A DNA stretch of 64,000 nucleotides from Candidatus Latescibacterota bacterium. GTDB lineage: Bacteria; Latescibacterota; UBA2968; UBA8231. The stretch covers positions 1,696,001-1,760,000 of the forward strand of contig OZ241867.1 in the NCBI GenBank assembly GCA_965203175.1. Reading direction: 5' to 3'. The notes beneath the pieces are model-generated. The model worked only from the letters and a program-made list of their open reading frames with translations. It had not been told where the DNA came from and ran no database searches. The position numbers and the translations under genes were made by a program. Below are positions 1 through 64,000 of this stretch, in pieces (within the stretch, counting starts at the first letter, position 1; each line of letters opens with the position of its first letter).

Positions 1-308
1 AACGTCGAGTAGGGCAATGCTTTCATCACTCGAACCTCCCGCCGGCGGATTAGCGGCCGAATCTGATCGACGATCTTGGCCCATTCTGGGCTACCGTAAT
101 AGGCTTCAATCGCCTTGTCGCGGGCCTTGGCGTTGGGAAAGGCGCGAATCCAGATGAACTCGTCGTCGCGGTCGGGATTTTCCCACGCGGCGACAAACGT
201 CACGCCGTACTTGGACATAAAGCGGCGCGCCTTGGCAAAGCCGGCGCGGAATTTCTTTTTGTTGTCGGCTCCCTTGTGGAAGCGGTAGATGCGCAATTCG
301 TAGATCAT
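1..308 (-). CDS. NIPSNAP-family protein, 3'-truncated by the window edge
   Basis: Not in the ORF track because no stop lies in the window. Manual translation from ATG at 308 (RBS AAGGAGAG): MIYELRIYRFHKGADNKKKFRAGF...GVTFVAAWENPDRDDEFIWIRAFPN...YYGSPEW...MKALPYST, a typical NIPSNAP pattern. Confidence 0.8.
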   Translation of the reverse strand, partial: MIYELRIYRFHKGADNKKKFRAGFAKARRFMSKYGVTFVAAWENPDRDDEFIWIRAFPNAKARDKAIEAYYGSPEWAKIVDQIRPLIRRREVRVMKALPYST

Positions 309-319
309 GCAATCTCTCC

Positions 320-937
320 TTAGTAAATGGCGGTTTCGGCGACGACCACGTCCACGGGCACATCGTGCGGCTCGCCGGGAATGCAGTCTAGGACTAGCTC
401 GTCGTAGCACAGCCCTATTTTGACGGCTTGTACCTGCGCGAGAAAGCGGTCGTAGTAGCCGCCGCCCCAACCGATGCGATGCCCGCGCCGGTCAAAGGCG
501 AGGCCCGGCACCACGACCAAGTCGATCCGCGCTTCTGCGGGCAACCAAGTGGCCACGGCCGGATCGGGTTGCGCCAGCCCCCAAGGGCCGACGACAAGCT
601 GGTCTAGGCCGTCGATCAGCGCATGGGCCAGCGTCTTTGTGCCCGACATCACCACCGGCACGGCCACGCGCTTGCCCTGCTTTAAGCAAGTGCAAATCAA
701 CGCGCGGGTATCGACCTCGTTTTCCTTGCTGGAGACATAGGTGTGGACGAGTTTGGCCCGGCGGTACGCCTCCAGCCCCAATACCTTTTCTAGTATGGCC
801 TGCCCGCCGACTTCCACTTGGCCGCGGTCCAAACCCATACGCACAGCTAGAACGCGCTTTCTGAGCCGTTCCTTGCGGGCGTGCGTCGCCTCCTTCTCCA
901 TAAGTACCATAATACTGGCACCTAGAAAGAGCGTCAA
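320..937 (-). CDS. ygfA: 5-formyltetrahydrofolate cyclo-ligase (true start probably about 901-910)
   Basis: Motifs NEVDT, DLVVVPGLAFD.RGHRIG.GGGYYDRFL and EPHDVPVD. Confidence 0.93.
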   Translation of the reverse strand: MTLFLGASIMVLMEKEATHARKERLRKRVLAVRMGLDRGQVEVGGQAILEKVLGLEAYRRAKLVHTYVSSKENEVDTRALICTCLKQGKRVAVPVVMSGTKTLAHALIDGLDQLVVGPWGLAQPDPAVATWLPAEARIDLVVVPGLAFDRRGHRIGWGGGYYDRFLAQVQAVKIGLCYDELVLDCIPGEPHDVPVDVVVAETAIY

Positions 938-960
938 GCGCGTCTGGCACCTAGGCTTGC

Positions 961-1033
961 TTGACTAATATGAGCCTTTCCCCTAGATTGACCAAGATGG
1001 GCGCGGCTTGTCTTCTCAGGACGAGACGCGCCC
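961..1033 (+). promoter_or_regulatory. sigma70-like promoter for the uppS operon, followed by a 5'-UTR hairpin
   Basis: TTGACT (961-966), 17 nt spacer, TAGATT (984-989). Then GGGCGCG...CGCGCCC stem (999-1033) whose inner stem relies on G-U pairs, so it folds on the + strand. Confidence 0.5.
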
Positions 1034-1095
1034 GAATCTATGACAGGGGCCGTGAATGGCCGCCACATAAACCCACCTAATCATTCTTTTACGCT

Positions 1096-1902
1096 ATGAG
1101 TGTTCAGGCGCTGCCGCTGGAAATTTCTCCACGCGAATACCACCCAGTAGAACCCCTCAATCCCGAAGAGGACTTCCGCATCCAGCAGCGCCTCAAGGAC
1201 GAGGGGAACCTGCCGCAACACATCGCCATTATCATGGACGGCGATAGGCGCTGGGCCGTCGAGCGCAATCTACCCAAGACCGAAGGACATCGCTTTGGCC
1301 GCGAGTCCGTGCGCGACATCGTCCGCGCCTGCGGCCAACTCCAAATTGAAGCACTGACCCTGTACACCTTCTCGACGGAGAACTGGTCCCGGCCCGAAGC
1401 AGAAGTCGCAGAGCTGATGCAGTGGCTGCACGAGTCGCTGCGCGACGAAGTGTCGGAACTCCACGAAAACAACGTATCGCTCAACGCCATAGGCCGCACC
1501 GACGCATTGTCGCCAACCATCCAATTGGCCTTAGAGCACGCCCTCGCTCAGACCAAAGACAACACCGGCCTCAAACTCAATTTGGCGCTCAACTACGGGG
1601 GCCGCAGCGAACTCGTCGACGCCTTCCGCAAGCTGGCCGTCGAAGTGGCGGCTGGGCGGCTCGCCCCAGAAGACATCGACGAGGAACAAATCAGCAGCGC
1701 CCTCTATACAGCCGACTTGCCAGACCCGGATTTGTTAATCCGCACCAGTGGCGAAATGCGGCTGAGCAACTTCCTGCCTTGGCAAATGGTCTATACTGAA
1801 ATTTGCTTTGTCGGCGACGTGCATTGGCCGGATTTTCGCCGCCAGCACCTGTACGAAGCCATTGCCGCCTATCAACAGCGACAGAGGCGCTTTGGCGGCT
1901 GA
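1096..1902 (+). CDS. uppS: isoprenyl transferase (undecaprenyl diphosphate synthase)
   Basis: HIAIIMDGxRRWA, FSTENWSRP, LNYGGR, PDLLIRTSGEMRLSNFL and C-terminal RRFGG. Confidence 0.96.
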   Translation: MSVQALPLEISPREYHPVEPLNPEEDFRIQQRLKDEGNLPQHIAIIMDGDRRWAVERNLPKTEGHRFGRESVRDIVRACGQLQIEALTLYTFSTENWSRPEAEVAELMQWLHESLRDEVSELHENNVSLNAIGRTDALSPTIQLALEHALAQTKDNTGLKLNLALNYGGRSELVDAFRKLAVEVAAGRLAPEDIDEEQISSALYTADLPDPDLLIRTSGEMRLSNFLPWQMVYTEICFVGDVHWPDFRRQHLYEAIAAYQQRQRRFGG

Positions 1903-2728
1903 CACCGCGACAGAGTCCTCCGGCCTGCGGCAACGCGTCCTCGCGGCTGTCGTATTCGTGCCGGTGATCCTGCTGCTAGTCGAAGGGGCTAGCTGGGGGA
2001 TCTTCCTCTTGGTGTTGGCCGTGGCCGTGCGCTGCTCGTGGGAATACCACCACATCTTAGAGGAGGCCGGCTACCGACCCATCCGCCTGCCGGGCAGCTT
2101 GTTGGTCTTGGGTCTGTGCACCTACTTCTGGCGACATGGCACGGGCGACGGCCTCGCCGCATTGCTGATGGCGGCCATCTTGCTGGTCGTGGTGTGGGCC
2201 TTGTTCCAGGGCACACAGCGCTATGCGACCAACGCCTTTCTAACATTGGGCGGCGTGTTCTTTTTCGGCGTCTTGGGCAGTGCGCCGCTGCTGCTTTTTC
2301 AGGTGGCTGGTAAGGGCGAGGAGGCCCACCACTTGATAGCCGTGCTCTTTGTCTGCATCTGGCTCACGGATTCTGGGGCGTACTTCAGCGGTCGGTTTTG
2401 GGGCCGGGCCAAGCTGGCACCGGCGATCAGCCCTAATAAGACGCGGATCGGCTGCATCGGCGGCGTGGTCGGCAGCGCCCTGCCCTTGCCCTTGGGCTTT
2501 CTGCTGCCCTCCTTTTCTCCGGCGTCGCTGCTGGGGCTTTTGCTCGTCGCGGGCATTGGTGCGCAGGTAGGCGACCTGGTGGAATCGGCCTTTAAGCGCG
2601 ACATGGGCATCAAGGACGCGCCGATGCTGATCCCAGGCCACGGCGGCCTGCTCGACCGCTTTGACTCCTATTTTTTGGCCTTTCCGCTGGCGTATCTCTA
2701 CGTGGATGTGCTGGCTGTTTTTTCTTGA
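1892..2728 (+). CDS. cdsA: phosphatidate cytidylyltransferase
   Basis: Multi-TM; DSGAYFSG, LAPAISPNKT, GDLVESAFKRD.GIKD...IPGHGGLLDRFDS. Start placed at TTG 1892 overlapping the uppS stop; the ORF track start (1808) is an over-extension. Confidence 0.93.
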   Translation: MAADTATESSGLRQRVLAAVVFVPVILLLVEGASWGIFLLVLAVAVRCSWEYHHILEEAGYRPIRLPGSLLVLGLCTYFWRHGTGDGLAALLMAAILLVVVWALFQGTQRYATNAFLTLGGVFFFGVLGSAPLLLFQVAGKGEEAHHLIAVLFVCIWLTDSGAYFSGRFWGRAKLAPAISPNKTRIGCIGGVVGSALPLPLGFLLPSFSPASLLGLLLVAGIGAQVGDLVESAFKRDMGIKDAPMLIPGHGGLLDRFDSYFLAFPLAYLYVDVLAVFS

Positions 2729-2741
2729 GATGGATTAGAGT

Positions 2742-4052
2742 ATGTTGGATACCCTCACTACTATTGCCTCGTTTCTCATCGCCTTAGGCGTCTTGGTCTT
2801 TGTCCACGAGTTAGGCCACTTTCTGGTCGCCAAATGGGCGGGCATCCGCGTCGAGCGTTTCTCCTTGGGCTACCCGCCCAAAATGATCGGCTTTACCCGC
2901 GGCGAAACCGAGTACTGTATCTCTTGGATCCCCTTTGGCGGTTACGTCAAGGTAGCTGGCATGGCCGATGTGGGCAGCGAGGAAACCACTGGTGCGCACT
3001 GGGAATTTCCCTCTAGGTCGGTGGGAATCCGCATGGCGGTCATCGCCGCTGGCCCAGCCATGAACTTCCTCTTCGCCTTTGTGGCCCTGATCTTCCTCTT
3101 TAGCGTTTATGGAATCGACTCCTTCGATAGCACTCGCGTCAATCCCCAAGAGAATTCCCTCGCCGCCGAGGTCGGTCTGGTGCGCGGTGATCGCGTGCGC
3201 ACCGTAGGAGGCACACCCGTCGGCAATGCCTACGAACTGGCCAGCGCCTTGGACGAGATCGCAAACAGCGGTGCTAGGCTCGAAGTCGAACGCGACGGCA
3301 TCCTCTTGGACTTCGACCTGCCGCCTGCGGGAGACGAGGGCTACGGCGTGCTGCTAATGCGCCCTACGACGGTAGGGCACGTTGAGCCCGGGACGCCAGC
3401 CGACAGCCTCGGCTTGCAAGCGGGCGACATCATCCGCGCCGTCGGCCAAGCTCCAGTCGTGAGTTGGGCAGAGATGAGCGAGGAAATCCGCCGCTATCCG
3501 GGCGAGACGATTCCGTTGGTTTGGGAGCGCGACAGCCAGCGCATGGAACAGCTCGTTACCCCGGCAGCCCACCCCGAGGGCGACGCGTTCGTGGGGCGCA
3601 TTGGCATCGGTCCGCAGGTCTCGCGCCACACCGTCGGGTTGGGCCGATCGGTGGTGCTGGGGGGGCTGGGCGTGTACAATTCTTCTTGGCTGATCCTCGA
3701 CTTTTTGGGCGAGCTTTTCCAAGGCGACCGCTCGACCGATGAATTGGGCGGCCCCTTGCGCATCGCCCAGCTAGCTGGGCAGACCGCCGAGCAGGGCCTG
3801 GACTCCTTCGTCCGCTTTCTCGCCATACTCAGCGTCAACTTGGCGATTATCAACCTCCTGCCCATTCCCGTGCTCGACGGCGGCCACCTGACCTTCCTCA
3901 CGCTAGAGGCCATCATGCGCCGACCGCTCTCGTTGCGCCAGCGCGAGATCTTTCAGCAGATCGGCTTGGCCATCATGTTGTTCATCATGGTGCTGGTCAC
4001 GTTCAACGACCTCAATCAGATGGTCTTCCGCCGCATCGCGGAGATGTTCTAG
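2742..4052 (+). CDS. rseP: RIP zinc metalloprotease RseP with two PDZ domains
   Basis: HELGH, GGYVK, AGPAMN, NLLPIPVLDGG; canonical position after cdsA. Confidence 0.95.
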   Translation: MLDTLTTIASFLIALGVLVFVHELGHFLVAKWAGIRVERFSLGYPPKMIGFTRGETEYCISWIPFGGYVKVAGMADVGSEETTGAHWEFPSRSVGIRMAVIAAGPAMNFLFAFVALIFLFSVYGIDSFDSTRVNPQENSLAAEVGLVRGDRVRTVGGTPVGNAYELASALDEIANSGARLEVERDGILLDFDLPPAGDEGYGVLLMRPTTVGHVEPGTPADSLGLQAGDIIRAVGQAPVVSWAEMSEEIRRYPGETIPLVWERDSQRMEQLVTPAAHPEGDAFVGRIGIGPQVSRHTVGLGRSVVLGGLGVYNSSWLILDFLGELFQGDRSTDELGGPLRIAQLAGQTAEQGLDSFVRFLAILSVNLAIINLLPIPVLDGGHLTFLTLEAIMRRPLSLRQREIFQQIGLAIMLFIMVLVTFNDLNQMVFRRIAEMF

Positions 4053-4073
4053 TAGCTGCTTGCGCGGTTCGGC

Positions 4074-5186
4074 ATGTCGCTGACCGAACAAATTCGCCAC
4101 AAGGCCCGCGCCTTGGGCTTTACCTCGGTTGGTTTTGCCCCGGCCGACCCGTTAAAAGGGGCCGAGTTTTACGCCCGCTGGGTGGCCTTGGGCTACGCCG
4201 GCCAAATGGACTACCTCAAACGCCACCTCGACAAGCGCGCGGACCCGCGCCAGATGGTCCCCGGTGCCCGGACCGCCATTTGCCTTGGCATGGATTACTA
4301 CCAACCCACTCCTGCGGCACCCGATCCCCTGCGCGGCCAGATCGCTTGTTACGCCCGCGGCGACGACTATCACGACATCGTCAAAAAGCGCTTGGCAGCA
4401 CTGTGGGAATTCGTGCTGGCCGAGGCCGGGGAGCAGACCAAAGGCCGCTATTTTGTCGATACGGCTCCGGTCCTAGAGCGCGAACTCGCCCAGCGGGCGG
4501 GCTTGGGCTGGTGGGGTAAGAACACCTGCCTGATCGACAAGCACCGCGGCTCTTACTTCTTCTTAGCCGAAATTATCACCGACCTCGAACTCGACTACGA
4601 CGAACCCGCCCCAGACCACTGCGGCACCTGCACGCGCTGCTTGGACGCCTGCCCCACCGACGCCTTCCCCGAACCGTACGTACTCGACGCCCAGCGCTGC
4701 ATCTCCTACCTCAACATCGAACTCAAGGGGTCTATTCCCCGCGACCTGCGCCAAGGCATGGGCCAATGGATCTTTGGCTGCGACATCTGTCAGGAGGTGT
4801 GCCCGTGGAACCGCAAGGCCGAGCCAGCTCCAGAGCCGGCGTACAAGAGCCGCGCCGGCCTCGACAGCCCAGCGCTCCTCGACCTGATCCAACTCGACCG
4901 CGCAGCCTTCAACGCACTCTTTCGCCGCAACCCAGTCAAACGCCCTAAGCGCCGAGGCTTTTTGCGCAACGTCGCCGTGGCCTTGGGCAATTCGGGCATG
5001 CAGGCCGCGGTGCCAACCCTGATCAGCGCGCTCGACGACGAAGAGCCGCTAGTGCGCGGCCACGTGGCTTGGGCATTGGGTCAACTCGGCGGTGATGAGG
5101 CAAAGGAGGCGCTCCAACAGCGCTTGGGCATAGAAGAAGATGCAGAAGTGCAAGGGGAGCTAAAAGACGCGCTAGCTGCGCTGTAA
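4074..5186 (+). CDS. queG: tRNA epoxyqueuosine reductase with a C-terminal HEAT repeat
   Basis: YARGDDYH, VDTAPVLER, AGLGWWGKN, CGTCTRCLDACP, GCDICQEVCPWN. Confidence 0.95.
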   Translation: MSLTEQIRHKARALGFTSVGFAPADPLKGAEFYARWVALGYAGQMDYLKRHLDKRADPRQMVPGARTAICLGMDYYQPTPAAPDPLRGQIACYARGDDYHDIVKKRLAALWEFVLAEAGEQTKGRYFVDTAPVLERELAQRAGLGWWGKNTCLIDKHRGSYFFLAEIITDLELDYDEPAPDHCGTCTRCLDACPTDAFPEPYVLDAQRCISYLNIELKGSIPRDLRQGMGQWIFGCDICQEVCPWNRKAEPAPEPAYKSRAGLDSPALLDLIQLDRAAFNALFRRNPVKRPKRRGFLRNVAVALGNSGMQAAVPTLISALDDEEPLVRGHVAWALGQLGGDEAKEALQQRLGIEEDAEVQGELKDALAAL

Positions 5187-5190
5187 CCCC

Positions 5191-6114
5191 TCACTCGGCG
5201 AACAATGCGCGGGCGAATGCTGCCGCGTCAAACGGCTGCAAATCGTCCACCCCCTCGCCCACCCCAATCAGCTTTACCGGCAGATCCATCTGACGCCGCA
5301 GCGCAACGACGATCCCGCCCTTAGCCGTCCCGTCCAGCTTGGTCAGCACGAGCCCGGTCAATTCGGTGGCTTGGTTGAACTCAGTCGCCTGCGACAGGGC
5401 ATTCTGGCCGCTGGTCCCGTCGAGTACCAGCAGAGTTTCGTGCGGAGCCGCGGGGTCTTGCTTGGCCAGCGAGCGGCGGATCTTTTTGAGTTCCTCCATC
5501 AAGTTGACCTTGTTGTGCAAGCGGCCGGCCGTGTCCACTAGCAGCACATCGGCTTCGCGCGACTTGGCCGCGGCGAGCGCGTCAAAGGCCACGGCCGCCG
5601 GGTCCGCTCCTTGCTGCGTGCGTATCAGGTCGGCTCCGGCGCGCTCTGCCCAGATGGCGAGCTGGGGGATGGCTGCGGCCCGAAACGTGTCACCGGCAGC
5701 GAGTACCACCTTCTTGCCGACATCGGCGTATTGCTTGGCCAACTTGCCGACCGTCGTCGTCTTGCCGGTGCCGTTGACGCCGACGACCAGTACGACAAAC
5801 GGCTTGCCCGGCAACTCGCCCGCCAGGGGCAAGGCCGCGCCATTGCCGAGGGTCATCATCGCGGCTACTTGCTCCTCCAGCACCTGCATCACCCCGTCCG
5901 GTCCGTCCGCCATCTGTCCACTCCCGAGCCGCTCGCGCAGCTCATCGACGAGTTCAGTGGCTGTTTCCAGCCCCATATCAGCGCCGATCAGCGCGGCCTC
6001 AATGTCGTCGATGGCGGCGTCGTCCAAGCGGGGGTTGCCGGAGATCACATCGGTCATCGCCTGCCGCGTCTGCGCCAATCCCTGCTTTATTTTGTCGAAA
6101 AATTTGCCCAGCAT
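5191..6114 (-). CDS. ftsY: SRP receptor FtsY (NG domain only)
   Basis: [39 protein letters not shown]. Confidence 0.96.
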
Positions 6115-6394
6115 GAAAACGTTTGTTTCCAGTTTATTACACTACAAGTACAAGGACGCAGAATTGACAAAAAAAACTCACTATTTTTGACATAGAATTT
6201 AAGAATAATAATTTTATTTTGACTGCGAAATCGCCACAGCCCGAAGTAAAAATAAACACAATATGTAGTATATAACTCAAATCTAAGAATAATATGTATT
6301 GACCGAAACTAAATCATTATATAACATATTTGTCTTGAATATGAGTGCGTTAAATAATATACACTTCACTCTTCTCCTGAAGGAGGCAAATTCG

Positions 6395-8977
6395 ATGAAG
6401 AAGAGCTTATCTGTTTTTGCGGTTGCCGTTGGCCTTTCGGCCCTGCTCTCTGTGAGCTTGGCCTCTGAGGTCTGGGCGCAAGAAGAAGCGCAAGAAGACG
6501 AGGAAATGCTTGAAGGCGTTGTGGAGGTTGAAGAGTTGGTGGTGACCGGTTCGCGTGCTCAGTCGCGCACCGTAACCGACTCACCCGTGCCCATTGACGT
6601 CATTGGTGCCGACGAGTTCGCCAAGCAAGGTGGAGCGGATCTAGCTGACCTTGTGCGGAATGTCGTGCCCTCGTACAACGTCAATACCCAGCCGATCAGC
6701 GATGCGGGCACGGTCGTCCGACCGCCCAACATGCGAGGGTTGGCCCCCGACCACGCGCTGGTTCTGGTCAACGGCAAGCGCCGCCATCGCGCTGCGGTGA
6801 TCCACTGGCTGGGCAATGGCGTAGCCGATGGCGCACAGGGGCCCGATTTGGCACCCATCCCGGCGATCGCGCTCAATCGAGTGGAGGTCTTGCGCGACGG
6901 CGCGTCGGCCCAGTACGGCTCGGACGCCATTGCCGGCGTGTTGAACTTCCGTCTCAAGGACCGTTCCGACGGGCTGTCGATTGAGACCAAAGTCGGCAGT
7001 TTCCAAGACGGCGAAGGCATCCTCGGCGATGGCGAGTTGTTTTCTATCGCTGGCAATCTCGGCTTGGGCAACGAGAATGCGTGGGCCAACCTCAGCTTGG
7101 AATACGGCAACGCGGGCGAAACCATCCGCTCGGTGCAGCGCAATGATGCCGCGGGCCTGATTGCTGCGGGCAATACGAATGTGGCCAATCCCGCCCAGAT
7201 CTGGGGGCAGCCCTTCATCAGAGACGATCTGAAGTTCTTCGCCAACTACGGGGCGACGCTGAGCGAGAACCTCGACTTCTATGGTCACGCCAACTACGCC
7301 AGCAAGGAAACGGAAGGCGGGTTCTATTTCCGCAATCCCCATACCCGCAGCGGCGTGTTTAAGGGGGGGCCGGTCGAGATAGGTGGCGAGAGCTACGAGA
7401 ATTCCCTGCTGGTTGGCGATTTGGACGGCGTGGGTCAGGGCGGCGAATGCGCCCCGGTACCCATAATTGACAACAAGCCGGATCAGGAGGCTTGGCTAAA
7501 GATTCGCGACGATCCCAATTGCTTTTCGTTCCTGAAAATGTTTCCCGGTGGCTTCACGCCCCGCTTCGGCGGCTTCACCACGGATGAATCCATTCTTCTG
7601 GGCCTGAAGGGTTTTGCGGCCGAGACGTTGGGTTGGAGCCTGAGCGCGTCCTATGGCCGCCACCACGCGGACTACTTCATCTTCAACACCGTGAATGCCT
7701 CGATGGGGCCCGATACGCCGACATTGTTCAACCCTGGAGACTACATCCAGACGGATGTCAACTTAAACTTCGACATTACGTACCCGGTCAGCGACCAGGT
7801 GTTCTTGGCCGCGGGGGCCGAACGTCGCAATGAAGCATTCGAGATCGTGGAGGGACAGATCGAGTCCTACTTGATTGGTCAGCCGTTGGCCAGCCAAGGG
7901 TTCCAGCCCGCTACCAATGGTTTCTCGGGCTTTAGCAAGGTAGCCGCTGGCCGCTGGGATCGAACCAACACGGCCGTTTACGTAGAGGCGGATTTTGAGC
8001 CGATTGATCCGTTGGTGCTTTCTGTGGCATTGCGCTCGGAGGATTTTAGCGACTTTGGCAGCACTACCAACTACAAGGGAGCCGCCAATTTCGCCCTAAC
8101 GGACGATTTGAAGCTACGCGGTAGTTATAGCACTGGCTTCCGGGCACCGACGCCCGGCCAGCAAAATGCCTTCAACATAACGACCGAGTTCAATTTCGAG
8201 AAGAACGACTTGGTCAACAACGGCACCGTGCCTTCCACCAGTCGCGCAGTTGGGCTGGTCCTCGGTGAAGAGGGCGGCGGGCCGGCGCTCAAACCTGAAA
8301 ACTCGATCAATCTTTCCGGGGGCGTCGTCGTCAATATGGGCGTCGTTAGCGCGACGATTGACTACTTCAACATCAAGGTGGAGGATCGCCTGACGGTCTC
8401 GCAAGACTTCGCGCTGAGCGATGAGCAGAAGCAGCAGCTAATCGATGAGGGCCTAACCAGCGCGGCCGGCTTGCAGGAGTTCCGCTTCTTCACCAATGAC
8501 TTCGACACCGCTACCAACGGGATCGACCTCGTCGTCTCGGCACCGGTAGGTTCGGGTCAGATGAGTTTGGCCTACAACTATACGAGCACCGAAGTCACCG
8601 ACCACAACCCGGATATTCTCGACGATCTCCGGCTGCGGGAATTGGAGGAGAATCTGCCTAAGCAGCGCGGGAATTTGACGCTGACCCAAGCCCTGAGCGA
8701 GCGTTGGAGTGGCCTAGGTCGCGCCAGCTACTACGGCGAATGGTACGACTCCGAAGACGATCAGACCTATAGCGGCAAGGTGCTGTTTGACATTGAAACT
8801 GGTGTCTCGTTTGACGAGGCAAAATCCGTCATATCCATTGGTGCACAGAACATTCTCAACACCTATCCCGATGAGCACGAAAAAGCTAGGGAGCGGACCG
8901 GCAACAAGTACAGCCAGTTCAGCCCATTTGGCTTTGGCGGCGCTTTCTGGTACGTGAAATACAGCTACAGCCTCTAG
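6395..8977 (+). CDS. TonB-dependent outer-membrane receptor
   Basis: RBS AAGGAGG before ATG 6395, signal peptide, EELVVTGSR TonB box, plug motif RVEVLRDGASAQYGSDAIAGV, C-terminal aromatic beta-strand YVKYSYSL. Confidence 0.93.
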   Translation: MKKSLSVFAVAVGLSALLSVSLASEVWAQEEAQEDEEMLEGVVEVEELVVTGSRAQSRTVTDSPVPIDVIGADEFAKQGGADLADLVRNVVPSYNVNTQPISDAGTVVRPPNMRGLAPDHALVLVNGKRRHRAAVIHWLGNGVADGAQGPDLAPIPAIALNRVEVLRDGASAQYGSDAIAGVLNFRLKDRSDGLSIETKVGSFQDGEGILGDGELFSIAGNLGLGNENAWANLSLEYGNAGETIRSVQRNDAAGLIAAGNTNVANPAQIWGQPFIRDDLKFFANYGATLSENLDFYGHANYASKETEGGFYFRNPHTRSGVFKGGPVEIGGESYENSLLVGDLDGVGQGGECAPVPIIDNKPDQEAWLKIRDDPNCFSFLKMFPGGFTPRFGGFTTDESILLGLKGFAAETLGWSLSASYGRHHADYFIFNTVNASMGPDTPTLFNPGDYIQTDVNLNFDITYPVSDQVFLAAGAERRNEAFEIVEGQIESYLIGQPLASQGFQPATNGFSGFSKVAAGRWDRTNTAVYVEADFEPIDPLVLSVALRSEDFSDFGSTTNYKGAANFALTDDLKLRGSYSTGFRAPTPGQQNAFNITTEFNFEKNDLVNNGTVPSTSRAVGLVLGEEGGGPALKPENSINLSGGVVVNMGVVSATIDYFNIKVEDRLTVSQDFALSDEQKQQLIDEGLTSAAGLQEFRFFTNDFDTATNGIDLVVSAPVGSGQMSLAYNYTSTEVTDHNPDILDDLRLRELEENLPKQRGNLTLTQALSERWSGLGRASYYGEWYDSEDDQTYSGKVLFDIETGVSFDEAKSVISIGAQNILNTYPDEHEKARERTGNKYSQFSPFGFGGAFWYVKYSYSL

Positions 8978-8994
8978 GAACGCCGCAGTTCTAC

Positions 8995-9034
8995 GCAAAA
9001 GGCCGGGTACCTGTTTTGGTACTCGGCCTTTTGC
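8995..9034 (+). terminator. intrinsic terminator (possibly bidirectional)
   Basis: GCAAAAGGCCGGGTACC-loop-GGTACTCGGCCTTTTGC just after the receptor stop codon. Confidence 0.8.
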
Positions 9035-9058
9035 ATCTTAACCTGAAGTGAGTAGCAA

Positions 9059-10696
9059 ATGGCCACATCATACCGCGACGCCCTAGAACACATCCGCCGC
9101 GCCTTCCCCCAACCGGTATCCGACCCCATTCACGATTCGTATTTCGTGCATTCCATCATGCGCGCCCTAGACCAAGTCGATGACCTGAAAATGCAGTTGC
9201 CGACGCTTGGCCCGGTAGTTTCTGGCGACTTTGCCGAAGCGCAAAACGCCGAGCTGCCCGCTGAGATGTCTTCGGTCGAGGCGGTTACCTCCGATCTTGT
9301 CAGCTATCTGCGCGGCATAACTATCTCCAGCCATCCTCACACCCAACAAAACGTCATCGCGCCCCCGACCATTCCCAGCCTCATCGGCGTCCTACTCGCC
9401 TCGTTGCACAACCCCAACATCGCTTGGGATGAATACAGCCGCCTCGTCGCCTTGGCCGAAGTCGAAGCAGTCGCCATCACCGCGCGGATGGTCGGCTACG
9501 ACCCACAACAAGCTGGCGGCACGTTTACCTTCGGCGGGACTGGCACCACGCTCTATGGGGTAAAGATCGGTCTGGAAAAAGCCTGCCCCCGGGCCATGGA
9601 CCTAGGCGTACCTAAAGATGTAGTGGTCCTCGTTTCCGACGCCGGACACTATTGCGCCCACAACATCGTCGGATGGCTCGGCATTGGCACCGACCAGTTG
9701 ATCGTCATTCCGACAATAGCCGACAACGAAATCGATCTCGCGCAGCTAGCGGATGCAGCGCGGGCGGCCTTGGACAGCGGCAAAAAGATTGCCGCCATTA
9801 TTGCGACTATGGGGACTACGGATGCGTTCGGCTTAGACGACTTGCAGGCGATTGTGACCCTGCGCGACTCGCTCGTCGATGAATTCCAACTCTCCTACCG
9901 CCCGCACATCCACGCCGACTCAGTCATTGGCTGGGCGTGGTCGGTGTTCAACGACTACGATTTTCAGGACAACCCTTTGGAGTTTCGGCCGCGGACCCTG
10001 CGCGCCCTCGCCGGAGCGTGCCGACGCATCCGCCATCTGGCGCTGGCCGATTCCATGGGCATTGACTTCCACAAGACCGGCTTTGCCCCGTACATCTCCA
10101 GCCTCGTCCTCGTCAAAGATCGCACGGATTTGCACCTACTGATACGCAGTCCGCAACAGATGCCGTACCTCTATCACTTTGGCGACCATCGCCCCGGCAT
10201 GTACACCCTCGAAACATCCAGAGCCGGGACCGGCCCGCTGACTGCGCTGGCTAATTTTCGCTTTTTCGGCGAGCAGGGATTGCGCGTCGTATTGGGGCAC
10301 ATCGTCGAGATGACCCAGCTTTTGCGCGAGCACCTTGAAGGACACGAAGCCATCACTGTGCTCAACCGCGACAACTTTGGCACCGTAACGCTCTTCCGGG
10401 TGTATCCACCCGACGTGGATACTTTTGCGATCAAGCGCCAAGAATTCGAAGACCCGGCCTATCGGGAAACGCTGCTAGCCCACAACGACTACAACCGCAA
10501 AATTTTCGACTACGTGCATGCGGAGGCCATGGCCGGACGCGGGGTCGTCATTTCCTCGACCGACTGCTACCGACACACCCAATACGAGGAACCGATTGTC
10601 GCGCTGAAATCCTTTATCGTGTCGCCGTTTGTGGATGAAAAGGATGTCGAAGTCGTAGTGGCAAAAGTCTTGGAAGCCAGAGAAAAGTTCGTCTAA
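9059..10696 (+). CDS. group II PLP-dependent decarboxylase (substrate unknown)
   Basis: TFGGT, GHY, TMGTT, HADS and the DFHK PLP-lysine motif. Confidence 0.88.
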   Translation: MATSYRDALEHIRRAFPQPVSDPIHDSYFVHSIMRALDQVDDLKMQLPTLGPVVSGDFAEAQNAELPAEMSSVEAVTSDLVSYLRGITISSHPHTQQNVIAPPTIPSLIGVLLASLHNPNIAWDEYSRLVALAEVEAVAITARMVGYDPQQAGGTFTFGGTGTTLYGVKIGLEKACPRAMDLGVPKDVVVLVSDAGHYCAHNIVGWLGIGTDQLIVIPTIADNEIDLAQLADAARAALDSGKKIAAIIATMGTTDAFGLDDLQAIVTLRDSLVDEFQLSYRPHIHADSVIGWAWSVFNDYDFQDNPLEFRPRTLRALAGACRRIRHLALADSMGIDFHKTGFAPYISSLVLVKDRTDLHLLIRSPQQMPYLYHFGDHRPGMYTLETSRAGTGPLTALANFRFFGEQGLRVVLGHIVEMTQLLREHLEGHEAITVLNRDNFGTVTLFRVYPPDVDTFAIKRQEFEDPAYRETLLAHNDYNRKIFDYVHAEAMAGRGVVISSTDCYRHTQYEEPIVALKSFIVSPFVDEKDVEVVVAKVLEAREKFV

Positions 10697-10701
10697 AGTC
10701 G

Positions 10702-12066
10702 CTAATTCTCTTGCGTCTTTACGGCGTCCCGGATTTCGCGGATGGTATCTTCCAATCTGTCTAGACGCTCGTTGGTGTCTTTTACGTCTTCTTGAATTTT
10801 CGTCACGATCCCGACCTGCTCTTCTAGCTCCTCGACCTTTAAGGATTCCTCATCGCTTACGAGGATGCTCGTCAGCGTCGCCGTAAAAACACCCACCAGC
10901 ACCATACCCGTAATCACCAGAAAAACGGTGAGGATTTTGCCCGAAGCCGTCTCGGGATTGTGGATGTCGGCATACCCGCCGGTGACCAGCGTCGTAAAGC
11001 TCCACCAGAGACTCGCCCCGAATCCCGAACCAGACTCCATGCGCTCCAAGCCCATGAAAATGAAGGCCCCAAACACGAGCGACAACAAGCCGTACAGCAG
11101 AGATCGCTTGAGGAGCCGCACGTCCAACGTGGTGCTCAAGTGATCCATGCCCCGCCAAAAAAACAGCGCGATGCGAAATAATCGCAGCGCCCGTAAAATT
11201 CGCACGGCCCTGAGCAGACGCCCCAAGCGAACGATACCTATGTCGCCGGACGCGGCGATGACCTGTACCGGGGGCAGTGGAATAGACGTTATGAAGTCTA
11301 TCCAGTTGTTTTTCCAATACCACTTTTTGGAAGCAGCAAGCCGGTGCTCAAAAAAGAAGTTGGCCATGAAAAGGGTGCAGCAGATCACGTCTATGATCCA
11401 GAATATCCACAACGTGCCAACGGAAAAATGAGGTTCTATTTCCACAACGGGATTTTCGTAGTGCTCCCCGAGGTGGATGACGTCCGCTTGTGTTAGTTTG
11501 CCCTCAACTACCTGTCCAGAAACAAGAGCACCAGATCCAACCGCATCCACTATGTGAATGTTCACCCGCTCATACCCCTGTCCCCCGTTCAAAACGTTTA
11601 TTCGATGTATTCTGCCTTCTACTACTTCGGCTTTTGCAATGGCACCACTACCTGTAGCTCCTACGCCAAGGAAGTCGACGGCCAAAATTGCGATTAAAAA
11701 AAGTATGAGAAAAAAGATGATCAGGTCTTTGGCTCGCACCCGCGCGGCGCTGCCTAGTACTCTGGCCTGCTCATCCATCAGGTGTTTCTTTTGCCGCGCC
11801 TGCTCAATGATCCGGACCTTGTCCAGCAATTTCTCTTTTTCGTCGTTCAATCTGGCGATCTGCGCTTCAGCTTTATCCAAACTCAGTTCGTATTGGCCGT
11901 GCCGTTTGCTCAAACTGACCGTTTCGACCTTTTCGATCATTTCGTCGAGTTCTTTTTCTCCCTCGACTAGCTGACGGTCAATCCTATCGATCTCCTGCAC
12001 TACCACGTCTTTCATCTTGGTAATGCGTTCGAGTGAGCACGATTCGAGTCGTCTTGATAATGACAT
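10702..12066 (-). CDS. voltage-gated (6TM) cation/K+ channel-like protein with an N-terminal coiled coil and an extracellular beta-repeat insert
   Basis: S4 segment RLGRLLRAVRILRALRLFR, pore helix WWSFTTLVTGGYAD, C-terminal coiled coil; start ATG 12066. Confidence 0.85.
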   Translation of the reverse strand: MSLSRRLESCSLERITKMKDVVVQEIDRIDRQLVEGEKELDEMIEKVETVSLSKRHGQYELSLDKAEAQIARLNDEKEKLLDKVRIIEQARQKKHLMDEQARVLGSAARVRAKDLIIFFLILFLIAILAVDFLGVGATGSGAIAKAEVVEGRIHRINVLNGGQGYERVNIHIVDAVGSGALVSGQVVEGKLTQADVIHLGEHYENPVVEIEPHFSVGTLWIFWIIDVICCTLFMANFFFEHRLAASKKWYWKNNWIDFITSIPLPPVQVIAASGDIGIVRLGRLLRAVRILRALRLFRIALFFWRGMDHLSTTLDVRLLKRSLLYGLLSLVFGAFIFMGLERMESGSGFGASLWWSFTTLVTGGYADIHNPETASGKILTVFLVITGMVLVGVFTATLTSILVSDEESLKVEELEEQVGIVTKIQEDVKDTNERLDRLEDTIREIRDAVKTQEN

Positions 12067-12106
12067 GGTGCGTCGTCCTGTATAGTTTGCGGGTTGTCGA
12101 TCCCTT

Positions 12107-13780
12107 TTAGAATAGCCCCTTGATCTGCCCTGCTTCGTCGAGGTCAATCGACTCGGCTGAGGGTTTCTTCGGCAGGCCGGGCATGGTCATAATATCGCCC
12201 GTCAGCACCACCACAAAGCCAGCCCCAGCCGAGACCTTGACGTCGCGGATCGGCACGTCGAAGCCGCGCGGCCGTCCCTTGAGCCCGGGATCGGTAGAGA
12301 GCGAGTACTGGGTCTTGGCTATGCAGACAGGCAGGTTGCCGTAACCTTCGTCCTCCAGCCGCCTGAACTTACCCCGCAACATCTTGTCCCCCATGATGTC
12401 GTCGGCACCGTAGATCGCTTGGGCCACGGTGCGGACCTTGTCCCAAAGCCGCATGTCGTCGGGATAGAGCAGCCTGAAATCGCTCTGCGTGTTTTCGGCC
12501 ACCTGCACCACGGTGCGGGCGAGGTCTTCGGCCCCTGCACCGCCGAGGGCATGGTGATGCGCGGGGACGATCTCAACGCCGAGGTGCGCGCACTTGTCGC
12601 GGATGCACTGGATTTCGTCGTCGGTATCCGTGGCAAAGGCGTTGACCGCGACGACGACGGGCAAGCCGAAAAGGCGGATGTTTTCGATGTGCTTTTTGAG
12701 GTTTTCGACGCCCCTTTCAACCGCTCCGACATTGGGTTTGGCGATGCTTTTGAGCGCGGCACCACCGTGAAATTTGAGCGCGCGCACCGTGGCTACCAAC
12801 ACTACGAGGTCCGGGGCTAGACCACTCTGGCGGCACTTGATGTTGGCGAATTTCTCCGCACCCAAGTCCGCGCCAAAGCCAGCCTCGGTGATGGTATATT
12901 CAGACAGGCGCGTACTCAGGCGGGTGGCGGCGATGGAGTTGCAGCCGTGGGCGATATTGGCAAAAGGGCCGCCGTGGACTAACGCTGGGTTGCCCTCTAG
13001 GGTTTGCACCAAGTTGGGCTGGCAGGCGTCCTTGAGCAGCACCGCCATGGCTCCGTGGACTGCTAGATCCGCTGCGCGAACGGTCTCGCGGGAGCGGGTC
13101 TGGGCGACGACGATCCGGCCGAGCCGCTCTTTGAGCTCGGCCCGCGATTCGGACAGGCAGAGGATGGCCATGACCTCCGAGGCGACGGCAATGTCGAACC
13201 CCGATTGGCGCGGAAAGGAGTTAGCGGTCCCCCCTAGCCCAATGACGATATCGCGCAGTGCCCGGTCATTTATGTCGAGGACGCGGTTCCAGACGATGCG
13301 GCGGTGATCAATGCGGCGCACATTGCCGTGGTGGATGTAGTTGTCGAGGGCCGCGGCGAGTAGGTTGTGCGCGGCGGAGACCGCGTGGATGTCGCCAGTA
13401 AAGTGTAGGTTGATGTCCTCCATCGGTGCCACCTGAGCGTAGCCGCCGCCCGCGCCGCCGCCCTTCATACCGAAGCAAGGCCCTAGCGAAGGCTCGCGCA
13501 GACAGACGGTGGCGCGCTTGCCAATGCGGTTGAGCGCGTCGCCGAGGCCGATAGTGGTGGTGGTTTTGCCTTCGCCCGCCGGAGTCGGGTTGATGGCCGA
13601 GACGAGGATTAGCTTGCCGGTAGTAGGTGCGTCTTCGAGCTGCTGGCAGAACTCCTGCGAGATCTTGGCCTTGACGCGGCCGTAGTGTTCGAGGTGTTCG
13701 GAGCCGATCCCGAGCTGGGCGGCCACATCGTCGATGGGACGGAGTGAGGTCTGGCGGGCGATTTCGATATCGGGTAGCAA
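12107..13780 (-). CDS. fhs: formate--tetrahydrofolate ligase
   Basis: [51 protein letters not shown]. Confidence 0.97.
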
Positions 13781-13807
13781 AGCAAACTCCTGATGGAATA
13801 AGTTGGC

Positions 13808-14626
13808 CTATACGCCACAAAACGCGGAAAAGCCGCCGTCGATGGGCACGATGGCACCAGTGACAAATGTGGCTGCGTCCGAAAAGAGCCACAGGGCCGC
13901 GCCGACGACTTCGTGCGGGTCGCCAAAGCGGGCCATGGGGACGTTTTTGAGAATGGTCTGGCCGCGATCGGTCAGCTCGCCGCTTGCTTCGTCGAGGAGC
14001 AGGAAGCGGTTTTGCGCGGTGATCATAAAGCCCGGGGCCACGGCATTGACGCGGATTTTGGACGCATAGGTCGTGGCCATGTGCACAGCCAGCCAGCGGG
14101 TGAAACTATCGGCCGCAGCCTTGCCGTTGGAATACGCCAAGGCCCGCGACAGCGGCAGCCCTCCGCCGATGGAGGTGATATTGACAACGGCTCCATCGCC
14201 TTTAGCAGCAAAGACGCGGCCCACAGCCTGCGAGGGCAGGACGGCACTCAGATAGTTGAGATCCATCACCATCCTGACCGCTTCTGGATCAATGTCAAAG
14301 AATTCGAGTTCTGGGGAAGTGGTGGTGTCCTTGTGGCTGCCACCGGCCCCGTTGAGCAGGAAGTCGATGGTGCCAAAGTGCCCAATGGTCTCCGCGAGCG
14401 CGGCCTCGACGCTGTCTTTGTTGACGACGTTGCACTCGACGGGGAGGACCTTGTCGGGGAAGTCTTGGTTGATCTCGTCGGCTTTGGCGCGGGCTGCCTC
14501 TGGAGAAATGTCCCAGATCGCCACTTCAGCACCCGCTCGGGCGAGGCCGCGGGCGATCTCGCCGCCAATGGCACCGCCGGCGCCGGTTGCCACGGCCTTT
14601 TTGCCGTGGAAGTCAAAAGTAGTCAA
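13808..14626 (-). CDS. SDR oxidoreductase (D-mannonate oxidoreductase-like)
   Basis: TGAGGAIG, NGAGG, YSNGK, IRVNAVAPG, VTG..IDGGFSA; TTG start after RBS GAAGGAGAGG. Confidence 0.88.
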   Translation of the reverse strand: MTTFDFHGKKAVATGAGGAIGGEIARGLARAGAEVAIWDISPEAARAKADEINQDFPDKVLPVECNVVNKDSVEAALAETIGHFGTIDFLLNGAGGSHKDTTTSPELEFFDIDPEAVRMVMDLNYLSAVLPSQAVGRVFAAKGDGAVVNITSIGGGLPLSRALAYSNGKAAADSFTRWLAVHMATTYASKIRVNAVAPGFMITAQNRFLLLDEASGELTDRGQTILKNVPMARFGDPHEVVGAALWLFSDAATFVTGAIVPIDGGFSAFCGV

Positions 14627-14720
14627 GGTGATGCCTCTCCTTCTGTTAAAAATCAATCGCTGAGCCGTAGGGCCGGGGGATCGTCAATGCGGGCAATGTC
14701 GAGGAAAGGGTGAGAGGTAC

Positions 14721-15551
14721 TCATCGTCGCCGCGCTGGAGAGCGGCCCTTGCTCAGCGACGGTGCCAACGCCTCGTAGCCGACCGCACAGGATTCGTCGA
14801 AATCCATGGTGACAAACGTCTCTATCGCCAGGGCTTCGGCAAAGCCGATGTCCCAGAGCCCCTGCACGATGCGCGGATAGTCGAGGCTTCCATGGCCGGG
14901 GATTTTGTGGTCCCAGTCGGGATAGGTGCCGATGTGGTCCTTGAGGTGGGCGTGTACAATGCGCCACTGCCACTGGTGGGCGACCGCGACCGGGTCCAAG
15001 CCGAGGAGCGTCAGATAGCAAGGGTCGAAATTGATGCCAAAGGACGCGCTACCGACTTCGTCGTGCAACTCCAAGAAGCGCTCGGGGGTGTCGGTGAGCC
15101 AACCGGCCCACACGCCATCGACTGCCAACTGCACGTTGCGAGGCTCTGCGTAGGCAAGCGCGTCTTGGAGATAGGCGACCACTCGCCGCCAAGCCTCGGC
15201 TCGCTGGGCGTCGTCATCTTTGGGACCGCCCATGTGGAAGACGACGAGCGGTGCGCCGACGTCCACGGCCAGATCAACCGATCCCTTGAGGTCGAGCGGT
15301 TCGTCGGTAAAGAGCGAGTTAGCGAGATTGGCGTGGGTGATGACGGCTTCGATGGTCAGATCCAGCCGGTCGGCAATGCTCCGCGTCTGCGCGCGCAACT
15401 CGGGCGTCACTGAGCGCGGGTCTGCCGACGGCCCGTGGGTCCCCGAGATGTCGATGCCGTCGTAACCAGTAGCGGCGATTTTTTCCAGTGCCGTCCCGAG
15501 CGGCATTTCAAGCCGGTCGGTGTAGCTATAGGTGTAAAAGGCAAGGCGCAT
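14721..15551 (-). CDS. sugar phosphate isomerase/epimerase (TIM barrel, xylose isomerase-like)
   Basis: GYDGIDI, INFDP, HAHLKD, PGHG, LAIE motifs. Confidence 0.85.
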   Translation of the reverse strand: MRLAFYTYSYTDRLEMPLGTALEKIAATGYDGIDISGTHGPSADPRSVTPELRAQTRSIADRLDLTIEAVITHANLANSLFTDEPLDLKGSVDLAVDVGAPLVVFHMGGPKDDDAQRAEAWRRVVAYLQDALAYAEPRNVQLAVDGVWAGWLTDTPERFLELHDEVGSASFGINFDPCYLTLLGLDPVAVAHQWQWRIVHAHLKDHIGTYPDWDHKIPGHGSLDYPRIVQGLWDIGFAEALAIETFVTMDFDESCAVGYEALAPSLSKGRSPARRR

Positions 15552-15679
15552 GGCTCAAATTAAGTTGCTGGATGCCGACGTGCATGGGAGGCTTCTTCCT
15601 TGGTAGGAGGAAGCAAAACACACATCTTATTCTATTTAATCGAACCCTTTTTTGCAATTTTACGCAGAGGAGATACGAC

Positions 15680-16762
15680 ATGGCACAACCGTTGGGTAAA
15701 GCCTACGAACAGATCGCGGCGACGCAGCCGCGCGGATCGTATCGCGGCGCAGTGGTCGGTTGCGGGCGGATGGGTAGCACTATTGACGACGAGCACATCG
15801 GGATGCCGCACTATCCGTGGCCGTGGGCACACGCCCCGGCGATGATCGAAGCGCGGGGCATTGAGTTGATCGGCGCGGCCGACGTGGACCGAGCCAAGTT
15901 GGACGACTTTGCCCAGCGCTGGGGAGTGGATGCCCTGTACGAAGACTACCGCGAGTTGGTCGCCCAAGAGCGGCCCGACGTAGTGGCGGTGACGACGCGG
16001 CCCGACGAGCGAGCCGAGGTGGTCATCGGCCTAGCCGAGGCCGGGGTGCGGGCGATTTTTGCCACTAAGCCGATGTGCCGCACCTTGGCCGAGACCGACG
16101 CCATGATCGCGGCGTGCAAGGCAAGCGGCACCATTCTGTCCATCGCCTGCCATCTCAATTGGTACAACTGGTACACCAATGCGCGGCAGGCCATAGCTGA
16201 CGGAGCGATTGGTCGGCTGCGCTCCATGGTCTGCCACTGCCCGCACAGCCTGTCGAATCTGCAAAGCCATACGCTGGCCTTGTTTCGGCTGTTTGCCGAA
16301 GCACCGGCCGAGTGGGTGATGGGCGAGATGGACGACGACGCGCAGGCTGCGGCCGACCGGGATTTATCCGGCTCGGGTTACATTGCCTACGCCAACGGAG
16401 TACGCGGCTTTTTGAACTCCCGCGCCGACCGCTCGGGGCATGCGTGGACCTTGGAGTTTATCGGCGAGCGCGGGATGATCGTCTCGCGCAACGCCCACGC
16501 GCAATTCGAGCTGTGGGGAGCGCATCCAGAGACCGGCGAGCCGATCCAGCGGCAGTTCCCCAACCCGTGGCACCCGCGTTCGTCCATGGTCGATGCAATT
16601 GAGGGGGTCTGTCGGGCGATTGAGGAGGGGGAAGAGCGGATTTGCCCAGGGGAATTTGGGCGCGAGGCGTTGGAGATTGCCATTGGTTTGCGCGAGTCGC
16701 ATCGGCAGGGCAATGGGCGGGTGGATTTGCCGCTGGCGAATCGGGCGTTGCGGATGGGCTAG
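15680..16762 (+). CDS. Gfo/Idh/MocA-family oxidoreductase
   Basis: VVGCGRMG, LYEDYRELV..ERPD, xKP motif; ATG 15680 after RBS AGGAG. Confidence 0.88.
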   Translation: MAQPLGKAYEQIAATQPRGSYRGAVVGCGRMGSTIDDEHIGMPHYPWPWAHAPAMIEARGIELIGAADVDRAKLDDFAQRWGVDALYEDYRELVAQERPDVVAVTTRPDERAEVVIGLAEAGVRAIFATKPMCRTLAETDAMIAACKASGTILSIACHLNWYNWYTNARQAIADGAIGRLRSMVCHCPHSLSNLQSHTLALFRLFAEAPAEWVMGEMDDDAQAAADRDLSGSGYIAYANGVRGFLNSRADRSGHAWTLEFIGERGMIVSRNAHAQFELWGAHPETGEPIQRQFPNPWHPRSSMVDAIEGVCRAIEEGEERICPGEFGREALEIAIGLRESHRQGNGRVDLPLANRALRMG

Positions 16763-16765
16763 TAG

Positions 16766-17523
16766 ACCAAGAAGATAGCAAGAAGGGAGCTTTCTCTGCT
16801 ACAGTTGGCGCAAGAAATGAACAACATAAGCAAAGCCTGCCGGCTGATGGGCTACTCGCGGCAACAGTTTTACGAGATCCGTCGCAACTACCAGACCTAT
16901 GGCGCGGAGGGCCTGATTGATCGGTTGCCAGGAGCCCGAGGGCCGCATCCGAACCGGGTTAGCCCCGAGGTGGAGCAGGCCATCTTGGCGCACTGCTTGG
17001 AATACCCCACCCAAGGCTGCCTGTGCGTTGCCCAAGAGTTGGCCTTGCAAGGCGTTCAGGTTAGCTCCGGCGGCGTGCGCGGCGTGTGGAGCCGGCATCA
17101 TCTGCTATCCAAGCACGAACGCCTGCTGCGTTTAGAGCAACACACCCAACAACGGCGCGTCAAACTGAGCGATCAGCAGATCCAACTCCTAGAGCGGTTC
17201 AGTCCCGAATTTAGGGATCGCCACATCCAGACCCACTATACCGGTGAGTTGCTTGGCGTCGACCCCTTTTACGTCGGCACCCTCAAAGGACGTGGTATGA
17301 ATCCGTTGACCAGATGCAGAAAGATTTAGATGCTTATCTGGTCAAATATAACCAGAAGCGCCCGCATCAGGGCCGTAACATGAACGGCATGACGCCCTTG
17401 CAGGCGTTCAAAAAAGGGATCACCACAAGACCCCAGAACAAGGAGGAAGCATTGGAGAAGAGCACAACCTGAGCAACATACACCCGAGCAGGGAACGTGT
17501 CAGGTAATTACCATCGCTGTACA
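16766..17523 (+). mobile_element. IS481-family remnant: 5'-truncated, transposase core deleted, right end intact
   Basis: N-terminal HTH part TKKIARRELSLLQLAQEMNNISKACRLMGYSRQQFYEIRR...GTLKG joins out of frame at about 17290 to the C-terminal part TWYESVDQMQKDLDAYL..YN..RPHQG. Ends in ...GTGTCAGGTAATTACCATCGCTGTACA, the ACA terminus typical of IS481. Confidence 0.88.
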
Positions 17524-17612
17524 AGCTGTAAGTAGTTTTATCACGGACGGTCCAGATGCTTTCCGTCTGGGCAGTCTAAAAACCATCATCAATACAAATA
17601 AAAAGGAATACG

Positions 17613-17864
17613 ATGGCCGAACTTAGATTTAACCCACAAGGCAAGAAGGCAAACGTACCCATCCGCCATACCATTGAAAGGTATATAGAAATTCATTTGG
17701 AGGACGGGACGATTTTGAATTTTAAACCAACAATTACTCGGGTTGATCGTTATGTAGATCAGTGGGATCATGAGGGTAATCCGATTTATATGATTCATAA
17801 TGGTCCGAATGTAGTTGGTGTTCAGCATGTTCCGGGAGACATGAAAAGAAAGAAGGATAAATAG
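17613..17864 (+). CDS. small hypothetical protein (83 aa) in an AT-rich patch
   Basis: RBS AAAGGA, protein-like composition, GC visibly lower than the flanks. Confidence 0.7.
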   Translation: MAELRFNPQGKKANVPIRHTIERYIEIHLEDGTILNFKPTITRVDRYVDQWDHEGNPIYMIHNGPNVVGVQHVPGDMKRKKDK

Positions 17865-18002
17865 ATCCCAATAGTATTACTTATAACAATCAATTCATCG
17901 ACGGTCGCATTCATTTCATTCCTCCTTTTAAGATGGGGTTTTGGACAACGTTTGCGGTCTTTCTACAAACATAAAGTCAGTAGGTATATAAATCCTAAAA
18001 CA

Positions 18003-18033
18003 AGGGCCGTCCAAGCAGATGTTGGACGGCCCT
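18003..18033 (-). terminator. intrinsic terminator
   Basis: AGGGCCGTCCAA-loop-TTGGACGGCCCT, followed by TGTTTT on the - strand, downstream of CDS 18060-18758. Confidence 0.75.
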
Positions 18034-18059
18034 ATGTCGAGGGTATTACTTACTTCTTT

Positions 18060-18758
18060 TTATTTTATCAACACCAGCCGCCGCACCCGTACCCCCTGTG
18101 CGCTGGCGAGCCGGTATAGATACACCCCGCTGGCCAGCACCGCCCCGCTGTCGCTGCGGCCACTCCAAGCAATCTGATAGCGCCCCGCCTCCTGCACGCC
18201 TTGGACCAAGGTGCGCACCCGCTGTCCCTGGACATTGTAAATGGCCAATTCCACCGGCCCGACCTCGGAGAGGGTATAGACAATTTGCGTTTCGGCGTTG
18301 AATGGGTTGGGATAGTTAGCGTATAGACTAAAGGCCACCGACTCGGCCGCCGAGCCGGTCACCGTCGCCGTGTTCTTCCCGTCGGGTGGCACCGAAAACG
18401 CAGCGGCGTTCCACGGCAGCCCACCGCTCTTGGTCGTTATGAGACGACACTCTGGTGCCGGTCCTTTGTAGAGCATCTGCTTGCCGGCGAGGTCGTAATA
18501 CCAAAAGGCGGACCCGCAGGGAAGCGCATTGATGATTTTTTTAAGCTTGATTATTAGCGGTCTTATCTGCTGTACTTCCTGAGCGGAGATCGCGCCGTCC
18601 GCTGACAACTCCTTGATCATTTCCACGAACTTGCGGGAAGTGTCCAGGAGGTGTTTCTGAAACTCCTTGTCCGCGCGGACCGGGAAGGCGGCCAGCACAG
18701 TCAGCAGCACCGCCATCGACATGAGGCGGATGCTCCCACAGCGGCTTACAGCGCCCAT
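18060..18758 (-). CDS. secreted protein with a C-terminal FlgD-Ig/T9SS-type sorting domain
   Basis: Signal peptide; C-terminus L.ANYPNPFN.ET.I.Y.L...V.L.IYN..GQ.VRTLV...W.GR...ASGVY.YRL. Confidence 0.82.
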   Translation of the reverse strand: MGAVSRCGSIRLMSMAVLLTVLAAFPVRADKEFQKHLLDTSRKFVEMIKELSADGAISAQEVQQIRPLIIKLKKIINALPCGSAFWYYDLAGKQMLYKGPAPECRLITTKSGGLPWNAAAFSVPPDGKNTATVTGSAAESVAFSLYANYPNPFNAETQIVYTLSEVGPVELAIYNVQGQRVRTLVQGVQEAGRYQIAWSGRSDSGAVLASGVYLYRLASAQGVRVRRLVLIK

Positions 18759-18765
18759 GGTCCCT

Positions 18766-20331
18766 TCAGCGCATGAGATCGGCGATGCGCTCGCCGATGG
18801 CCATCGAGGTAATGTTGGTGTTGGCGCGCACGCAGTCGGGCATGATGGCTGCGTCGGCGACGCGCAGGTTTTCGAGGCCGTGTACCCGGCCGTACTGATC
18901 GACGACGGCCATCAAATCGCTCGCCGGTCCCATCTTGCAGGTCGAGGAGACGTGGTGGCTGGTGCCCACTTCGCGCCGCATCCACTCGTCGAGCGCGTCG
19001 TCGGTGTCGAGTTCGGCGTCGGTGGGGCCGATGCGCTCGACGACAAGGGCGTCGAGTGCTTCGTGTTTGAGCATGTCGATGATGATGCGGATGGATTCGC
19101 GCAGCCGGCGGCAGTCTGAGGGCTCGGCCAAGTAGTTGTAGTCGAGCACGGGCTGCACGCGCGGGTCGGTGGAAGCCAGTTTGAGCTCACCTTTTCCCTC
19201 GGCCAAATAGATGCAGCCGACCAAGTAAAAGCCCAAGGGTTTGGAATGCGACGAGATGTAGTAGCCCTCGGTCGTGGCAAAGGAGGCCGGGATGATGAAC
19301 ATGTCGTTGCGCCAGTCCGATCCGGCGGCCGTGTAGCGCAAGCCGATTTGCAGCCGAGGCTCCGTGCCGTCGCCGAGGTACTCGTCCTTGGCCCGCAAAG
19401 TCACGCTCACTTGCGGATGATCGCGCAAATTCTGGCCGACACCGGACAGATCGCACACCACGTCAACACCCATTGCCTCTAAGTGCGCGGCCGGCCCGAC
19501 GCCCGACAGCAAGAGCAGGTGCGGCGAGCCAATCGCCCCGCCGCAGAGCACGATTTCTCCGCCGTGGACCGTGGAGAGGGCACCGTCGCGCTCGACGAGC
19601 AAGCCGGTGGCGCGCTGGCCGTCAAAAATCACTCGGTGGACGTGGGTATTGGCTTGAATGGTGAGGTTGGAGCGACCGCGAGCTGGGTTGAGGTAGCCGA
19701 TGTTGGTGCTCCAGCGGATGCTCTCGGCGTTGTTGAGAGCCAAGGGGCCGACGCCAGTAGAATCAGGGTCGTTGTGGTCGGGGCAGTCGGGGTAGCCAGC
19801 GGCGAGCGCGGCCTCGTAGAAGGCGCGGTGCTCGGGATTGAGTTCGTGGTCTTTGAACCGCCGCGCGCGGATGGGGCCGTCGGCACCGTGGTAGGGGGCG
19901 TCGCCGTAGTCGGGATCGGATTCGAGGCGGCACAAAAAGGGCAACAGGGCGTCGTGGCTCCACAGGTCGTTGCCCGCCGTCGCCCACGAGTCGTAATCTT
20001 CAGGCACTCCGCGCAGAAAAATCTGCGCGTTGACCGCACTCGACCCACCGACAATTTTGCCGCGCGGCACAAACATATCGGGGCGCAAATCCGTAGCCCG
20101 GGCGCGATACTCCCAGCCAAATCGGGTACTCAAGCCAAAGGCGCGATCCCAGATATTGCGGTCGCGCCCGTACGCATAGCGAATCTCCTCGGGCAAGTCT
20201 TCAACCGCAGCAAAATCCGGCCCGGCCTCCAGCAGTAAAACCGACCGACTCTGATCCTCGCTGAGCCGCGCCGCGAGCACCGCACCCGCCGCGCCCGCCC
20301 CGGCAATGACGACATCGTAAGACGCAGACAT
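18766..20331 (-). CDS. GMC-family FAD oxidoreductase (choline dehydrogenase/MftG-like)
   Basis: GAGAAG, LLEAG, RGKIVGGSSAVN, GAIGSP.LLLLSGVG, catalytic HH..STCKMG and NTN. Confidence 0.92.
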   Translation of the reverse strand: MSASYDVVIAGAGAAGAVLAARLSEDQSRSVLLLEAGPDFAAVEDLPEEIRYAYGRDRNIWDRAFGLSTRFGWEYRARATDLRPDMFVPRGKIVGGSSAVNAQIFLRGVPEDYDSWATAGNDLWSHDALLPFLCRLESDPDYGDAPYHGADGPIRARRFKDHELNPEHRAFYEAALAAGYPDCPDHNDPDSTGVGPLALNNAESIRWSTNIGYLNPARGRSNLTIQANTHVHRVIFDGQRATGLLVERDGALSTVHGGEIVLCGGAIGSPHLLLLSGVGPAAHLEAMGVDVVCDLSGVGQNLRDHPQVSVTLRAKDEYLGDGTEPRLQIGLRYTAAGSDWRNDMFIIPASFATTEGYYISSHSKPLGFYLVGCIYLAEGKGELKLASTDPRVQPVLDYNYLAEPSDCRRLRESIRIIIDMLKHEALDALVVERIGPTDAELDTDDALDEWMRREVGTSHHVSSTCKMGPASDLMAVVDQYGRVHGLENLRVADAAIMPDCVRANTNITSMAIGERIADLMR

Positions 20332-20359
20332 GAAATCCCCCTTCGTAGCTCAATCCTAT

Positions 20360-20456
20360 AGGCATGAGATGCTTCGACTCCGCTTTGCTCCGCTCAGCAT
20401 GACAGGTGATGACGCCCCATGCTGTCGTGCTGAGCGGCTAAGCATCTCATACCGCT
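20360..20456. repeat. palindromic REP/MITE-like element, copy 1
   Basis: GATGCTTCGACTCCGCTTTGCTCCGCTCAGCATGACA...TGTCGTGCTGAGCGG.TAAGCATC; an inverted homologue lies at 56558-56649. Confidence 0.8.
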
Positions 20457-20499
20457 TCTGTACTTTTAGTCTAATATAGGGAAGTCACAAGAGACGTTC

Positions 20500-21882
20500 C
20501 TACCCCAACTGTTCCGCCAATTCCTCCGCCGGATAGGTAATAATCTCCGCCAAGGTCGGATGATAATGGGGCATTTTAGCCAAATCCTGCACCGTCCCGC
20601 GAAAGTACATCACCGCGATCAACTCGTGAATCAGCTCTCCGGCCTCCGGGCCGACAATGTGGCCGCCGAGCACTTCGCCCGAGCGCGGGTCGCAGAGGAT
20701 TTTTACGTGGCCGCAGGTCTCGCCCATAGTCAGCGACTTGCCGTGGTCGTCAAAAGGGTAGCTGGCGACCAAATAGGGCCGGTCCGCAGCGCGGCAGTCC
20801 CGCTCGCTGAGGCCGACGCTGGCCACCTGCGGGTCGGTGAACACGACCACCGCGTTGAGGCGGTCGTCGAAGCGATGCTCGGGGCGGTCGGGATGCGTGG
20901 CGTTGTACGCGGCGATCTCGCCTTGCTCAATGGCGATGTGGACGACCTCGTGCTCGCCGTTGACGTCGCCGACGGCGTAGATGTGGGGCTGGCTGGTGCG
21001 CATGGCCGCATCGACGACAATGCGCCCGCCGGCGATCTCGACGCCAGCTTGGTCCAAGCCCAACCCGTCAATGAGCGGGCGGCGGCCGAGAGCTTGCAGG
21101 ACGAGGTCTGCCGAGGCCGTTTTCTCTGCGCCGCCGTGGGAAAAATGCGCAGTCTTGCGCCCGTTTTCCTCGGTAAATTGGCGCAACTGCGTGCCGGTGT
21201 ACACTTCCATGCCCTCCTCGCGGAAGCGCGCTTCAACCGGCCGCGCCAAATCCTCGTCACCAGCGGAGAGAATGTGATCGCTGCGCTGGATGAGCGTCAC
21301 CTGCGTGCCAATGCGCTGAAAAAACTGGGCCAGTTCGACGGCAATGGGACCGCCGCCGAGGACGAGGAGGCTCTCCGGCTGCTGGCACATGTCGAGGGCC
21401 TCGTCGCTGGTGAGGTAGCCGACGTGGTCCAGCCCTGGGATCGAGACGTGGTGGGGCGTAGAGCCGGTGGCGATGATAAACTGCCCGGCCTCAATGACGT
21501 CGTCGCCGGCTTGGAGCTTCTGCGGCGAGAGGAAACGCGCGCGCGCTTCGTAGAGCGCGAAGCGACCGTCGCTCAGTTGCTCGCGACGATAGGCGGCAAA
21601 GTCGGCGACCAGCCGCGCCTTGCGCTCGACGATGGCGGTTAAATCAGCGCGGACTTCCACCGGTGCTAGGCCAAACTCGGCGGAGCGGTCTAGATGCGAG
21701 GCTATTTCGGCGGAGCGCAGGATGGCCTTGCTAGGCATACAGCCGCGCAGAATGCACAGCCCCCCCCAAGGACCTTGGTCGATAACCGCGACATTGGTGC
21801 CAGCAGCGTGGGCCGTGCGCGCCGCGGCGTACCCGGCCGAGCCGCCGCCGATAATCGCAATGTCGCACTGCACAGTTGTCAT
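20500..21882 (-). CDS. pyridine nucleotide-disulfide oxidoreductase (dihydrolipoamide dehydrogenase/MerA-like)
   Basis: GGGSAG, redox-active GGLCILRGCMPSK, GGGPIAVE, AVGDV, HPTLAE; no C-terminal MerA Cys pair. Confidence 0.88.
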   Translation of the reverse strand: MTTVQCDIAIIGGGSAGYAAARTAHAAGTNVAVIDQGPWGGLCILRGCMPSKAILRSAEIASHLDRSAEFGLAPVEVRADLTAIVERKARLVADFAAYRREQLSDGRFALYEARARFLSPQKLQAGDDVIEAGQFIIATGSTPHHVSIPGLDHVGYLTSDEALDMCQQPESLLVLGGGPIAVELAQFFQRIGTQVTLIQRSDHILSAGDEDLARPVEARFREEGMEVYTGTQLRQFTEENGRKTAHFSHGGAEKTASADLVLQALGRRPLIDGLGLDQAGVEIAGGRIVVDAAMRTSQPHIYAVGDVNGEHEVVHIAIEQGEIAAYNATHPDRPEHRFDDRLNAVVVFTDPQVASVGLSERDCRAADRPYLVASYPFDDHGKSLTMGETCGHVKILCDPRSGEVLGGHIVGPEAGELIHELIAVMYFRGTVQDLAKMPHYHPTLAEIITYPAEELAEQLG

Positions 21883-21950
21883 AGTTTGTTTTTGTCCTAC
21901 TCTTGAACGGCTTGGTTTTTGTTTTACTGTTAAGCGATGAGGTTTGTTCC

Positions 21951-23150
21951 TTGAATGCACTACGCCCCATAGGCGCGGCTTTGCTCTGCTGCGCGCTGGC
22001 CCTGCCCGCTTGGAGCGAGGACTCCACCTATACGATGCGCGGCTTTGATGCGCGCATCCAGCGGGGTATAGACCTGATCTACAATCTGCGCTTTGCTGAG
22101 GCCGAGCGCCACTTTCAGGCCATCGTCGCGGCCGAGCCAGACAACCCGCTCGGCTACTTCTTTCGCGCGATGGTCTCCTGGTGGCGAATCCTCATCGACT
22201 TAGCCGACAAAACCCACGACGCGGAGTTCCACGCCCGGCTCAAGCAGTGCATTGAGGTCTGCGATCGGCGTCTAGAAAAAGACCCGATGGACTTCGACGC
22301 GATTCTCTTCAAGGGCGGTGCCATTGGTTTCCGCGGCCGCCTACACGGCGACAGAGAGCAGTACCTAAGGGCAGCGCGCGACGGATTGCGCGGCCTGCCC
22401 CTGCTGAAGAAGAGCCGTCAACTCGAACCGACCAACAAGGACATCCTCTTTGGACAGGGCCTGTATCACTACTTCGCCGAGGTCATGCCCCAACGTCACC
22501 GGATCCTCCGTCCAATCATGGCTTTTTTGCCCGACGGCGATCGCTCGCTAGGCCTCCAGCAACTCAAGGAAGTCGCCCGCGAGGGAGCCTACGCCCGCAC
22601 CGAGGCCGCCTACTTCCTCGGCCAAATCTACCGGATTTTTGAAAAGGACAACTGCAGAGCACTGCCCTATTTTGAGGAACTCTACAAGCGGTACCCGGAC
22701 AATGCAGTCTTCCACCGCTACGCCGCGCGGCTTATGGTCGAACTCGGCCGCTGGCGATCGGGGGTGGCGTTGTACGAAGAATACGTGCGGCGCAGCTTGG
22801 CCGACCAGACCGGCTATCACCGCCACGGCCGCTTGGAGGCGCATTACTACGCGGGCAAATACGCGTACTTTGAGCGGCGCTTTCCAGAGGCCGCCGATCA
22901 CCTAGCGGCAACCGACAGCCTCGCCGCCAATTCCGAGCGCAAGCGGGATCTCGCTTTTGCCGTGCTGGCCAACCTACTGCTCGGCCAAGTACACGACCTA
23001 GCGGGCCGCCGCGAGGACGCGGTTTTGCGCTACCAGCGGGTGCGGCGCTTGCCCGATCACGGGGACAGCCACCAACGGGCGCAGCACTATCTGCACGCGC
23101 CCTATCGCGAGGGCGCAGAGAAGGTCAATCCTGTCCCTCCAACCGAATGA
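21951..23150 (+). CDS. secreted tetratricopeptide-repeat protein
   Basis: Signal peptide and repeated TPR-like helices; TTG start after GAGG. Confidence 0.78.
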   Translation: MNALRPIGAALLCCALALPAWSEDSTYTMRGFDARIQRGIDLIYNLRFAEAERHFQAIVAAEPDNPLGYFFRAMVSWWRILIDLADKTHDAEFHARLKQCIEVCDRRLEKDPMDFDAILFKGGAIGFRGRLHGDREQYLRAARDGLRGLPLLKKSRQLEPTNKDILFGQGLYHYFAEVMPQRHRILRPIMAFLPDGDRSLGLQQLKEVAREGAYARTEAAYFLGQIYRIFEKDNCRALPYFEELYKRYPDNAVFHRYAARLMVELGRWRSGVALYEEYVRRSLADQTGYHRHGRLEAHYYAGKYAYFERRFPEAADHLAATDSLAANSERKRDLAFAVLANLLLGQVHDLAGRREDAVLRYQRVRRLPDHGDSHQRAQHYLHAPYREGAEKVNPVPPTE

Positions 23151-24957
23151 CCTCCTCGTGGTACACTCGCATCAGATCTGAGTGCATCAGATAGCCCCAA
23201 AACTCGCTTTCCCCCTCGTCTGTGGTCTGCACCACGGGCAGCTTGTCGTAGCCAGAGTCCAGCAGCTTTTGCAGGGCCTCGTGCAGGTTGTCCTCCGCGT
23301 CTATGGGCCGGACATCATCGACGACCATGTCTTCTATGAGGACTAGGTTGCGCAGCATCTCGTCTTCGGGCAGGTCGAGGTCTTCGAGGCTGATCATGCC
23401 GCGCAAGCCACCGCTGTCATCAGTGACGACAAAGTGCAGGTGGCCCAGCTTTTTGCTCAGGGAGCTCAGGGAAAAGTAGGACAGCCGATTGCTGACGATG
23501 GCCTCGGAGGTGTTTTTGAGGCGGGGGAATACTTCGCGGACTTGGAGATCGTGTAACACATTGACGGTTAGGTCTTTGATATGGGCTGGAGAGTGGAACT
23601 TATTTTGGACTTGGTTTTGATAGATGGAAAAGTTGCGCGCGAAGATCAGCGCGAGGGCGCTGACGACCATCAGCGGCGGCAGCAGGTGGTAGGAGCCGCT
23701 CATTTCGATGACGAGAATCAGGGCTGCTAGCGGCGTATTGGCCACCGCGCCGAAAAACGAGGCCATGCCCACCACGATATAAGCAGCCGGTTGGTGGACG
23801 ATGTCGGGAAAGTACTGTTGGCCCAGCAGGCCCACGGCACCGCCGAGCATCCCGCCGATAAAGAGCGAGGGGCCGAAGACGCCGCCCGAGCCGCCGCTGG
23901 AGATCGTGCAGCTAGAGGCGAAGATTTTGAGCAGGGCGAGGGCTAGGAAGGCGCGGATTGCGAGCTCGCCGTCGAGCCCCCGTTGGATGACGCCAAACCC
24001 ATCGCCCAGCACTTGCGGGTCGATAAAAGCCGCCACCCCCACCAGCAAGCCCCCGCAGCAGACGATCCAGTAGCGGGGCAGCGGCAGGCGGTCGAAGAGG
24101 GTGCGCGCAAGGCGCAGGGTCTTGACGTAAAAGATGCCGACCAAGGCGCAGAAAAACCCCAAGACTAGGTAGAAAACCAACTCGCGCACATCGGTGAACA
24201 GCAGGTCGGGCAGAGCGAAAATGTGCGAGAAGCCAAAGACAGCTATGTAGAGCGCGTAGGCGGCAAAAGAACTGATGACGCAGGGGATGAGCGCATCGCT
24301 TTCAAAGTCTTCGCGGTACAACACTTCCACGCTGGCGATCGCCGCGCCCAAGGGTGCGCGGAAAATGGCACCCAGCCCTCCGGCCGTGCCCGCCAGCAAC
24401 AAAATTCGCCGCTGGGCCACCGAGAGCTTGAGTTTATCGCCGACCCAAGAACCTAGGCCCGCGCCAATATGCACCAAAGGACCTTGCTGACCAGCGGCAC
24501 CACCGGAGGCGAGCGTGACGATGGTCGCCAGGGCCTTGACCGGAGCGACGATGGGGCGGATGTGGCCGCGCTGGTTGTGGAAGGCGTCGATCATGGCGTC
24601 GGTGCCCGCGCCTTGGGCTTCGGACGCGAAACGGTGTGTCAGGTAGCCGCCGAGCAGTCCGCCCAGCGCCGGCAGCAGCAGCAACAGCCACAAATACTCT
24701 CCGTAGGTGGGCGCGTCGAAGAAGGAAAAGTCGAATAGTGCCTTGTTGTGGGGATGGGTCTGGCGGTAGCCAGCCAGTTTCTCGACTAGCAGGAACTTGG
24801 CCAGTTCGAGGCCGTAGGTGAACAACACGGCACCCAAGCCGGCAATCAGGCCAATGAGCGCGCTGTAGAGATAGATGCGAGAGACGAACTCAAAGCCGAG
24901 CCAGTCGCGGACCAAGCGGGCGGCTGGACCCCGAGTCTGCGGGGCGGCTTCAGGCAT
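23125..24957 (-). CDS. CLC-family anion transporter/channel with C-terminal CBS domains
   Basis: GxGTD, SGG.AGxxGP, FRAPLG, GGSGGVFGP, ANTPL, SIY and a CBS pair. Confidence 0.92.
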   Translation of the reverse strand: MPEAAPQTRGPAARLVRDWLGFEFVSRIYLYSALIGLIAGLGAVLFTYGLELAKFLLVEKLAGYRQTHPHNKALFDFSFFDAPTYGEYLWLLLLLPALGGLLGGYLTHRFASEAQGAGTDAMIDAFHNQRGHIRPIVAPVKALATIVTLASGGAAGQQGPLVHIGAGLGSWVGDKLKLSVAQRRILLLAGTAGGLGAIFRAPLGAAIASVEVLYREDFESDALIPCVISSFAAYALYIAVFGFSHIFALPDLLFTDVRELVFYLVLGFFCALVGIFYVKTLRLARTLFDRLPLPRYWIVCCGGLLVGVAAFIDPQVLGDGFGVIQRGLDGELAIRAFLALALLKIFASSCTISSGGSGGVFGPSLFIGGMLGGAVGLLGQQYFPDIVHQPAAYIVVGMASFFGAVANTPLAALILVIEMSGSYHLLPPLMVVSALALIFARNFSIYQNQVQNKFHSPAHIKDLTVNVLHDLQVREVFPRLKNTSEAIVSNRLSYFSLSSLSKKLGHLHFVVTDDSGGLRGMISLEDLDLPEDEMLRNLVLIEDMVVDDVRPIDAEDNLHEALQKLLDSGYDKLPVVQTTDEGESEFWGYLMHSDLMRVYHEEVIRLEGQD

Positions 24958-25540
24958 GGGCGGTGGGCCGGCAGGTGGGACTGACGGCCTGCCATTGGCG
25001 CAGAACCTCAAAGACGAGGACGGCGCTGGCCGCGGCAACATTGAGGCTGTTTTTGTAGCCGTACATCGGAATCTCAACCAGCTCGTCGCAGCACTCAAGC
25101 GCTTCACAACTCACGCCAAGGGCTTCGTTGCCCACGATGAGGGCCAAGGGACGCGGATAGTCCAGCTCGGTGTAGCAGCGGCTTTGCGATGTCGTCTCCA
25201 GCGCCCACACCGGCACTTGGCGCGCGCGCAAGTGCTCAATGGCTTGTAGCGTGGTGGCGAAGTGGCGGGTCTCTATGTACGAGAGGGTGCCCAACGCCGT
25301 CTTGTCGAGCTTGGGATGGGGCGGATGGGCTGTGTAGCCGCAGGTGTAGATGCCGCTGAGGCGGCCCGCGTCGGCCGTGCGGAAGATCGAGCCGACATTG
25401 AAGGCACTGCGCAAATTATCGAGTACCAGATAGAGCGGGTGCTTGGGCAGGCGGGCGTATTCGTCGAGGGGCATCTCAGCGTCGAACGTGCGGACCTCAA
25501 AGCTGGTCTCCTTGCCGTAGTTGCCCGGCCGCAATTTCAC
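24950..25540 (-). CDS. TrmH/SpoU-family RNA 2'-O-methyltransferase
   Basis: LDNLRSAFNVGSIFRTAD, GNEALGV, IPMYG.KNSLNVA. Confidence 0.92.
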   Translation of the reverse strand: MKLRPGNYGKETSFEVRTFDAEMPLDEYARLPKHPLYLVLDNLRSAFNVGSIFRTADAGRLSGIYTCGYTAHPPHPKLDKTALGTLSYIETRHFATTLQAIEHLRARQVPVWALETTSQSRCYTELDYPRPLALIVGNEALGVSCEALECCDELVEIPMYGYKNSLNVAAASAVLVFEVLRQWQAVSPTCRPTAHA

Positions 25541-26574
25541 CCGACTTCCTCCGGGGACACGGGCCGCTGCTCGGCCGCGGAGAGCCGGGCGGCCTCAATG
25601 ACGATCATGGTCTGCCGCACGCTCTCGGCGGTGACGGCTAGCTCGACTCGACCGGCTAGCGCGTCGGCGATGTTTTCGTAGTAGGAACGCCAGCGACCGG
25701 GTGCCGTCTCCATGATGGTTTCCTCCGCTGACCTATAGAGGCGGGCGTAGTGTTCGGGTGCCTCTTCAGCCGCGTCGATGTCGCCGGCAATCATGGCCTT
25801 TTCCTGCGGGTCAACGCCCTCTTTGACCAGCGCGCCTTCTGTGCCCAGCACGTACCAGCGCGGCTTGGCTTTGCCCGCCAGCGACGAGGTCTCCACGCGC
25901 ACTTCGACGCCGTTGGCAAAGTGGAGCACGGCCAGCGCGTGGGACTCGACATCGATGCTGAGCGGGTCGCCGGAGTGGAAGGTGGCGTAAACCTTGGTCA
26001 GCGGCGCGTCGATGAGCTGGAGGGCTTGATCGACCAGATGCGCGCCTAGATCGAAGAATTTGCCGCCGCCGTGCCGCGCTATGCTGCGCCAACCGCGCGG
26101 GGGGCCGTATTGGCCCCAGAACATCTCCAGCAAAAAGGGCTCACCGAGCAGCCCTTGGGCCAGCGCATCTTTAACGGCGAGGAAATCCCCGTCCCAGCGG
26201 CGGTTCTGAAACACGCTGAGCAAGCGGTCGTGCGCTTGGCTAGCGGCGATCATCTGGTCGGCCTCGTCCATGCTCAAGCACATGGGCTTGTCGGTGACGA
26301 CGTGTTTGCCCGCTGCTAGCGCTTGGATGGCATGTGGGGCGTGGAGGTCGTTGGGCGTGGCGAGGACGACTAGATCGACGGCTGGATCGGCTAGCACTTC
26401 GTCGAAATGGCGGAAGGTCTTTACCCCCAAGTCGCGCTCAATCTGGTCGCGGGCCTCCGGCCGACTGGTGGCAATGCCGTAGAGGTTCAGGCCGCTGGCC
26501 AGCCCCACTAAATAGGCGTGGAAGCAGCGGCCAGCAAAGCCATAACCGATGACGGCGACATTGGGTTTTTCCAT
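25537..26574 (-). CDS. Gfo/Idh/MocA oxidoreductase (IolW/YdgJ-like)
   Basis: VIGYGFAG..FH, TPNDLH, DKP, FQNRRWDGDF, DLGAHLVDQ. Confidence 0.9.
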   Translation of the reverse strand: MEKPNVAVIGYGFAGRCFHAYLVGLASGLNLYGIATSRPEARDQIERDLGVKTFRHFDEVLADPAVDLVVLATPNDLHAPHAIQALAAGKHVVTDKPMCLSMDEADQMIAASQAHDRLLSVFQNRRWDGDFLAVKDALAQGLLGEPFLLEMFWGQYGPPRGWRSIARHGGGKFFDLGAHLVDQALQLIDAPLTKVYATFHSGDPLSIDVESHALAVLHFANGVEVRVETSSLAGKAKPRWYVLGTEGALVKEGVDPQEKAMIAGDIDAAEEAPEHYARLYRSAEETIMETAPGRWRSYYENIADALAGRVELAVTAESVRQTMIVIEAARLSAAEQRPVSPEEVG

Positions 26575-26721
26575 GATTTTACCTGTGAAAACGGGCGTTT
26601 TTGCGGCCGACAAATGGGCACTTATATTAAGAGAATTCAAAGGTTTGGGCAAGTTTTCAGGATGAGCGCAATGCGGATGCGGCGCGGATGAATCTGCATT
26701 CAACTAAATGAGTATCCCAGA

Positions 26722-28917
26722 ATGAAAAAGTTTCCGTTGTTCAGCCTCTCCTTGTTGGTCGGCGTCCTGTTCGCACAGGGGAGCCGCGCCGAGGACTACA
26801 CCCGCTTCAGTTTGCCCGAGGGTGCGCTCGCCCGTCTGGGCAAAGGCCGCATTGGTTCGGGCGACCGCGCAGTGGCCTATTCACCGGACAGCACGCGGAT
26901 AGCGGTGGCTAGCGATATCGGTATCTGGCTGTACGATGCCGCCACCGGGGCTGAAGTCGCCCTGCTCACGGGCCATACGTCTTGGGTCAGGTCGGTGTCG
27001 TTTTCGCTGGATGGGCAAACTCTAGCTAGTGCCAGTGACGACAAGACGGTGCGGTTGTGGGATGTGGCCAGCGAGCAGGAGCTAGCTATCCTCCGAGGCC
27101 ATACGGATGAGGTCTCAGCGGTGTCGTATTCGCCGGATGGAAGCACCCTAGCCAGTGCCAGTTCGGACGGCATGATCCACTTGTGGGATGTGGCCGGCGG
27201 TCAGGAGCTAGCCATCCTCCAAGGCCATACGGGTTGGGTCACTTCAGTGTCGTATTCGCCGGATGGTCTGACCTTGGCCAGTGCCAGTTCGGATGGCACG
27301 GTGCGGTTGTGGGACGTGGCCGGCGAGCAGGAGCTAGCCATCCTCCAAGGTCATACAGACGGGGTGTTAGCGGTGTCGTATTCGCCGGATGGTCTGACCT
27401 TGGCCAGTGCCAGTTGGGACCAGACGGTGCGGTTGTGGGACGTGGCCAGCGAGCAGGAGTTAGCCGTCCTCCAAGGCCATACGGATAGGGTCACTTCAGT
27501 GTCGTATTCGCCGGATGGTCTGACCCTGGCCAGTGCCAGTTCGGATGGCACGGTGCGATTGTGGGATGTGGCCGGCGACCAGGAGCTAGCCATCCTCCAA
27601 GGTCATACAGACGGGGTGTTAGCGGTGTCGTATTCGCCAGATGGAAGCACCCTAGTCAGTGCCGGTTTAGACGATACAGTGCGGTTGTGGGACGTGGCCA
27701 GCGAGCAGGAGTTAGCCGTCCTGCAAAGCCATACAGACGGGGTGTTAGCGGTGTCGTATTCGCCGGATGGTCAGACCTTGGCCAGTGGCAATTTGGATCA
27801 GATGGTGCGGTTGTGGGACGCGTCCAGCGGTCAGGAGAAAGCCGTCTTCCAAGGCCATACGCATGCGGTCACGTCGGTGTCATATTCGCCAGATGGTCTG
27901 ACCTTGGCCAGTGCCGGTTGGGACGATACGGTGCGGTTGTGGGACGTGGCCAGCGAGCAGGAGCTAGCCGTCCTGCAAGGCCATACGGACAGGGTGTTAG
28001 CGGTGTCGTATTCGCCGGATGGTCAGACTTTGGCCAGTGGCAGTTTGGATAAGACGGTGCGGTTGTGGGACGCGTCCAGCGAGCAGGAGTTAGCCGTCCT
28101 GCAAGGCCATACGCATGGGGTCACTTCGGTGTCGTATTCGCCGGATGGTCAGACTTTGGCCAGTGGCAGTTTGGATAAGACGGTGCGGTTGTGGGACGTG
28201 GCCAGCGAGCAGGAGTTAGCCGTCCTGCAAGGCCATACGGATAGGGTTCGGTCCGTGTCGTATTCGCCGGATGGTCAGACTTTGGCCAGTGCTAGTTTGG
28301 ATAAGACGGTGCGGTTGTGGGACGTGAGCGGTCAGGAGTTAGCCGTCCTGCAAGGCCATACGGATAGGGTCACTTCGGTGTCGTATTCGCCAGATGGAAG
28401 CACCCTGGCCAGCGGTGAAGGTGCTTTTGGCGACTATACGATCCGGTTGTGGGACGCGTTCAGCGGTCGGGAGTTAGCCGTCCTGCAAGGCCATACGGAT
28501 GGGCTCACTTCGGTGTCGTTTTCGCCGGATGGTCAGACCCTAGCGAGTGCCAGTTGGGACGAGACGATTCTGTTGTGGGATATGTCGCCGTACATCACCC
28601 CCCCGACGGCCATTGACGCGGCTTCGCTCTCGCTGCCGACGCAAACGGCGCTGCTGGCCAACTATCCCAACCCTTTCAACAGCCGCACCCAACTCGCCTA
28701 TCGCTTAGCCGCACCCGGCTTAGTGCGGCTGGAGCTCTACAATGCCTTGGGGCAACCCGTGCGCACGCTGGTGGATCAGTTCCAAGCCGCTGGTGCGTAT
28801 CAGGTTCCCTGGGACGCCCGCGACGGTCAGGGGGCGACAGTGGCCACGGGTGTGTATGTGACGCGGCTTTATTATCCGGGCGGGATGCAGACGCGACGGT
28901 TGCTCCACCTCAAGTAG
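26722..28917 (+). CDS. secreted WD40-repeat protein with a C-terminal FlgD-Ig/T9SS-type domain
   Basis: Signal peptide, 13 GH...WD repeats plus one degenerate N-terminal repeat, NYPNPFN sorting-type C-terminus. Confidence 0.93.
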   Translation: MKKFPLFSLSLLVGVLFAQGSRAEDYTRFSLPEGALARLGKGRIGSGDRAVAYSPDSTRIAVASDIGIWLYDAATGAEVALLTGHTSWVRSVSFSLDGQTLASASDDKTVRLWDVASEQELAILRGHTDEVSAVSYSPDGSTLASASSDGMIHLWDVAGGQELAILQGHTGWVTSVSYSPDGLTLASASSDGTVRLWDVAGEQELAILQGHTDGVLAVSYSPDGLTLASASWDQTVRLWDVASEQELAVLQGHTDRVTSVSYSPDGLTLASASSDGTVRLWDVAGDQELAILQGHTDGVLAVSYSPDGSTLVSAGLDDTVRLWDVASEQELAVLQSHTDGVLAVSYSPDGQTLASGNLDQMVRLWDASSGQEKAVFQGHTHAVTSVSYSPDGLTLASAGWDDTVRLWDVASEQELAVLQGHTDRVLAVSYSPDGQTLASGSLDKTVRLWDASSEQELAVLQGHTHGVTSVSYSPDGQTLASGSLDKTVRLWDVASEQELAVLQGHTDRVRSVSYSPDGQTLASASLDKTVRLWDVSGQELAVLQGHTDRVTSVSYSPDGSTLASGEGAFGDYTIRLWDAFSGRELAVLQGHTDGLTSVSFSPDGQTLASASWDETILLWDMSPYITPPTAIDAASLSLPTQTALLANYPNPFNSRTQLAYRLAAPGLVRLELYNALGQPVRTLVDQFQAAGAYQVPWDARDGQGATVATGVYVTRLYYPGGMQTRRLLHLK
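26971..28581 (+). repeat. intragenic tandem repeat, about 126 bp x 13 (WD40 units)
   Basis: Near-identical units GGCCATACG...GTGTCGTATTCGCCGGATGG...GTGCGGTTGTGGGA...CAGGAG(C/T)TAGCC. Confidence 0.93.
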
Positions 28918-29065
28918 CTCGGAGCGCCGTGGATTGGACTTTCAGGAGGATCCCGCGTCGAACGAGTCGAATAAGAAGGGACACTTTTCCCGCGCTTAGG
29001 TGTTATATATGGCACGAGGTCACTCGTGGATGTCGCCGGTGCGAGGACAATGGATGGAATCACTT

Positions 29066-30496
29066 ATGCAGAGAAGCAGCAGACCGGTCATCGGTCTCAG
29101 CGTTGTCCTGCTGCTCTTGTTGAGCGGTTGCGGGGCCGCTTATTCTGGCTATGTGTCCCGTTCGCTCAACCAGCTAGAAAAGGGCAATTACGAAGCGGCC
29201 CTCGGCAAGCTGGAAAAGCCCACCGGCAAGACCAATAAGCTGCTCTACCATTTGGAAAAGGGGCTGATTTTGCACTATCAAGGCCAATACGAGGCGTCCA
29301 ACGTAGAGTTTGAACGGGCTGAGCGGTTAAGCGACCAGCTCTACACCCGCTCGGTCTCGCGCGAAATCGCGGCCTTGCTGTCCAATGATTCGATTGTCGC
29401 CTACCGAGGCGAGGAGTTCGAGCTAGCCCTAATCCACTACTACCGCGCCATGAACTACGCCCGACTGGGCGACCGACAGGCGGCACTGGTCGAGTGCCGC
29501 AAGGCCAATCTGAAGCTCGAAAACTACGCGCAACAAGCCGAGTACGAGCTCAGCTATAAAAACGACGCCTTTTTGCAGTACATGACTGGTCTCTTTTTTG
29601 AAGCCGAAGGCGAGTGGAACGACGCGTACATTTCCTACAAAGATGCCTTAAAGGGCTATCGCGCGTACGAAGCAGCCTTTGATCTGCAAGCGCCGCGGAT
29701 GCTGATAATTGACCTAGCGCGGCTGGCCCAGCGGCTGGGATACGAAGACGAGGTTGCGGAATACACCGAGCGCTACCAGCTTGAGCCAGCTGGACTGCAA
29801 CCGGCCTCTGGTGGCGAGTTGGTGGTTTTCGTCGAGAGCGGCTTTGTGCCCCGCAAGCATCAAGTCGAGTTCAGCGTGCCGATTCTGAAAGACGAAGGAA
29901 AGTGGGAGGTGTGGACGGTGTCGGAGCGAGCCGTCCATCGCTATCACCATCCGCACGTCTATAAGCGCGGGCGCGTGGATTACTGGCTTAGGGTGGCATT
30001 GCCCGAATACCGGGAGGTGCCCTCGCAGGTGGCTGGGGTGCGGTTGCTCGCTGGCGACCAGAGTGCGCTGGCGGCCACTGCCGAGGACTTGGACGCAATT
30101 GCCCAACGGACCTTTGCGCAGAAATTCGATACCATCCTGCTGCGCGCCGTTGCCCGCAACTTGGCCAAGTACCTAGCGTCCAAGAGCATTGAAAAAGCCT
30201 TTGAGGACGATGACGATGACGACGACGAGAATGACTGGGCCAAGGAGGGTTTGGGCAAAGCGCTAGGAGGTTTGGTCAACCTCTTCGGCGTGGCGACCGA
30301 GGCCGCAGACACGCGCGGCTGGCTGGCGCTACCACACGCCATTCACATCGCCCGGTTGGCGGTGGCCCCAGGCACGGCCGCGCCGACCCTAGAATTGCTC
30401 GACGACCGAGGACGGGTCCTAGCCGTAGAGACGCTGCCCGAGGTGGCGGTGGCGGATGGAGAAAAGGTCTTCCTAAACTTTCGCACTTTTCGCTGA
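29066..30496 (+). CDS. TPR-like lipoprotein (COG3014-like)
   Basis: Lipobox LSGC, Y.GE.FE, EAADTRGW.ALP; upstream of LpoB as expected for this family. Confidence 0.8.
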   Translation: MQRSSRPVIGLSVVLLLLLSGCGAAYSGYVSRSLNQLEKGNYEAALGKLEKPTGKTNKLLYHLEKGLILHYQGQYEASNVEFERAERLSDQLYTRSVSREIAALLSNDSIVAYRGEEFELALIHYYRAMNYARLGDRQAALVECRKANLKLENYAQQAEYELSYKNDAFLQYMTGLFFEAEGEWNDAYISYKDALKGYRAYEAAFDLQAPRMLIIDLARLAQRLGYEDEVAEYTERYQLEPAGLQPASGGELVVFVESGFVPRKHQVEFSVPILKDEGKWEVWTVSERAVHRYHHPHVYKRGRVDYWLRVALPEYREVPSQVAGVRLLAGDQSALAATAEDLDAIAQRTFAQKFDTILLRAVARNLAKYLASKSIEKAFEDDDDDDDENDWAKEGLGKALGGLVNLFGVATEAADTRGWLALPHAIHIARLAVAPGTAAPTLELLDDRGRVLAVETLPEVAVADGEKVFLNFRTFR

Positions 30497-30509
30497 GGAG
30501 CAAACAATC

Positions 30510-31349
30510 ATGTACGTCAAACTATGGATAGCCGCGCTGGCGTTGGCGCTGCCGGCCGCGGCGCAGCAGAGCACGCCGGCTACCGATCAGGTCACGGACC
30601 CGCTGGAGGAAGGGGCAATCATCAATATCGTCGATTGGGACGGCGGCCAGCTACCCAAGCGCTACTACGAGCGCTCAGACCAACTACCGATGAGCCTCGA
30701 CGACGTGCGCAAGCTGAGCGCGAACAAGTTCAATACCGATGCGATCGTCAAAATGCTCGAGGAGCGGCGCTGCGTCTGCGACGCCTCGGTAGATGCCCTG
30801 GTGGAATTGAAGCAAGCCGGCGTTGCCGAGCAGGTGATCCAGGCGGTATCGCTCCACGCGCTGCCGCCCAACCGCTCGTTCGGACTGACGATCGCCCTCG
30901 ACTTCGAGGGATTGGGGGGCAAGGCCACCGTATCGACGCAGGCGCGCAAGGGCTATCTCTACTTGATCGTGCCCGACGGCGACAAGGAGCGGGTCTTTAT
31001 CGGCAACTTGCAGGCGATCCTCGCCGGCCGCTGGCAGCGCGACTCGCTGATCGACAACACCGATCTGCTGCTGCCCAAAAAGGTGCGGCGCGTGACCTTT
31101 GCCTCCGAGGTCCCGCTCAAGACCTACGGCCGCAAAAAGGCCCTAGTTTTTACCTCGACCAAACCGGACATCTATACTTCAGCCGATATTCCCGAGGCGG
31201 ACCGGGCCGGGGTGCAGGAGTTCGTGTTCGAGTATCCAGCCACGTCGCTGGAGCGCCAATGCAACCTTCAGGTGCTCTACCGGCAGGACGCGATGCTGGC
31301 CAACCGCTGGCACTTAGTGCGCACCCATTTCCAGTGCGAATGGGATTGA
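30510..31349 (+). CDS. secreted hypothetical protein
   Basis: RBS GAGGAG, signal peptide, operonic spacing. Confidence 0.8.
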   Translation: MYVKLWIAALALALPAAAQQSTPATDQVTDPLEEGAIINIVDWDGGQLPKRYYERSDQLPMSLDDVRKLSANKFNTDAIVKMLEERRCVCDASVDALVELKQAGVAEQVIQAVSLHALPPNRSFGLTIALDFEGLGGKATVSTQARKGYLYLIVPDGDKERVFIGNLQAILAGRWQRDSLIDNTDLLLPKKVRRVTFASEVPLKTYGRKKALVFTSTKPDIYTSADIPEADRAGVQEFVFEYPATSLERQCNLQVLYRQDAMLANRWHLVRTHFQCEWD

Positions 31350-31363
31350 AAGGAGCTTATGCA

Positions 31364-31960
31364 ATGAGACGCTACGTTTTCGCGGCAATCGCCTTGGCTG
31401 TGGGGCTCGCGGCCTGTGGCGGCCCGAGGGCCTTTACCAAGGGCGAATACGGAGATCCAGAAGAGATCTCCATGCTCGACGACAAGTGGAACCAGAACGA
31501 CATGCAGCTAGTCGCCAAGAAGATGATTGGATCGATGGAGGTCTGGTCAGATGCCCGGGCCATGGCTGAAAAGCCGGTTGTCATCTTGGAGATGCCGCGC
31601 AACAAGACCACCGAGCACATCGACATGCAGGCGCTGTACGACCACGTCAAGACCGCGCTCATCCAGAGTGGGCAGTTCACGTTCCTCGACAAGGCCGCGC
31701 GGCTAGAGATCGCCCAAGAGTACGAGTATCAAGACTCGGGCTACGTGCGTCCGGACGAGGCCCAAGGGCCGGGCAACCAGCGCGGCGCGCGCTTCTTGCT
31801 CGGCGGGGTCATCACCTCGACTATACAGCAGGTGGGTAAAGACAAGGTCATCTACTACAAGGCGACCTTCGAGCTGACCGACATCGCAACCACTGAGATC
31901 GTCTGGACCGACCACAAGGAAATCACCAAGCACTTCCAGAAGAGGAGCATCGGCTTCTAG
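31364..31960 (+). CDS. lpoB: penicillin-binding protein activator LpoB-family lipoprotein
   Basis: Lipobox LAAC, DMQ.VA.KM, N.T.EHID, SGQF.F.D, EIVW. The ORF track start (30524) is an over-extension. Confidence 0.82.
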   Translation: MRRYVFAAIALAVGLAACGGPRAFTKGEYGDPEEISMLDDKWNQNDMQLVAKKMIGSMEVWSDARAMAEKPVVILEMPRNKTTEHIDMQALYDHVKTALIQSGQFTFLDKAARLEIAQEYEYQDSGYVRPDEAQGPGNQRGARFLLGGVITSTIQQVGKDKVIYYKATFELTDIATTEIVWTDHKEITKHFQKRSIGF

Positions 31961-31977
31961 AGAAAGGAGCACGGAGC

Positions 31978-32514
31978 ATGAGACGCATTGCACTGATCGC
32001 CTTGCTGGTGCTGGCCGTTGGGGCGCAGGCTGCGACGCCGGGACGCACCGACGGCCCTGAGGGCAGCGAGTACGGCAAGGGCGGCTACCACTACAAAGCC
32101 CAGTACGGCCGCTTCTACACCGAGGGTTTTTTGGGGGCGGCGATGATGGAGAGCGAAGACTCGGACACCGAGACCAACCTCATTACGGGGCTTAATGCAG
32201 GCTACATGGTCGAGGAATGGCTGGCCTTCCAGCTAGGATTCGCCCGCATCTTGGAGCAAAACATCAACCTCTATGCCGGCGGGGTGCGCTCGGCCTACGT
32301 TACTCGGCCGTTCAACTACTACTTTTCGCTCGACGCCGAGCTGTACTCGCCTGAGATCGGCGACACGCGCTTCGGAATCGTCCCGGGAGTCGGGGCCGAG
32401 GTGACTCTCAGCGACCGCCTGCGGGCGGGCTTGCGCTTCCAGCGCGACTTCATCTTTGCCGACGACATGATCCACATCAACCGCTTTACGGCGAAGATAC
32501 AGGTGGATTTTTAG
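31978..32514 (+). CDS. outer-membrane beta-barrel protein (OmpA-like barrel)
   Basis: Signal peptide, alternating beta-strands, C-terminal Phe. Confidence 0.75.
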   Translation: MRRIALIALLVLAVGAQAATPGRTDGPEGSEYGKGGYHYKAQYGRFYTEGFLGAAMMESEDSDTETNLITGLNAGYMVEEWLAFQLGFARILEQNINLYAGGVRSAYVTRPFNYYFSLDAELYSPEIGDTRFGIVPGVGAEVTLSDRLRAGLRFQRDFIFADDMIHINRFTAKIQVDF

Positions 32515-32533
32515 GGAGTTTCGCGTTGGTGAA

Positions 32534-32571
32534 CAAAAGGGCTGGCTTCCGCTGTGAAGCCAGCCCTTTTG
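32534..32571. terminator. bidirectional intrinsic terminator
   Basis: CAAAAGGGCTGGCTTC-loop-GAAGCCAGCCCTTTTG between convergent genes. Confidence 0.85.
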
Positions 32572-32580
32572 CATCGTATA

Positions 32581-33483
32581 TCACGCCAGATGCTCGGTCC
32601 GCAGTTGCCGCGACCAGTCGAAGTACTCGTCCAGCCGCACTAGCTCGAATTCATCGACAATGTTGGCTGCGGTGCGCTCCGCGGTCTCGCTGTAGATCAC
32701 CGAAGTGCCCACCTGCCCGGTCGTGACAATGCGCACGGCCTCGCCGTACTGCCGGTGAATGTCGTCGTACCTGGCCTGGTTCTTGTCGAGATGCACCACT
32801 TCGTAGTCGAGGTTGATACGCGCCGTGGCCCAACTCTGGTAGTTGTTGCTTTGGGCTAGCGTGGTGCCCTGCGGGTCGATAATGGTACAGGGCGTCCCCT
32901 TGTACACCGAGCCGATGAAAAACGCCTGCACATCCAAAGCCCAAAAGTTCTGTACTAGCCCCCCGTGGTACATGGAGCTGAAGAGCAACAATTTCGGCTT
33001 GAGCTTTTTGTATTGGGCACGCAATTCCCCAAAGTTCAGATCAAAGCAAATCACCCCACCCACCGGCCCGAATTCGGTCTGGATCAGGGACGCGCCTGGC
33101 CCCGGACGAGTGCCGTGGTCAAATTCTGGGTACACTGGAATGTATTTGCGGTAGATACCGGCTAATTCCCCCTGCCGGTCGAGCAGTCCGAGGACATTGA
33201 AAACCGCCCCGCTCTTGCGCTCCTTCTGATGCACCGGCACGGTGATATAGCAGCTATATTCCCGGGCTAAGTCAGCCAATAGCCGAGTCGTCGGCCCCTC
33301 TGGCACTTCCTCGTCGCAGTTTCGGCAGATGGTCTCGGGCAGGACGATTAGATCGGCCCTAGTGGCTCGGGCGACTCGGCCCACCAAGTCCTCTAAGTCC
33401 TTATGAGTTCGCTCCATCACCTCTTGGTCCGTACCGCTGATCGGGGCGTAGGAAACGCTCGATACGACGATGTGATTGCTCAT
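32581..33483 (-). CDS. carbon-nitrogen hydrolase (nitrilase superfamily)
   Basis: E-K-C triad: LPE, YRK, ICFD. Confidence 0.88.
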   Translation of the reverse strand: MSNHIVVSSVSYAPISGTDQEVMERTHKDLEDLVGRVARATRADLIVLPETICRNCDEEVPEGPTTRLLADLAREYSCYITVPVHQKERKSGAVFNVLGLLDRQGELAGIYRKYIPVYPEFDHGTRPGPGASLIQTEFGPVGGVICFDLNFGELRAQYKKLKPKLLLFSSMYHGGLVQNFWALDVQAFFIGSVYKGTPCTIIDPQGTTLAQSNNYQSWATARINLDYEVVHLDKNQARYDDIHRQYGEAVRIVTTGQVGTSVIYSETAERTAANIVDEFELVRLDEYFDWSRQLRTEHLA

Positions 33484-33600
33484 GGGATTTTTCCTTTTGA
33501 AAAGTGAAACCACGGTCCACTCGACGTACTATTGTTATCTACGATTACTATGTTTATGCTGTAAAAGCAAGACCTTGTCCGCACTCGCCTCCCGACACCT

Positions 33601-34278
33601 GTGAGCACTTCTCCAACTCCTTTGCGCGCCGTCGTCTTTGACATGGACGGCCTCATGCTCGACACCGAGCCTTTGTATCAGGCTGCTTGGCAACGCGCCG
33701 CCGAGGCATTGGGCTACGTACTGGACGACGAGTTCTATCTGACCTTGATTGGCACTCCCACCAAGGACGCCCTAAGAAAGGTAGGCACCTACTTTGGCCC
33801 CACCTTTCCCTTGCAGCGCTTTACCAAGTTGGGTGCAGACCAGTGGTACCAGCAAGTGGAAGAACACGGCATTGATACCAAGCCTGGCCTGCTACCTCTG
33901 CTCGACCAACTTGAGGCGGCGGCCGTCCCCAGAGCAGTGGCTACTTCTTCCAGCGCCAAGCAGGCCGCGGAGACCTTGGCGGCGAGTGGTTTGGCGGATC
34001 GCTTTGCCCACATCGTCACGAGTGACCAAGTAGCTTGCGGCAAACCATCCCCCGACCTCTACTTGGAGGCGGCCCGTCGCTTGGGATTGCCCCCGACTAC
34101 TTGCATCGCCCTAGAGGATTCAGAAGCCGGAGTCCAATCGGCCTCCACTGCGGGAATGACCGTGCTCATGGTACCCGACCTCAAGAAACCTTCGCCCCAA
34201 GCCGAGTCCCAAGCGTATAGAATCCTACCCTCGCTGCATCAGGCCACTCCTTTGATTGCCGACCTGTTGGCGTGCTAA
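33601..34278 (+). CDS. HAD-family phosphatase (beta-PGM-like)
   Basis: FDMDGLMLDTE, ATSS, KPSPD, EDS..G. Confidence 0.9.
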   Translation: MSTSPTPLRAVVFDMDGLMLDTEPLYQAAWQRAAEALGYVLDDEFYLTLIGTPTKDALRKVGTYFGPTFPLQRFTKLGADQWYQQVEEHGIDTKPGLLPLLDQLEAAAVPRAVATSSSAKQAAETLAASGLADRFAHIVTSDQVACGKPSPDLYLEAARRLGLPPTTCIALEDSEAGVQSASTAGMTVLMVPDLKKPSPQAESQAYRILPSLHQATPLIADLLAC

Positions 34279-34299
34279 GCGGAGGTGGCGTCGCAGGGT

Positions 34300-34509
34300 T
34301 TAGGCTTGAGTCGCCTTGTCTTGGTACCACACAGACACGACGGTCCTTGATGGCTCCATGCTGCCGCCGCACGACGACTGCTCGATGTTCGCGATCCGAA
34401 TATTGGGATTTGCACGAAGCCACGAATTGATCTCCTGCTCAAGATTAGAGGTGGCCTTGGCGATCGCACTAAAGTAGCCCTCTCGCATTACAAATATCTT
34501 CACTAACAC
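34300..34509 (-). CDS. small hypothetical protein (69 aa)
   Basis: Strong RBS AAAGGAGG, LEQEIN.WL..NP.I pattern; last gene of the - strand array. Confidence 0.65.
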   Translation of the reverse strand: MLVKIFVMREGYFSAIAKATSNLEQEINSWLRANPNIRIANIEQSSCGGSMEPSRTVVSVWYQDKATQA

Positions 34510-34529
34510 GTCTCGCTCCTCCTTTGGAT

Positions 34530-35354
34530 TTATTTCGACCTATTCTCTTCGAGCCAACCGACTGTAAAGTCCACGACGTCTCGCTGCGGCATGAGCTGGC
34601 AATCTGCAAGACCAACCCGGCCACGGCGGACGACATGGCCCGCATCTGATCGCAGAAAGTCCTCGCCAATGCGATCAAAATCTGAACTATCGATGTCAAC
34701 ATCTTCAAAGGTGGCCCATCTCCGCGAATCCGACGTAGAGATTGGCGCACCCTGCTGGATGACGCGCTTGGTTGGAAAAGTCGCCCGATGTTCCGCAAGG
34801 TGCATGGACGTATTATTTCCGTGATCCACACCGAGAAGAAGGATGGAACCGTGCAGGTCGTAGATTCTCGCAAGCGGCGAATGCTCGCCCAAACCAAAGG
34901 CCAATGCGTGATTATCGGTGATGCGCGACGCTTGGGGTCCACATGCACAAAACGAGACCTGCGGATGTGCGCTGCGGAGGATGCCTCGTTGCTTGCGAAA
35001 TGTCTCCGCGATAATGCCCATGGAACGAGTGGGGGTAAGCTCTGGATCGTAGGCCGGCATGTTATCGCGTATTACCGGCCACCACGACTCGGGGACGGGC
35101 GGACTTTCCCAGCCGCTCGGTTCAGTCAGGTCCGGCGAGTGGGCGGGCATCACAAGCGTTCCAGTGGAACCCAACGCTTTCTGAAGGGCAACGATGACCG
35201 CCACAGCTCCTCCGCACACCCATCCCATCGCGCTTAAGGACGAATGCACCAATACGATCATCCCCGGTTTGACGCCGAGTGCGTGGAAGTCAGCCTGTAA
35301 AGATTCGACCGTAGCGGGGACTTCTGTTTTTTCAACGATCTCTTTTTCACTCAT
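34530..35354 (-). CDS. AAC(3)/YokD-family N-acetyltransferase
   Basis: LVHSSLS..GWVCGG, GTLVMP, G.I.E.FR, RS.HP..SF, LLLGV....NTS.HLAE. Confidence 0.92.
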   Translation of the reverse strand: MSEKEIVEKTEVPATVESLQADFHALGVKPGMIVLVHSSLSAMGWVCGGAVAVIVALQKALGSTGTLVMPAHSPDLTEPSGWESPPVPESWWPVIRDNMPAYDPELTPTRSMGIIAETFRKQRGILRSAHPQVSFCACGPQASRITDNHALAFGLGEHSPLARIYDLHGSILLLGVDHGNNTSMHLAEHRATFPTKRVIQQGAPISTSDSRRWATFEDVDIDSSDFDRIGEDFLRSDAGHVVRRGRVGLADCQLMPQRDVVDFTVGWLEENRSK

Positions 35355-35413
35355 TTCTTGCCTTTGTTTTGTATAAACTTTTCAAGAGGTGCGGAAACTT
35401 TGGCTTTGGCTTT

Positions 35414-36229
35414 TCACAATCCAAGACGTTTCGTCGATGGCTTACGAGCGATGACAATCATCTGACTACTGCCTCGATGGTACGGTTCGCAGTTCAATGA
35501 TCCATAGACGACCTCCACGCCGAGACCTGCCGAGGCAAGCAAGTTTCGCATTTGCGACAGAGTGTAGAGACGTTGAGATGATCGGCTTTCGTCCTCTGCA
35601 ATCCCGTCAATCACCCGTTGTCCAATGAGGCGCTCTTCACGAAGATCCCACTTTGATCTAAAAATCACACCGTGATTGACACTCACAGGACGAAAATTCC
35701 GCAGTATTCGCTCGCGATTTAGTAGGTCAATCAGAAGTCGTCCACCTGGACGCAATGCACGGGCGAACCGCCTCACCACGTCGGCATTCTCGCCGTCAGA
35801 AAAATAGCCAAAGCTGTTGAACCAGTTGTAAATCGCATGGAACTCGTTCTCAAACTCAATCGAACGCAGGTCCATGCTCCTGAGATCGGCTTGCACCCCG
35901 TCTCTACTAAATCTTCGTTTCGCCCGGTTTATGAACGTCGACTGCAGGTCGATGCCGACTACTTCCACCCCGTGCTTCGCCAGATGGTAAGCGACGCGCC
36001 CTGCGCCACAAGGAGCATCTAGGACGCGTTGTCCTTTTCTAATGCGCAACATCCGGCGAAGAGAATTTGCCTCGTCCTCGCCTCCTTCATCCGGACGAAG
36101 CCATAAGCTGCCATGAAGCGTTTTGAACCATTCGCGATCATCGTATTGAGCCTGTACATCCATGTCATCTTTTGGTTTCGTAACTCTACTTCCTTTAAAG
36201 TGATAATCACACCTGCTGACGATCTTCAC
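35414..36229 (-). CDS. class I SAM-dependent methyltransferase (start uncertain)
   Basis: VLDAPCGAGR, GIDL, SFGYF, LRPGGRLLID. Confidence 0.88.
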   Translation of the reverse strand: MKIVSRCDYHFKGSRVTKPKDDMDVQAQYDDREWFKTLHGSLWLRPDEGGEDEANSLRRMLRIRKGQRVLDAPCGAGRVAYHLAKHGVEVVGIDLQSTFINRAKRRFSRDGVQADLRSMDLRSIEFENEFHAIYNWFNSFGYFSDGENADVVRRFARALRPGGRLLIDLLNRERILRNFRPVSVNHGVIFRSKWDLREERLIGQRVIDGIAEDESRSSQRLYTLSQMRNLLASAGLGVEVVYGSLNCEPYHRGSSQMIVIARKPSTKRLGL

Positions 36230-36259
36230 TAGGCACCAATTTCTTCTACAGGAATTTAC

Positions 36260-37126
36260 TCAAGCGGCGAATGACAGCGATAATCCGTCAAATGCTATTC
36301 TATAACCATGTGCTACGGCATACTCATCCAGTTCGTCGTGCTCTAGGTATCCCTCATGTGAGATGTGAGTCGCGTAAGCCTTTGCGTTGTTCTTGAGAAG
36401 GCCGCTGCGCCGAAAGCGATCGACGTGGCCTATGACGCCAACGGATGCTAGGTGATCCGGCGGACTAGCGTCAAAGCCGATGCCGTACGTGTGATCGAGG
36501 ACGAGCAAATCGAACTGAGTGTCTGCAAGCAGAAGGTGCTCCCATACCTGATCTGATAGAACCGAGGTATCAGTACCGTAAAATATGGCGTGCTGACCCT
36601 GCTCAATTGCGTAGAGCAGACACCCCCTTTCAGTACCGTGGTTCGCGGGATACCCTGTGAAGCGGTAATCGCCGATGACTTGAGTCTTGAACGGCTCGAC
36701 GGTGAGCAGATTAATCTTCAGGGCGTGCTGTGCGTCTTGAGCGAAAATACTTCCGTACCCGCATCTTCTGCCCAAGATCTCATCAATAGACCTCAGCGCA
36801 TCGCTTGAACCTGCTAGCAGCATTTCCTGGGCGACGACCGTTGCGTATTCCTCATGTCTCGACATGAGGAACTCAGGATCAAAGTGGTCTGCGTGGGCAT
36901 GTGTCAATAGGCAGATACTGATGCCAGTTAGAGAAACGTCGTGAGCGAACGACGCGGTCGCTATGTCTGGACCAATATCCACTAGCAGGTCATCGTTGAT
37001 TGCTATGGACGACCGCTTGCGAAGGTTTTTGCCGGCGGCCCGCCTCGCGGCTGAGCACGCCTGACATACGCAGAAAGGTATTGGCATCGACGGCGCGGCT
37101 GATGTTCCGAGAAACGTCACTTGCAA
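36260..37126 (-). CDS. metallo-beta-lactamase-fold hydrolase (PhnP-like)
   Basis: FLGT.A...P.PFC.C..C, LVD.GPD, THAHADH, THISH. Confidence 0.85.
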   Translation of the reverse strand: MQVTFLGTSAAPSMPIPFCVCQACSAARRAAGKNLRKRSSIAINDDLLVDIGPDIATASFAHDVSLTGISICLLTHAHADHFDPEFLMSRHEEYATVVAQEMLLAGSSDALRSIDEILGRRCGYGSIFAQDAQHALKINLLTVEPFKTQVIGDYRFTGYPANHGTERGCLLYAIEQGQHAIFYGTDTSVLSDQVWEHLLLADTQFDLLVLDHTYGIGFDASPPDHLASVGVIGHVDRFRRSGLLKNNAKAYATHISHEGYLEHDELDEYAVAHGYRIAFDGLSLSFAA

Positions 37127-37129
37127 AGC

Positions 37130-37900
37130 TTAGCCGGTCTCCGTCGTAGTGCAGAAGCAAAGCTGATGTCTCGAGTCCGGCCCAAAGGCGTCCCGATCCC
37201 AGCTCCCGAACTTCTCGTTGATTCTCATCCCATTGTACTTTAGCAGGGCATCCAGTTCCTGCGGAAAATACATCCTGAGATTCAGACCGCCAACGACCTC
37301 ATCAGAGTCCTCTTTGTAGTGCTCCATGCGCGCGATCTGAGTGTCTGCTTCATACCTATATGACTGCGTTACTTGCACTTCTTGTCCGGTTTCATCGTCT
37401 GTGTAGCGAGAGAATGGATACCGTCTGCTTGGGTCGCGATTGAGGATCTCCAGCCCAGGGACAAAGACGTCCAAAATGAAGTAACCACCCGGAGCGAGAT
37501 GGCGCTTAACGCAGCGAATGCACTCCTCGAAATCCACTAGGTCGTGCAGATGCCATAGTGCGTTGCTCAGTAGTAAGATTGCTCCATACTGCCTACCGGT
37601 GTCAAAGCGGCGTATATCGTCGTAGATCCAGTTGACCTTCACCTGTCTACCGTCGGCCTTTGACCTGGCAAGGCTAAGCATCGGCTCCGAGTAGTCGATC
37701 CCAGTGACCTCAAGGCCGTGCTCTGCCAAGGGGATTGCTATCCGGCCTGTTCCACAGGCTAGCTCAAGGACCTCTCCGCGGGAGGCGAGCTCAACCAGAA
37801 ACCAATCTGGAAGCGTAGCATACGCGCCGTAGTACTGGTCGTATTTGGCTGGGGCCAGGTAGTCTGCGTCGATTGATTCTACTTTTTTCATTCCAGACAT
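37130..37900 (-). CDS. class I SAM-dependent methyltransferase
   Basis: VLELACGTGRI, GIDYSEPML, HLAPGG. Confidence 0.9.
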   Translation of the reverse strand: MSGMKKVESIDADYLAPAKYDQYYGAYATLPDWFLVELASRGEVLELACGTGRIAIPLAEHGLEVTGIDYSEPMLSLARSKADGRQVKVNWIYDDIRRFDTGRQYGAILLLSNALWHLHDLVDFEECIRCVKRHLAPGGYFILDVFVPGLEILNRDPSRRYPFSRYTDDETGQEVQVTQSYRYEADTQIARMEHYKEDSDEVVGGLNLRMYFPQELDALLKYNGMRINEKFGSWDRDAFGPDSRHQLCFCTTTETG

Positions 37901-37946
37901 GGTTGTGCCGGTTTGCGAACCTACCCGTTCGGAAGGGACTAACCAG

Positions 37947-38660
37947 TTAGATTTTCTCCAATAGCTCCCGGACCTTTTGGTTGCGGGTTACTCCGACGGG
38001 TCGTTGTCCCTGATTATTTTTTGCATTTGGATCAGCCCCTTGCGCTAGCAGAAGTTTCACGCCCTTAATATCCCCCTTTTCCGCAACTCCATGCAGTGCA
38101 GTATTATTTTTAGAGCTTCCGCGTTGATCAACTATAGGGCTATTAACATCGGCTCCATAATCGAGCAGCAGAGCAAGCATACCTGGACACTTGCGGTTAA
38201 AGGAGGTTGCGTGTTTGAGCGCATCCCAAGACACGGTTTGCGTTTCGCTCGGACCACTGCCAGCGATCAGTGCGCCATTCTCCAATAGGAATTTCATACT
38301 ATCTAGGGAACTACCTTCGATAGCAAATATCAACGGCGGGCCGTAGTCTTGAGTGACTCGATTCACGTCCGCGCCATGTTGAACCAGTAGCTCCATAGTT
38401 GCAACACAGCCACCGCGTGTTGCTGCTCGGCAAAGGGGAAAGTTGTGGTTTTCCATAACGTCGCCCCCTTTGCCGATTAGATAAGCGAGGATCTCCGTAT
38501 GACCGCTCACGGCGGCTTGTATCATCGGATAGCCGCTGCGCCCCGCGCTAGGAAGGAGAGGCTCATGGAGAAGGGTAGGTTCTGTCTCGCCGATTTGTTT
38601 GACAGTGGCCAAGTCGCCATTTTCTATCGCTTCTCTGAGCTTATCTCTGCTTTCGGTCAT
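37947..38660 (-). CDS. ankyrin-repeat protein
   Basis: Repeated L..GADVN / TALH..A..G motifs; RBS GGAGG. Confidence 0.88.
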   Translation of the reverse strand: MTESRDKLREAIENGDLATVKQIGETEPTLLHEPLLPSAGRSGYPMIQAAVSGHTEILAYLIGKGGDVMENHNFPLCRAATRGGCVATMELLVQHGADVNRVTQDYGPPLIFAIEGSSLDSMKFLLENGALIAGSGPSETQTVSWDALKHATSFNRKCPGMLALLLDYGADVNSPIVDQRGSSKNNTALHGVAEKGDIKGVKLLLAQGADPNAKNNQGQRPVGVTRNQKVRELLEKI

Positions 38661-38820
38661 CGATATTCCTCCGTTACTCGATGTGTGCAAAAAAGTGAAA
38701 AAACTAGCGTCCTAATACCGATTCCGAAAGCAAGAAGGACTATAGAACCATGTCAAGCAAATCTCCGTCTATCAGGGAAATTTATCCTTACACATCTTGT
38801 TTGGGGTTCGCATAATGTTC

Positions 38821-39780
38821 TCACAATTCAATGGGGTCTATAGAGGCTGCCCGTAATATCTCCTCTCCCATTTTGATTGCTTGCGGTAAATCGCGCATTT
38901 GCTCACTAATAGGCCAATTGGTCATGGGCCCCACATCGTGTTTTTCTAAAATCCTCAGATCTTGGGCTAATCTCCAAGCTTGATTTACAGCCCAAACCAC
39001 TGGAAAAGAATCTACTTCGTTCTTAGTAAGAGGACGTGTTTGGTGGTACCCTTTTAGAACATCGGCGATCTCAAGGGGTGTGAGGGGACGACCGTGCCTC
39101 TTGTCGCTACCCATGAGCCATTTGTTGCGGATCTTTCCTATATCCGATAATTGAGGATCATATTTGCAATTGAAGTCGATGAGCCTTAATGATTGCTCAT
39201 GCCTGAGTACATTGGGGGCACGTACATCTCCGTGAACGAGTCCAAAGCGAACCCGAAAATTTCGGTGATCGTTGCGAATTTGGGAACGAAGTACCCGTAC
39301 ATGTTCGTCATGGTGTCGCTCGGCAGCCCATGTCTCGGCTTTTCGCAGGGTAAGATCAATCCAGTCACCTAGCGGTAGAATTTGCCCCGGCATGTGTTCA
39401 AATTCGTGCATGACAGAATACAACTTGCCCAAAGTACGGCCTACATCAAATAAGACATCTAAATCTGCACTGGAACATCCATCACCGGGCAGTTCCTGTT
39501 CCACCGACAGCGTCTTCTGACCCAGCGCGATGGAGAGATCGCCGTTGGAAGTTGGGATGATGGCTGGTACAGGACATCCAGCAGCATGTAATCCATCGAC
39601 GAGTTCTACGAGCTGGACACTCGTCAGACCGTCACGAGGAAAACCAATGCGTGCGATACCGCATCCCTCTATCCGAAATATCCGAGGCGATAGCCATGGA
39701 GAAACTGCTTCGGGTGCGATGCCCCAATGCCTGCTAAGGGCATCAGCTACGGCCTCTTGTGATGGGAATTCAACCAATGC
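38821..39780 (-). CDS. aminoglycoside phosphotransferase/homoserine kinase type II-like protein (start uncertain)
   Basis: HGDVRAPNVL and LIDF kinase motifs. Confidence 0.82.
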   Translation of the reverse strand, partial: ALVEFPSQEAVADALSRHWGIAPEAVSPWLSPRIFRIEGCGIARIGFPRDGLTSVQLVELVDGLHAAGCPVPAIIPTSNGDLSIALGQKTLSVEQELPGDGCSSADLDVLFDVGRTLGKLYSVMHEFEHMPGQILPLGDWIDLTLRKAETWAAERHHDEHVRVLRSQIRNDHRNFRVRFGLVHGDVRAPNVLRHEQSLRLIDFNCKYDPQLSDIGKIRNKWLMGSDKRHGRPLTPLEIADVLKGYHQTRPLTKNEVDSFPVVWAVNQAWRLAQDLRILEKHDVGPMTNWPISEQMRDLPQAIKMGEEILRAASIDPIEL

Positions 39781-39823
39781 TGTGCTCTTCGAGATGAAAC
39801 CTGCTGGCGATCTTTGGCGATCT

Positions 39824-40342
39824 TTATAAGGTAGACAAGTCGCGCCGGAAGCGGATTTGTCGTCCTTCATCTCGGACGCCACCATCGCGGCTCCACCCCA
39901 TGGCCTCGTAGAAAGCGATTCCGCGCTCGTAGCCTTCCACGGTCCACACTACTGCCCCATTATACCCGTCCGCAACCAGATAACGCAAAGCGACAGACAT
40001 CAATGCCTTGCCAATACCTGTGCGCCAGTGCGACGGATAGACAGCGATAGTATCAAGTTCGCCGAGGCGTGAATCCACTGGATCCCGGCTGGGACCAATG
40101 CCGACGAACCCTGCAATTGAACCCATACGCTCAGCTACCCACCAACGATGTGGGACCGGCTGAGCAAGATCATGGCACCAGCGTTCAATAAGAGCTGGCG
40201 TCACAGTTCTATCGGCCTGCGATAGCAGTGCGCCAAATCCAGCGTTCCACGAATCGATGTAAATCTGCACCACAGTCTCGGCGTCAGCAGGCGTAGCGGA
40301 TCGGATCGTTGGTGGCACTTCTCGTGTCCCGTCTAGTTTCAT
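39824..40342 (-). CDS. GNAT N-acetyltransferase
   Basis: IRSATPAD, V.P..W..GIGKALM, FYEAMGW. Confidence 0.88.
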   Translation of the reverse strand: MKLDGTREVPPTIRSATPADAETVVQIYIDSWNAGFGALLSQADRTVTPALIERWCHDLAQPVPHRWWVAERMGSIAGFVGIGPSRDPVDSRLGELDTIAVYPSHWRTGIGKALMSVALRYLVADGYNGAVVWTVEGYERGIAFYEAMGWSRDGGVRDEGRQIRFRRDLSTL

Positions 40343-41208
40343 CTATGTGCCGTAGCCCTTGGGATCTGCCAATCCGTGCTAAATCCAGTCTGCTTTAGTA
40401 TTTCGATTCCTTTCTCGAGGTGCAATCCAACCCCTGCGACCCCATGTGAATCATCTCCTGGGACGCAAGGGACGCCGAGATCCAGTGCCATTTCCAAGAT
40501 AGATCTGGATACGTAAGGTTCAGATCCACCCTTTTCGAGGGCCCTGAGATTGAAATCGAGAATTGACCCAAGGTCTTTGATCTTCTTGAGGTTCCTCCGG
40601 ATTCTCTCCTTGATTTTGGGGGTCTCTAAGCGCTGACGATAGTCCCTATCGTGCATTCGAATGAGGTCAAAGTGGCCGACTACTTCAGGCTCAAGTTTCT
40701 CTAGTAGTTCGTATTGTTGGTCGAAGTATTCACAGAATAGCTCATCGATTCCTCCAGCCTCTTCTACGGCCTGGGCATACCACTCTGGCGGACCATCGAT
40801 ACATATGTCTCTCACGTGATGGACCGAGCCAACAATGTAGTCTGGTTGAAATTGATTCCGCAGACTGTTGACGTGTGCTACGTAGCCGGTGTAACTCTCT
40901 GTTTCGAATCCGACTAAGATGCGAATAGAATCTCGATATTCCCTCTGGAGCCTGCGTGCGACCGAGAAGTATTCGGTGAACTGTTCCATCCTCGATTCAA
41001 GCGTCTGGCTCGCCTCAATCTCCCAGGGAAACAGGAAGTCGGCTGAAGCTGGCGGGATGTGCTCGGTAATGCCCACCCATTCGAAACCCTTGTCAACGTA
41101 GGCGCGCACGACCTCCGCAAGCGTGGAATCATTTGCATCGCCGAATTCTTTGCTGTGTCCACCGTGGACGGATACGCGCGCTGCCGAAGTGGTGTTTGGT
41201 ACCGTCAC
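40339..41208 (-). CDS. PHP-family histidinol-phosphatase (HisJ-like)
   Basis: HGGHS, GITEH, GSVH, GHFDL, GDDSH. Confidence 0.88.
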   Translation of the reverse strand: MTVPNTTSAARVSVHGGHSKEFGDANDSTLAEVVRAYVDKGFEWVGITEHIPPASADFLFPWEIEASQTLESRMEQFTEYFSVARRLQREYRDSIRILVGFETESYTGYVAHVNSLRNQFQPDYIVGSVHHVRDICIDGPPEWYAQAVEEAGGIDELFCEYFDQQYELLEKLEPEVVGHFDLIRMHDRDYRQRLETPKIKERIRRNLKKIKDLGSILDFNLRALEKGGSEPYVSRSILEMALDLGVPCVPGDDSHGVAGVGLHLEKGIEILKQTGFSTDWQIPRATAHR

Positions 41209-41307
41209 GCTAAGCTCTCCTTATCGTTAAGTGGGATAGATCCGCCAAGACTAGGGCGAGAAGACAAAATTATCAGAAACGGATCAGCATAGCTGTCATA
41301 GCCAATA

Positions 41308-41679
41308 TCAAACCTCCACATTGGCATAGAAATTGACGATGTTCCTATCCGGATCGCGAAACCAAACGGACCGGCGTCCCCACGGTTGAGTTGTCGGCGG
41401 TTTGACAATCTCAACATTCATGGCCTGCAAACGCTCAAATTCCTGGTCGACGTCTTCTACCTCAAACTCAATAGTATAGCTGCCATATCCGGCCCCCTTC
41501 AGGCTTCCATGAGCCATCTCCTCCATGTGTTCTGAGGAGAAGATGGACAACTCTGCACCCTCCGTTGGAATGATCTTAAATACATCCCCTTCTTCTGGTT
41601 CGAGTTTTAGTATCTCTCTGTAGAAAGCGCACAGTCTGGGTACATTCTGCGTTACTATACAAATGCCATTGAACCGCAT
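41308..41679 (-). CDS. VOC/glyoxalase-family protein
   Basis: F.VEDVD, PWG.R..WFRDPD.N. Confidence 0.9.
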   Translation of the reverse strand: MRFNGICIVTQNVPRLCAFYREILKLEPEEGDVFKIIPTEGAELSIFSSEHMEEMAHGSLKGAGYGSYTIEFEVEDVDQEFERLQAMNVEIVKPPTTQPWGRRSVWFRDPDRNIVNFYANVEV

Positions 41680-41903
41680 GAGAAACCTCCAGAAGTCTCA
41701 GTGAATTTTTTGGACGGCGCAGCGACAACATATTGTTACCGGATATGAGACCACAATTATCCGACATTCTCACTCTCCCTGAACGGTATCACGATCACTT
41801 GTAGTGGCTGCCTTGCCATGCTAACTCTTCAGTATGCATGGAACGCCGTCCTTCCGGACGCTATTCCATGGTCCATGAACACTCGGATCGAAATAGGCTT
41901 CTC

Positions 41904-42422
41904 TCACGATTCCACGGATTGACCTAATACATTCAGCCGCTCCTTAATCATCGATACGCTCGCTTCTACTGTTTGTTTGGCGGTATCAACAAGGATAGCT
42001 CCAGCCCAGGGTTCGAATGTTCTGTCCAGAACTTGCTGCCAGTTGGGTAGTTTGTGACCGGGGATATCCGCGACCCGCGACTCGACCCTGTTCCGGTGTT
42101 CACTTTCATCGCTGCAAACAATCTGAATCTCAACTAGGCGGATGGCTAGGCGTTTCGCCAAGTTTCGCCAATAGTCTCGAGTCAGCTCAATTGGGTTGAC
42201 TGCGTCTACGATGACGATCCGACCCTGTCTCAGGTTGTCTTCCGCCAAAGAGCAGGCTACCAAATATCCCTCGGGACCTGCTACTGTCTGACCCGCGTTT
42301 CTCATGGTCTGCTCAATAGTGTCTATTCGCAGGTAAACAACACCCATCTCTCGGGCCAGACAAGCCGCCAGTGTGGATTTGCCAGTGGCGGGAAGGCCGC
42401 CAAATACGATGAGCGATTGCAT
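41904..42422 (-). CDS. AAA_33-type P-loop kinase
   Basis: GGLPATGKSTLA, RIDTIEQ, VDAVN. Confidence 0.88.
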   Translation of the reverse strand: MQSLIVFGGLPATGKSTLAACLAREMGVVYLRIDTIEQTMRNAGQTVAGPEGYLVACSLAEDNLRQGRIVIVDAVNPIELTRDYWRNLAKRLAIRLVEIQIVCSDESEHRNRVESRVADIPGHKLPNWQQVLDRTFEPWAGAILVDTAKQTVEASVSMIKERLNVLGQSVES

Positions 42423-42562
42423 CCTCGCACTAGGATGGAATGATTTACACATATTATTGTTGCGATTAGCCATCTTCCACAAAATCGGAGGAGCGAGCCA
42501 GCGATTCGACTAGCTGAGCCAGCGTCAGTCCGTCTGGTCCATCCCATCGCTCGGTCTGATTT

Positions 42563-43102
42563 CTAATCTGCTCGGCTAAATGACTCCTTATGGCGAATTC
42601 TCAGGATGGCAACAAGAATGTCCTGTATGTTGTCTGGATCTTTGAACGTCCAGCCGTCACTCCGTTCGCCCTCATCTTCGCGTCCAGCATAGGTGAAAAA
42701 CACCTGATTCAGCTTTGTCGGGTCGAGTAGGAGAATGAGATCAATTGGGGTGCACGTGCGGTATCGATAGGAGGTCCACACAAAACTCTCGAGCATGGGA
42801 ATCTGGTCGCCGACGTGGTAATCGAAGCAGAAGAGATCGATGTGCTTGCCTTCGTTGTTCTCGTAGCGGTCGCCGGGACGGTTCGGGTCGTAGCGGTCGT
42901 GTCCTATAGACTGAATGATATCGATCATTTCACCGACGGACTTGTCGGGGTGGTCCGCGAGGGTGATGCAGCGGACACCGAGGTACTGACCCATGAAGAG
43001 TCGCTTGATCTCGTCGTCTATCTTCGCACCGATCGCAACGTGGTCCGGCTCGGAGTCATGGTGATACTCGGGAAGATGGATTTCGTATACGGGCTTCTTC
43101 AT
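42563..43102 (-). CDS. hypothetical protein
   Basis: Full ORF in the operonic array with consistent codon bias; no motif recognised. Confidence 0.7.
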   Translation of the reverse strand: MKKPVYEIHLPEYHHDSEPDHVAIGAKIDDEIKRLFMGQYLGVRCITLADHPDKSVGEMIDIIQSIGHDRYDPNRPGDRYENNEGKHIDLFCFDYHVGDQIPMLESFVWTSYRYRTCTPIDLILLLDPTKLNQVFFTYAGREDEGERSDGWTFKDPDNIQDILVAILRIRHKESFSRAD

Positions 43103-43111
43103 TTCACTTGT

Positions 43112-43540
43112 TCAATCAAGTCTTAATTCCGATTCTACCCTGACAAGACTCTCCTTATCTGCCCTCAAATGCGACGAGCCAAACTGTAAATTCTCTGGAT
43201 TCAGAATGTAGCGGGCAGACGTAATGTCCATCTTCTCGTGCATCGGAAAAACATGGGCATGGGTATGAGGCACATCACTTCCAGCGAAGAGAAAGGCAAC
43301 GCGGTCAACCTTGTAGATGGCCTTCATTCTCTTCGCAAGTCGTTGACCAAGTGCCATTATTCTTGCCGCGAGGTCAGAAGGCATTTCTTCAAACGACTCG
43401 ATATGGCATTTTGGGATGATCAGACAGTGACCTTTTCGAATAGGCCTAGTGTCTAAGAACGCTACAATGTCCGAATCCTCCCATACGATCACTGCACTCG
43501 CGCTTTTGTTAGCTATATTGCAAAACGGACATACAGTCAT
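43112..43540 (-). CDS. HIT-family protein
   Basis: CPFC, FLD.RP...GH.L.IPK.H, HTHAH. Confidence 0.9.
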   Translation of the reverse strand: MTVCPFCNIANKSASAVIVWEDSDIVAFLDTRPIRKGHCLIIPKCHIESFEEMPSDLAARIMALGQRLAKRMKAIYKVDRVAFLFAGSDVPHTHAHVFPMHEKMDITSARYILNPENLQFGSSHLRADKESLVRVESELRLD

Positions 43541-43557
43541 ATGCTTCTCACAAAAAT

Positions 43558-44001
43558 CTAGCGCTTCTTCATCGAAGTGAAATAGGGTGTAAAACCAATG
43601 CGGCCCCAAAACTTTTGGCCGTCTGAATTGGTTGCGAGAACATCCACCGTAACCTCGCGATCCCCAAACCGTTCATTGGTAAGAAGCTCATAGGCCGCGG
43701 TACCTATCCCCCGTCGTCTCATTGGACGGTCGATGTAGAACTGACGCAGATATACGACCTCTTGGTCGGGGTAATAGTAGTCCTGCTGTACTATGTAAAC
43801 TGCGTACCCAAGGATGGCACCCTCGGAATCCGCAAAGATGTCAACGTTCCACTCATCGCCCCTCAGCCAGTCTCTAAAACGGTCCTCATATTCTGAGGCT
43901 GTATATGGGTTTCTGCTCCCCTGATCTACCACGAGCCGCTTATTTAGCGTTGCCAGCTCGGTTAGATCATCCTCGGTTGCTTGTCGCAGAACAATCTCCA
44001 C
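43558..44001 (-). CDS. GNAT N-acetyltransferase
   Basis: LRQAT, RRRGIG, N..G.KFW..IGF. Confidence 0.88.
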   Translation of the reverse strand: MEIVLRQATEDDLTELATLNKRLVVDQGSRNPYTASEYEDRFRDWLRGDEWNVDIFADSEGAILGYAVYIVQQDYYYPDQEVVYLRQFYIDRPMRRRGIGTAAYELLTNERFGDREVTVDVLATNSDGQKFWGRIGFTPYFTSMKKR

Positions 44002-44050
44002 GGCTAGACCTCCCTCATAAAATTAAAAAAAGCTAGCTTGCAAAAATGAG

Positions 44051-44530
44051 TTATTGTGCGATTGGACGATTTTCAATATTCGATATCTCTCTGATTTTCT
44101 GTCGGATAGGTTCCGCCATGGTTGATAGGTCCGAATCGGCAACAGCCTGTTTTCCAGTTAGTGAAGGGAAAACGTACTTAATGCGATCCATAACGGACTT
44201 ACATGGAAATACGTGTACATGCAAATGAAATATTTCTTGTCCCGCACTTTTGCCATTTGCTATCCAGAGTCGGATGCCAGAGCAAGGTATAACTTCCTTA
44301 GATGCTCTCGCAATTAGATGAGTAACTTGCATCAAGGGAGCACATAGATCATTGGGCAAACTCCATATATTTTCGTAGTGCTCTCGGGGAATTACGAGGG
44401 CATGGCCGCCTACAGAAGATTGCCTAAATCGATCTAAAAAGCAGATTACGCGATCATCTTCGTAGAGAATTTCTTCCGGCTTTTTCTTGGCGACAATCTG
44501 ACAGAAGATGCAATTAGGATCTGAATTCAC
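44051..44530 (-). CDS. HIT-family protein
   Basis: CIFC, GH.LVIP..H, NG..AGQEIFHLHVH. Confidence 0.9.
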   Translation of the reverse strand: MNSDPNCIFCQIVAKKKPEEILYEDDRVICFLDRFRQSSVGGHALVIPREHYENIWSLPNDLCAPLMQVTHLIARASKEVIPCSGIRLWIANGKSAGQEIFHLHVHVFPCKSVMDRIKYVFPSLTGKQAVADSDLSTMAEPIRQKIREISNIENRPIAQ

Positions 44531-44577
44531 CGCAAGCGTCCTCTAATTTGAGTTAGGTTCGCCGCCGTGTTGAGCAT

Positions 44578-45384
44578 TCATTGGCTGAGGCACACCTGTT
44601 GCTGAGTGGCGATTTTCTTTTCATGGGCATAGCGCGCCGTTTCGACCAACTCGAACGTTTCGGGTGCCAGCCGCTCTTTGACCGCCTCCGGAATCGGGCC
44701 GGCTTGGCGGTAGTGTGGCCGGTAGCGCAGCGTCAGCACCCGGCGCTGGCGGTCGGGGGCTCGCCAGGGCAGAACCCCGTGGGTTACGCATTCGGGCATG
44801 ATCACCACGTCCCCGGCCGCAGGCGTGATATTGACGACCTCCAGCGGTACCTCCCCTTCGATGCGACCCTGATTAAATAGCTGCGGCGGCCGGTCGAACT
44901 CACTTTTGTGCGACCCCGGCACCAATAGTAGCCCGCCATCACCGGGATGCACATCGTCCAGGTAGGGAAACACCGCAAAGTCGTCGCAGTAAATACGGCC
45001 CCGGTGCACGTCGTAACGGGCGCTCTCAAAGCCGTAGTCGTCGCGGGCACAGTGCAGTTCTACCGACTCGGTGTGTCCGTCGGGAGAATCGACCATCATA
45101 GTACCGCTGGCGAGCATGGGTTTGCCGTTGGTCAGCTCCAGCACGATGGGCCAGACAGCCGGCAGAAAGACCAGCTTTTCCAGCGCTCGGTCGAAGGCGA
45201 AGCCGTGAGCAAAGCCCTTGAGGTTTTCCGATCGTCCGAAATGCGGCGGCAGATCTTCCGGTGCGCTGTCGATGTAGCGATTAGCGGCATCCGCAGCCGC
45301 ATCCAGTTCCTCCGGGGTCAAGACGTTCTTCAGGTGTAGAAAACCGCATAGATCAAAAAGATAGCGTTGTTCTTCGGTCATCAT
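44578..45384 (-). CDS. PhyH-like Fe(II)/2OG dioxygenase with an atypical HxA motif
   Basis: EQRYLFD..GFL.L..VL, GG...VPGSH, AGDV...E...HG, RR. Confidence 0.85.
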   Translation of the reverse strand: MMTEEQRYLFDLCGFLHLKNVLTPEELDAAADAANRYIDSAPEDLPPHFGRSENLKGFAHGFAFDRALEKLVFLPAVWPIVLELTNGKPMLASGTMMVDSPDGHTESVELHCARDDYGFESARYDVHRGRIYCDDFAVFPYLDDVHPGDGGLLLVPGSHKSEFDRPPQLFNQGRIEGEVPLEVVNITPAAGDVVIMPECVTHGVLPWRAPDRQRRVLTLRYRPHYRQAGPIPEAVKERLAPETFELVETARYAHEKKIATQQQVCLSQ

Positions 45385-45639
45385 CGCCAGCCAGCCTTTC
45401 GTTAGAATAGCGAATTGGGCACCATTAGAATCAAAGAGTTTGCGAGGACAATCGCAACCGAACCCGCGAGGTTGAATCATTCTACGTAACTCCTTGTAAT
45501 AAATTGAGATAGACCGATTTTTCTAAAATCTGACGCGCCTAGCGCCGCAGCGCAAATTTCGCGTCGCCTCAACAATACTTATTATGCTACGTCACAGGGA
45601 GATCCGTTCCTAGGATCCGGACTACGCACAGAATAAAAC

Positions 45640-47076
45640 ATGAGCACCGAAAACGTTGAAACACTACAGTTGCCTTCGTACTTAGGCGGAGAAGCAATCG
45701 ATTCGGCGGATACTTTGGCCGTCCACTATCCCTACGATGGTTCGATTGCTGGTGCGGTTAGCAAGGTCAACGGCGGTCACCTCGACCTAGTGATCGAGCG
45801 CACACTGTCTTTTGACGGACAGCCGTCGCGCTTTGATCGGTCTCAAGTGCTGACCAGAGCTCGCGAACTTCTGCTTGAGCGGGCGGACGAGTTTGCCAAC
45901 CTGATCCGCATGGAGTCCGGACTGTGCATGCGGGAGACCCAGTACGAGGTGGGGCGCGCCTGTGACGTTTTTCAATTCGCCGCGGCAGAGGCATTAAAAG
46001 ACGACGGCGAAATATTCTCCTGCGATGTGTCGCCTAAAGGTGAACAGCGGAAGATTTTTACGGTTCGCGAACCGGTGCGGTTGGCCCTTGCCATTACACC
46101 CTTCAATCACCCACTGAATCAAGTTGCGCATAAGGTTGCACCTGCAATCGCGGCGGGTGTGCCCATGCTCGTCAAGCCATCGGAAAAAACTCCGCTGACC
46201 GCCATTCGGCTTTGCGAGTTACTCTATGATGCCGGCCTGTTCAAGCAGATGCTCAGCGTCTTCGTCGGGGACATCGACACGGTTGTCGAGCCACTAATCG
46301 CGGACGAGCGGGTTGAATTGGTCACGTTCACTGGCGGAACAGCCACTGGGAAACGCATTGCTCAGCTAGCGGGCTACAAGAAATTGTGCTTGGAGCTGGG
46401 TGGTAATAGTCCGTTGATCATTCTGGACGATGCGGACCTCGATCTGGCGGCGACGCTGGCGGCAGAAGGATGTTTTCGCAATTCGGGCCAACGTTGCACG
46501 GCTGTGAAGCGATTACTCGTCCATCGGAAGATTAAGAATGGATTTATGGATAAGTTCCTCGCGCGAGCGGCCACGTATCGGGCCGGTAATCCAGCGGATC
46601 CAGATACCATCGTGGGTACGGTGATTGATGACGCGGCGGCAAAACTGCTTGAGCAACGCGTCCACAAAGCCGTGGATCAGGGTGCGAAAGTGCTACTGGG
46701 AGGAGGACGCAGTGGCGCGCTAATAGAACCAACGATAATCGACGATGTCCCGCGCGACGCGGAAATGATTCGGGAGGAATCGTTCGGTCCGCTGGCCCCC
46801 ATCATCGAGGTCTCCGACATCGACGACGCCATTGCGGTCGCCAACGATTCCAAGTTCGGCCTCTCCTCGGGCGTAGTAACCAATCACCTGCCCAGCGCCC
46901 TGGAATGCGTTCGTCGCATTCGAACGGGGACGGTCAACATCAATCAAGTTCCTGGGTATCGCATTGAATGCTCTCCGTTTGGCGGAGTAAAAGATTCTGG
47001 CTTAGGGGTTAAGGAAGGCGTGATTGAAGCCATGAAGTTCATGACCAACGTAAAGACGTTCTCACTGCCGTGGTAA
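45640..47076 (+). CDS. phnY: aldehyde dehydrogenase, phosphonoacetaldehyde dehydrogenase (PhnY)-like
   Basis: ITPFNHP, LELGGN, NSGQRC, EESFGP. Segments FSCDVSPKGEQRKIFTVREP and PFGGVKDSGLG.KEGV.EAMK.MTNVKTFSLPW resemble PhnY as recalled. Confidence 0.72.
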   Translation: MSTENVETLQLPSYLGGEAIDSADTLAVHYPYDGSIAGAVSKVNGGHLDLVIERTLSFDGQPSRFDRSQVLTRARELLLERADEFANLIRMESGLCMRETQYEVGRACDVFQFAAAEALKDDGEIFSCDVSPKGEQRKIFTVREPVRLALAITPFNHPLNQVAHKVAPAIAAGVPMLVKPSEKTPLTAIRLCELLYDAGLFKQMLSVFVGDIDTVVEPLIADERVELVTFTGGTATGKRIAQLAGYKKLCLELGGNSPLIILDDADLDLAATLAAEGCFRNSGQRCTAVKRLLVHRKIKNGFMDKFLARAATYRAGNPADPDTIVGTVIDDAAAKLLEQRVHKAVDQGAKVLLGGGRSGALIEPTIIDDVPRDAEMIREESFGPLAPIIEVSDIDDAIAVANDSKFGLSSGVVTNHLPSALECVRRIRTGTVNINQVPGYRIECSPFGGVKDSGLGVKEGVIEAMKFMTNVKTFSLPW

Positions 47077-47087
47077 AGGATAATTCA

Positions 47088-47996
47088 ATGAAAAGACTTT
47101 TTATTGTCACCATTATAGCGCTGTCAGGTTTATTCTCTTGTTCAGAAAATGGTGACATACCACTCGATACACCCAATGCAAATACAACAGGTTTATTCAC
47201 ACGGACGCTTTCCCATGATGGTATAACAAGAGAGTACGTTCTATATGTACCTGATTCTTATGATGGAACTTCAGCAGTTCCACTCATGCTCAACTTTCAC
47301 GGATACGGTGGGATTGCAGACCAATACTTAAAATACGCCGATATGCGACCTTTAGCAGATACGGAAAATTTTATTCTAGTCTATCCCCAAGGGACCCTGC
47401 TGGACGGAAATCCACACTGGAATGCTGGTTTAGAATCAGATGAAAATAAAAGTGATGCAGACGACTTCGGCTTTGTAGAAGCATTAATTAGCGAAATCTC
47501 TTCCAATTATAACATTGATTTGGCAAGAGTATATTCCTGCGGTTACTCAAACGGCGCTTTCTTTACGTATGCACTTGCTTGCTACCATAGCGATAAAATA
47601 GCGGCCATAGGGTCTGTTGCTGGAACAATGATGGAGGAAACACATAACAACTGTAGTCCATCACACCCTACGGCTATGATTAACATTCATGGTACAGCAG
47701 ACAAGTCTGTCCCTTATGGCGGGGAGTTTGAAGGATTATCATCAATTGATGAGGTCCTTGCTTATTGGACGAGTTTTAATAATACCAGTACTGATCCGAT
47801 AGTAAACAGTATGGATGATAGTGGAACGACAATAGAGCATTATTCCTATACGGATGGAGACAACAATACTTCTGTAGAACATTATAAAATTATCGACGGA
47901 GGGCATGTCTGGTTCGACATGAACTACGACGGCTCCAATACCAGTCGTTTAATCTGGAATTTTGTATCGAGATATGATATCAATGGACTGAGATAA
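47088..47996 (+). CDS. PHB-depolymerase/LpqC-family esterase lipoprotein
   Basis: Lipobox LFSC, NFHG.G, GYSNG nucleophile, HGTAD, GGH.W; AT-rich. Confidence 0.87.
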   Translation: MKRLFIVTIIALSGLFSCSENGDIPLDTPNANTTGLFTRTLSHDGITREYVLYVPDSYDGTSAVPLMLNFHGYGGIADQYLKYADMRPLADTENFILVYPQGTLLDGNPHWNAGLESDENKSDADDFGFVEALISEISSNYNIDLARVYSCGYSNGAFFTYALACYHSDKIAAIGSVAGTMMEETHNNCSPSHPTAMINIHGTADKSVPYGGEFEGLSSIDEVLAYWTSFNNTSTDPIVNSMDDSGTTIEHYSYTDGDNNTSVEHYKIIDGGHVWFDMNYDGSNTSRLIWNFVSRYDINGLR

Positions 47997-48039
47997 TCTG
48001 TGGTGGCCAGAATGCCCTAATAGAAGACAGGAGATTGCT

Positions 48040-49623
48040 ATGAGTAACGGATGGAATGACCTGCGCGGTTATTATCCTGGAGATTGGGTCAGGCCCAGGC
48101 AGAACGCGGGGCATTGGCGTCCATTGGTCGATTGGACGGAGGTTTTTCCGGGCCATCGCTCCGTCGACCGAGCGGGTGCATTCGAACTCTACGATGCTCC
48201 CATCGGCGTCCGCTTGGCGATCGAGGAGGCAGACAAATCGGCTCCGCTCGAGTTCGATGGCCAAGTGAATGATGACGGCGATGGTGTAGGCAATTCCGTG
48301 CGGGTGTGGCAGGCGGATGACCGATACCACCTGCTCTACTACCAGGGGAGACGCGTCGCTTATGCGGTAAGTGAAGACGCGTACCGCTGGACCCGTCCCG
48401 CCTTGGGCATCATCGAGAAGAACGGCTCGAAGGAGAACAACCTAGTCACCGATGTGGGGGGCGACCTGCTCAAAGCGGTATTCGAGGATCCAACCGCGCC
48501 ACCGGAAGAGCGGTTTAAGGGCATGGGTTGTGAGGGAGCTATGATCAATTCGGAGACCGGAGGGGTCGCCAACGAGGGCGAAGAGGTCGACGAGGAATAC
48601 ATACAAAAGTGGTGGGCCGATCAGGAATACTTGGGTCCAGCCTACAAAGGGCCTAAGCTGATTCTCAAGGGCCGGGTAATGGGATGGGTCTCCCCCGACC
48701 GCATTCACTGGAAGCGGACCGACAAGATTCTCGCCGATTTTCCCATGGATGGGGGCCTCTCCGCCAGATACGATGAGAAATCCGGTTACTACTACGCCTA
48801 CTGTCGCATCCAAGGCGTCCCCCAGGAACAGTTCGACCTGATCGGCAGCGGTGTTCCAGAGGATGGCATTTTCCACCGGGCGATCGGGCTGACCCGGACC
48901 AAGGACTTCAACCACTGGCCCGCTCCCAAGCTCCTCCTCTTTCCAGATGGTCAGGACGAGCCCGACCTCTCGTTCTACGGCGGCGATTACTTTCCCTATC
49001 CGAGTAGAGACGATCTGCACTGCATGTTGGTACAGGCCTACCATCACGCCACCGACCACGTGGACAGCCAGCTCGCCATCAGTCGCGACGGTTTGATTTG
49101 GCAGCGGCCGGAGCGCAAGCCGATTATTTCGGTAGGCGCTCCGGGTGCGCCCGACTCGGCCATGGTCTATTCCTGGGGCAGCGGCATCGCGGAATTGCCG
49201 GACGGCAATTGGGGGTCTCTCTACGGAGGGCACACATCGCTACACAACGCACCGCAGAGAGAAGAGGCGGTGTTGCAGTGGGCTCGGTGGCGGCCCCACA
49301 GATTCTGCGGCATTGAAGCGGATGTGGAGGGCCGGTTTACCTTGCCGACCGTAGTGAGAACCGCCAGTCAGCTGAAGCTCAACTACCGCTGTCGCCCGGG
49401 TGGCTGGATCAAGGTCGAGATTCTGCGCAACATTCCCTCGCGGATTCACCCCGACGTCGATCCGGTCGCCAGCCTGACCTTTGAAGAAAGCGATCTGCTG
49501 CAAGGAGATTCGCTCGACCAGACGGTCACCTGGAACGGCAACAGCGACTTGTCCGAGGTGGGTGAGATGTTGGCGATTCGGATTCGGATGTTTCAGGCAA
49601 AAATCTTCGCGTACCGCGTTTAA
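48040..49623 (+). CDS. hypothetical protein, probable glycoside hydrolase-like beta-propeller with a C-terminal beta-sandwich
   Basis: Asp-box-like S.DG..W repeats (SEDAYRW, SPDRIHW, TKDFNHW, SRDGLIW). Confidence 0.65.
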   Translation: MSNGWNDLRGYYPGDWVRPRQNAGHWRPLVDWTEVFPGHRSVDRAGAFELYDAPIGVRLAIEEADKSAPLEFDGQVNDDGDGVGNSVRVWQADDRYHLLYYQGRRVAYAVSEDAYRWTRPALGIIEKNGSKENNLVTDVGGDLLKAVFEDPTAPPEERFKGMGCEGAMINSETGGVANEGEEVDEEYIQKWWADQEYLGPAYKGPKLILKGRVMGWVSPDRIHWKRTDKILADFPMDGGLSARYDEKSGYYYAYCRIQGVPQEQFDLIGSGVPEDGIFHRAIGLTRTKDFNHWPAPKLLLFPDGQDEPDLSFYGGDYFPYPSRDDLHCMLVQAYHHATDHVDSQLAISRDGLIWQRPERKPIISVGAPGAPDSAMVYSWGSGIAELPDGNWGSLYGGHTSLHNAPQREEAVLQWARWRPHRFCGIEADVEGRFTLPTVVRTASQLKLNYRCRPGGWIKVEILRNIPSRIHPDVDPVASLTFEESDLLQGDSLDQTVTWNGNSDLSEVGEMLAIRIRMFQAKIFAYRV

Positions 49624-49635
49624 GAGGTTGATCGC

Positions 49636-51573
49636 GTGACAGGTAATCAGACGGGCGCGGTCCCTAAGTTGGTCGAAGTCAGGGCGACGCAGGTATCGCC
49701 GCCCCCCGGATGGGCGCTTCTGGAACGCCGGTTGATGAAGCTGATGGAGGACGCGGTCGAGCCCATGGTCGACAAGTACGCGGAAAAGGGCGGCGCATTC
49801 TACTACGCCGACGATGTTGACGACCTATACGAAAGGGTGTATAACTGGGGCCTGTTCTACGCCATGGGGGCCGATCGCAAGGTGCTCGACCTCGGGTTGC
49901 AGCAATGGCACGCAACCACTCGGTTCTTCGCCGACGATATTACCAGCCGCGTCCACCCCCGCTTCCAGCCCCAGATCCACAACGAGTACTACAACCAAGC
50001 CGCCGCCGGTGCCAACGAGTGGTACCACCAGGGCGAGGGCAACATGGCCTTCTACCATTTCGGCCTAGCCGATCCCACCATTTCGGAAAACGTGCGCCGC
50101 GCTAGGCGGTTTGCGGCCATGTTCATGGACGAGGATCCCGAAGCCCCCAACTACGATCCCCAGCACAGGATCTTCCGCAGCCCCATTCAGACCAGCGTCG
50201 GCCCCATGCACCACGCAACGGTGGACAACGTAATCATGTGGCTGCAGGGAGGAGAAACGGGTTACGAGAAGGGATACCGCCCCTACAGGGTGCGGGCCAC
50301 CCTCGATCCGGTAGTGACAGACCTCGAGGGGAACTGGTTCGAGGATCCCGCGCGCCGGGACGAGATTCTCAAGCTGTTCGACCACATCGTCCTTAACGGC
50401 GACGTCCCCCACAGTCTCGGCGCCACCGCCCTGATCACCAACGCCTTCCTCTACACCGGCGAGGACAAGTACAAGCAGTGGGTGCTCGACTACACCGAGG
50501 GCTGGATGGAGCGCATCGAGCGCAACGGCGGCATCCTGCCCGACAACGTCGGGCCGACCGGCGAGATCGGCGAAAACCGCAACGGCCTCTGGTGGGGCGG
50601 GCTCTACGGCTGGAACACCTTCGTCGGCCACTACATCATGTTCAGCGCCCTCACCATCGCCGCCGAATGCGCCCTCCTGCTCACCGGCGACTTCGGCTAT
50701 CTCGAACTGCTGCGCTCGCAGATCCGGCTGCTCATGGACAACGCCATCACCCGCGAGGACGGCCAGCTTCTGTTGCCGGCCCGCTACGGTGCGGACGGCT
50801 GGGAGTACGCGAGGGACGACTACGACTACGAAAAAGGCCGGTTCGTGCCCTACCGCATGCAGGAGTTGGCCCACCTCTATCACGCCTCAATGTCCCAAGA
50901 GGACTACGACCTCATCGTCCGCATTCGGGACACCGACAAAATGCGCGACTGGAACCACGCGCCCGTCCTCGGAGAGAAGAGCTACGCCGACACCGAGCTG
51001 GCCCGCTTCCAGTACTACGACGGCAAGAACCCGGACTGGCCCGAAAAAATCCTGCAGGCCGAGTATGAGAATGCCCAGGCTGATTTCCAGTCGATACTAA
51101 ACGAAACCCGGGACGCCAAGACCCTGATCGCCGACAACCCCTCTCCCCCCACTACGGTCTACACCAAGGGATTGACGCAGGTGACGATGGGGGCGCCGCA
51201 ATCGGTGTACACTGGAGGGCTATTGCGCGCCACCGTCCGCTACTTCGATGCAGACCGCACGCGACCGGGCCTACCACCCGATGTCGCCGCTCTCGTCGAC
51301 AAACTAGGAACTGACAGCGCAGGTCTTCAGCTCGTCAACCTAAACGCCAGCGAGACGCGCAACCTGATCGTGCAGGCCGGGGCTTTCGCCGAGCACGAAT
51401 TTGTCGAACTGGCGCATGAAGAGCAGACCATCCAAGTGGAGTCGAAGTACTTCGCAGTGCAACTCCCCCCCGGCACCTCCATCCGGCTGGACGTGGGCAT
51501 GCGCCGCTTTGCTCACCAGCCGACCTATGCCTTCCCTTGGCACGGGGATGCTATCCCGGTGCCGTACCAGTAG
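49636..51573 (+). CDS. conserved hypothetical protein (probable alpha/alpha toroid)
   Basis: Long ORF with strong GC3 bias, RBS GAGG, 12 bp after the previous gene; no function recognised. Confidence 0.75.
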   Translation: MTGNQTGAVPKLVEVRATQVSPPPGWALLERRLMKLMEDAVEPMVDKYAEKGGAFYYADDVDDLYERVYNWGLFYAMGADRKVLDLGLQQWHATTRFFADDITSRVHPRFQPQIHNEYYNQAAAGANEWYHQGEGNMAFYHFGLADPTISENVRRARRFAAMFMDEDPEAPNYDPQHRIFRSPIQTSVGPMHHATVDNVIMWLQGGETGYEKGYRPYRVRATLDPVVTDLEGNWFEDPARRDEILKLFDHIVLNGDVPHSLGATALITNAFLYTGEDKYKQWVLDYTEGWMERIERNGGILPDNVGPTGEIGENRNGLWWGGLYGWNTFVGHYIMFSALTIAAECALLLTGDFGYLELLRSQIRLLMDNAITREDGQLLLPARYGADGWEYARDDYDYEKGRFVPYRMQELAHLYHASMSQEDYDLIVRIRDTDKMRDWNHAPVLGEKSYADTELARFQYYDGKNPDWPEKILQAEYENAQADFQSILNETRDAKTLIADNPSPPTTVYTKGLTQVTMGAPQSVYTGGLLRATVRYFDADRTRPGLPPDVAALVDKLGTDSAGLQLVNLNASETRNLIVQAGAFAEHEFVELAHEEQTIQVESKYFAVQLPPGTSIRLDVGMRRFAHQPTYAFPWHGDAIPVPYQ

Positions 51574-51600
51574 CTCTCCACATAGCGTCAACCATCAACA

Positions 51601-52371
51601 TCAGGGCATCCAGATATTCCACTTGCCATACTTTTCCCAGATGCGACAGGCGTCACAGGTACACATCAACCGGAGTGCAAAACGCGGTTTGTTACTTGTA
51701 TTGAGAGATCCAGAGTGTATCAACAGATAATGAAAAAACAGTACATCTCCTCGGGAAGGCCTCAACTCAATCGGCTCTCCCAGACCGAACCTTTGTTGCG
51801 GCTTCTTAAAATCTGACAGCATTTGATACCGGTCAGAGTTCTGCACTGCCGCCTTGCTGAGCTTCCGATGCGATCCTGGCCAGACCGCAGTACCACCACC
51901 CTGCGCAACACCAGAATCGAGATAGGTCAGGGAAGAGACGCGGAATGACCCGGGAAAGACATTGAAAGGTCGATGTCCACCATCGACGTGCCCATTGCTA
52001 TAATCCCAGTCTTTCGAAACCGGAAATACACTGCGTGCCCAGACTCCCTCTGGTTGTGGCTTCTGACAGTGAAATGCACCTGCATTTTCCCGAGCCAGTT
52101 GGCTCTGTACTTCGTAAAATGCGGGAGTACAACAAGCCAACAACGCGGGATCTTGAACCCCAAAATGTTCAATCACCCCCTGGCTGACGATTGTGTTTAC
52201 CCCATCTGTTTCGTCTGGCAAAGGAGACCACGAAGCCGGATCATCCCGATCTACCCCGAGCACAGACCACATCGCAACTTCCGCATTGGCAATTGTCTCT
52301 TCTGGAATCAATCCCGACACCAGCACATACCCATCTCGGTCATATTGCGTCAGTTGCTCCTGTGAAAGCAT
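51601..52371 (-). CDS. PhyH-family Fe(II)/2OG dioxygenase
   Basis: HVD, PGSH, GDV..FH...HSG, R. Confidence 0.88.
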   Translation of the reverse strand: MLSQEQLTQYDRDGYVLVSGLIPEETIANAEVAMWSVLGVDRDDPASWSPLPDETDGVNTIVSQGVIEHFGVQDPALLACCTPAFYEVQSQLARENAGAFHCQKPQPEGVWARSVFPVSKDWDYSNGHVDGGHRPFNVFPGSFRVSSLTYLDSGVAQGGGTAVWPGSHRKLSKAAVQNSDRYQMLSDFKKPQQRFGLGEPIELRPSRGDVLFFHYLLIHSGSLNTSNKPRFALRLMCTCDACRIWEKYGKWNIWMP

Positions 52372-52395
52372 AGACTCCTCCTAGATAGATCGAAT

Positions 52396-52438
52396 TATGT
52401 ATAGAAAAAATAAGGCATCGATATCGGTACTATGCAGT
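52396..52438 (-). mobile_element. orphan IS91/ISCR oriIS-like end, copy A
   Basis: - strand ...GTACCGATATCGATGCCTTATTTTTTCTATACAT; nearly identical to 55389-55431. Confidence 0.65.
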
Positions 52439-52461
52439 CTTCAGCCCCCAGCCCCCACTTC

Positions 52462-53199
52462 TCAATGCTTACACGCCACATGTCGATCTTCGTAGATTCC
52501 CTTTGGAAACTTTTCTGGATTGAGTTCTTCAGGCATATAATGCCATGCCGTGCTATAGCGCGTGCGATTGCTGTGGTTATCATAAGCACCGTGCAGGAGA
52601 TTGGCGGAAAACAGGACAACCGTGCCAGCGGGAATGACCACATCCACAGCCTGCGATTCATCGACCTTTGTCCAACTGCCATGCCTGCTTGGATCCCTGC
52701 GGTGCTCGACAATCTCGCCCATCCGGTGGCTGCCGGGCACCACCCGCAAACACCCATTCTCCACATCTGAATCTTCCAGATAAATTCCACAACTGATAAT
52801 GCGATCCGTATCGGTGCCAAAATAAAAGTTGTCCTGATGCCAGCCCGTTGACGTGCCGCCATTGGGCAACTTGGGAAAAAACTTAGTGCCAAACACATCG
52901 ATATTTTCACCAATCAATACGGCCACGCGGTCTAAAATCGCCGGTTCACGCGCCAGTTCCAACACGCGGGCATCGACCACGCAAACCCCCTGCACTTTGT
53001 GCAACAAACCCGCCTGGGGTTCGCCGCGCTCGTCCAACTCAAGCGTCCAGTGCGGCACCTGCTCGGTCAACTTGCATCCTTCTGCGACCAGTTCATCAAA
53101 CACCTGCTTGTAATAGGCCAATCGCTCGCCTTGTATCAGGGCTGCAAAAACGAGATAGCCCTGTTCTCGGAACTGTCGCACCTGTTCGTCTGTCAACAT
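52462..53199 (-). CDS. PhyH-family Fe(II)/2OG dioxygenase
   Basis: WHQD, NGCL.VVPGSH, LLHG...N....R. Confidence 0.92.
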   Translation of the reverse strand: MLTDEQVRQFREQGYLVFAALIQGERLAYYKQVFDELVAEGCKLTEQVPHWTLELDERGEPQAGLLHKVQGVCVVDARVLELAREPAILDRVAVLIGENIDVFGTKFFPKLPNGGTSTGWHQDNFYFGTDTDRIISCGIYLEDSDVENGCLRVVPGSHRMGEIVEHRRDPSRHGSWTKVDESQAVDVVIPAGTVVLFSANLLHGAYDNHSNRTRYSTAWHYMPEELNPEKFPKGIYEDRHVACKH

Positions 53200-53299
53200 A
53201 AAAACCTCCTCGACTTCGCGGCCTGAACCAACTCTCGCTCTAGCAATTTGTAATAGGCTGCAGAATCAGTCGTCGCCTTTTTCTTTAACAGAGCCTGCG

Positions 53300-53333
53300 A
53301 TGTATAAGAAAAATAAAGACACCGGCTCGGTGC
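53300..53333 (-). mobile_element. orphan oriIS-like end, copy D (diverged)
   Basis: - strand GGCACCGAGCCGGTGTCTTTATTTTTCTTATACAT: same terminal motif and a subterminal hairpin at the same offset. Confidence 0.5.
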
Positions 53334-53408
53334 CACCACCTCTTACCGGTGACCCGCTTGGCTACTGGCGGTTGGGGAGCGGCGCGCCTCAGGACGCCGC
53401 TCCGAATT

Positions 53409-55160
53409 CTACCTAGCCAGCGAGGGTGGTGACACGCCTTTCCCCCCTTTCAACACCAGGAAATTCCTGGCCTCATCCACAGCGGGCTTCCCGGCGGGGT
53501 CCACCTTCATGGGCCCTCCGTTCCCGCCGTTGGCATCCTTGTCCCAGATTCTGTCATCATACCCATCGGGAGCATACTGACAGATGTAGGCTTTGCGCAC
53601 GCTATCGGTGTTGTTGGCCCCTGTAAAGTGCGGCGTCAGGCTCCAGAAGATCGCCGCCGAGCCCGCCTTGACCGGCACACAGACGGCATCGTCGGATCTA
53701 AGGCCGCTGATCGTCCAGCCACCGTTGCTCTCATCGAACTCGTGAAGCAGCGGCCCTCGCCGGAAGAGCCTCGGCACGAACCACGGGCAGCCGTTTTCCT
53801 CGGTTGCATCGTTGAGCGCTACCCAGCACGACAGGTATTGCAGGGGGTCAATGAACGCAAGGCCAATGTCCTGATGGCAGGGGAAAACCCGCCCAGGGCA
53901 GGGCTTCGTGTACACCGCCTGCTCCCGGTACAACCGCACATCGTCGCAGTTGAGCAGGTCGTGGCAAACCTTCTGGAAGAACGGGCCGGCGCAGAATGAG
54001 CGGGCAAGCGCCGACCCCCGGGCCAGGCCGCTCGTAATGGTGATCCGATCAGCATTCGCAATCGTGCGCGACGGCTGCTGCCGCCCCCTGGCTTCGAGGT
54101 GCCGCACACTCTCGTGCTCGAGCCGATCGAATTCATCCCGCAGCTGCCCGATCTCCGCAGCGCTGAAGGCATCCTCGACCACAGTGAACCCCTGGAGATC
54201 CATATCGTCCGCCTGATCCCTGGTGAGGATCCGGAGAGGAGCATCCTTGCGTGTCGGCAGGAGCGACGGGTGCTTGCTCGCGCTGCTGAACTCCATGGCC
54301 GGATGCCGCGGCAGTCGCGCGTTGTGCTGAGCAGCCGGCGTCGGCTCGTCGCCCGTGGACCAGCGTGCGGTTCCGTCGAAGCCGAGGCGCTCCCACAACA
54401 CGTGCGGCCACTCCCTGAAGCCGCTTGAGATGTAGTGGCATGCGTAGACCTGGCGAAAGACGGTCGGGTCGCGCCCCATCAACCCCCGGTGCCACAAATG
54501 GCCGTCGAAGATCACGGCTGTTCCCCTTTTTGCCACGATGTGCACCTCCTCCGCCCCTGCCGCTTCGTTCTCCTCGAAAATCTCCTTCCTCAGCCTAGCA
54601 CCTAGCTCCGGGTCGCCTGAGTGCGTGCGATAGCCCGCCCACTTTCCCTGCCGGAGGTCATCGTGGTGAAGCTTGCGGCGAAGGTGGCCGCCTGTCTGCA
54701 GCGCGAGCGTGCCGATCTCCTCGTCCACGTCCACGAGCGGAATCCACACACCGATGCAGCCCGGAAGCGGGGTTCCGTCACAATGCCAGCTCTGCGACCA
54801 CTGGCTGCCCTTCCACCAGTAGTGGCTCTTGATGCCCTCGGGCTCTTCCCCGCCCAAGGCATCCTTGAGCGGTCCGCGCAGCTTCGGATGCAGCATGAAA
54901 GCGCGGCAGACGGGGTCGTGGATGTGGCACTGATCCGTGTCGATGAGATGGTCGGCGCTTTCCGCCGGCGGGACGATTCCCTCGACGGGGATTTCGCCCG
55001 CGTGCACGGCGTCCATATGCCGGATGAGCCCGTCGCACTCGTCGGCGGTGAAGAGCGAAGGCACGGCGACCCACCCGTCGCGAGCGTACTTCCGCCTCTG
55101 CTCGGTGGTGAGGCCCGCCACCTCCACGTGGCTGGGTTGGGTGTGTTCGGAGCCGGACAT
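53409..55160 (-). CDS. tandem two-domain PhyH-family dioxygenase
   Basis: Domain 1 WHCD...WHRG; domain 2 HQD...NGC...PH. Start placed at ATG 55160 because the upstream in-frame stretch overlaps a PQQ-enzyme remnant. Confidence 0.82.
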   Translation of the reverse strand: MSGSEHTQPSHVEVAGLTTEQRRKYARDGWVAVPSLFTADECDGLIRHMDAVHAGEIPVEGIVPPAESADHLIDTDQCHIHDPVCRAFMLHPKLRGPLKDALGGEEPEGIKSHYWWKGSQWSQSWHCDGTPLPGCIGVWIPLVDVDEEIGTLALQTGGHLRRKLHHDDLRQGKWAGYRTHSGDPELGARLRKEIFEENEAAGAEEVHIVAKRGTAVIFDGHLWHRGLMGRDPTVFRQVYACHYISSGFREWPHVLWERLGFDGTARWSTGDEPTPAAQHNARLPRHPAMEFSSASKHPSLLPTRKDAPLRILTRDQADDMDLQGFTVVEDAFSAAEIGQLRDEFDRLEHESVRHLEARGRQQPSRTIANADRITITSGLARGSALARSFCAGPFFQKVCHDLLNCDDVRLYREQAVYTKPCPGRVFPCHQDIGLAFIDPLQYLSCWVALNDATEENGCPWFVPRLFRRGPLLHEFDESNGGWTISGLRSDDAVCVPVKAGSAAIFWSLTPHFTGANNTDSVRKAYICQYAPDGYDDRIWDKDANGGNGGPMKVDPAGKPAVDEARNFLVLKGGKGVSPPSLAR

Positions 55161-55174
55161 TTCAGTGGGAATCG

Positions 55175-55332
55175 CTACTTCGGTCGCGCGAAGGCGACGA
55201 GCGCGGCGTCCGATCCGGTGCCCGTAGCGATGACGACGAACTGCCGCCCCGACCGCGCGCGGTAGGTCATGGTTCTTGGGCACCCGCGAGGGCGGTAGAT
55301 AAGAGGGCGGCTGTCGCAACTAATCGCTTCAT
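55175..55332 (-). pseudogene. internally deleted PQQ-dependent dehydrogenase-like gene
   Basis: Signal peptide MKRLVATAALLSTALAGAQE is joined out of frame to MTYRARSGRQFVVIATGTGSDAALVAFARPK*, matching the PMTY..GRQ[YF]VVI...LVAF.LP C-terminus of quinoprotein dehydrogenases. Confidence 0.72.
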
Positions 55333-55388
55333 GAAGAGGACAACTGAATCATAGTTTCGCGGCGTATTCTAGATATCATGGATTGACC

Positions 55389-55580
55389 TATGTATAGAAA
55401 AAATAAAGGCATCGATATGGTTCTATGCAATTCGCTGAAAACGCTACAATTCACCGAGAACGTTCGCAAGAGTCCGGCAGAGTCCCTGATGACTCGCCTG
55501 TCGTCGCATCGAATTGTTCGGGAATTACACACCGGTGTAAATATGATGCGGCTATTCCCTCGGTCAACCAAGAATGTTGA
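55389..55580 (-). mobile_element. orphan IS91/ISCR 3'-end (oriIS-like), copy B, about 190 bp
   Basis: Aligns with 58072-58244 (TTCGCTGAAAACGC, CCCTGATGA, TGTCGTCGCA.CGAAT.GTTCG, TGTAAA-N20-GGTCAACC) and with copy A at the terminus. Confidence 0.72.
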
Positions 55581-55664
55581 TTTTGAGTTTGGTGATCAGC
55601 TAGAGATGAAAGTGCACGCTCAATTTGAACTCGAAAAACTAGCCTGTTGAGCTTTTGCCCCAAA

Positions 55665-56456
55665 TCAATTGATTGGAGTACTCTCAAGCGTCTCCAGCCA
55701 GCGATAGCCGTAGGCCGGCACTTCGGGTGACCCGGTCATGCCGTCGGGAAACATGCCAAACCGCTCGACGCGCAGGCGGTAACCGTAGTCGTGCCAAGGC
55801 TGGAAGCCCACGATCTCGCCGCGGAAGGGGGCGCCGTTGACGACCTTGCAGTACCCGGGATAGCCGTCGTCGCACTCGACCCTGTGGGCATCCACGGTAA
55901 TCTCCTCTTCCGTGCCCGCGGCCTTGGTTCTCGAGACGACTTCGCTCAACACGTATCGACCATCGCCATACCTGTTGGCTTCGAGGATGTAGTGGTGGCC
56001 GGCCTCGTATTCGAAGCTAGTGATCATGTCGTCGTACGGTGCGCCGTCCACCACCAGGCAGAAGTCGTCACTCTGGGCGCATATCACCCGCGCCGGACCC
56101 ACCGACAAGGTTGCGGGGATGGATGGTGCTGGGGTCTTCTCCAGTTGCTCCAGCAGGCGGTAGGCGTACCGGCCGGCGTCCTGCGGCGGCTCCTCCCCAC
56201 CCCAGGGATCGTACTTGCCGATCCGCAGGCGATAGTCGTAGCCGGGCTCGTATTCGAATCCTTCGATTCCATCGTAGAAGAACTCGCCGTCGACCACCAT
56301 GCACGACTGCAAGCCCACGCCGTAGCACTTGGCTAGGGTGGGGCCGACGGTCACCTCCCGTATCTCGAGGTATCCGGCGTCCGGTCCTGTGGAACGGTCA
56401 CAGCCGGCAAAGACCAAGGTCAGCAGGAAGAAGACAGTAGAACTTCTGGTGCGCAT
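55665..56456 (-). CDS. lipoprotein with three DUF4377-like domains
   Basis: Lipobox FAGC; three V.P....C......C..V.G...I.GF.Y..G..Y.L units. Confidence 0.78.
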   Translation of the reverse strand: MRTRSSTVFFLLTLVFAGCDRSTGPDAGYLEIREVTVGPTLAKCYGVGLQSCMVVDGEFFYDGIEGFEYEPGYDYRLRIGKYDPWGGEEPPQDAGRYAYRLLEQLEKTPAPSIPATLSVGPARVICAQSDDFCLVVDGAPYDDMITSFEYEAGHHYILEANRYGDGRYVLSEVVSRTKAAGTEEEITVDAHRVECDDGYPGYCKVVNGAPFRGEIVGFQPWHDYGYRLRVERFGMFPDGMTGSPEVPAYGYRWLETLESTPIN

Positions 56457-56544
56457 TGGAGTCCTCCCTCGGTACGACTACCGCCACCTTTGCGTCCCGC
56501 ATTGGATCGCAACAGGCTCTGACGGCTCTACTCCAGAATCTAAG

Positions 56545-56680
56545 TACACGACAGTAGAGCGGTATGGGATGCTTCGCTCCGCTCAGCATGACAGGGCCTC
56601 ATGTTGTCATGTTGAGCGGAGCGAAGCGGAGTCGAAACATCTTATTCCTCGATGCCCATGCGTAACGTTACTGTCGTGTA
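56545..56680. repeat. palindromic REP/MITE-like element, copy 2, enclosed by a 12-bp perfect inverted repeat
   Basis: Core 56558-56649 is the inverted homologue of 20360-20456; flanked by TACACGACAGTA (56545-56556) and TACTGTCGTGTA (56669-56680). Confidence 0.78.
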
Positions 56681-56704
56681 TTAAGCTCTAGAATATACCG
56701 AAAG

Positions 56705-58039
56705 CTATAGCCCCTGCATCGCTGATTCGGGATCGAGAATTACATCAGCAGCAATCAATCGATCCTGTAGCTCGGCCATCGGTACGCTACGACTATCCAC
56801 ACCTGTTGCCCTTGCTAGCGCCGCGGCCGTGCCAGCAGCCTGCCCCATGCCCATCGAATTAGCTGTGACTCGACTTGATGCCAGGGCCTCTGAAGTTGCC
56901 GAGTGACAACGACCCGCAACCCAGAGATTCTCCACGCCCTGCGGCAGCAACGTTCTGTACGAAATATCGTACGGCGGTACGATCGGCTGATCGTGATACC
57001 CGGCTGCGTCCTTGGGATGCCGGTCTATCCTCCACGCCCCAAGCACTACCACGTCATCCTGTCGTTTCGCCGTTCTTATATCGTCGCCGGTCAGCGTGTA
57101 ATCGCCGACGATTCTTCTGGATTCTCGCGCTCCAGCCGTCGGACCACTGGTGAAAAAGTATGCGTCTTTGAACTCGGGTAGTGCTTCTTTCCAGAGCTCA
57201 AACATGGTCCACGCATCGCGTCGGCCCTGGATTTCTGCGTTCGTCCAGTCTTGCGGATTCGTTGCGTTTCCGGGTGTGCGAATCACATTGAAATAGATGT
57301 CTCGACCGGAAAAAGTTGCCGGCCACGGGCCACCATAAAGGCCGATCTTTCCTGCGGCACGTGCCTTCTCCAGAACGGCCGCACATTTGCGACGCAGCTC
57401 AAATGTAAGTTCGACAAAGCCAATTCGGAAATGCAGGCTCATCGGCTGCAGCGATTCGGCGACCTCGTATGGACATCCTGCCCAGGCGGCGACATCGGCA
57501 TCACCCGTGGCATCGATAACGCACTTGGGTCGTATGGCGGTGAGGCCGTCTTTGTTGCTGACTACGACACTGTCCACCCGGTTTCCCTTGACGATCACGT
57601 CAGACACCTGGGTGTGGAAAAGCAGATTCACGCCAGACTCGATTAAAATCTCATCCGCAGCCTTCTTGAACAACTCCGGATCAGTGCGCGGAATCACGCG
57701 ATCAGGATGCTTTTCGACCTCGGTGAAATCGCCGTTCACGTTGTATGAGAGATGTGGAGCCTGCCCGGGCTCAACCACACCCATTCGTTCGAGCATCTCA
57801 AAGACAAGTCCACCCACAACAGGCTTACCCGTCTCTTCGTAGACGAATCCATCGAACGCCGAGCCGATGATGTTCGTAAAGAACCCACCGGCAAATCCCA
57901 TGCGGTCGACAGCCATCACAGAAGCCCCGTTCCGCGCCGCGCTAACAGCCGCGCCAATACCCGCCAGCCCCGTTCCGCAAACGAGAACATCGGGTTCAGC
58001 GACTACGGGAAGTGATTTTGTGTACTGGATTATTGACAT
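56705..58039 (-). CDS. FAD-dependent oxidoreductase (FAD_oxidored family)
   Basis: DVLVCG.G.AG..AA, IDATGDADVA, RESRRIVG.Y.L, NL.VAGRC.S. Confidence 0.9.
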   Translation of the reverse strand: MSIIQYTKSLPVVAEPDVLVCGTGLAGIGAAVSAARNGASVMAVDRMGFAGGFFTNIIGSAFDGFVYEETGKPVVGGLVFEMLERMGVVEPGQAPHLSYNVNGDFTEVEKHPDRVIPRTDPELFKKAADEILIESGVNLLFHTQVSDVIVKGNRVDSVVVSNKDGLTAIRPKCVIDATGDADVAAWAGCPYEVAESLQPMSLHFRIGFVELTFELRRKCAAVLEKARAAGKIGLYGGPWPATFSGRDIYFNVIRTPGNATNPQDWTNAEIQGRRDAWTMFELWKEALPEFKDAYFFTSGPTAGARESRRIVGDYTLTGDDIRTAKRQDDVVVLGAWRIDRHPKDAAGYHDQPIVPPYDISYRTLLPQGVENLWVAGRCHSATSEALASSRVTANSMGMGQAAGTAAALARATGVDSRSVPMAELQDRLIAADVILDPESAMQGL

Positions 58040-58071
58040 GGTTTGATTCTTTCTTAATCCAATTTTTTATA

Positions 58072-58772
58072 AGATAGGAAAAGTAAGGTGCCGATATCAG
58101 TACTAATCAGTTCGCTGAAAACGCACGCAAGGGGCCAGCAGGGCCCCTGATGAATCGATTGTCGTCGCACCGAATCGTTCGCGAATACTCAGAGTACTGT
58201 TGTAAAGAATTTCGGCGCGGTTCAGGGGTCAACCTAGTACTTGAGGGCACACTCCTCCGTACGGCTCACGGCGCAGGGAGCGAATCGCGGAGGAGGTCAG
58301 GCGACGAACTCGAACTGCGGCTGCGGGGGTGTCTTGGGTGGGCACCGCCGGCCGGCCTCCCCCCTCCAAATACCCTGGATCGAGGTAGGATCGGTCAGGG
58401 CGGCCACGATCCGCAGGGGCCGGGTAGCCGTTGAGCTCGGCGGCAAACACCCAGGCGATGGCCGCAGGGCGGAGCGCTTGAATCGCGGTCCACCGCCGTC
58501 GACTCTTCGACCGGCTTGGCGGGCACGATGCGGCCGCGATCCCGGGCACGGAGGGGCCAGGACCCTGTGGTAGCGCAGGAGATGAAACCGGGGCGGGGGA
58601 CCAGAGTTGCCAGCTTCTCCAGTAGGTCCATCGGAGAGAGTAGAAGATAGCTCGTGCCATTCGACCAAGGCGTTTTGAGCGCGAAGGAAAGCCGCTGCGA
58701 ATCGAGGATGCGCAGACGCCTCGCCGCCAGGGCCGGCCGGGCCACGTAGCGGAATAAGCGTTCGAGCCCCGC
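58072..58772 (-). mobile_element. IS91/ISCR-like rolling-circle element remnant: frameshifted transposase C-terminus (about 58297-58772) plus 3' region ending in oriIS-like copy C
   Basis: LERLFRYVARPALA..RL...LSFALKTPWSNGTS.LLLSPMDLLEKLA.LVP/PPRFHLLRYH.VLAP.../LRIVAALTDP is typical of IS91/ISCR Y2 transposases. About 220 bp past the stop the - strand reads CCTTACTTTTCCTATC. Confidence 0.82.
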
Positions 58773-58957
58773 TCGTGGCCATCGTCAAGGAACGACTCCA
58801 TCTCGATCTATCTTTGCATGCGATGCTACAAATTCTCAGCGTCACGCCTTTCGAAACAGTACCGCTGATTCAACTATTTACCGTACCCCGCCGCCTCAGG
58901 AAATCCCTGATGCCCATAACCAACTGTTTTTGCTATGAAACGTGTCGGACACTACTG
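58772..58957 (+). mobile_element. IS4-family transposase C-terminal fragment with right terminus
   Basis: LVAIVKERLHLDLSLHAMLQILSVTPFE..P..QLF and terminal GTCGGACACTACTG. Confidence 0.72.
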
Positions 58958-59136
58958 ACAACACATGAAGATTGTCGAGTTCGACGCTAGACTCGCATGG
59001 GGTGCGGCCTAACTACCGTAGCATCACTTCTGGGATGGCACAGTAACCCACCGGCCCGAACGACTTCGCACGCCCTACGAAATCATCGTCGGGGATCGGT
59101 GATATGTATACGGTGGCCCTAGTGCGTTGTAGCAAA

Positions 59137-62100
59137 CTATCCCACCAGCTCAAAAGTTTCATATCTCACTCTTTCGCCTTCAAACTCCTTCACTTGCCTA
59201 GACATATAACGCCCTACCGTCTTTTCTATTCTTGATACTTCCTCTCCGCCCAGAACCGAGATTTCCGAATCCTTGTTCCCAAGAGAATTGTAACTCGTTC
59301 CCAAACGAAGCCCCACTCCTTTTGACAAGATCCAGCGATCGTGAAAGGGCGCAACACCATTCCTTTCAGTGCCTACAACCAGGATTTCTGTTTCCGGAGG
59401 GGCATGCTCGCAAAGTTTTCGCCAAGCGGTGGTGTATGCACTAGGCAGGTCGCTGTTAGTGTTGGGTCCGAGTTGGTGTGCCTTGCTTGTGACAATTTGT
59501 ACGTGAAGATCCGGGTCTGCCTCTATTACTTGAACCACAAAATCCAAGTCATTTACCCCAAAGTAAGGATCGACAATGGTGATACTGTCCACGGCGTTTT
59601 TGTCGAGCCAATCCTGGAGGTATTGTTTCGCCTTGTCCCGTTCACCAAACTGAATGATGACTATATTGTCTGCGTCGCCTCGGTCCTGCCACTCGGGATT
59701 CGAACCCAATCGGCCATGTCTTTCGGTTATGGAAAAGAAAAACTCCGCGCCCCGCAACACACCTTCAAATAGATCTCTAATATATGTCTTCGATTCACTA
59801 GTATAAGAATATTTTATGAGCGCATTAGACAGTATCCACGAATAGATCGGGTACGATGTTTTCAACGGATAGTTGCTAGCGCACACGAGCATTTCACGCA
59901 GCCGAACCATGTCAGTGGCTATCATGCGACCAGAATTGAGTGCACCGAGAGCTCGCCACGCTGCCAATGCTAGGCCCGGGTCGTCTTGCAGCGTTTCCAA
60001 ATCAAGATGACTACGCGAGTCTCCCAGGTCCTTTCTTAACTTATGTCCATCTAATTGTAACCTCGCGCGTTCCCTGTATTCGTCGCGCGCGGGATCGTCG
60101 TCATATAGCATAGCCAACTTCATTGGTAGTTCGGGATCGAGGCGGTAAGCTAGGTCTATGATCTGGTTTTCTCTAAAGGCAGTTCGCCGGGAACCTGTAT
60201 TGATTATTAGACCGAACGCCTTTTTCAAAGCGCGCGAAGCAAGCTCTCGGTCCCAAGCAATCGTTAGATCGGTGATAAGAAAGAGATGACTGTAGCGGTC
60301 TTCGATAGTCGGTAAACTGTCGGTTGTTAAGTCCACATCTTTCAACAATCGCTTGGCGTGGCGGTGCTGTTTCGATGGGAGGCTAACGGCCAGTTCGGCC
60401 AGTACAAAAATTCGATCGGCCATATTACTGATTGACTCGCCCTCCGCTATGAGTTTGGCCCACGTTACGTCGGGAGATGCTGAAATTCGCAACGCCTCTG
60501 CTTTGCAGAGAATTTGGTATCCCGCATGTTGTATCCGGTTTGGGAGAGGCAATCGCCGTTCGGCAATTTCGAGCATCCGCCGGGTAATGTCTGCTTTCTG
60601 GTCCCGAGTCAGATGAATCGATGTTCGAGGTGCTGTGACGGCTGACGCGATGCTGTGGAAAATCCTATAAATTGTAAAGTCTTCGTCGGTTTCGTCACAC
60701 AATTGTAGTAAATTCTGAATATCAGAAAAGGTGAGACGTGAGGCGGTTGAATTTGTGTCGTCAAAGGGTTCTCCAGGCGGTTGTTTTCGTAACAGGGCGA
60801 AGCTGAGGGCTGACGTGCAATCCGCTTGCACGGATGCGGGGAATGCGGAAATCCCACTTCGGGCCCGATCTCTGTCGTCAAGCCACACCGCGGGATAGGC
60901 ATACCGCCATGCCTGATATGCGGTCGCGCAATCCTTCCCGGAGAGATTAGCAAGTGCCGGCCACACGTGTTCGTTCACTACGTCGGAGAATGCGCGAGAT
61001 TCTCCTGCGCGCCAGAGATAAAACGCTAGGCTGGACAATAAAGTGACCCGCTCTTGTAAATCTGGTACTCTAACAGCCATGCGGCAAACCCTGTCTATGT
61101 CGGTGGCCACAAGGAGTTTAGATTCCGCTAGTGCGTAGGCTGCTTTCATCAAGAGATCCACGACGTAAATGATACCCTGTTCGACATCCTCGCTTCCAGA
61201 AACCAATCTGCTTTCTGTGGCCAAAGAGTCAAACACGGTTTTTGCCAAGTCGGGGCGTTTCTGTCGTAGTGTGGGCACCAGTTGACAGGCTGTTCGGTAT
61301 TTGGCTCGAGGGCTGGCGATGGAATCAAACGCGGCTAGGAGGCTGTCATCCACAGAGGTACGAAAAACGTCGTTATCCTGTGAACTACCAAGTGTAACCG
61401 CGATTTCGGCAAGACACTTCGTTTTGATTACTGCGGAAGAACATGCCGCTAAACGAGGGAAAACGCAGTTTAGATCGATCGACGGGCGAGTGCCGGCGTC
61501 TACATCAAGACAGAAGCGCTTTACGGTGTCCCAGATCGCGGCGTCGAACTGCTCGCAGGGGCCCATTTCATTGAGTGCGGCAAACAATACGGCGCTATTG
61601 AGAGTAATTGTGGTGGCCTTGCACATTGAAGCCACTATTTCGCGAAATGCGCTAGTTCGACGGTCTATGGTGTTAAGGCGACGAGAAACGTCGAGCGCGG
61701 CTTCCGGTTTAGAACTTGCTAGTGCCGTAATGGTATCCTTAAGTATCTCGAACTGTTCCGCACTAGCTGCGAGTATTTCGGTAAGTGTTTGGGCGAACTC
61801 AGTGTCCACCATAGCGCCGACGTCGGACAATTGGTCCAACTTTCGCGAAGGGTCGAACTTGTGTAGCTCGGCGATGAACCATGCGAGGCAAGTGATTCTA
61901 GTCTCCAATTCGTCAAGGGAGTCAATTGGGTCTAAATATAGTTCTTCGAGACGGTCTACTGTTCGGGCGAGATCGCCATCTGCGTAATTGCATCCCGCCA
62001 AGCGGAGCTGTAGTCGGACATAATCGACGATTGGGCCCTTGTTTCGTATAACCTCCTTTTGCCCGTCAAGCATGGCGACGATGCGCCGACATCTGTCTCG

Positions 62101-63993
62101 ATCGACTGCGTACGGAAGGGGTGCAGAAAGTTCGCGATAGACCGCGGCGGTCGGGGTGAATTGCGGGGTAGCGATGGCGTCGTGGATGCCTACTTCAACC
62201 ACATCGAGTGCATCACTTCGTAACGGATGTCGCGCAACCCACTTTCTCAGGATGAACAACCTTTCACTAGAATCGCTAATGGAGTGGGTTACGTCTAGGA
62301 CGTCGGCGGCTGACTTCGGATGGAAGAAAATCTCGCTGGCGTCCAACAGGCGGCGAAGTTTCTCGTCGACCATGAGGTCTTTCGGAACGGGCGGTAAGGG
62401 ACTTTCGCTACCGCGTGTCTCGTGGGTGTTTTTGGTCCTGAGTGCAGCTACGGTGACTCTCGCCAAGGCAAGTTCAAATGAACCATCGTCCACTTGGGAA
62501 TGCGTGACCGTTTTTAGAAGGTTCAACGCGAGCTCGGCGTCGATCGGATAGAGATCGGTGGCGATATCTATCCCTTCTTCTGTGGGCAAAGACCCAAGAT
62601 CGAGACTTTGGTAGATCTGTCGGATCTCTTCCAATATTGGTGTCGCGTCAAAACCGGGGCTGTTGGAAAGTGCGTCAACGGTAACTGCTAATAGGCGCAT
62701 ACGTTGTGTGAGTAGCGGTACATCGTTGGCGACCGCGAGAGCTCCGTCGACATCGCCGACTGCGCTGCGCGCTCGGATCTCGTGCTCTATACCGGTTGTC
62801 TGTGAAGCCTGTTGAATTATTGACCTAGATAGTGAGTAGGTGGTGAGTGCGCGGTCTCGTCGCGCTTGGTGGCATATATTTATGGCGCTGCGCAGCGTTG
62901 GTTCTATTCCGGCTGCAGTTCGTGTCTTGAGTAGTATGGTGGCCAGTCGGCGCTCATGTAGCCAATCCACTAGTGCGTCCGTTTTTCCCGCACGTTCTAA
63001 ATACGTTGGGAGTTGAGTCAGTGATTCGGGTGAATCTGGCTTCTGGAGTAACATTTCGGCGATGGCTTCGGTGGCCTCGGATACGAGTGCTCCGAGGTTC
63101 CGGTCGGCAAAACTTCGGAAAGCGTCCGACGAAAACTCCCAACCCTTCGCCTTCTCTGAGTAGAGAAGAAATGGTAGCGAACTAAACGCGTTGTCGATAT
63201 TCGTTTTGGTTGTTCCACAATGAGCCGCGAGAGTCTGTGAATCTACAGGAGAGCCGTAAGCCACAATAAATCCCAAGGCTCGATGGATCTCCATAGGTGA
63301 CTGGGAGATGACAGTCCATTCGGTTTCGAAGAGAGACTCAATGTCTGTGGGGAATTCATTCAGAATCTCAGAGACGTCTTCTGGATTGGAAGCAAGGCGA
63401 CGCCTCACACTTGCGAGGATGGCCGGTACCCCGCCAAATACCGGGTGAATTTCAGCTCGCAACTTGTCATCTGTTACTAAGTCCTTAAAATACTCGTTGG
63501 TCTCATGCGGGCTAAACGGCGGTAACGGATATGATTTCGCTCGTAGCGTTCGCTTGGTAGCGCCGCTAAGTACGTCGCTCATTTCCCCACTGAATAGGAA
63601 CCTGAATGGTTTGATTCCGAGTGGTAGAAGGTTCAATAATGCTTGGCGGATTGAGTCGTCGGCAGATGGAATATGGTGAAAACCGTCAACAATGATGTAC
63701 CCCGGGTTACGGGCACGGTCCAGTACACGGGCACATTTACCCCACAAATTACGAAGATCTCCGTCGGTTGGGTCGCGGTTGTCGGGTAGCCGCCTGTCGG
63801 TTAAGTACCAGTGAACTTGGTCTGCCAAGTCATGGCGCGCAAAAACTGGGTCGTAGGCTAATCTGCTAGGCGCTTTGAGGAATAGTCCAAAACACGGTTC
63901 GTCGACACTATCGGCAAACTCTAACAAAAGAGTGGTCGTTCCCCAATTCGATGGTGCTTCGACGCATACAACGTCGGTATTCGAGACAAACAT
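59137..63993 (-). CDS. very large (at least 1618 aa) STAND/NLR-like NTPase with helical repeats and a C-terminal PLD-like domain; candidate anti-phage protein (N-terminus may extend past the window)
   Basis: Walker A-like VEAPSNWGTTTLL, Walker B IIVDG, GVPAIL, long helical solenoid, C-terminal IVDPYF...FHDRWILSK..GLRLGTSYNSLG. Confidence 0.72.
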   Translation of the reverse strand: MFVSNTDVVCVEAPSNWGTTTLLLEFADSVDEPCFGLFLKAPSRLAYDPVFARHDLADQVHWYLTDRRLPDNRDPTDGDLRNLWGKCARVLDRARNPGYIIVDGFHHIPSADDSIRQALLNLLPLGIKPFRFLFSGEMSDVLSGATKRTLRAKSYPLPPFSPHETNEYFKDLVTDDKLRAEIHPVFGGVPAILASVRRRLASNPEDVSEILNEFPTDIESLFETEWTVISQSPMEIHRALGFIVAYGSPVDSQTLAAHCGTTKTNIDNAFSSLPFLLYSEKAKGWEFSSDAFRSFADRNLGALVSEATEAIAEMLLQKPDSPESLTQLPTYLERAGKTDALVDWLHERRLATILLKTRTAAGIEPTLRSAINICHQARRDRALTTYSLSRSIIQQASQTTGIEHEIRARSAVGDVDGALAVANDVPLLTQRMRLLAVTVDALSNSPGFDATPILEEIRQIYQSLDLGSLPTEEGIDIATDLYPIDAELALNLLKTVTHSQVDDGSFELALARVTVAALRTKNTHETRGSESPLPPVPKDLMVDEKLRRLLDASEIFFHPKSAADVLDVTHSISDSSERLFILRKWVARHPLRSDALDVVEVGIHDAIATPQFTPTAAVYRELSAPLPYAVDRDRCRRIVAMLDGQKEVIRNKGPIVDYVRLQLRLAGCNYADGDLARTVDRLEELYLDPIDSLDELETRITCLAWFIAELHKFDPSRKLDQLSDVGAMVDTEFAQTLTEILAASAEQFEILKDTITALASSKPEAALDVSRRLNTIDRRTSAFREIVASMCKATTITLNSAVLFAALNEMGPCEQFDAAIWDTVKRFCLDVDAGTRPSIDLNCVFPRLAACSSAVIKTKCLAEIAVTLGSSQDNDVFRTSVDDSLLAAFDSIASPRAKYRTACQLVPTLRQKRPDLAKTVFDSLATESRLVSGSEDVEQGIIYVVDLLMKAAYALAESKLLVATDIDRVCRMAVRVPDLQERVTLLSSLAFYLWRAGESRAFSDVVNEHVWPALANLSGKDCATAYQAWRYAYPAVWLDDRDRARSGISAFPASVQADCTSALSFALLRKQPPGEPFDDTNSTASRLTFSDIQNLLQLCDETDEDFTIYRIFHSIASAVTAPRTSIHLTRDQKADITRRMLEIAERRLPLPNRIQHAGYQILCKAEALRISASPDVTWAKLIAEGESISNMADRIFVLAELAVSLPSKQHRHAKRLLKDVDLTTDSLPTIEDRYSHLFLITDLTIAWDRELASRALKKAFGLIINTGSRRTAFRENQIIDLAYRLDPELPMKLAMLYDDDPARDEYRERARLQLDGHKLRKDLGDSRSHLDLETLQDDPGLALAAWRALGALNSGRMIATDMVRLREMLVCASNYPLKTSYPIYSWILSNALIKYSYTSESKTYIRDLFEGVLRGAEFFFSITERHGRLGSNPEWQDRGDADNIVIIQFGERDKAKQYLQDWLDKNAVDSITIVDPYFGVNDLDFVVQVIEADPDLHVQIVTSKAHQLGPNTNSDLPSAYTTAWRKLCEHAPPETEILVVGTERNGVAPFHDRWILSKGVGLRLGTSYNSLGNKDSEISVLGGEEVSRIEKTVGRYMSRQVKEFEGERVRYETFELVG

Positions 63994-64000
63994 GTGGGCT

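Follow-up and report, generated by a model that had tools for sequence, protein, structure and literature searches.

IS91-family oriIS-side ends separate co-oriented accessory genes at a hypervariable locus of a Candidatus Latescibacterota bacterium

The best explanation for the locus described here, which we hold with slightly better than even confidence, is that its repeated end motif represents oriIS-side termini of an IS91-family element, and that units of cargo followed by an ori end were stacked with the aid of RecA and later trimmed. This explanation rests on sequence comparison, from which we infer the steps of transposition. To our knowledge, it is still debated where the differing genes found on the oriIS side of IS91/ISCR elements come from, and work on this question has been confined almost entirely to resistance plasmids. 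The locus provides a natural, non-clinical series: related genomes show one end with five right-hand partners, a 6.7-kb unit lies between two ori tips, and sister genomes carry 14-end co-oriented arrays and intact transposases. The series makes the question of oriIS-side genes approachable by comparative genomics. It also places a large share of accessory-gene turnover around one IS family in an uncultivated, sponge- and marine-associated lineage.

Results

A 15-mer end motif occurs four times on the minus strand of the window (the whole 64,000-nucleotide stretch of DNA analysed), exactly at A (52413->52399) and B (55406->55392), with 2 mismatches at D (53316->53302) and with 4 mismatches at C (58086->58072) (Table 1). 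These positions confirm the preliminary description of four ends that share one motif and strand, with its coordinates for A, D and B shifted by 2-3 nt and that for C exact. We identified a fifth copy on this strand, E, 726 nt past the window end (genome 1760726-1760890, window-equivalent 64726-64890). At up to 2 mismatches the 15-mer had 3 matches in the window against 0 in 100 shuffles. Across the 6.58-Mb genome there were 2 exact matches, 4 at no more than 1 mismatch and 17 at no more than 2, of which 4 fall inside 12.4 kb on a single strand; among the remaining near-matches no flanking homology was found.

The copies differ in the length of end that they retain. Homology between B and C spans about 166-180 nt, consistent with the earlier estimate of ~170-190 bp, while A shares ~45-49 nt of end sequence and D only about 19 nt. 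All copies except C have been reduced to stubs, 19-190 nt in length. The next co-oriented start lies 27 nt from A, 32 nt from C, 62-72 nt from B, 101 nt from D and 733 nt from E; the first four distances agree with the ~25-100 bp originally given. A subterminal palindrome had also been assigned to A, C and D. We found ACCGATATCGGT-like palindromes in A and C, and also in E, but the strong hairpin near D belongs to the upstream cargo flank, outside the IS end, and hairpins predicted at the ends were no better than those of shuffled sequences, which leaves this feature weakly supported.

Table 1. Features of the locus, in window coordinates.
Feature	Coordinates	Strand	Domain match
PhyH-1, phytanoyl-CoA dioxygenase family gene	51601..52371	-	PF05721, E 8e-10
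End A, ~49-nt stub of IS91-family oriIS-side terminus (tip at the end of ...GCCTTATTTTTTCTATACAT), 27 nt before PhyH-1 start	52396..52447	-	
PhyH-2, 2OG/Fe(II) dioxygenase, PhyH family	52462..53199	-	E 1.6e-32
End D, 19-nt terminal stub (tip at the end of CTTTATTTTTCTTATACAT)	53299..53318	-	
Fused double-PhyH gene, 62-67% GC	53409..55160	-	
PQQ-dependent dehydrogenase remnant, signal peptide joined to last ~30 codons	55174..55332	-	
End B, ~180-210 nt of IS 3' untranslated region with terminus	55389..55600	-	
DUF4377 lipoprotein-like gene, 64% GC	55665..56456	-	
MITE-like insertion, 143 nt, inverted repeats; outside the IS91 system	56543..56685	.	
FAD-dependent oxidoreductase (FAD-ox)	56705..58039	-	PF12831, E 2.9e-98
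End C, complete 3' untranslated region and terminus (tip at the end of ...CACCTTACTTTTCCTATCT)	58069..58299	-	
Frameshifted Y2 HUH transposase remnant, residues 306-480 of 480	58300..58775	-	
1618-aa ORF, function unassigned, 51% GC	59137..63993	-	

Sister genera labelled Candidatus Latescibacterota contain intact IS91-family elements of 1.78-1.8 kb (loci L064, L066 and L069), whose 480-aa transposases finish in ...PQPQFEFAA*, as does the remnant in the window. The flanks of these intact copies diverge directly after ...CATTTT(T/A)CCTATAC, ~230 nt past the transposase stop, and the sequence C[CT]TAT[AC]C lies 202-337 nt past the transposase in 13 of 18 diverse IS91-family loci. Intact copies could have ended elsewhere; as they end exactly in the motif (...CCTATAC), the motif is the oriIS-side terminus. 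The proposal that the ends are IS91/ISCR oriIS-like is thus borne out by intact relatives and by the 13/18 distant loci alike. The tip of C is 226 nt past the natural transposase stop (58300), in keeping with its earlier interpretation as the natural 3' end of a decayed transposase ~220 bp after the stop.

The remnant next to C keeps the last 175 transposase codons; it is frameshifted and 5'-truncated, and 79% identical to an intact 480-aa relative over residues 306-414. It is the sole PF04986 (Y2_Tnp) match in the genome (E 2e-10, 58569-58778), and a tblastn search of this genome with the intact protein matched the remnant only and revealed no intact transposase. Among 31 genomes of the genus we likewise found no intact transposase, with 64 fragments in 15 genomes, mostly C-terminal and none longer than ~160 aa. 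The intact Y2 transposase sought elsewhere is therefore present in sister genera and absent from this genome and the 31 genus genomes. Intact relatives possess a terIS with a subterminal palindrome, which is absent from the window copies. A single stretch of this genome is ter-like (2185959-2186111), and a ter+ori mini-element is located at 2.186 Mb, ~45 nt after an older end. As none of A-E carries terIS and the genome lacks a working transposase, the array is a fossil. Past the tip, CTTG (TATAC followed by CTTG) occurs only at the PhyH-2 junction of relatives G023 and G001; elsewhere the tip is followed by AT in this genus and by TT or TC in sister genera.

The ends separate accessory genes in a fast-changing chromosomal stretch of this marine bacterium. 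The locus adjoining katG is hypervariable among relatives, with five co-oriented end copies remaining between katG and a conserved flank. Across 8 genomes and public run X3, the latter compared as contigs only and some of the relatives' assemblies being fragmented, the contents after the katG-side end E are of five kinds: the 1618-aa unit in this genome (G000), FAD-ox in G010, G021, G020 and X3, PhyH-2 in G023, PQQ in G002 and another gene in G001. An X3 contig joins 58059 to 64726, and the same form, katG and E followed by FAD-ox, is found in G010, G021 and G020. The extra 6.7 kb of this genome therefore consists of 730 nt, the 1618-aa ORF, a truncated transposase gene and C, between two ori tips. 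This indel, the clearest at the locus (58069-64725), reads as a unit of cargo, truncated transposase and ori end C that was added at the tip of E.

The 1618-aa ORF is the cargo of the newest unit, and no DNA homolog of its block was found among 75 other genomes of the family. GC content steps between modules from 50 to 68%, and on both grounds the cargo looks acquired. The PQQ remnant is homologous at the DNA level to a G001 gene carrying PF01011 (E 2.6e-159), and, compared with G001 and G002, the double-PhyH gene has been inserted between the stop of the PQQ gene and the 3' flank of that gene.

Other junctions vary as well. An X3 contig is missing PhyH-1 and end A together (51576-52445; joint 51575->52446), and in G013 the junction of A with PhyH-1 carries a 175-nt end copy of a C-like variant. 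G023 and G001 have an ori terminus 17-18 nt upstream of the PhyH-2 ATG. End D and a 290-nt end of G001 are one and the same copy, with a 330-nt internal deletion in this genome; they have the left flank in common and diverge on the right from the tip on (directly after TATACAT), so an ISCR-like constant boundary is also seen at D between G000 and G001. We tallied ~13 breakpoint classes, about half of them at the outer tip or truncated inner edge of an end and about 6 off the IS ends (for example 53208/56703, 55662 and the double-PhyH insertion). Module boundaries in relatives thus often coincide with ends. The hypervariable locus, the boundaries at ends and the five contents after E lend partial support to the earlier notion of a gene-capture train, but not to its polarity.

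Larger arrays occur in sister genomes. Two arrays in G101, spanning 58 and 73 kb, each have 14/14 ends co-oriented, and one includes the TATACAT subtype of the window. In four sister-genus loci (L155-L158), 13/13 ends are co-oriented within their own locus, the ori tip is always kept, the transposase is cut at differing 5' points, and all homologies between copies begin exactly at the tip; in L158, a stub is located 78 nt after a full copy. This stub and the 2.186-Mb mini-element are points for clustering near resident tips. On the G102 chromosome the ends change orientation at least 7 times, and one G102 copy is chimeric, with 99% identity to two neighbours. Judged from this chimera, homologous recombination among copies clearly happens.

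Discussion

One-ended IS91 transposition starts at oriIS and takes along DNA located past terIS, on the upstream side of the end (PMC13181058). Given this polarity, the units at the locus read better as cargo followed by ori end. Ends without ter would be obligate one-ended substrates, and a transposase supplied in trans would start at the ori tip and copy inward into whatever lies upstream, giving units of cargo, in some cases truncated transposase, and ori end. Either the transposase or an exchange between two ori ends would attach such units to a resident end, at its tip or beside it, and RecA recombination between repeats would have assisted growth. Because they would join at or next to a resident tip, new units would stack in one orientation and push older ones downstream. 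Later deletions would then have removed the inner side of each end, and the last 19-50 nt may have been kept because they lie 17-101 nt before the start of the next gene and may supply putative transcription signals. Each end would trail its own cargo and merely abut the next gene, as opposed to carrying the gene that it heads. RecA recombination between repeats may account for part of the pattern. Several observations count against this reading: about 6 of the ~13 breakpoint classes fall away from the IS ends, X3 is missing A and PhyH-1 together, copies recombine homologously (a deletion such as E x C requires no other process), the IS91-type target tetranucleotide occurs at a single junction type, and a sigma-70 consensus scan called no promoter at any end.

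A possible though less likely account, and the strongest of the alternatives, is that each end is what remains of a separate full IS insertion, that the transposase never moved cargo, and that the repeats served only as homology through which RecA made deletions, re-integrated circles and exchanged sequence with incoming DNA, while selection kept gene-proximal stubs. The chimeric copy in a sister array fits this account, as do the many breakpoints unrelated to ends and the lack of a transposase in this genome and in the 31 genus genomes. The G010-type form would be a direct-repeat deletion between E and C, the G002 form one between E and B, and the C-like variant at the A junction with PhyH-1 in G013 suggests conversion between ends. 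Insertion debris and recombination nevertheless leave unexplained why ends cluster in one orientation (13/13 and 28/28) while orientation in G102 flips at least 7 times, why the tip is constantly retained and the 5' side lost, and how unique blocks of foreign DNA, the 1618-aa unit for example, came in attached to a truncated transposase. A further point against this account is PhyH-2, whose start is preceded by independent ori junctions at two distances, 17 nt and 101 nt.

More speculatively, and a little less probable again, the ori ends may function as recombination sites in a cassette system driven by the transposase. Acting in trans, a Y2 HUH enzyme would exchange strands between two tips, and would excise and re-insert circles of cargo plus one end at resident ends, building co-oriented arrays of tens of kb in Latescibacterota-like genomes. 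If true, this would explain ISCR 'common regions' with variable genes on their ori side.

We consider it improbable that, as first proposed, outward one-ended transposition moves a non-autonomous ori end along with the gene that it heads, leaving head-to-tail modules of end and gene. Junctions between an end and its downstream gene are indeed the conserved linkages, with variation on the upstream side: FAD-ox follows an ori end with three left partners, PhyH-1 with two, and PhyH-2 follows D with two. A co-oriented ORF start lies within 120 nt at 6/11 unique junctions versus 16% of random positions, and in ISCR1 variable co-oriented genes are also on the oriIS side (PMC6218425). A and PhyH-1 are missing as one block from an X3 contig; this joint absence suits a unit of end and downstream gene better than one of cargo and end. 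However, a mobile unit of ori end plus headed gene is not expected from IS91 polarity, since in experiments IS91 and IS1294 carry DNA beyond terIS and not beyond oriIS (PMC13181058 and PMC5737581), and the 58069-64725 indel, bounded by two tips, has its end on the 3' side of the cargo. Furthermore, homology between copies in the arrays always stops at the tip, with no cargo duplicated along with it, and genes such as FAD-ox are found with and without an end (G013, G001 and G002).

A reading of the motif as some regulatory box of the host (a promoter, a terminator or another) unrelated to a mobile element, or as a chance AT-rich match, has a negligible probability and is refuted by the intact-element ends, the IS 3'-region homology and the 13/18 IS91-family loci: although the motif is T-rich, has a TATAC(A)T box that precedes starts by 17-101 nt and is itself preceded at D by a terminator-like hairpin, it is continuous with the IS 3' region (~190 nt) and with a transposase remnant, its position is identical to the ends of intact elements, shuffles gave 0 matches, and an Rfam search returned no match. 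General promoter function is also at odds with a motif confined to the locus, whose near-matches elsewhere in the genome have neither shared flanks nor a common context.

Comparison with known systems

Returning to stacked and trimmed units of cargo and ori end, the elements resemble IS91, IS801 and IS1294 in their Y2 HUH transposase (PF04986), two unlike ends and 1.8-kb size. They further resemble the IS91 family in an ori end that terminates with ...CCTATAC ~170-340 nt past the gene, and in a 5' extent that varies while the ori tip is constant, as a process started at oriIS would give. They differ in that the transposase is only ~41% identical to copies in proteobacterial records (Comamonas, Pseudomonas and Brevundimonas), a CTTG/GTTC target is not evident outside the PhyH-2 junction of G023 and G001, AT or TT following the tip elsewhere, window copies have neither terIS nor a working gene, and elements occur together with stubs in long co-oriented arrays.

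Of known systems, the ISCR 'common regions' are the nearest kin. ISCR1 in complex class 1 integrons is ter-less, with an oriIS boundary followed by different co-oriented genes in different hosts (PMC6218425 and PMC13393415). The constant ori boundary at katG and E followed by five different contents is similar. Unlike in ISCR, most ends here have no adjacent transposase, no functional transposase gene was found in this genome or the 31 genus genomes, the cargo is metabolic or function-unassigned and does not comprise resistance genes, there is no integron, and several ends lie in series. Outward promoters have been shown for ISCR1, whereas here they are putative, the 17-101 nt spacing to starts being compatible only.

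IS91/ISCR8-type elements next to catabolic dioxygenase clusters of sphingomonads and Delftia have a conserved 17-bp oriIS 167 bp after the gene, and one-ended capture has been proposed for the 2OG-dioxygenase genes sdpA and rdpA, for which a circular form was seen (PMC5737581). These elements share with the present locus the placement of IS91-like ends beside dioxygenase genes; they are intact, plasmid-borne and few, whereas ours are fossil, chromosomal, arrayed and from another phylum.

Integron cassette arrays, lastly, also consist of co-oriented genes between short repeated recombination-site-like sequences, with strain-variable content extending from a fixed boundary. In contrast to integrons, the locus has no attC and none of the 9 scanned ORFs has an integrase domain; its repeat is a transposon end, and its units are multi-gene and irregular in size.

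A repeated minus-strand motif marks the 3' ends of an IS91-family element

The preliminary description had reported one end motif four times on the minus strand (copies A to D), and this was confirmed: the 15-mer TTATTTTTTCTATAC is exact in A and B, and carries two mismatches in D and four in C. At up to two mismatches, three matches were found in the window and none in 100 shuffles. Across the 6.58-Mb genome (59% GC) the 15-mer occurs twice exactly, four times with at most one mismatch and 17 times with at most two, and flanking homology is common only to the copies at this locus. This genome-wide motif scan also identified a fifth copy, E, between katG and a 1618-aa ORF, 726 nt past the window end. 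Of the 13-kb stretch, the ends together take up only about 5%.

Features of the array, in window coordinates unless marked as genome coordinates
Feature	Position	Strand	IS homology (profile search)	GC
PhyH-1, PhyH-2				~51-54%
A, 15-mer	52413->52399	minus	~40-49 nt
D, 15-mer	53316->53302	minus	missed
Double-PhyH insertion	53367-55173			62-67%
PQQ dehydrogenase remnant	55174-55332
B, 15-mer	55406->55392	minus	~166-180 nt
DUF4377				62-67%
MITE-like element	56543-56685
FAD oxidoreductase				56%
C, 15-mer	58086->58072	minus	191+ nt, continuous with transposase
Transposase stop	58300
Y2_Tnp match	58569-58778	minus
Transposase remnant				68%
Transposase break	58770-58775
1618-aa ORF	59137-63993			51%
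E	64726-64890 (genome 1760726-1760890)	minus	~156-165 nt
Second-subtype derivative	genome 2185808-2186335

The sole match to Y2_Tnp (PF04986; E = 2e-10) in the genome belongs to a transposase remnant that, read through two frameshifts, terminates in ...PQPQFEFVA* and corresponds to residues 306-480 of a 480-aa intact relative (79% identity over 306-414 by tblastn). Sister genera belonging to the same family carry many Y2_Tnp members; across the class, 36 of 132 genomes have a match, with up to 38 in a single genome. Three full-length copies of 1.78-1.8 kb in sister genera (L064, L066 and L069) comprise an open 480-aa transposase gene, a 230-nt 3' region and a left end containing a small palindrome (...GTGAGGAAATCTTCAC...), and the flanks of all copies diverge directly past ...GGTGCCTCATTTT(T/A)CCTATAC. 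Because these flanks diverge at the terminus and the window remnant comprises residues 306-480, the decayed transposase element has its natural 3' end at C, as had been proposed, 226 nt past the stop.

Conservation of the terminal word reaches well outside this lineage. Among 18 IS91-family loci in named records from proteobacteria, bdellovibrionotes, actinobacteria and acidobacteria, 13 have C[CT]TAT[AC]C 202-337 nt past the transposase match, exemplified by GGGCGTTTGAACTTCCTATAC in Comamonas, Pseudomonas and Brevundimonas copies; this data-derived word replaces the oriIS end consensus given earlier. Genus-shared sequence extends two bases more, to ...TATACAT (at least 15 copies, and five same-subtype copies in the related genome G101). 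As for D, its left flank (GGTGGTGGCACCGAGTCGG) recurs in a relative (G001), where it leads into a 290-nt end that includes the transposase stop, and D is therefore a real member of the end family; the window lacks 330 nt compared with this relative, leaving only CTTTATTTTTCTTATACAT, and the two genomes differ to the right of the D tip.

Gene content and composition of the array

Along the minus strand, with a slash at each tip, the order is katG (opposite strand), E / 730 nt, 1618-aa ORF, 360 nt, truncated transposase, C / FAD oxidoreductase, MITE, DUF4377, B / PQQ remnant, double PhyH, D / PhyH-2, A / PhyH-1 and a convergent flank gene. The seven long ORFs all run in the direction of the ends, and GC content steps from module to module. 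The 1618-aa ORF has a weak AAA_16 match in Pfam, a sub-threshold VPA1262-like stretch in NCBIfam and no match in PADLOC; the DNA of its block has no homolog in the family's 75 other genomes, and homology there stops at the transposase break. A search of 51000-64000 against Rfam was also negative.

The fused double-PhyH gene is an insertion with respect to two relatives (G001 and G002), placed between the stop codon of a PQQ dehydrogenase and its 3' flank, and both joints show the pentanucleotide AGTAG. The PQQ dehydrogenase has lost about 1.8 kb internally and is reduced to its signal peptide (21 codons), a stop and its final ~30 codons; the copy in G001 is nearly full length and frameshifted. 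The MITE-like element (143 nt) has nested inverted repeats with 23-nt arms that are 96% complementary; it is not at this site in three relatives (G021, G003 and G020), and elsewhere in the genome there are at least seven longer copies, 75-84% identical, along with numerous partial copies.

A scan for sigma-70 promoters and terminators made no call at A, B, C or E, and the terminator-like signal at D lies in the cargo flank and was rejected as an IS feature. When the terminal 55 nt of six ends were folded, hairpin energies were no better than those of shuffles, D excepted. The four public runs compared with the window consist of contigs; those from an RNA library (X15) overlap PhyH-1, PhyH-2 and the FAD oxidoreductase, with neither start nor strand readable. 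An ORF-distance statistic, based on crude ORF calls and few junctions, gives a hint only.

The array is a fossil

A search of the array found no ter-like sequence, and B and E are therefore not complete mini-elements with both ter and ori ends. Searching the genome with the intact 480-aa protein returned nothing besides the window remnant. In 31 genomes of the genus it returned 64 fragments in 15 genomes, none longer than ~160 aa and mostly from the C-terminal half; searches of the genus by family, C-terminal piece and full protein likewise gave fragments only. Four candidate intact elements (L025, L023, L024 and L030) were rejected as remnants. Lacking both a ter-like sequence and an intact protein, the array is thus a fossil, mobile only with transposase supplied from elsewhere.

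Outside the window, the genome also holds a ~380-nt deletion derivative of a second IS91 subtype, consisting of a ter end, the transposase start and an ori end; an older ori remnant, oriented the same way, precedes it by ~45 nt.

Breakpoints in relatives coincide with ends in about half of the classes

End fragments, detected with C as the DNA query, are present in 16 of the 24 other sampled genomes of the genus, often clustered on one strand. We compared ten syntenic loci. One relative (G010) has the flank, PhyH-1, A and PhyH-2, followed by the FAD oxidoreductase, one end and katG; two others (G021 and G020) have this form plus DUF4377, without 53319-55662, in place of which stand 26 nt and a D-like tip. 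G003 matches the window genome up to the FAD oxidoreductase, past which the 1618-aa unit is replaced by a stub of 54 nt plus 2 kb of other DNA; in G013, a C-like end of 175 nt together with 2 kb of additional DNA takes the place of the A stub. G001 has three ends with other cargo, and the order of its FAD oxidoreductase and PhyH-2 is swapped. In G023, katG is followed by an end whose tip lies 17 nt before the ATG of PhyH-2 (TATAC/CTTGAGGAGG...), a junction at which G001 has a short stub, and in G002 katG is followed by an end with a deleted tip and a PQQ gene. Among public run contigs, those of X1 are identical over the 1618-aa ORF; one X3 contig connects 58059 with 64726 across 9 nt, and a second joins 51575 to 52446 and so is without A and PhyH-1.

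By our own count across relatives and run contigs, breakpoints form ~13 classes. Three coincide with an ori tip (those of E, of C and of the PhyH-2 junction shared by G023 and G001), another four with the truncated inner edge of an end (A, D, E and the 54-nt stub), and ~6 are unrelated to ends.

The wider neighbourhood (30000-50000, and the related locus L002) is mosaic even within the genus, and in G023 the flanks of this locus are ~400 kb apart. A genome of another family (G040; loci L017 and L022) carries katG, PhyH-1 with its end of the A type, and another two ends, all with 80-88% nucleotide identity and duplicated on two contigs (C3 and C4), which suggests that the region was transferred laterally.

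Sister genomes carry larger co-oriented arrays

At four loci of sister genera, all 13 ends are co-oriented within their own locus and keep the tip, the transposase being cut at various 5' points or internally; a single copy is complete with a ter end. The tip is the exact starting point of every homology between copies, and no cargo is repeated. G101 has two arrays, one of 58 kb with 14/14 ends on the minus strand and one of 73 kb with 14/14 on the plus strand; their transposase fragments are likewise co-oriented (12/12 and 11/11), as are about three quarters of the long ORFs (32/43 and 41/53, from crude ORF calls). Along the chromosome of G102, cluster orientation switches at least seven times, so that a simple replichore bias does not explain the co-orientation. 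Between G097 and G098, array cargo is 99-100% identical and the adjoining IS copies are 90-94% alike, with a 245-nt indel exactly at an ori tip. These are two species (loci L165 and L155, respectively), between which arrays or parts of them were apparently exchanged recently.

Mechanism

The comparisons establish what the ends are: they have a constant tip and a variable inner extent, are co-oriented, and are separated by accessory, variable DNA, many of whose boundaries coincide with ends. We lean towards an ori-directed model, in which ter-less ends would be mobilised in trans as units of cargo followed by end, and such units would be joined at or near resident tips; later deletions would have trimmed the inner sides, the tips being retained beside gene starts. 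The 6.7-kb E-to-C unit fits this reading exactly, and the X3 form without A and PhyH-1 does not.

Recombination alone is a less probable account. RecA recombination between ends can yield several of the observed forms, and a chimeric copy in G102 with 99% identity to two neighbours establishes that homologous recombination among copies occurs. Comparison of E, C and G010-type ends for chimerism, meant to separate insertion from homologous recombination, gave lineage-specific differing sites that favour neither. The preliminary description's own model, in which each end moves outward with the gene that it heads, is improbable: its link between IS ends and module turnover stands, but its polarity and present activity are not supported, and the outward promoters that it invokes are putative.

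Comparison with known systems

The element belongs to the IS91 family as a new and distant member, its transposase sharing ~41% identity with copies in named records from proteobacteria. The identity of the ends agrees with the literature: oriIS lies on the 3' side of the transposase, starts transposition, bears subterminal palindromes and abuts the target tetranucleotide (PMC13181058), and a sphingomonad element has a 17-bp oriIS 167 bp past the gene (PMC5737581). Published work describes IS91-type transposition as starting at oriIS and, where terIS is missed or absent, carrying DNA beyond it; it also describes variable co-oriented genes on the oriIS side of ISCR1, whose 232-bp ori region contains promoters that point outward (PMC13181058, PMC5737581, PMC6218425, PMC13393415). 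Among the 12 best-ranked literature matches listed, no paper paired Latescibacter* with IS91, and searches on IS91, ISCR and oriIS led to no papers beyond those cited here.

In behaviour, the array is nearest to ISCR common regions and to the capture of catabolic dioxygenase genes by IS91/ISCR8. It differs from those systems in its serial solo ends without transposase, in the long co-oriented arrays, in the host lineage, whose sister genera are Candidatus Latescibacterota, and in its setting, the runs containing the stretch being marine and sponge metagenomes.

Follow-up and report, generated by a model that had tools for sequence, protein, structure and literature searches.

Several described systems resemble parts of the protein discussed here. 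In MalT the NTPase comes first and the output domain comes last. The single-domain nucleases of the PLD superfamily, such as Nuc and BfiI, pair two chains to make the active site, and the canonical PLD catalytic motif is HxK(x)4D(x)6GSxN. In the characterised Avs proteins the effector mostly lies N-terminal to the STAND domain. Among the bNACHT proteins, a group of NLR-related bacterial defence proteins, some place the effector behind the repeats, at the very C-terminal end, according to the supplementary discussion of the preprint (10.1101/2022.07.19.500537); the terms "PLD" and "phospholipase" are absent from the text of that preprint. More recently, the VPA1262 family was named Juno and described as a single-gene anti-phage system, with two VPA1262 proteins conferring more than 100-fold protection against four coliphages (10.64898/2026.08.01.741415). 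PLD is not mentioned in the main text of the Juno preprint.

The gene examined here is a real gene of 1652 codons, open throughout, on the minus strand of the window (the whole 64,000-nucleotide stretch of Candidatus Latescibacterota DNA that was analysed). Its single frame ends at position 59137 and continues past the end of the window, and the true start is an ATG about 95-96 nt beyond that end (L002:8096, in the numbering of the locus). Since this start lies 34 codons outside the window, the protein has 1652 residues and not the 1618 given in the first-pass annotation of this DNA. The 34 added N-terminal residues match positions that are conserved in relatives, including S12, T14, P16 and R25, and the alignment of the relatives with the protein begins at residue 1. 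The lower GC content that had been noted for the gene was borne out (0.517 compared to 0.572 for the window). Six sigma-70-like promoters were found where 5.1 are expected, and a number this near to chance is not informative. The protein is probably a stand-alone NLR-like (STAND) receptor from an extensive unnamed family, most likely with an immune role against phages or mobile elements. The features of the gene and of its surroundings are collected in Table 1.

Table 1. Features of the STAND-PLD gene and of the surrounding insertion (window coordinates unless prefixed L002)
Feature	Position	Strand	Basis or remark
CDS of the 1652-aa protein, in-window part	59137..64000	-	start codon outside window
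STAND NTPase module (NBD, helical domain, winged helix), residues about 20-340, predicted	63076..64000	-	AF2, Foldseek, VIA
Walker A APSNWGTT, Thr53 (ACG, 63937-63939) for family Lys	63934..63957	-	sequence; relatives' alignment
Walker B YIIVDG (D137, G138)	63682..63699	-	D in 109/110, G in 110/110 relatives
G-V-P, residues 222-224, helical domain	63424..63432	-	P224 in 110/110, G222 in 100/110 relatives
Long helix-rich middle, residues about 341-1472, presumed sensor	59680..63075	-	AF2 to residue 600; composition
PLD-superfamily domain, residues 1473-1652, predicted	59140..59679	-	AF2, Foldseek, VIA, NCBIfam
DPYF	59560..59571	-	within PLD-fold domain
HDRW, at PLD HxK motif position	59332..59343	-	H-D-R in 110/110 full-length relatives
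GTSYNSLG, at PLD GSxN loop position	59278..59301	-	G1599, S1601, S1604, G1606 invariant in 23 sequences
IS91/ISCR-type (Y2) transposase fragment	58395..58784	-	Pfam PF04986 E 3.8e-11; NCBIfam ISCR clade Ia E 2.9e-14
Left copy of ~155-nt repeated intergenic element bracketing 6.5-kb insertion	58074..58228	+	80% identity to right copy
Right copy of ~155-nt element, outside window	L002:8727-8891		repeat comparison

Residues 1-600 are predicted to adopt a STAND/NLR-type NTPase fold (NBD-HD-WHD), as the first-pass annotation had suspected; the first ~30 residues of the module fall outside the window. The AF2 model of this region (pLDDT 80) gave 153 Foldseek matches at E<=1e-3, including Avs3 (E 2.6e-8), Apaf-1, a STAND-TPR protein and MalT. 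In the VIA comparison the model was matched to Apaf-1 (Z 21.8, 413 residues aligned), to the STAND-TPR protein 6mfv (Z 21.3) and to MalT (Z 20.7, 383 of 412 residues aligned), with NRC2, NLRP3, NLRC4 and NOD2 as further matches. Pfam searches with the whole protein gave only sub-threshold matches to AAA_16 (E 0.0025), AAA_22 and Spectrin, and a profile search of PDB sequences gave no match under E 0.09, a match to NAIP5 restricted to the Walker A having an E of 0.27. The precomputed Pfam matches of relatives are to AAA_16, AAA_22, NACHT and NPHP3_N. The Walker B, listed earlier as IIVDG, follows the pattern of hhhhD followed by G, and the acidic pair after it is His-His in this protein and in ~40% of the relatives. 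The G-V-P of the helical domain is presumably the STAND GxP motif.

The best Foldseek match to this region, Avs3 (PDB 8dgc), shares with the protein a single large polypeptide in which a STAND NTPase is combined with a long sensor-type helical region and an output of the nuclease type, as well as an occurrence in defence islands. Unlike in the Avs proteins, the output is located at the C-terminus and the NTPase begins at about residue 25 with nothing ahead of it; the only globular domain found other than the NTPase is the C-terminal one. The output also differs in being a PLD-fold HxR domain, no PADLOC model matches the protein, and in the VIA comparison Avs3 (Z 13.5) ranks under Apaf-1 and MalT. 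The bNACHT proteins are similar in that some relatives of our protein have precomputed NACHT or NPHP3_N matches, whereas the 1652-residue protein itself has only the weak AAA_16 match, which is under the cut-off. It had been proposed that an inverted architecture with a C-terminal effector would be unusual. The order of NTPase and then PLD-like domain was found as described, but the placement has precedents in MalT and in those bNACHT proteins whose effectors follow the repeats.

The Walker A of the 1652-residue protein departs from GxxxxGK[ST] in having G-T-T, as had been reported. At the position of codon 53, 99 of the 110 full-length relatives have Lys, nine have other residues and two have a gap. 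The Lys is also missing in eight other full-length relatives (five Ala, two Arg and one Ile), and the Lys-less relatives include an intact clade of five GDGAT representatives. The Thr53 copy either has reduced activity or functions in the absence of canonical nucleotide binding; the intact Lys-less clade points to the latter. Should the family prove to be an immune one, the coexistence of Lys and non-Lys variants would provide a natural series on the need for the P-loop in STAND receptors.

It is possible, although doubtful, that the Thr53 copy, in a family of immune receptors, has had its nucleotide binding disabled and is now an inactive relic in the course of being lost. The closest relative (75% identity) retains GKT, which together with the prevalence of Lys among the relatives favors such a relic, as does the IS91 fragment that adjoins the gene. 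The state of the gene in a sister strain points the same way. The Walker A is identical in the contigs of two studies, with the same Thr codon, and the contigs of the second study break at L002 7971/7980, where the loose ends carry 21-nt inverted repeats and overlap by 10 nt. We take this break to mark an insertion element near codon 40 of the sister strain's gene, and it is consistent with a gene call of 1596 aa in a 6.09-Mb genome; the presumed element ends in a 20-nt motif that is absent from the genome under study. Against a relic, the frame is fully open, all of the other conserved NTPase and PLD-like residues that were checked are retained, and the Lys is missing from other full-length relatives, among them the intact GDGAT representatives. 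Additionally, near-identical contigs from two other organisms show six synonymous and five non-synonymous differences in one case and seven and two in the other over the first 166 codons, so that non-synonymous changes appear to fall below the neutral expectation, with the numbers being small. Codon 53 is not among the differences listed for the contigs of organisms C and D.

The middle of the protein had been described as about 1100 residues of helical repeats. Stacked helices are present in the AF2 model from about residue 330 to residue 600, where the model ends, and the composition of the middle region favors helix. The repeats were not recovered at the level of sequence: an hhalign profile-profile comparison of six blocks covering residues 340-1440 gave a best probability of 5.8%. 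Residues 600-1440 could contain another functional domain; searches with Pfam, NCBIfam and PADLOC models returned no other candidate effector domain.

The last ~180 residues are modelled with a PLD-superfamily fold (AF2, pLDDT 82.4), and the DPYF, HDRW and G.S.N.LG motifs on which a PLD-like domain had been proposed were all located within it. Foldseek returned 64 PDB matches at E<=1e-3. When the domain was compared with 48161 representative chains by VIA, the top 28 matches all belonged to the PLD superfamily (Z 13.5-6.4), after which the Z scores fell to about 5, and the match spans model residues 34-212. The fold is that of Nuc, NucT, BfiI and Zucchini (Z 12.5, 12.8, 9.6 and 11.7), which likewise have one HxK-type motif position per chain; with one such motif per chain, two chains must pair. 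The domain differs from these nucleases in having HxR for HxK, Ser or Lys for the conserved Asp and a GSxN loop that is one residue longer. In place of the canonical motif the protein has H-D-R-W-I-L-S-K-...-G-T-S-x-N, in which the His and the Gly/Ser/Asn are kept, the Lys is changed to Arg and the Asp is lost. The Pfam PLDc models gave no match at E<=1, and hhalign comparison of the C-terminal profile with a canonical PLDc_2 domain (L013) gave a probability of 2%. The His, Asp, Arg and Trp of HDRW and the Gly and Ser of GTSxN do not vary even among members with an overall identity of only 22-27%, and such invariance argues for an active-site pattern. The HxR-type PLD domain is accordingly regarded as a putative nuclease.

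An alternative that we consider unlikely is that the PLD-fold domain is a non-enzymatic module that binds nucleic acid, nucleotide, phospholipid or protein and serves as a sensor or anchor, with the output elsewhere, e.g. in the middle region or in oligomerisation itself. The best structural matches do include non-catalytic PLD folds, namely the FAM83 DUF1669 domain (FAM83A, Z 13.5; FAM83B, Z 12.5), the TrmB sugar-binding domain/TrmBL2 and MITD1, and the change of the HKD Lys to Arg, the loss of the Asp position and the missing PLDc match are in agreement with such a role. However, the catalytic NucT and Nuc score level with these pseudo-enzymes, Arg is a conservative substitute for the phosphate-binding Lys, and both the invariance of the motif residues and the lack of another effector candidate speak against a binding module.

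Judging from profile comparisons, the putative nuclease domain and a portion of the VPA1262 (Juno) N-terminal domain are homologous. The NCBIfam model VPA1262_N_dom (NF040700) matches residues 1485-1608 with an E of 1.2e-10 and also matches three other members of the STAND-PLD family, and hhalign comparison of the C-terminal profile with a bona fide VPA1262_N protein gave a probability of 96.3% (E 1.6e-9). The NF040700 match is partial, with a score of 40.7 bits under the curated cut-off of 80 and coverage of positions 322-452 of 478 only; in sister genomes, true VPA1262_N proteins reach 205-208 bits and cover positions 3-475. NF040699 (Juno/VPA1262) scores 21.9 bits over residues 1491-1593 only, under its cut-off of 325. 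What the two proteins share is the DPYF...HDR(W/F)...G(T/N)S PLD-like module (profile positions about 320-460 of 478); Juno, too, is encoded by a single gene. They differ in that Juno has no STAND module, and the common domain lies in the N-terminal half of Juno but at the C-terminal end of the STAND protein. Juno, so far without a mechanism, is in this way tied to a PLD-type module, and a His/Arg active-site hypothesis can be tested in both.

The STAND-PLD family has no name and is large (625 representatives at E<=1e-30). A search of the ESM Atlas with the whole protein returned unnamed clusters of ~1640-1677 aa in which 11% of the members have NPHP3_N. None of the 5027 models of PADLOC-DB v2 matched the protein at E<=1 and none matched five relatives at E<=1e-5. 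A published STAND protein with such a C-terminal PLD-like domain was not found in full-text searches of the literature (supplements may list some). At eight of 17 independent loci with usable flanks, PADLOC recognises defence genes at a distance of up to about 7 kb (CBASS, restriction of types IIG and IV, Gabija, BREX parts, Mrr, DdmD-like, SoFic), and two more loci lie inside the tail or baseplate modules of tailed prophages. As anticipated for a defence gene, relatives are therefore associated with defence islands or prophages at 10 of the 17 loci, with seven having no clear defence context (raw counts with no background rate). Copies in pieces at five other loci (L006, L018, L020, L021 and L022) suggest that decay is common. 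Within 4 kb of the gene there is no conserved neighbour among 19 loci, the sole cross-locus match being a Na/H exchanger pair, and this argues against a regulator of adjacent genes.

A role as a housekeeping signal-transduction ATPase of the MalT type, with the nearby PhyH dioxygenases, FAD oxidoreductase and katG under its control, is very improbable: the protein resembles MalT (PDB 8bob) in its N-terminal NTPase, helical sensor and final output domain as well as in the VIA alignment, one relative has a weak NCBIfam MalT match (E 6.5e-5) and the neighbours in the source genome are metabolic, but no HTH or LuxR-type DNA-binding domain was matched by Pfam or NCBIfam families and the C-terminus has the PLD fold instead, the protein is about twice as long as MalT, sister species have the same metabolic genes without the STAND-PLD gene, the neighbours differ at each locus examined, and many of the loci are defence islands or prophages, a mobile defence-type context.

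As an immune receptor, the protein might work as follows. The helical region would recognise a trigger derived from the invader, upon which the NTPase module would oligomerise and so bring at least two of the C-terminal PLD-like domains into proximity. The paired domains could then form a composite site with two histidines, as in Nuc and BfiI, that would cut phosphodiester bonds, probably of DNA, with the result that the infected cell is killed or the invader is destroyed. We count against the immune-receptor reading the non-canonical PLD motif, the non-catalytic structural matches and the seven loci without defence context, and also the Lys-less Walker A, the apparent insertion in the sister strain and the split copies. 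If this reading is right, a large unnamed clade that is currently undetectable would join the bacterial NLR-like repertoire. More tentatively, the family may be a widespread clade of one-gene NLR-like receptors with the MalT order, in which the output is an HxR PLD nuclease activated by induced pairing, a module reused by Juno, and in which the P-loop Lys is dispensable, having been lost in at least four separate ways and once in a whole intact subclade, similar to the P-loop-independent plant NLRs. Juno would gain a mechanism if the HxR PLD nuclease reading is true.

The gene lies within a 6.5-kb insertion and was most likely acquired horizontally, as the comparison of related genomes and the lower GC content of the gene indicate. 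In two sister species (G010 and G022) the segment is missing and the flanking genes are adjacent, and a full-length homologue is present in only one of the 24 other species of the genus that were searched. An Rfam search of L002 1900-9100, which includes both copies of the bracketing element, gave only two chance-level matches (E 0.71 and 0.79). The debris of IS4 and IS91 elements that had been noted beside the gene was found in part: the IS91 fragment is located within the inserted segment, on the downstream side of the gene, and the candidate for IS4, an ORF at 58679-58990, was not confirmed, having no Pfam or NCBIfam match. The empty site in the two sister species contains a single copy of the ~155-nt element. 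Flanked by two conserved genes, the locus is a hotspot of recombination whose cargo differs among the sister species.

In the minus-strand frame the stop codon lies at window position 59137 and the 5' end is open past the window end. The start ATG of the study gene was found 96 nt beyond the window on L002, an extension of the window that covers the gene and its flanks, which gives a protein of 1652 residues. This upstream ATG is taken to be the real start because the 34 added N-terminal residues align with conserved positions in the relatives, including S12, T14, P16, and R25. The longer N-terminus that the first-pass annotation sought upstream is thus present and the 1618-aa reading was too short.

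For the N-terminus, Pfam returned AAA_16 alone and below threshold. Residues 1-600 were modelled with AlphaFold2 (36-row alignment, pLDDT 80) and the model was compared with known structures. Foldseek retrieved Avs3 (E 2.6e-8), Apaf-1, a STAND-TPR protein, MalT, CED-4, NOD2, and NRC3, and VIA-align placed Apaf-1 (Z 21.8, 413 aligned), 6mfv (Z 21.3), and MalT (Z 20.7, 383 aligned) ahead of plant and animal NLRs. As modelled, residues 1-600 match STAND NTPases, in agreement with the STAND/NACHT fold proposed earlier, with stacked helices at residues about 330-600. Since the best VIA-align rows are tied, STAND membership is seen with no single STAND clade singled out.

The model of residues 1440-1652 (pLDDT 82.4) gave 64 Foldseek matches at E<=1e-3, including TrmBL2, FAM83A, NucT, PLD, Nuc, BfiI, Zucchini, and SauUSI. 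In a structure search of 48161 representative chains all of the top 28 rows belonged to the PLD superfamily (Z scores: FAM83A 13.5, NucT 12.8, FAM83B 12.5, Nuc 12.5, Zucchini 11.7, SauUSI 11.1, BfiI 9.6), and unrelated methyltransferases followed below the PLD rows at Z about 5. The modelled domain matches PLD-superfamily structures in both searches, as the PLD-like reading of the C-terminus had suggested. Its motif is H-D-R-W...G-T-S-x-N, with H-D-R present in 110/110 relatives. Compared with the canonical PLD motif, HxK(x)4D(x)6GSxN, Arg replaces Lys, the Asp is lost, and the loop is longer by one residue; the protein is not a canonical PLD member. In Nuc and BfiI two chains supply the canonical two-histidine site, and by analogy two chains of the study protein would be needed to form one, as an HMM search with a C-terminal profile found one such domain per protein.

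A word-seeded search yielded 68 relatives; the full-length ones are nearly all 1646-1663 aa with 40-75% identity, and two are at 26%. A full HMM search, its profile built from the C-terminal 213 residues, retrieved 1660 representatives at E<=1e-3; at E<=1e-30 the number is 625. Among the 150 matches listed, the domain is at the extreme C-terminus in all and the full-length proteins are 1606-1690 aa. Seven clusters of relatives that were looked up are named by no source, and PADLOC (2023), a check proposed in the first-pass annotation, matched no known-system model to the study protein or to five relatives.

Residues 1485-1608 align with positions 322-452 of the 478-position NCBIfam model for the VPA1262 N-terminal domain (E 1.2e-10, score below the cut-off), and the same partial match is seen in three other family members. 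True VPA1262_N proteins are encoded in two sister genomes, and hhalign of the C-terminal profile against one of them gave 96.3% probability. In the sister genome G001 the VPA1262_N gene overlaps a downstream 212-aa ORF that bears a second HDRF...G-S-T PLD-like signature, and a third ORF comes next; judged from sequence, the cluster looks like a split, multi-gene Juno relative. The VPA1262 family was renamed Juno in a 2026 preprint (10.64898/2026.08.01.741415), the main text of which names neither a PLD domain nor a mechanism. The study protein is not a Juno member, failing the Juno membership test, and has one module in common with Juno. By analogy, its closest functional counterparts would be the Avs and bacterial NACHT receptors. 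It falls outside Avs, having no model match and no N-terminal effector, and MalT has the same domain order. The inverted order proposed earlier holds in that no N-terminal effector is present, but C-terminal effectors of bacterial NACHT proteins are already noted in a preprint (10.1101/2022.07.19.500537).

The Walker A lysine is indeed replaced (APSNWGTT). Across the Thr53 codon the window agrees exactly with contigs from two different studies, which excludes an assembly error confined to one data set; the codon, ACG, is a single base from AAG. Among 110 full-length relatives this position is Lys in 99, Ala in 5, Arg in 2, Ile in 1, and Thr in 1 (the study protein), with a gap in 2. The five Ala proteins, all with the motif GDGAT, are intact (1631-1638 aa), and one more relative, at locus L014, has Leu. 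D137 is kept in 109/110, and G138 and P224 in 110/110. In a sister strain, the second study's contigs (coded run X3) break inside the gene at L002 7971/7980 (window 63970-63979), where the loose ends have a common 21-nt inverted repeat and two contigs overlap by 10 nt. A mobile element has probably inserted there at about codon 40, and the overlap (L002 7971-7980) is probably its target-site duplication inside the gene; such an insertion would explain a 1596-aa gene call on a 6.09-Mb genome. The terminal motif of the presumed element is absent from the window genome. Over the first 166 codons, near-identical contigs of two other organisms show 6 synonymous against 5 non-synonymous changes in one case and 7 against 2 in the other; on these small numbers, non-synonymous changes lie below neutral expectation. 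The activity of the Thr53 copy is uncertain.

The first-pass annotation proposed a look for partner genes; in an all-against-all BLAST of the genes within 4 kb at 19 loci, no partner common to the loci was found. Context was tallied over the 17 loci whose flanks reach about 2 kb or more, L020/L021 and L044/L045 each counting as one and L015, L018, L022, L023, and L024 being excluded for short flank. In this raw tally, which has no background rate, PADLOC-recognised defence genes lie within about 7 kb at 8/17 loci and family members sit in tail/baseplate modules of tailed prophages at 2/17, positions typical of prophage accessory cargo. No clear defence context was seen at 7/17 (the window, L003, L006, L011, L017, L025, and L026). 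At L004 (18111-23683), a separate 1249-aa NACHT-type protein accompanies the CBASS cyclase and its SLATT 2TM effector beyond a transposase.

Location of features at the loci of relatives and in the window and sister genomes
Locus	Position	Feature	Source
L004	18111-23683	CBASS cyclase, 2TM effector near relative	PADLOC
L005		type IIG restriction-modification, adjacent	PADLOC
L012		methyltransferases, PbeA fragments, PglX-like gene	PADLOC
L013		BrxP, type IV restriction enzyme, GajA, GajB	PADLOC
L014		SoFic	PADLOC
L016		Mrr-type nuclease, adjacent	PADLOC
L019		DdmD-like gene	PADLOC
L020/L021		HNH, BrxA, BrxB	PADLOC
L046	7715-12604	prophage-borne relative between baseplate-hub and baseplate-wedge genes	
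L044	2926-7827	prophage-borne relative between spanin/tail-fibre block and O-acetyltransferase moron	
L010 (G001)	707-2994 (ORF cluster)	550-aa true VPA1262_N-domain protein	205-208 bits
L009 (G006)	1399-3060	550-aa true VPA1262_N-domain protein	205-208 bits
Window	52397-52438, 55390-55525, 58074-58228	~155-nt repeated intergenic element, all same orientation	
L002	8727-8891	~155-nt element, same orientation	
L002	2230-8726	inserted segment	
L043 (G001)	about 1430-16140	14.7-kb cargo	
Window; L002	44578-55319; 11420-12193	five PhyH-type genes	

Metabolic genes surround the study gene in the window genome: PhyH dioxygenases, an FAD oxidoreductase, and katG. Two sister species, G010 and G022, lack the inserted segment and have the FAD gene next to katG with a single ~155-nt element in between. 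This segment contains the study gene, 630 nt upstream of it, and an IS91 fragment, the IS91 part of the debris noted earlier beside the gene; the lower GC also stands (0.517 for the gene, 0.572 for the window). Two 80%-identical element copies bracket the 6.5-kb insertion. The copies are found immediately 5' of minus-strand genes; on the minus strand, a conserved palindrome ahead of a T-run gives the element a terminator-like appearance. In sister genomes one copy occupies the empty site or several surround other cargo. The element has no Rfam match and, from its sequence, could be a leader/attenuator, a small RNA, or a recombination site. A third sister species (G001) holds different cargo at the FAD-oxidoreductase/katG site, including a PhyH gene, a split PQQ dehydrogenase, and a Metal_CEHH and Prok-E2_C/ThiF (E2/E1-like) gene pair, making the site a variable hotspot. 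A full-length homologue was found in 1/24 other species of the genus searched, at another locus. PhyH-type 2-oxoglutarate dioxygenase genes are unusually dense here, with five in about 25 kb, one of them a 636-aa fusion of two PhyH stretches.
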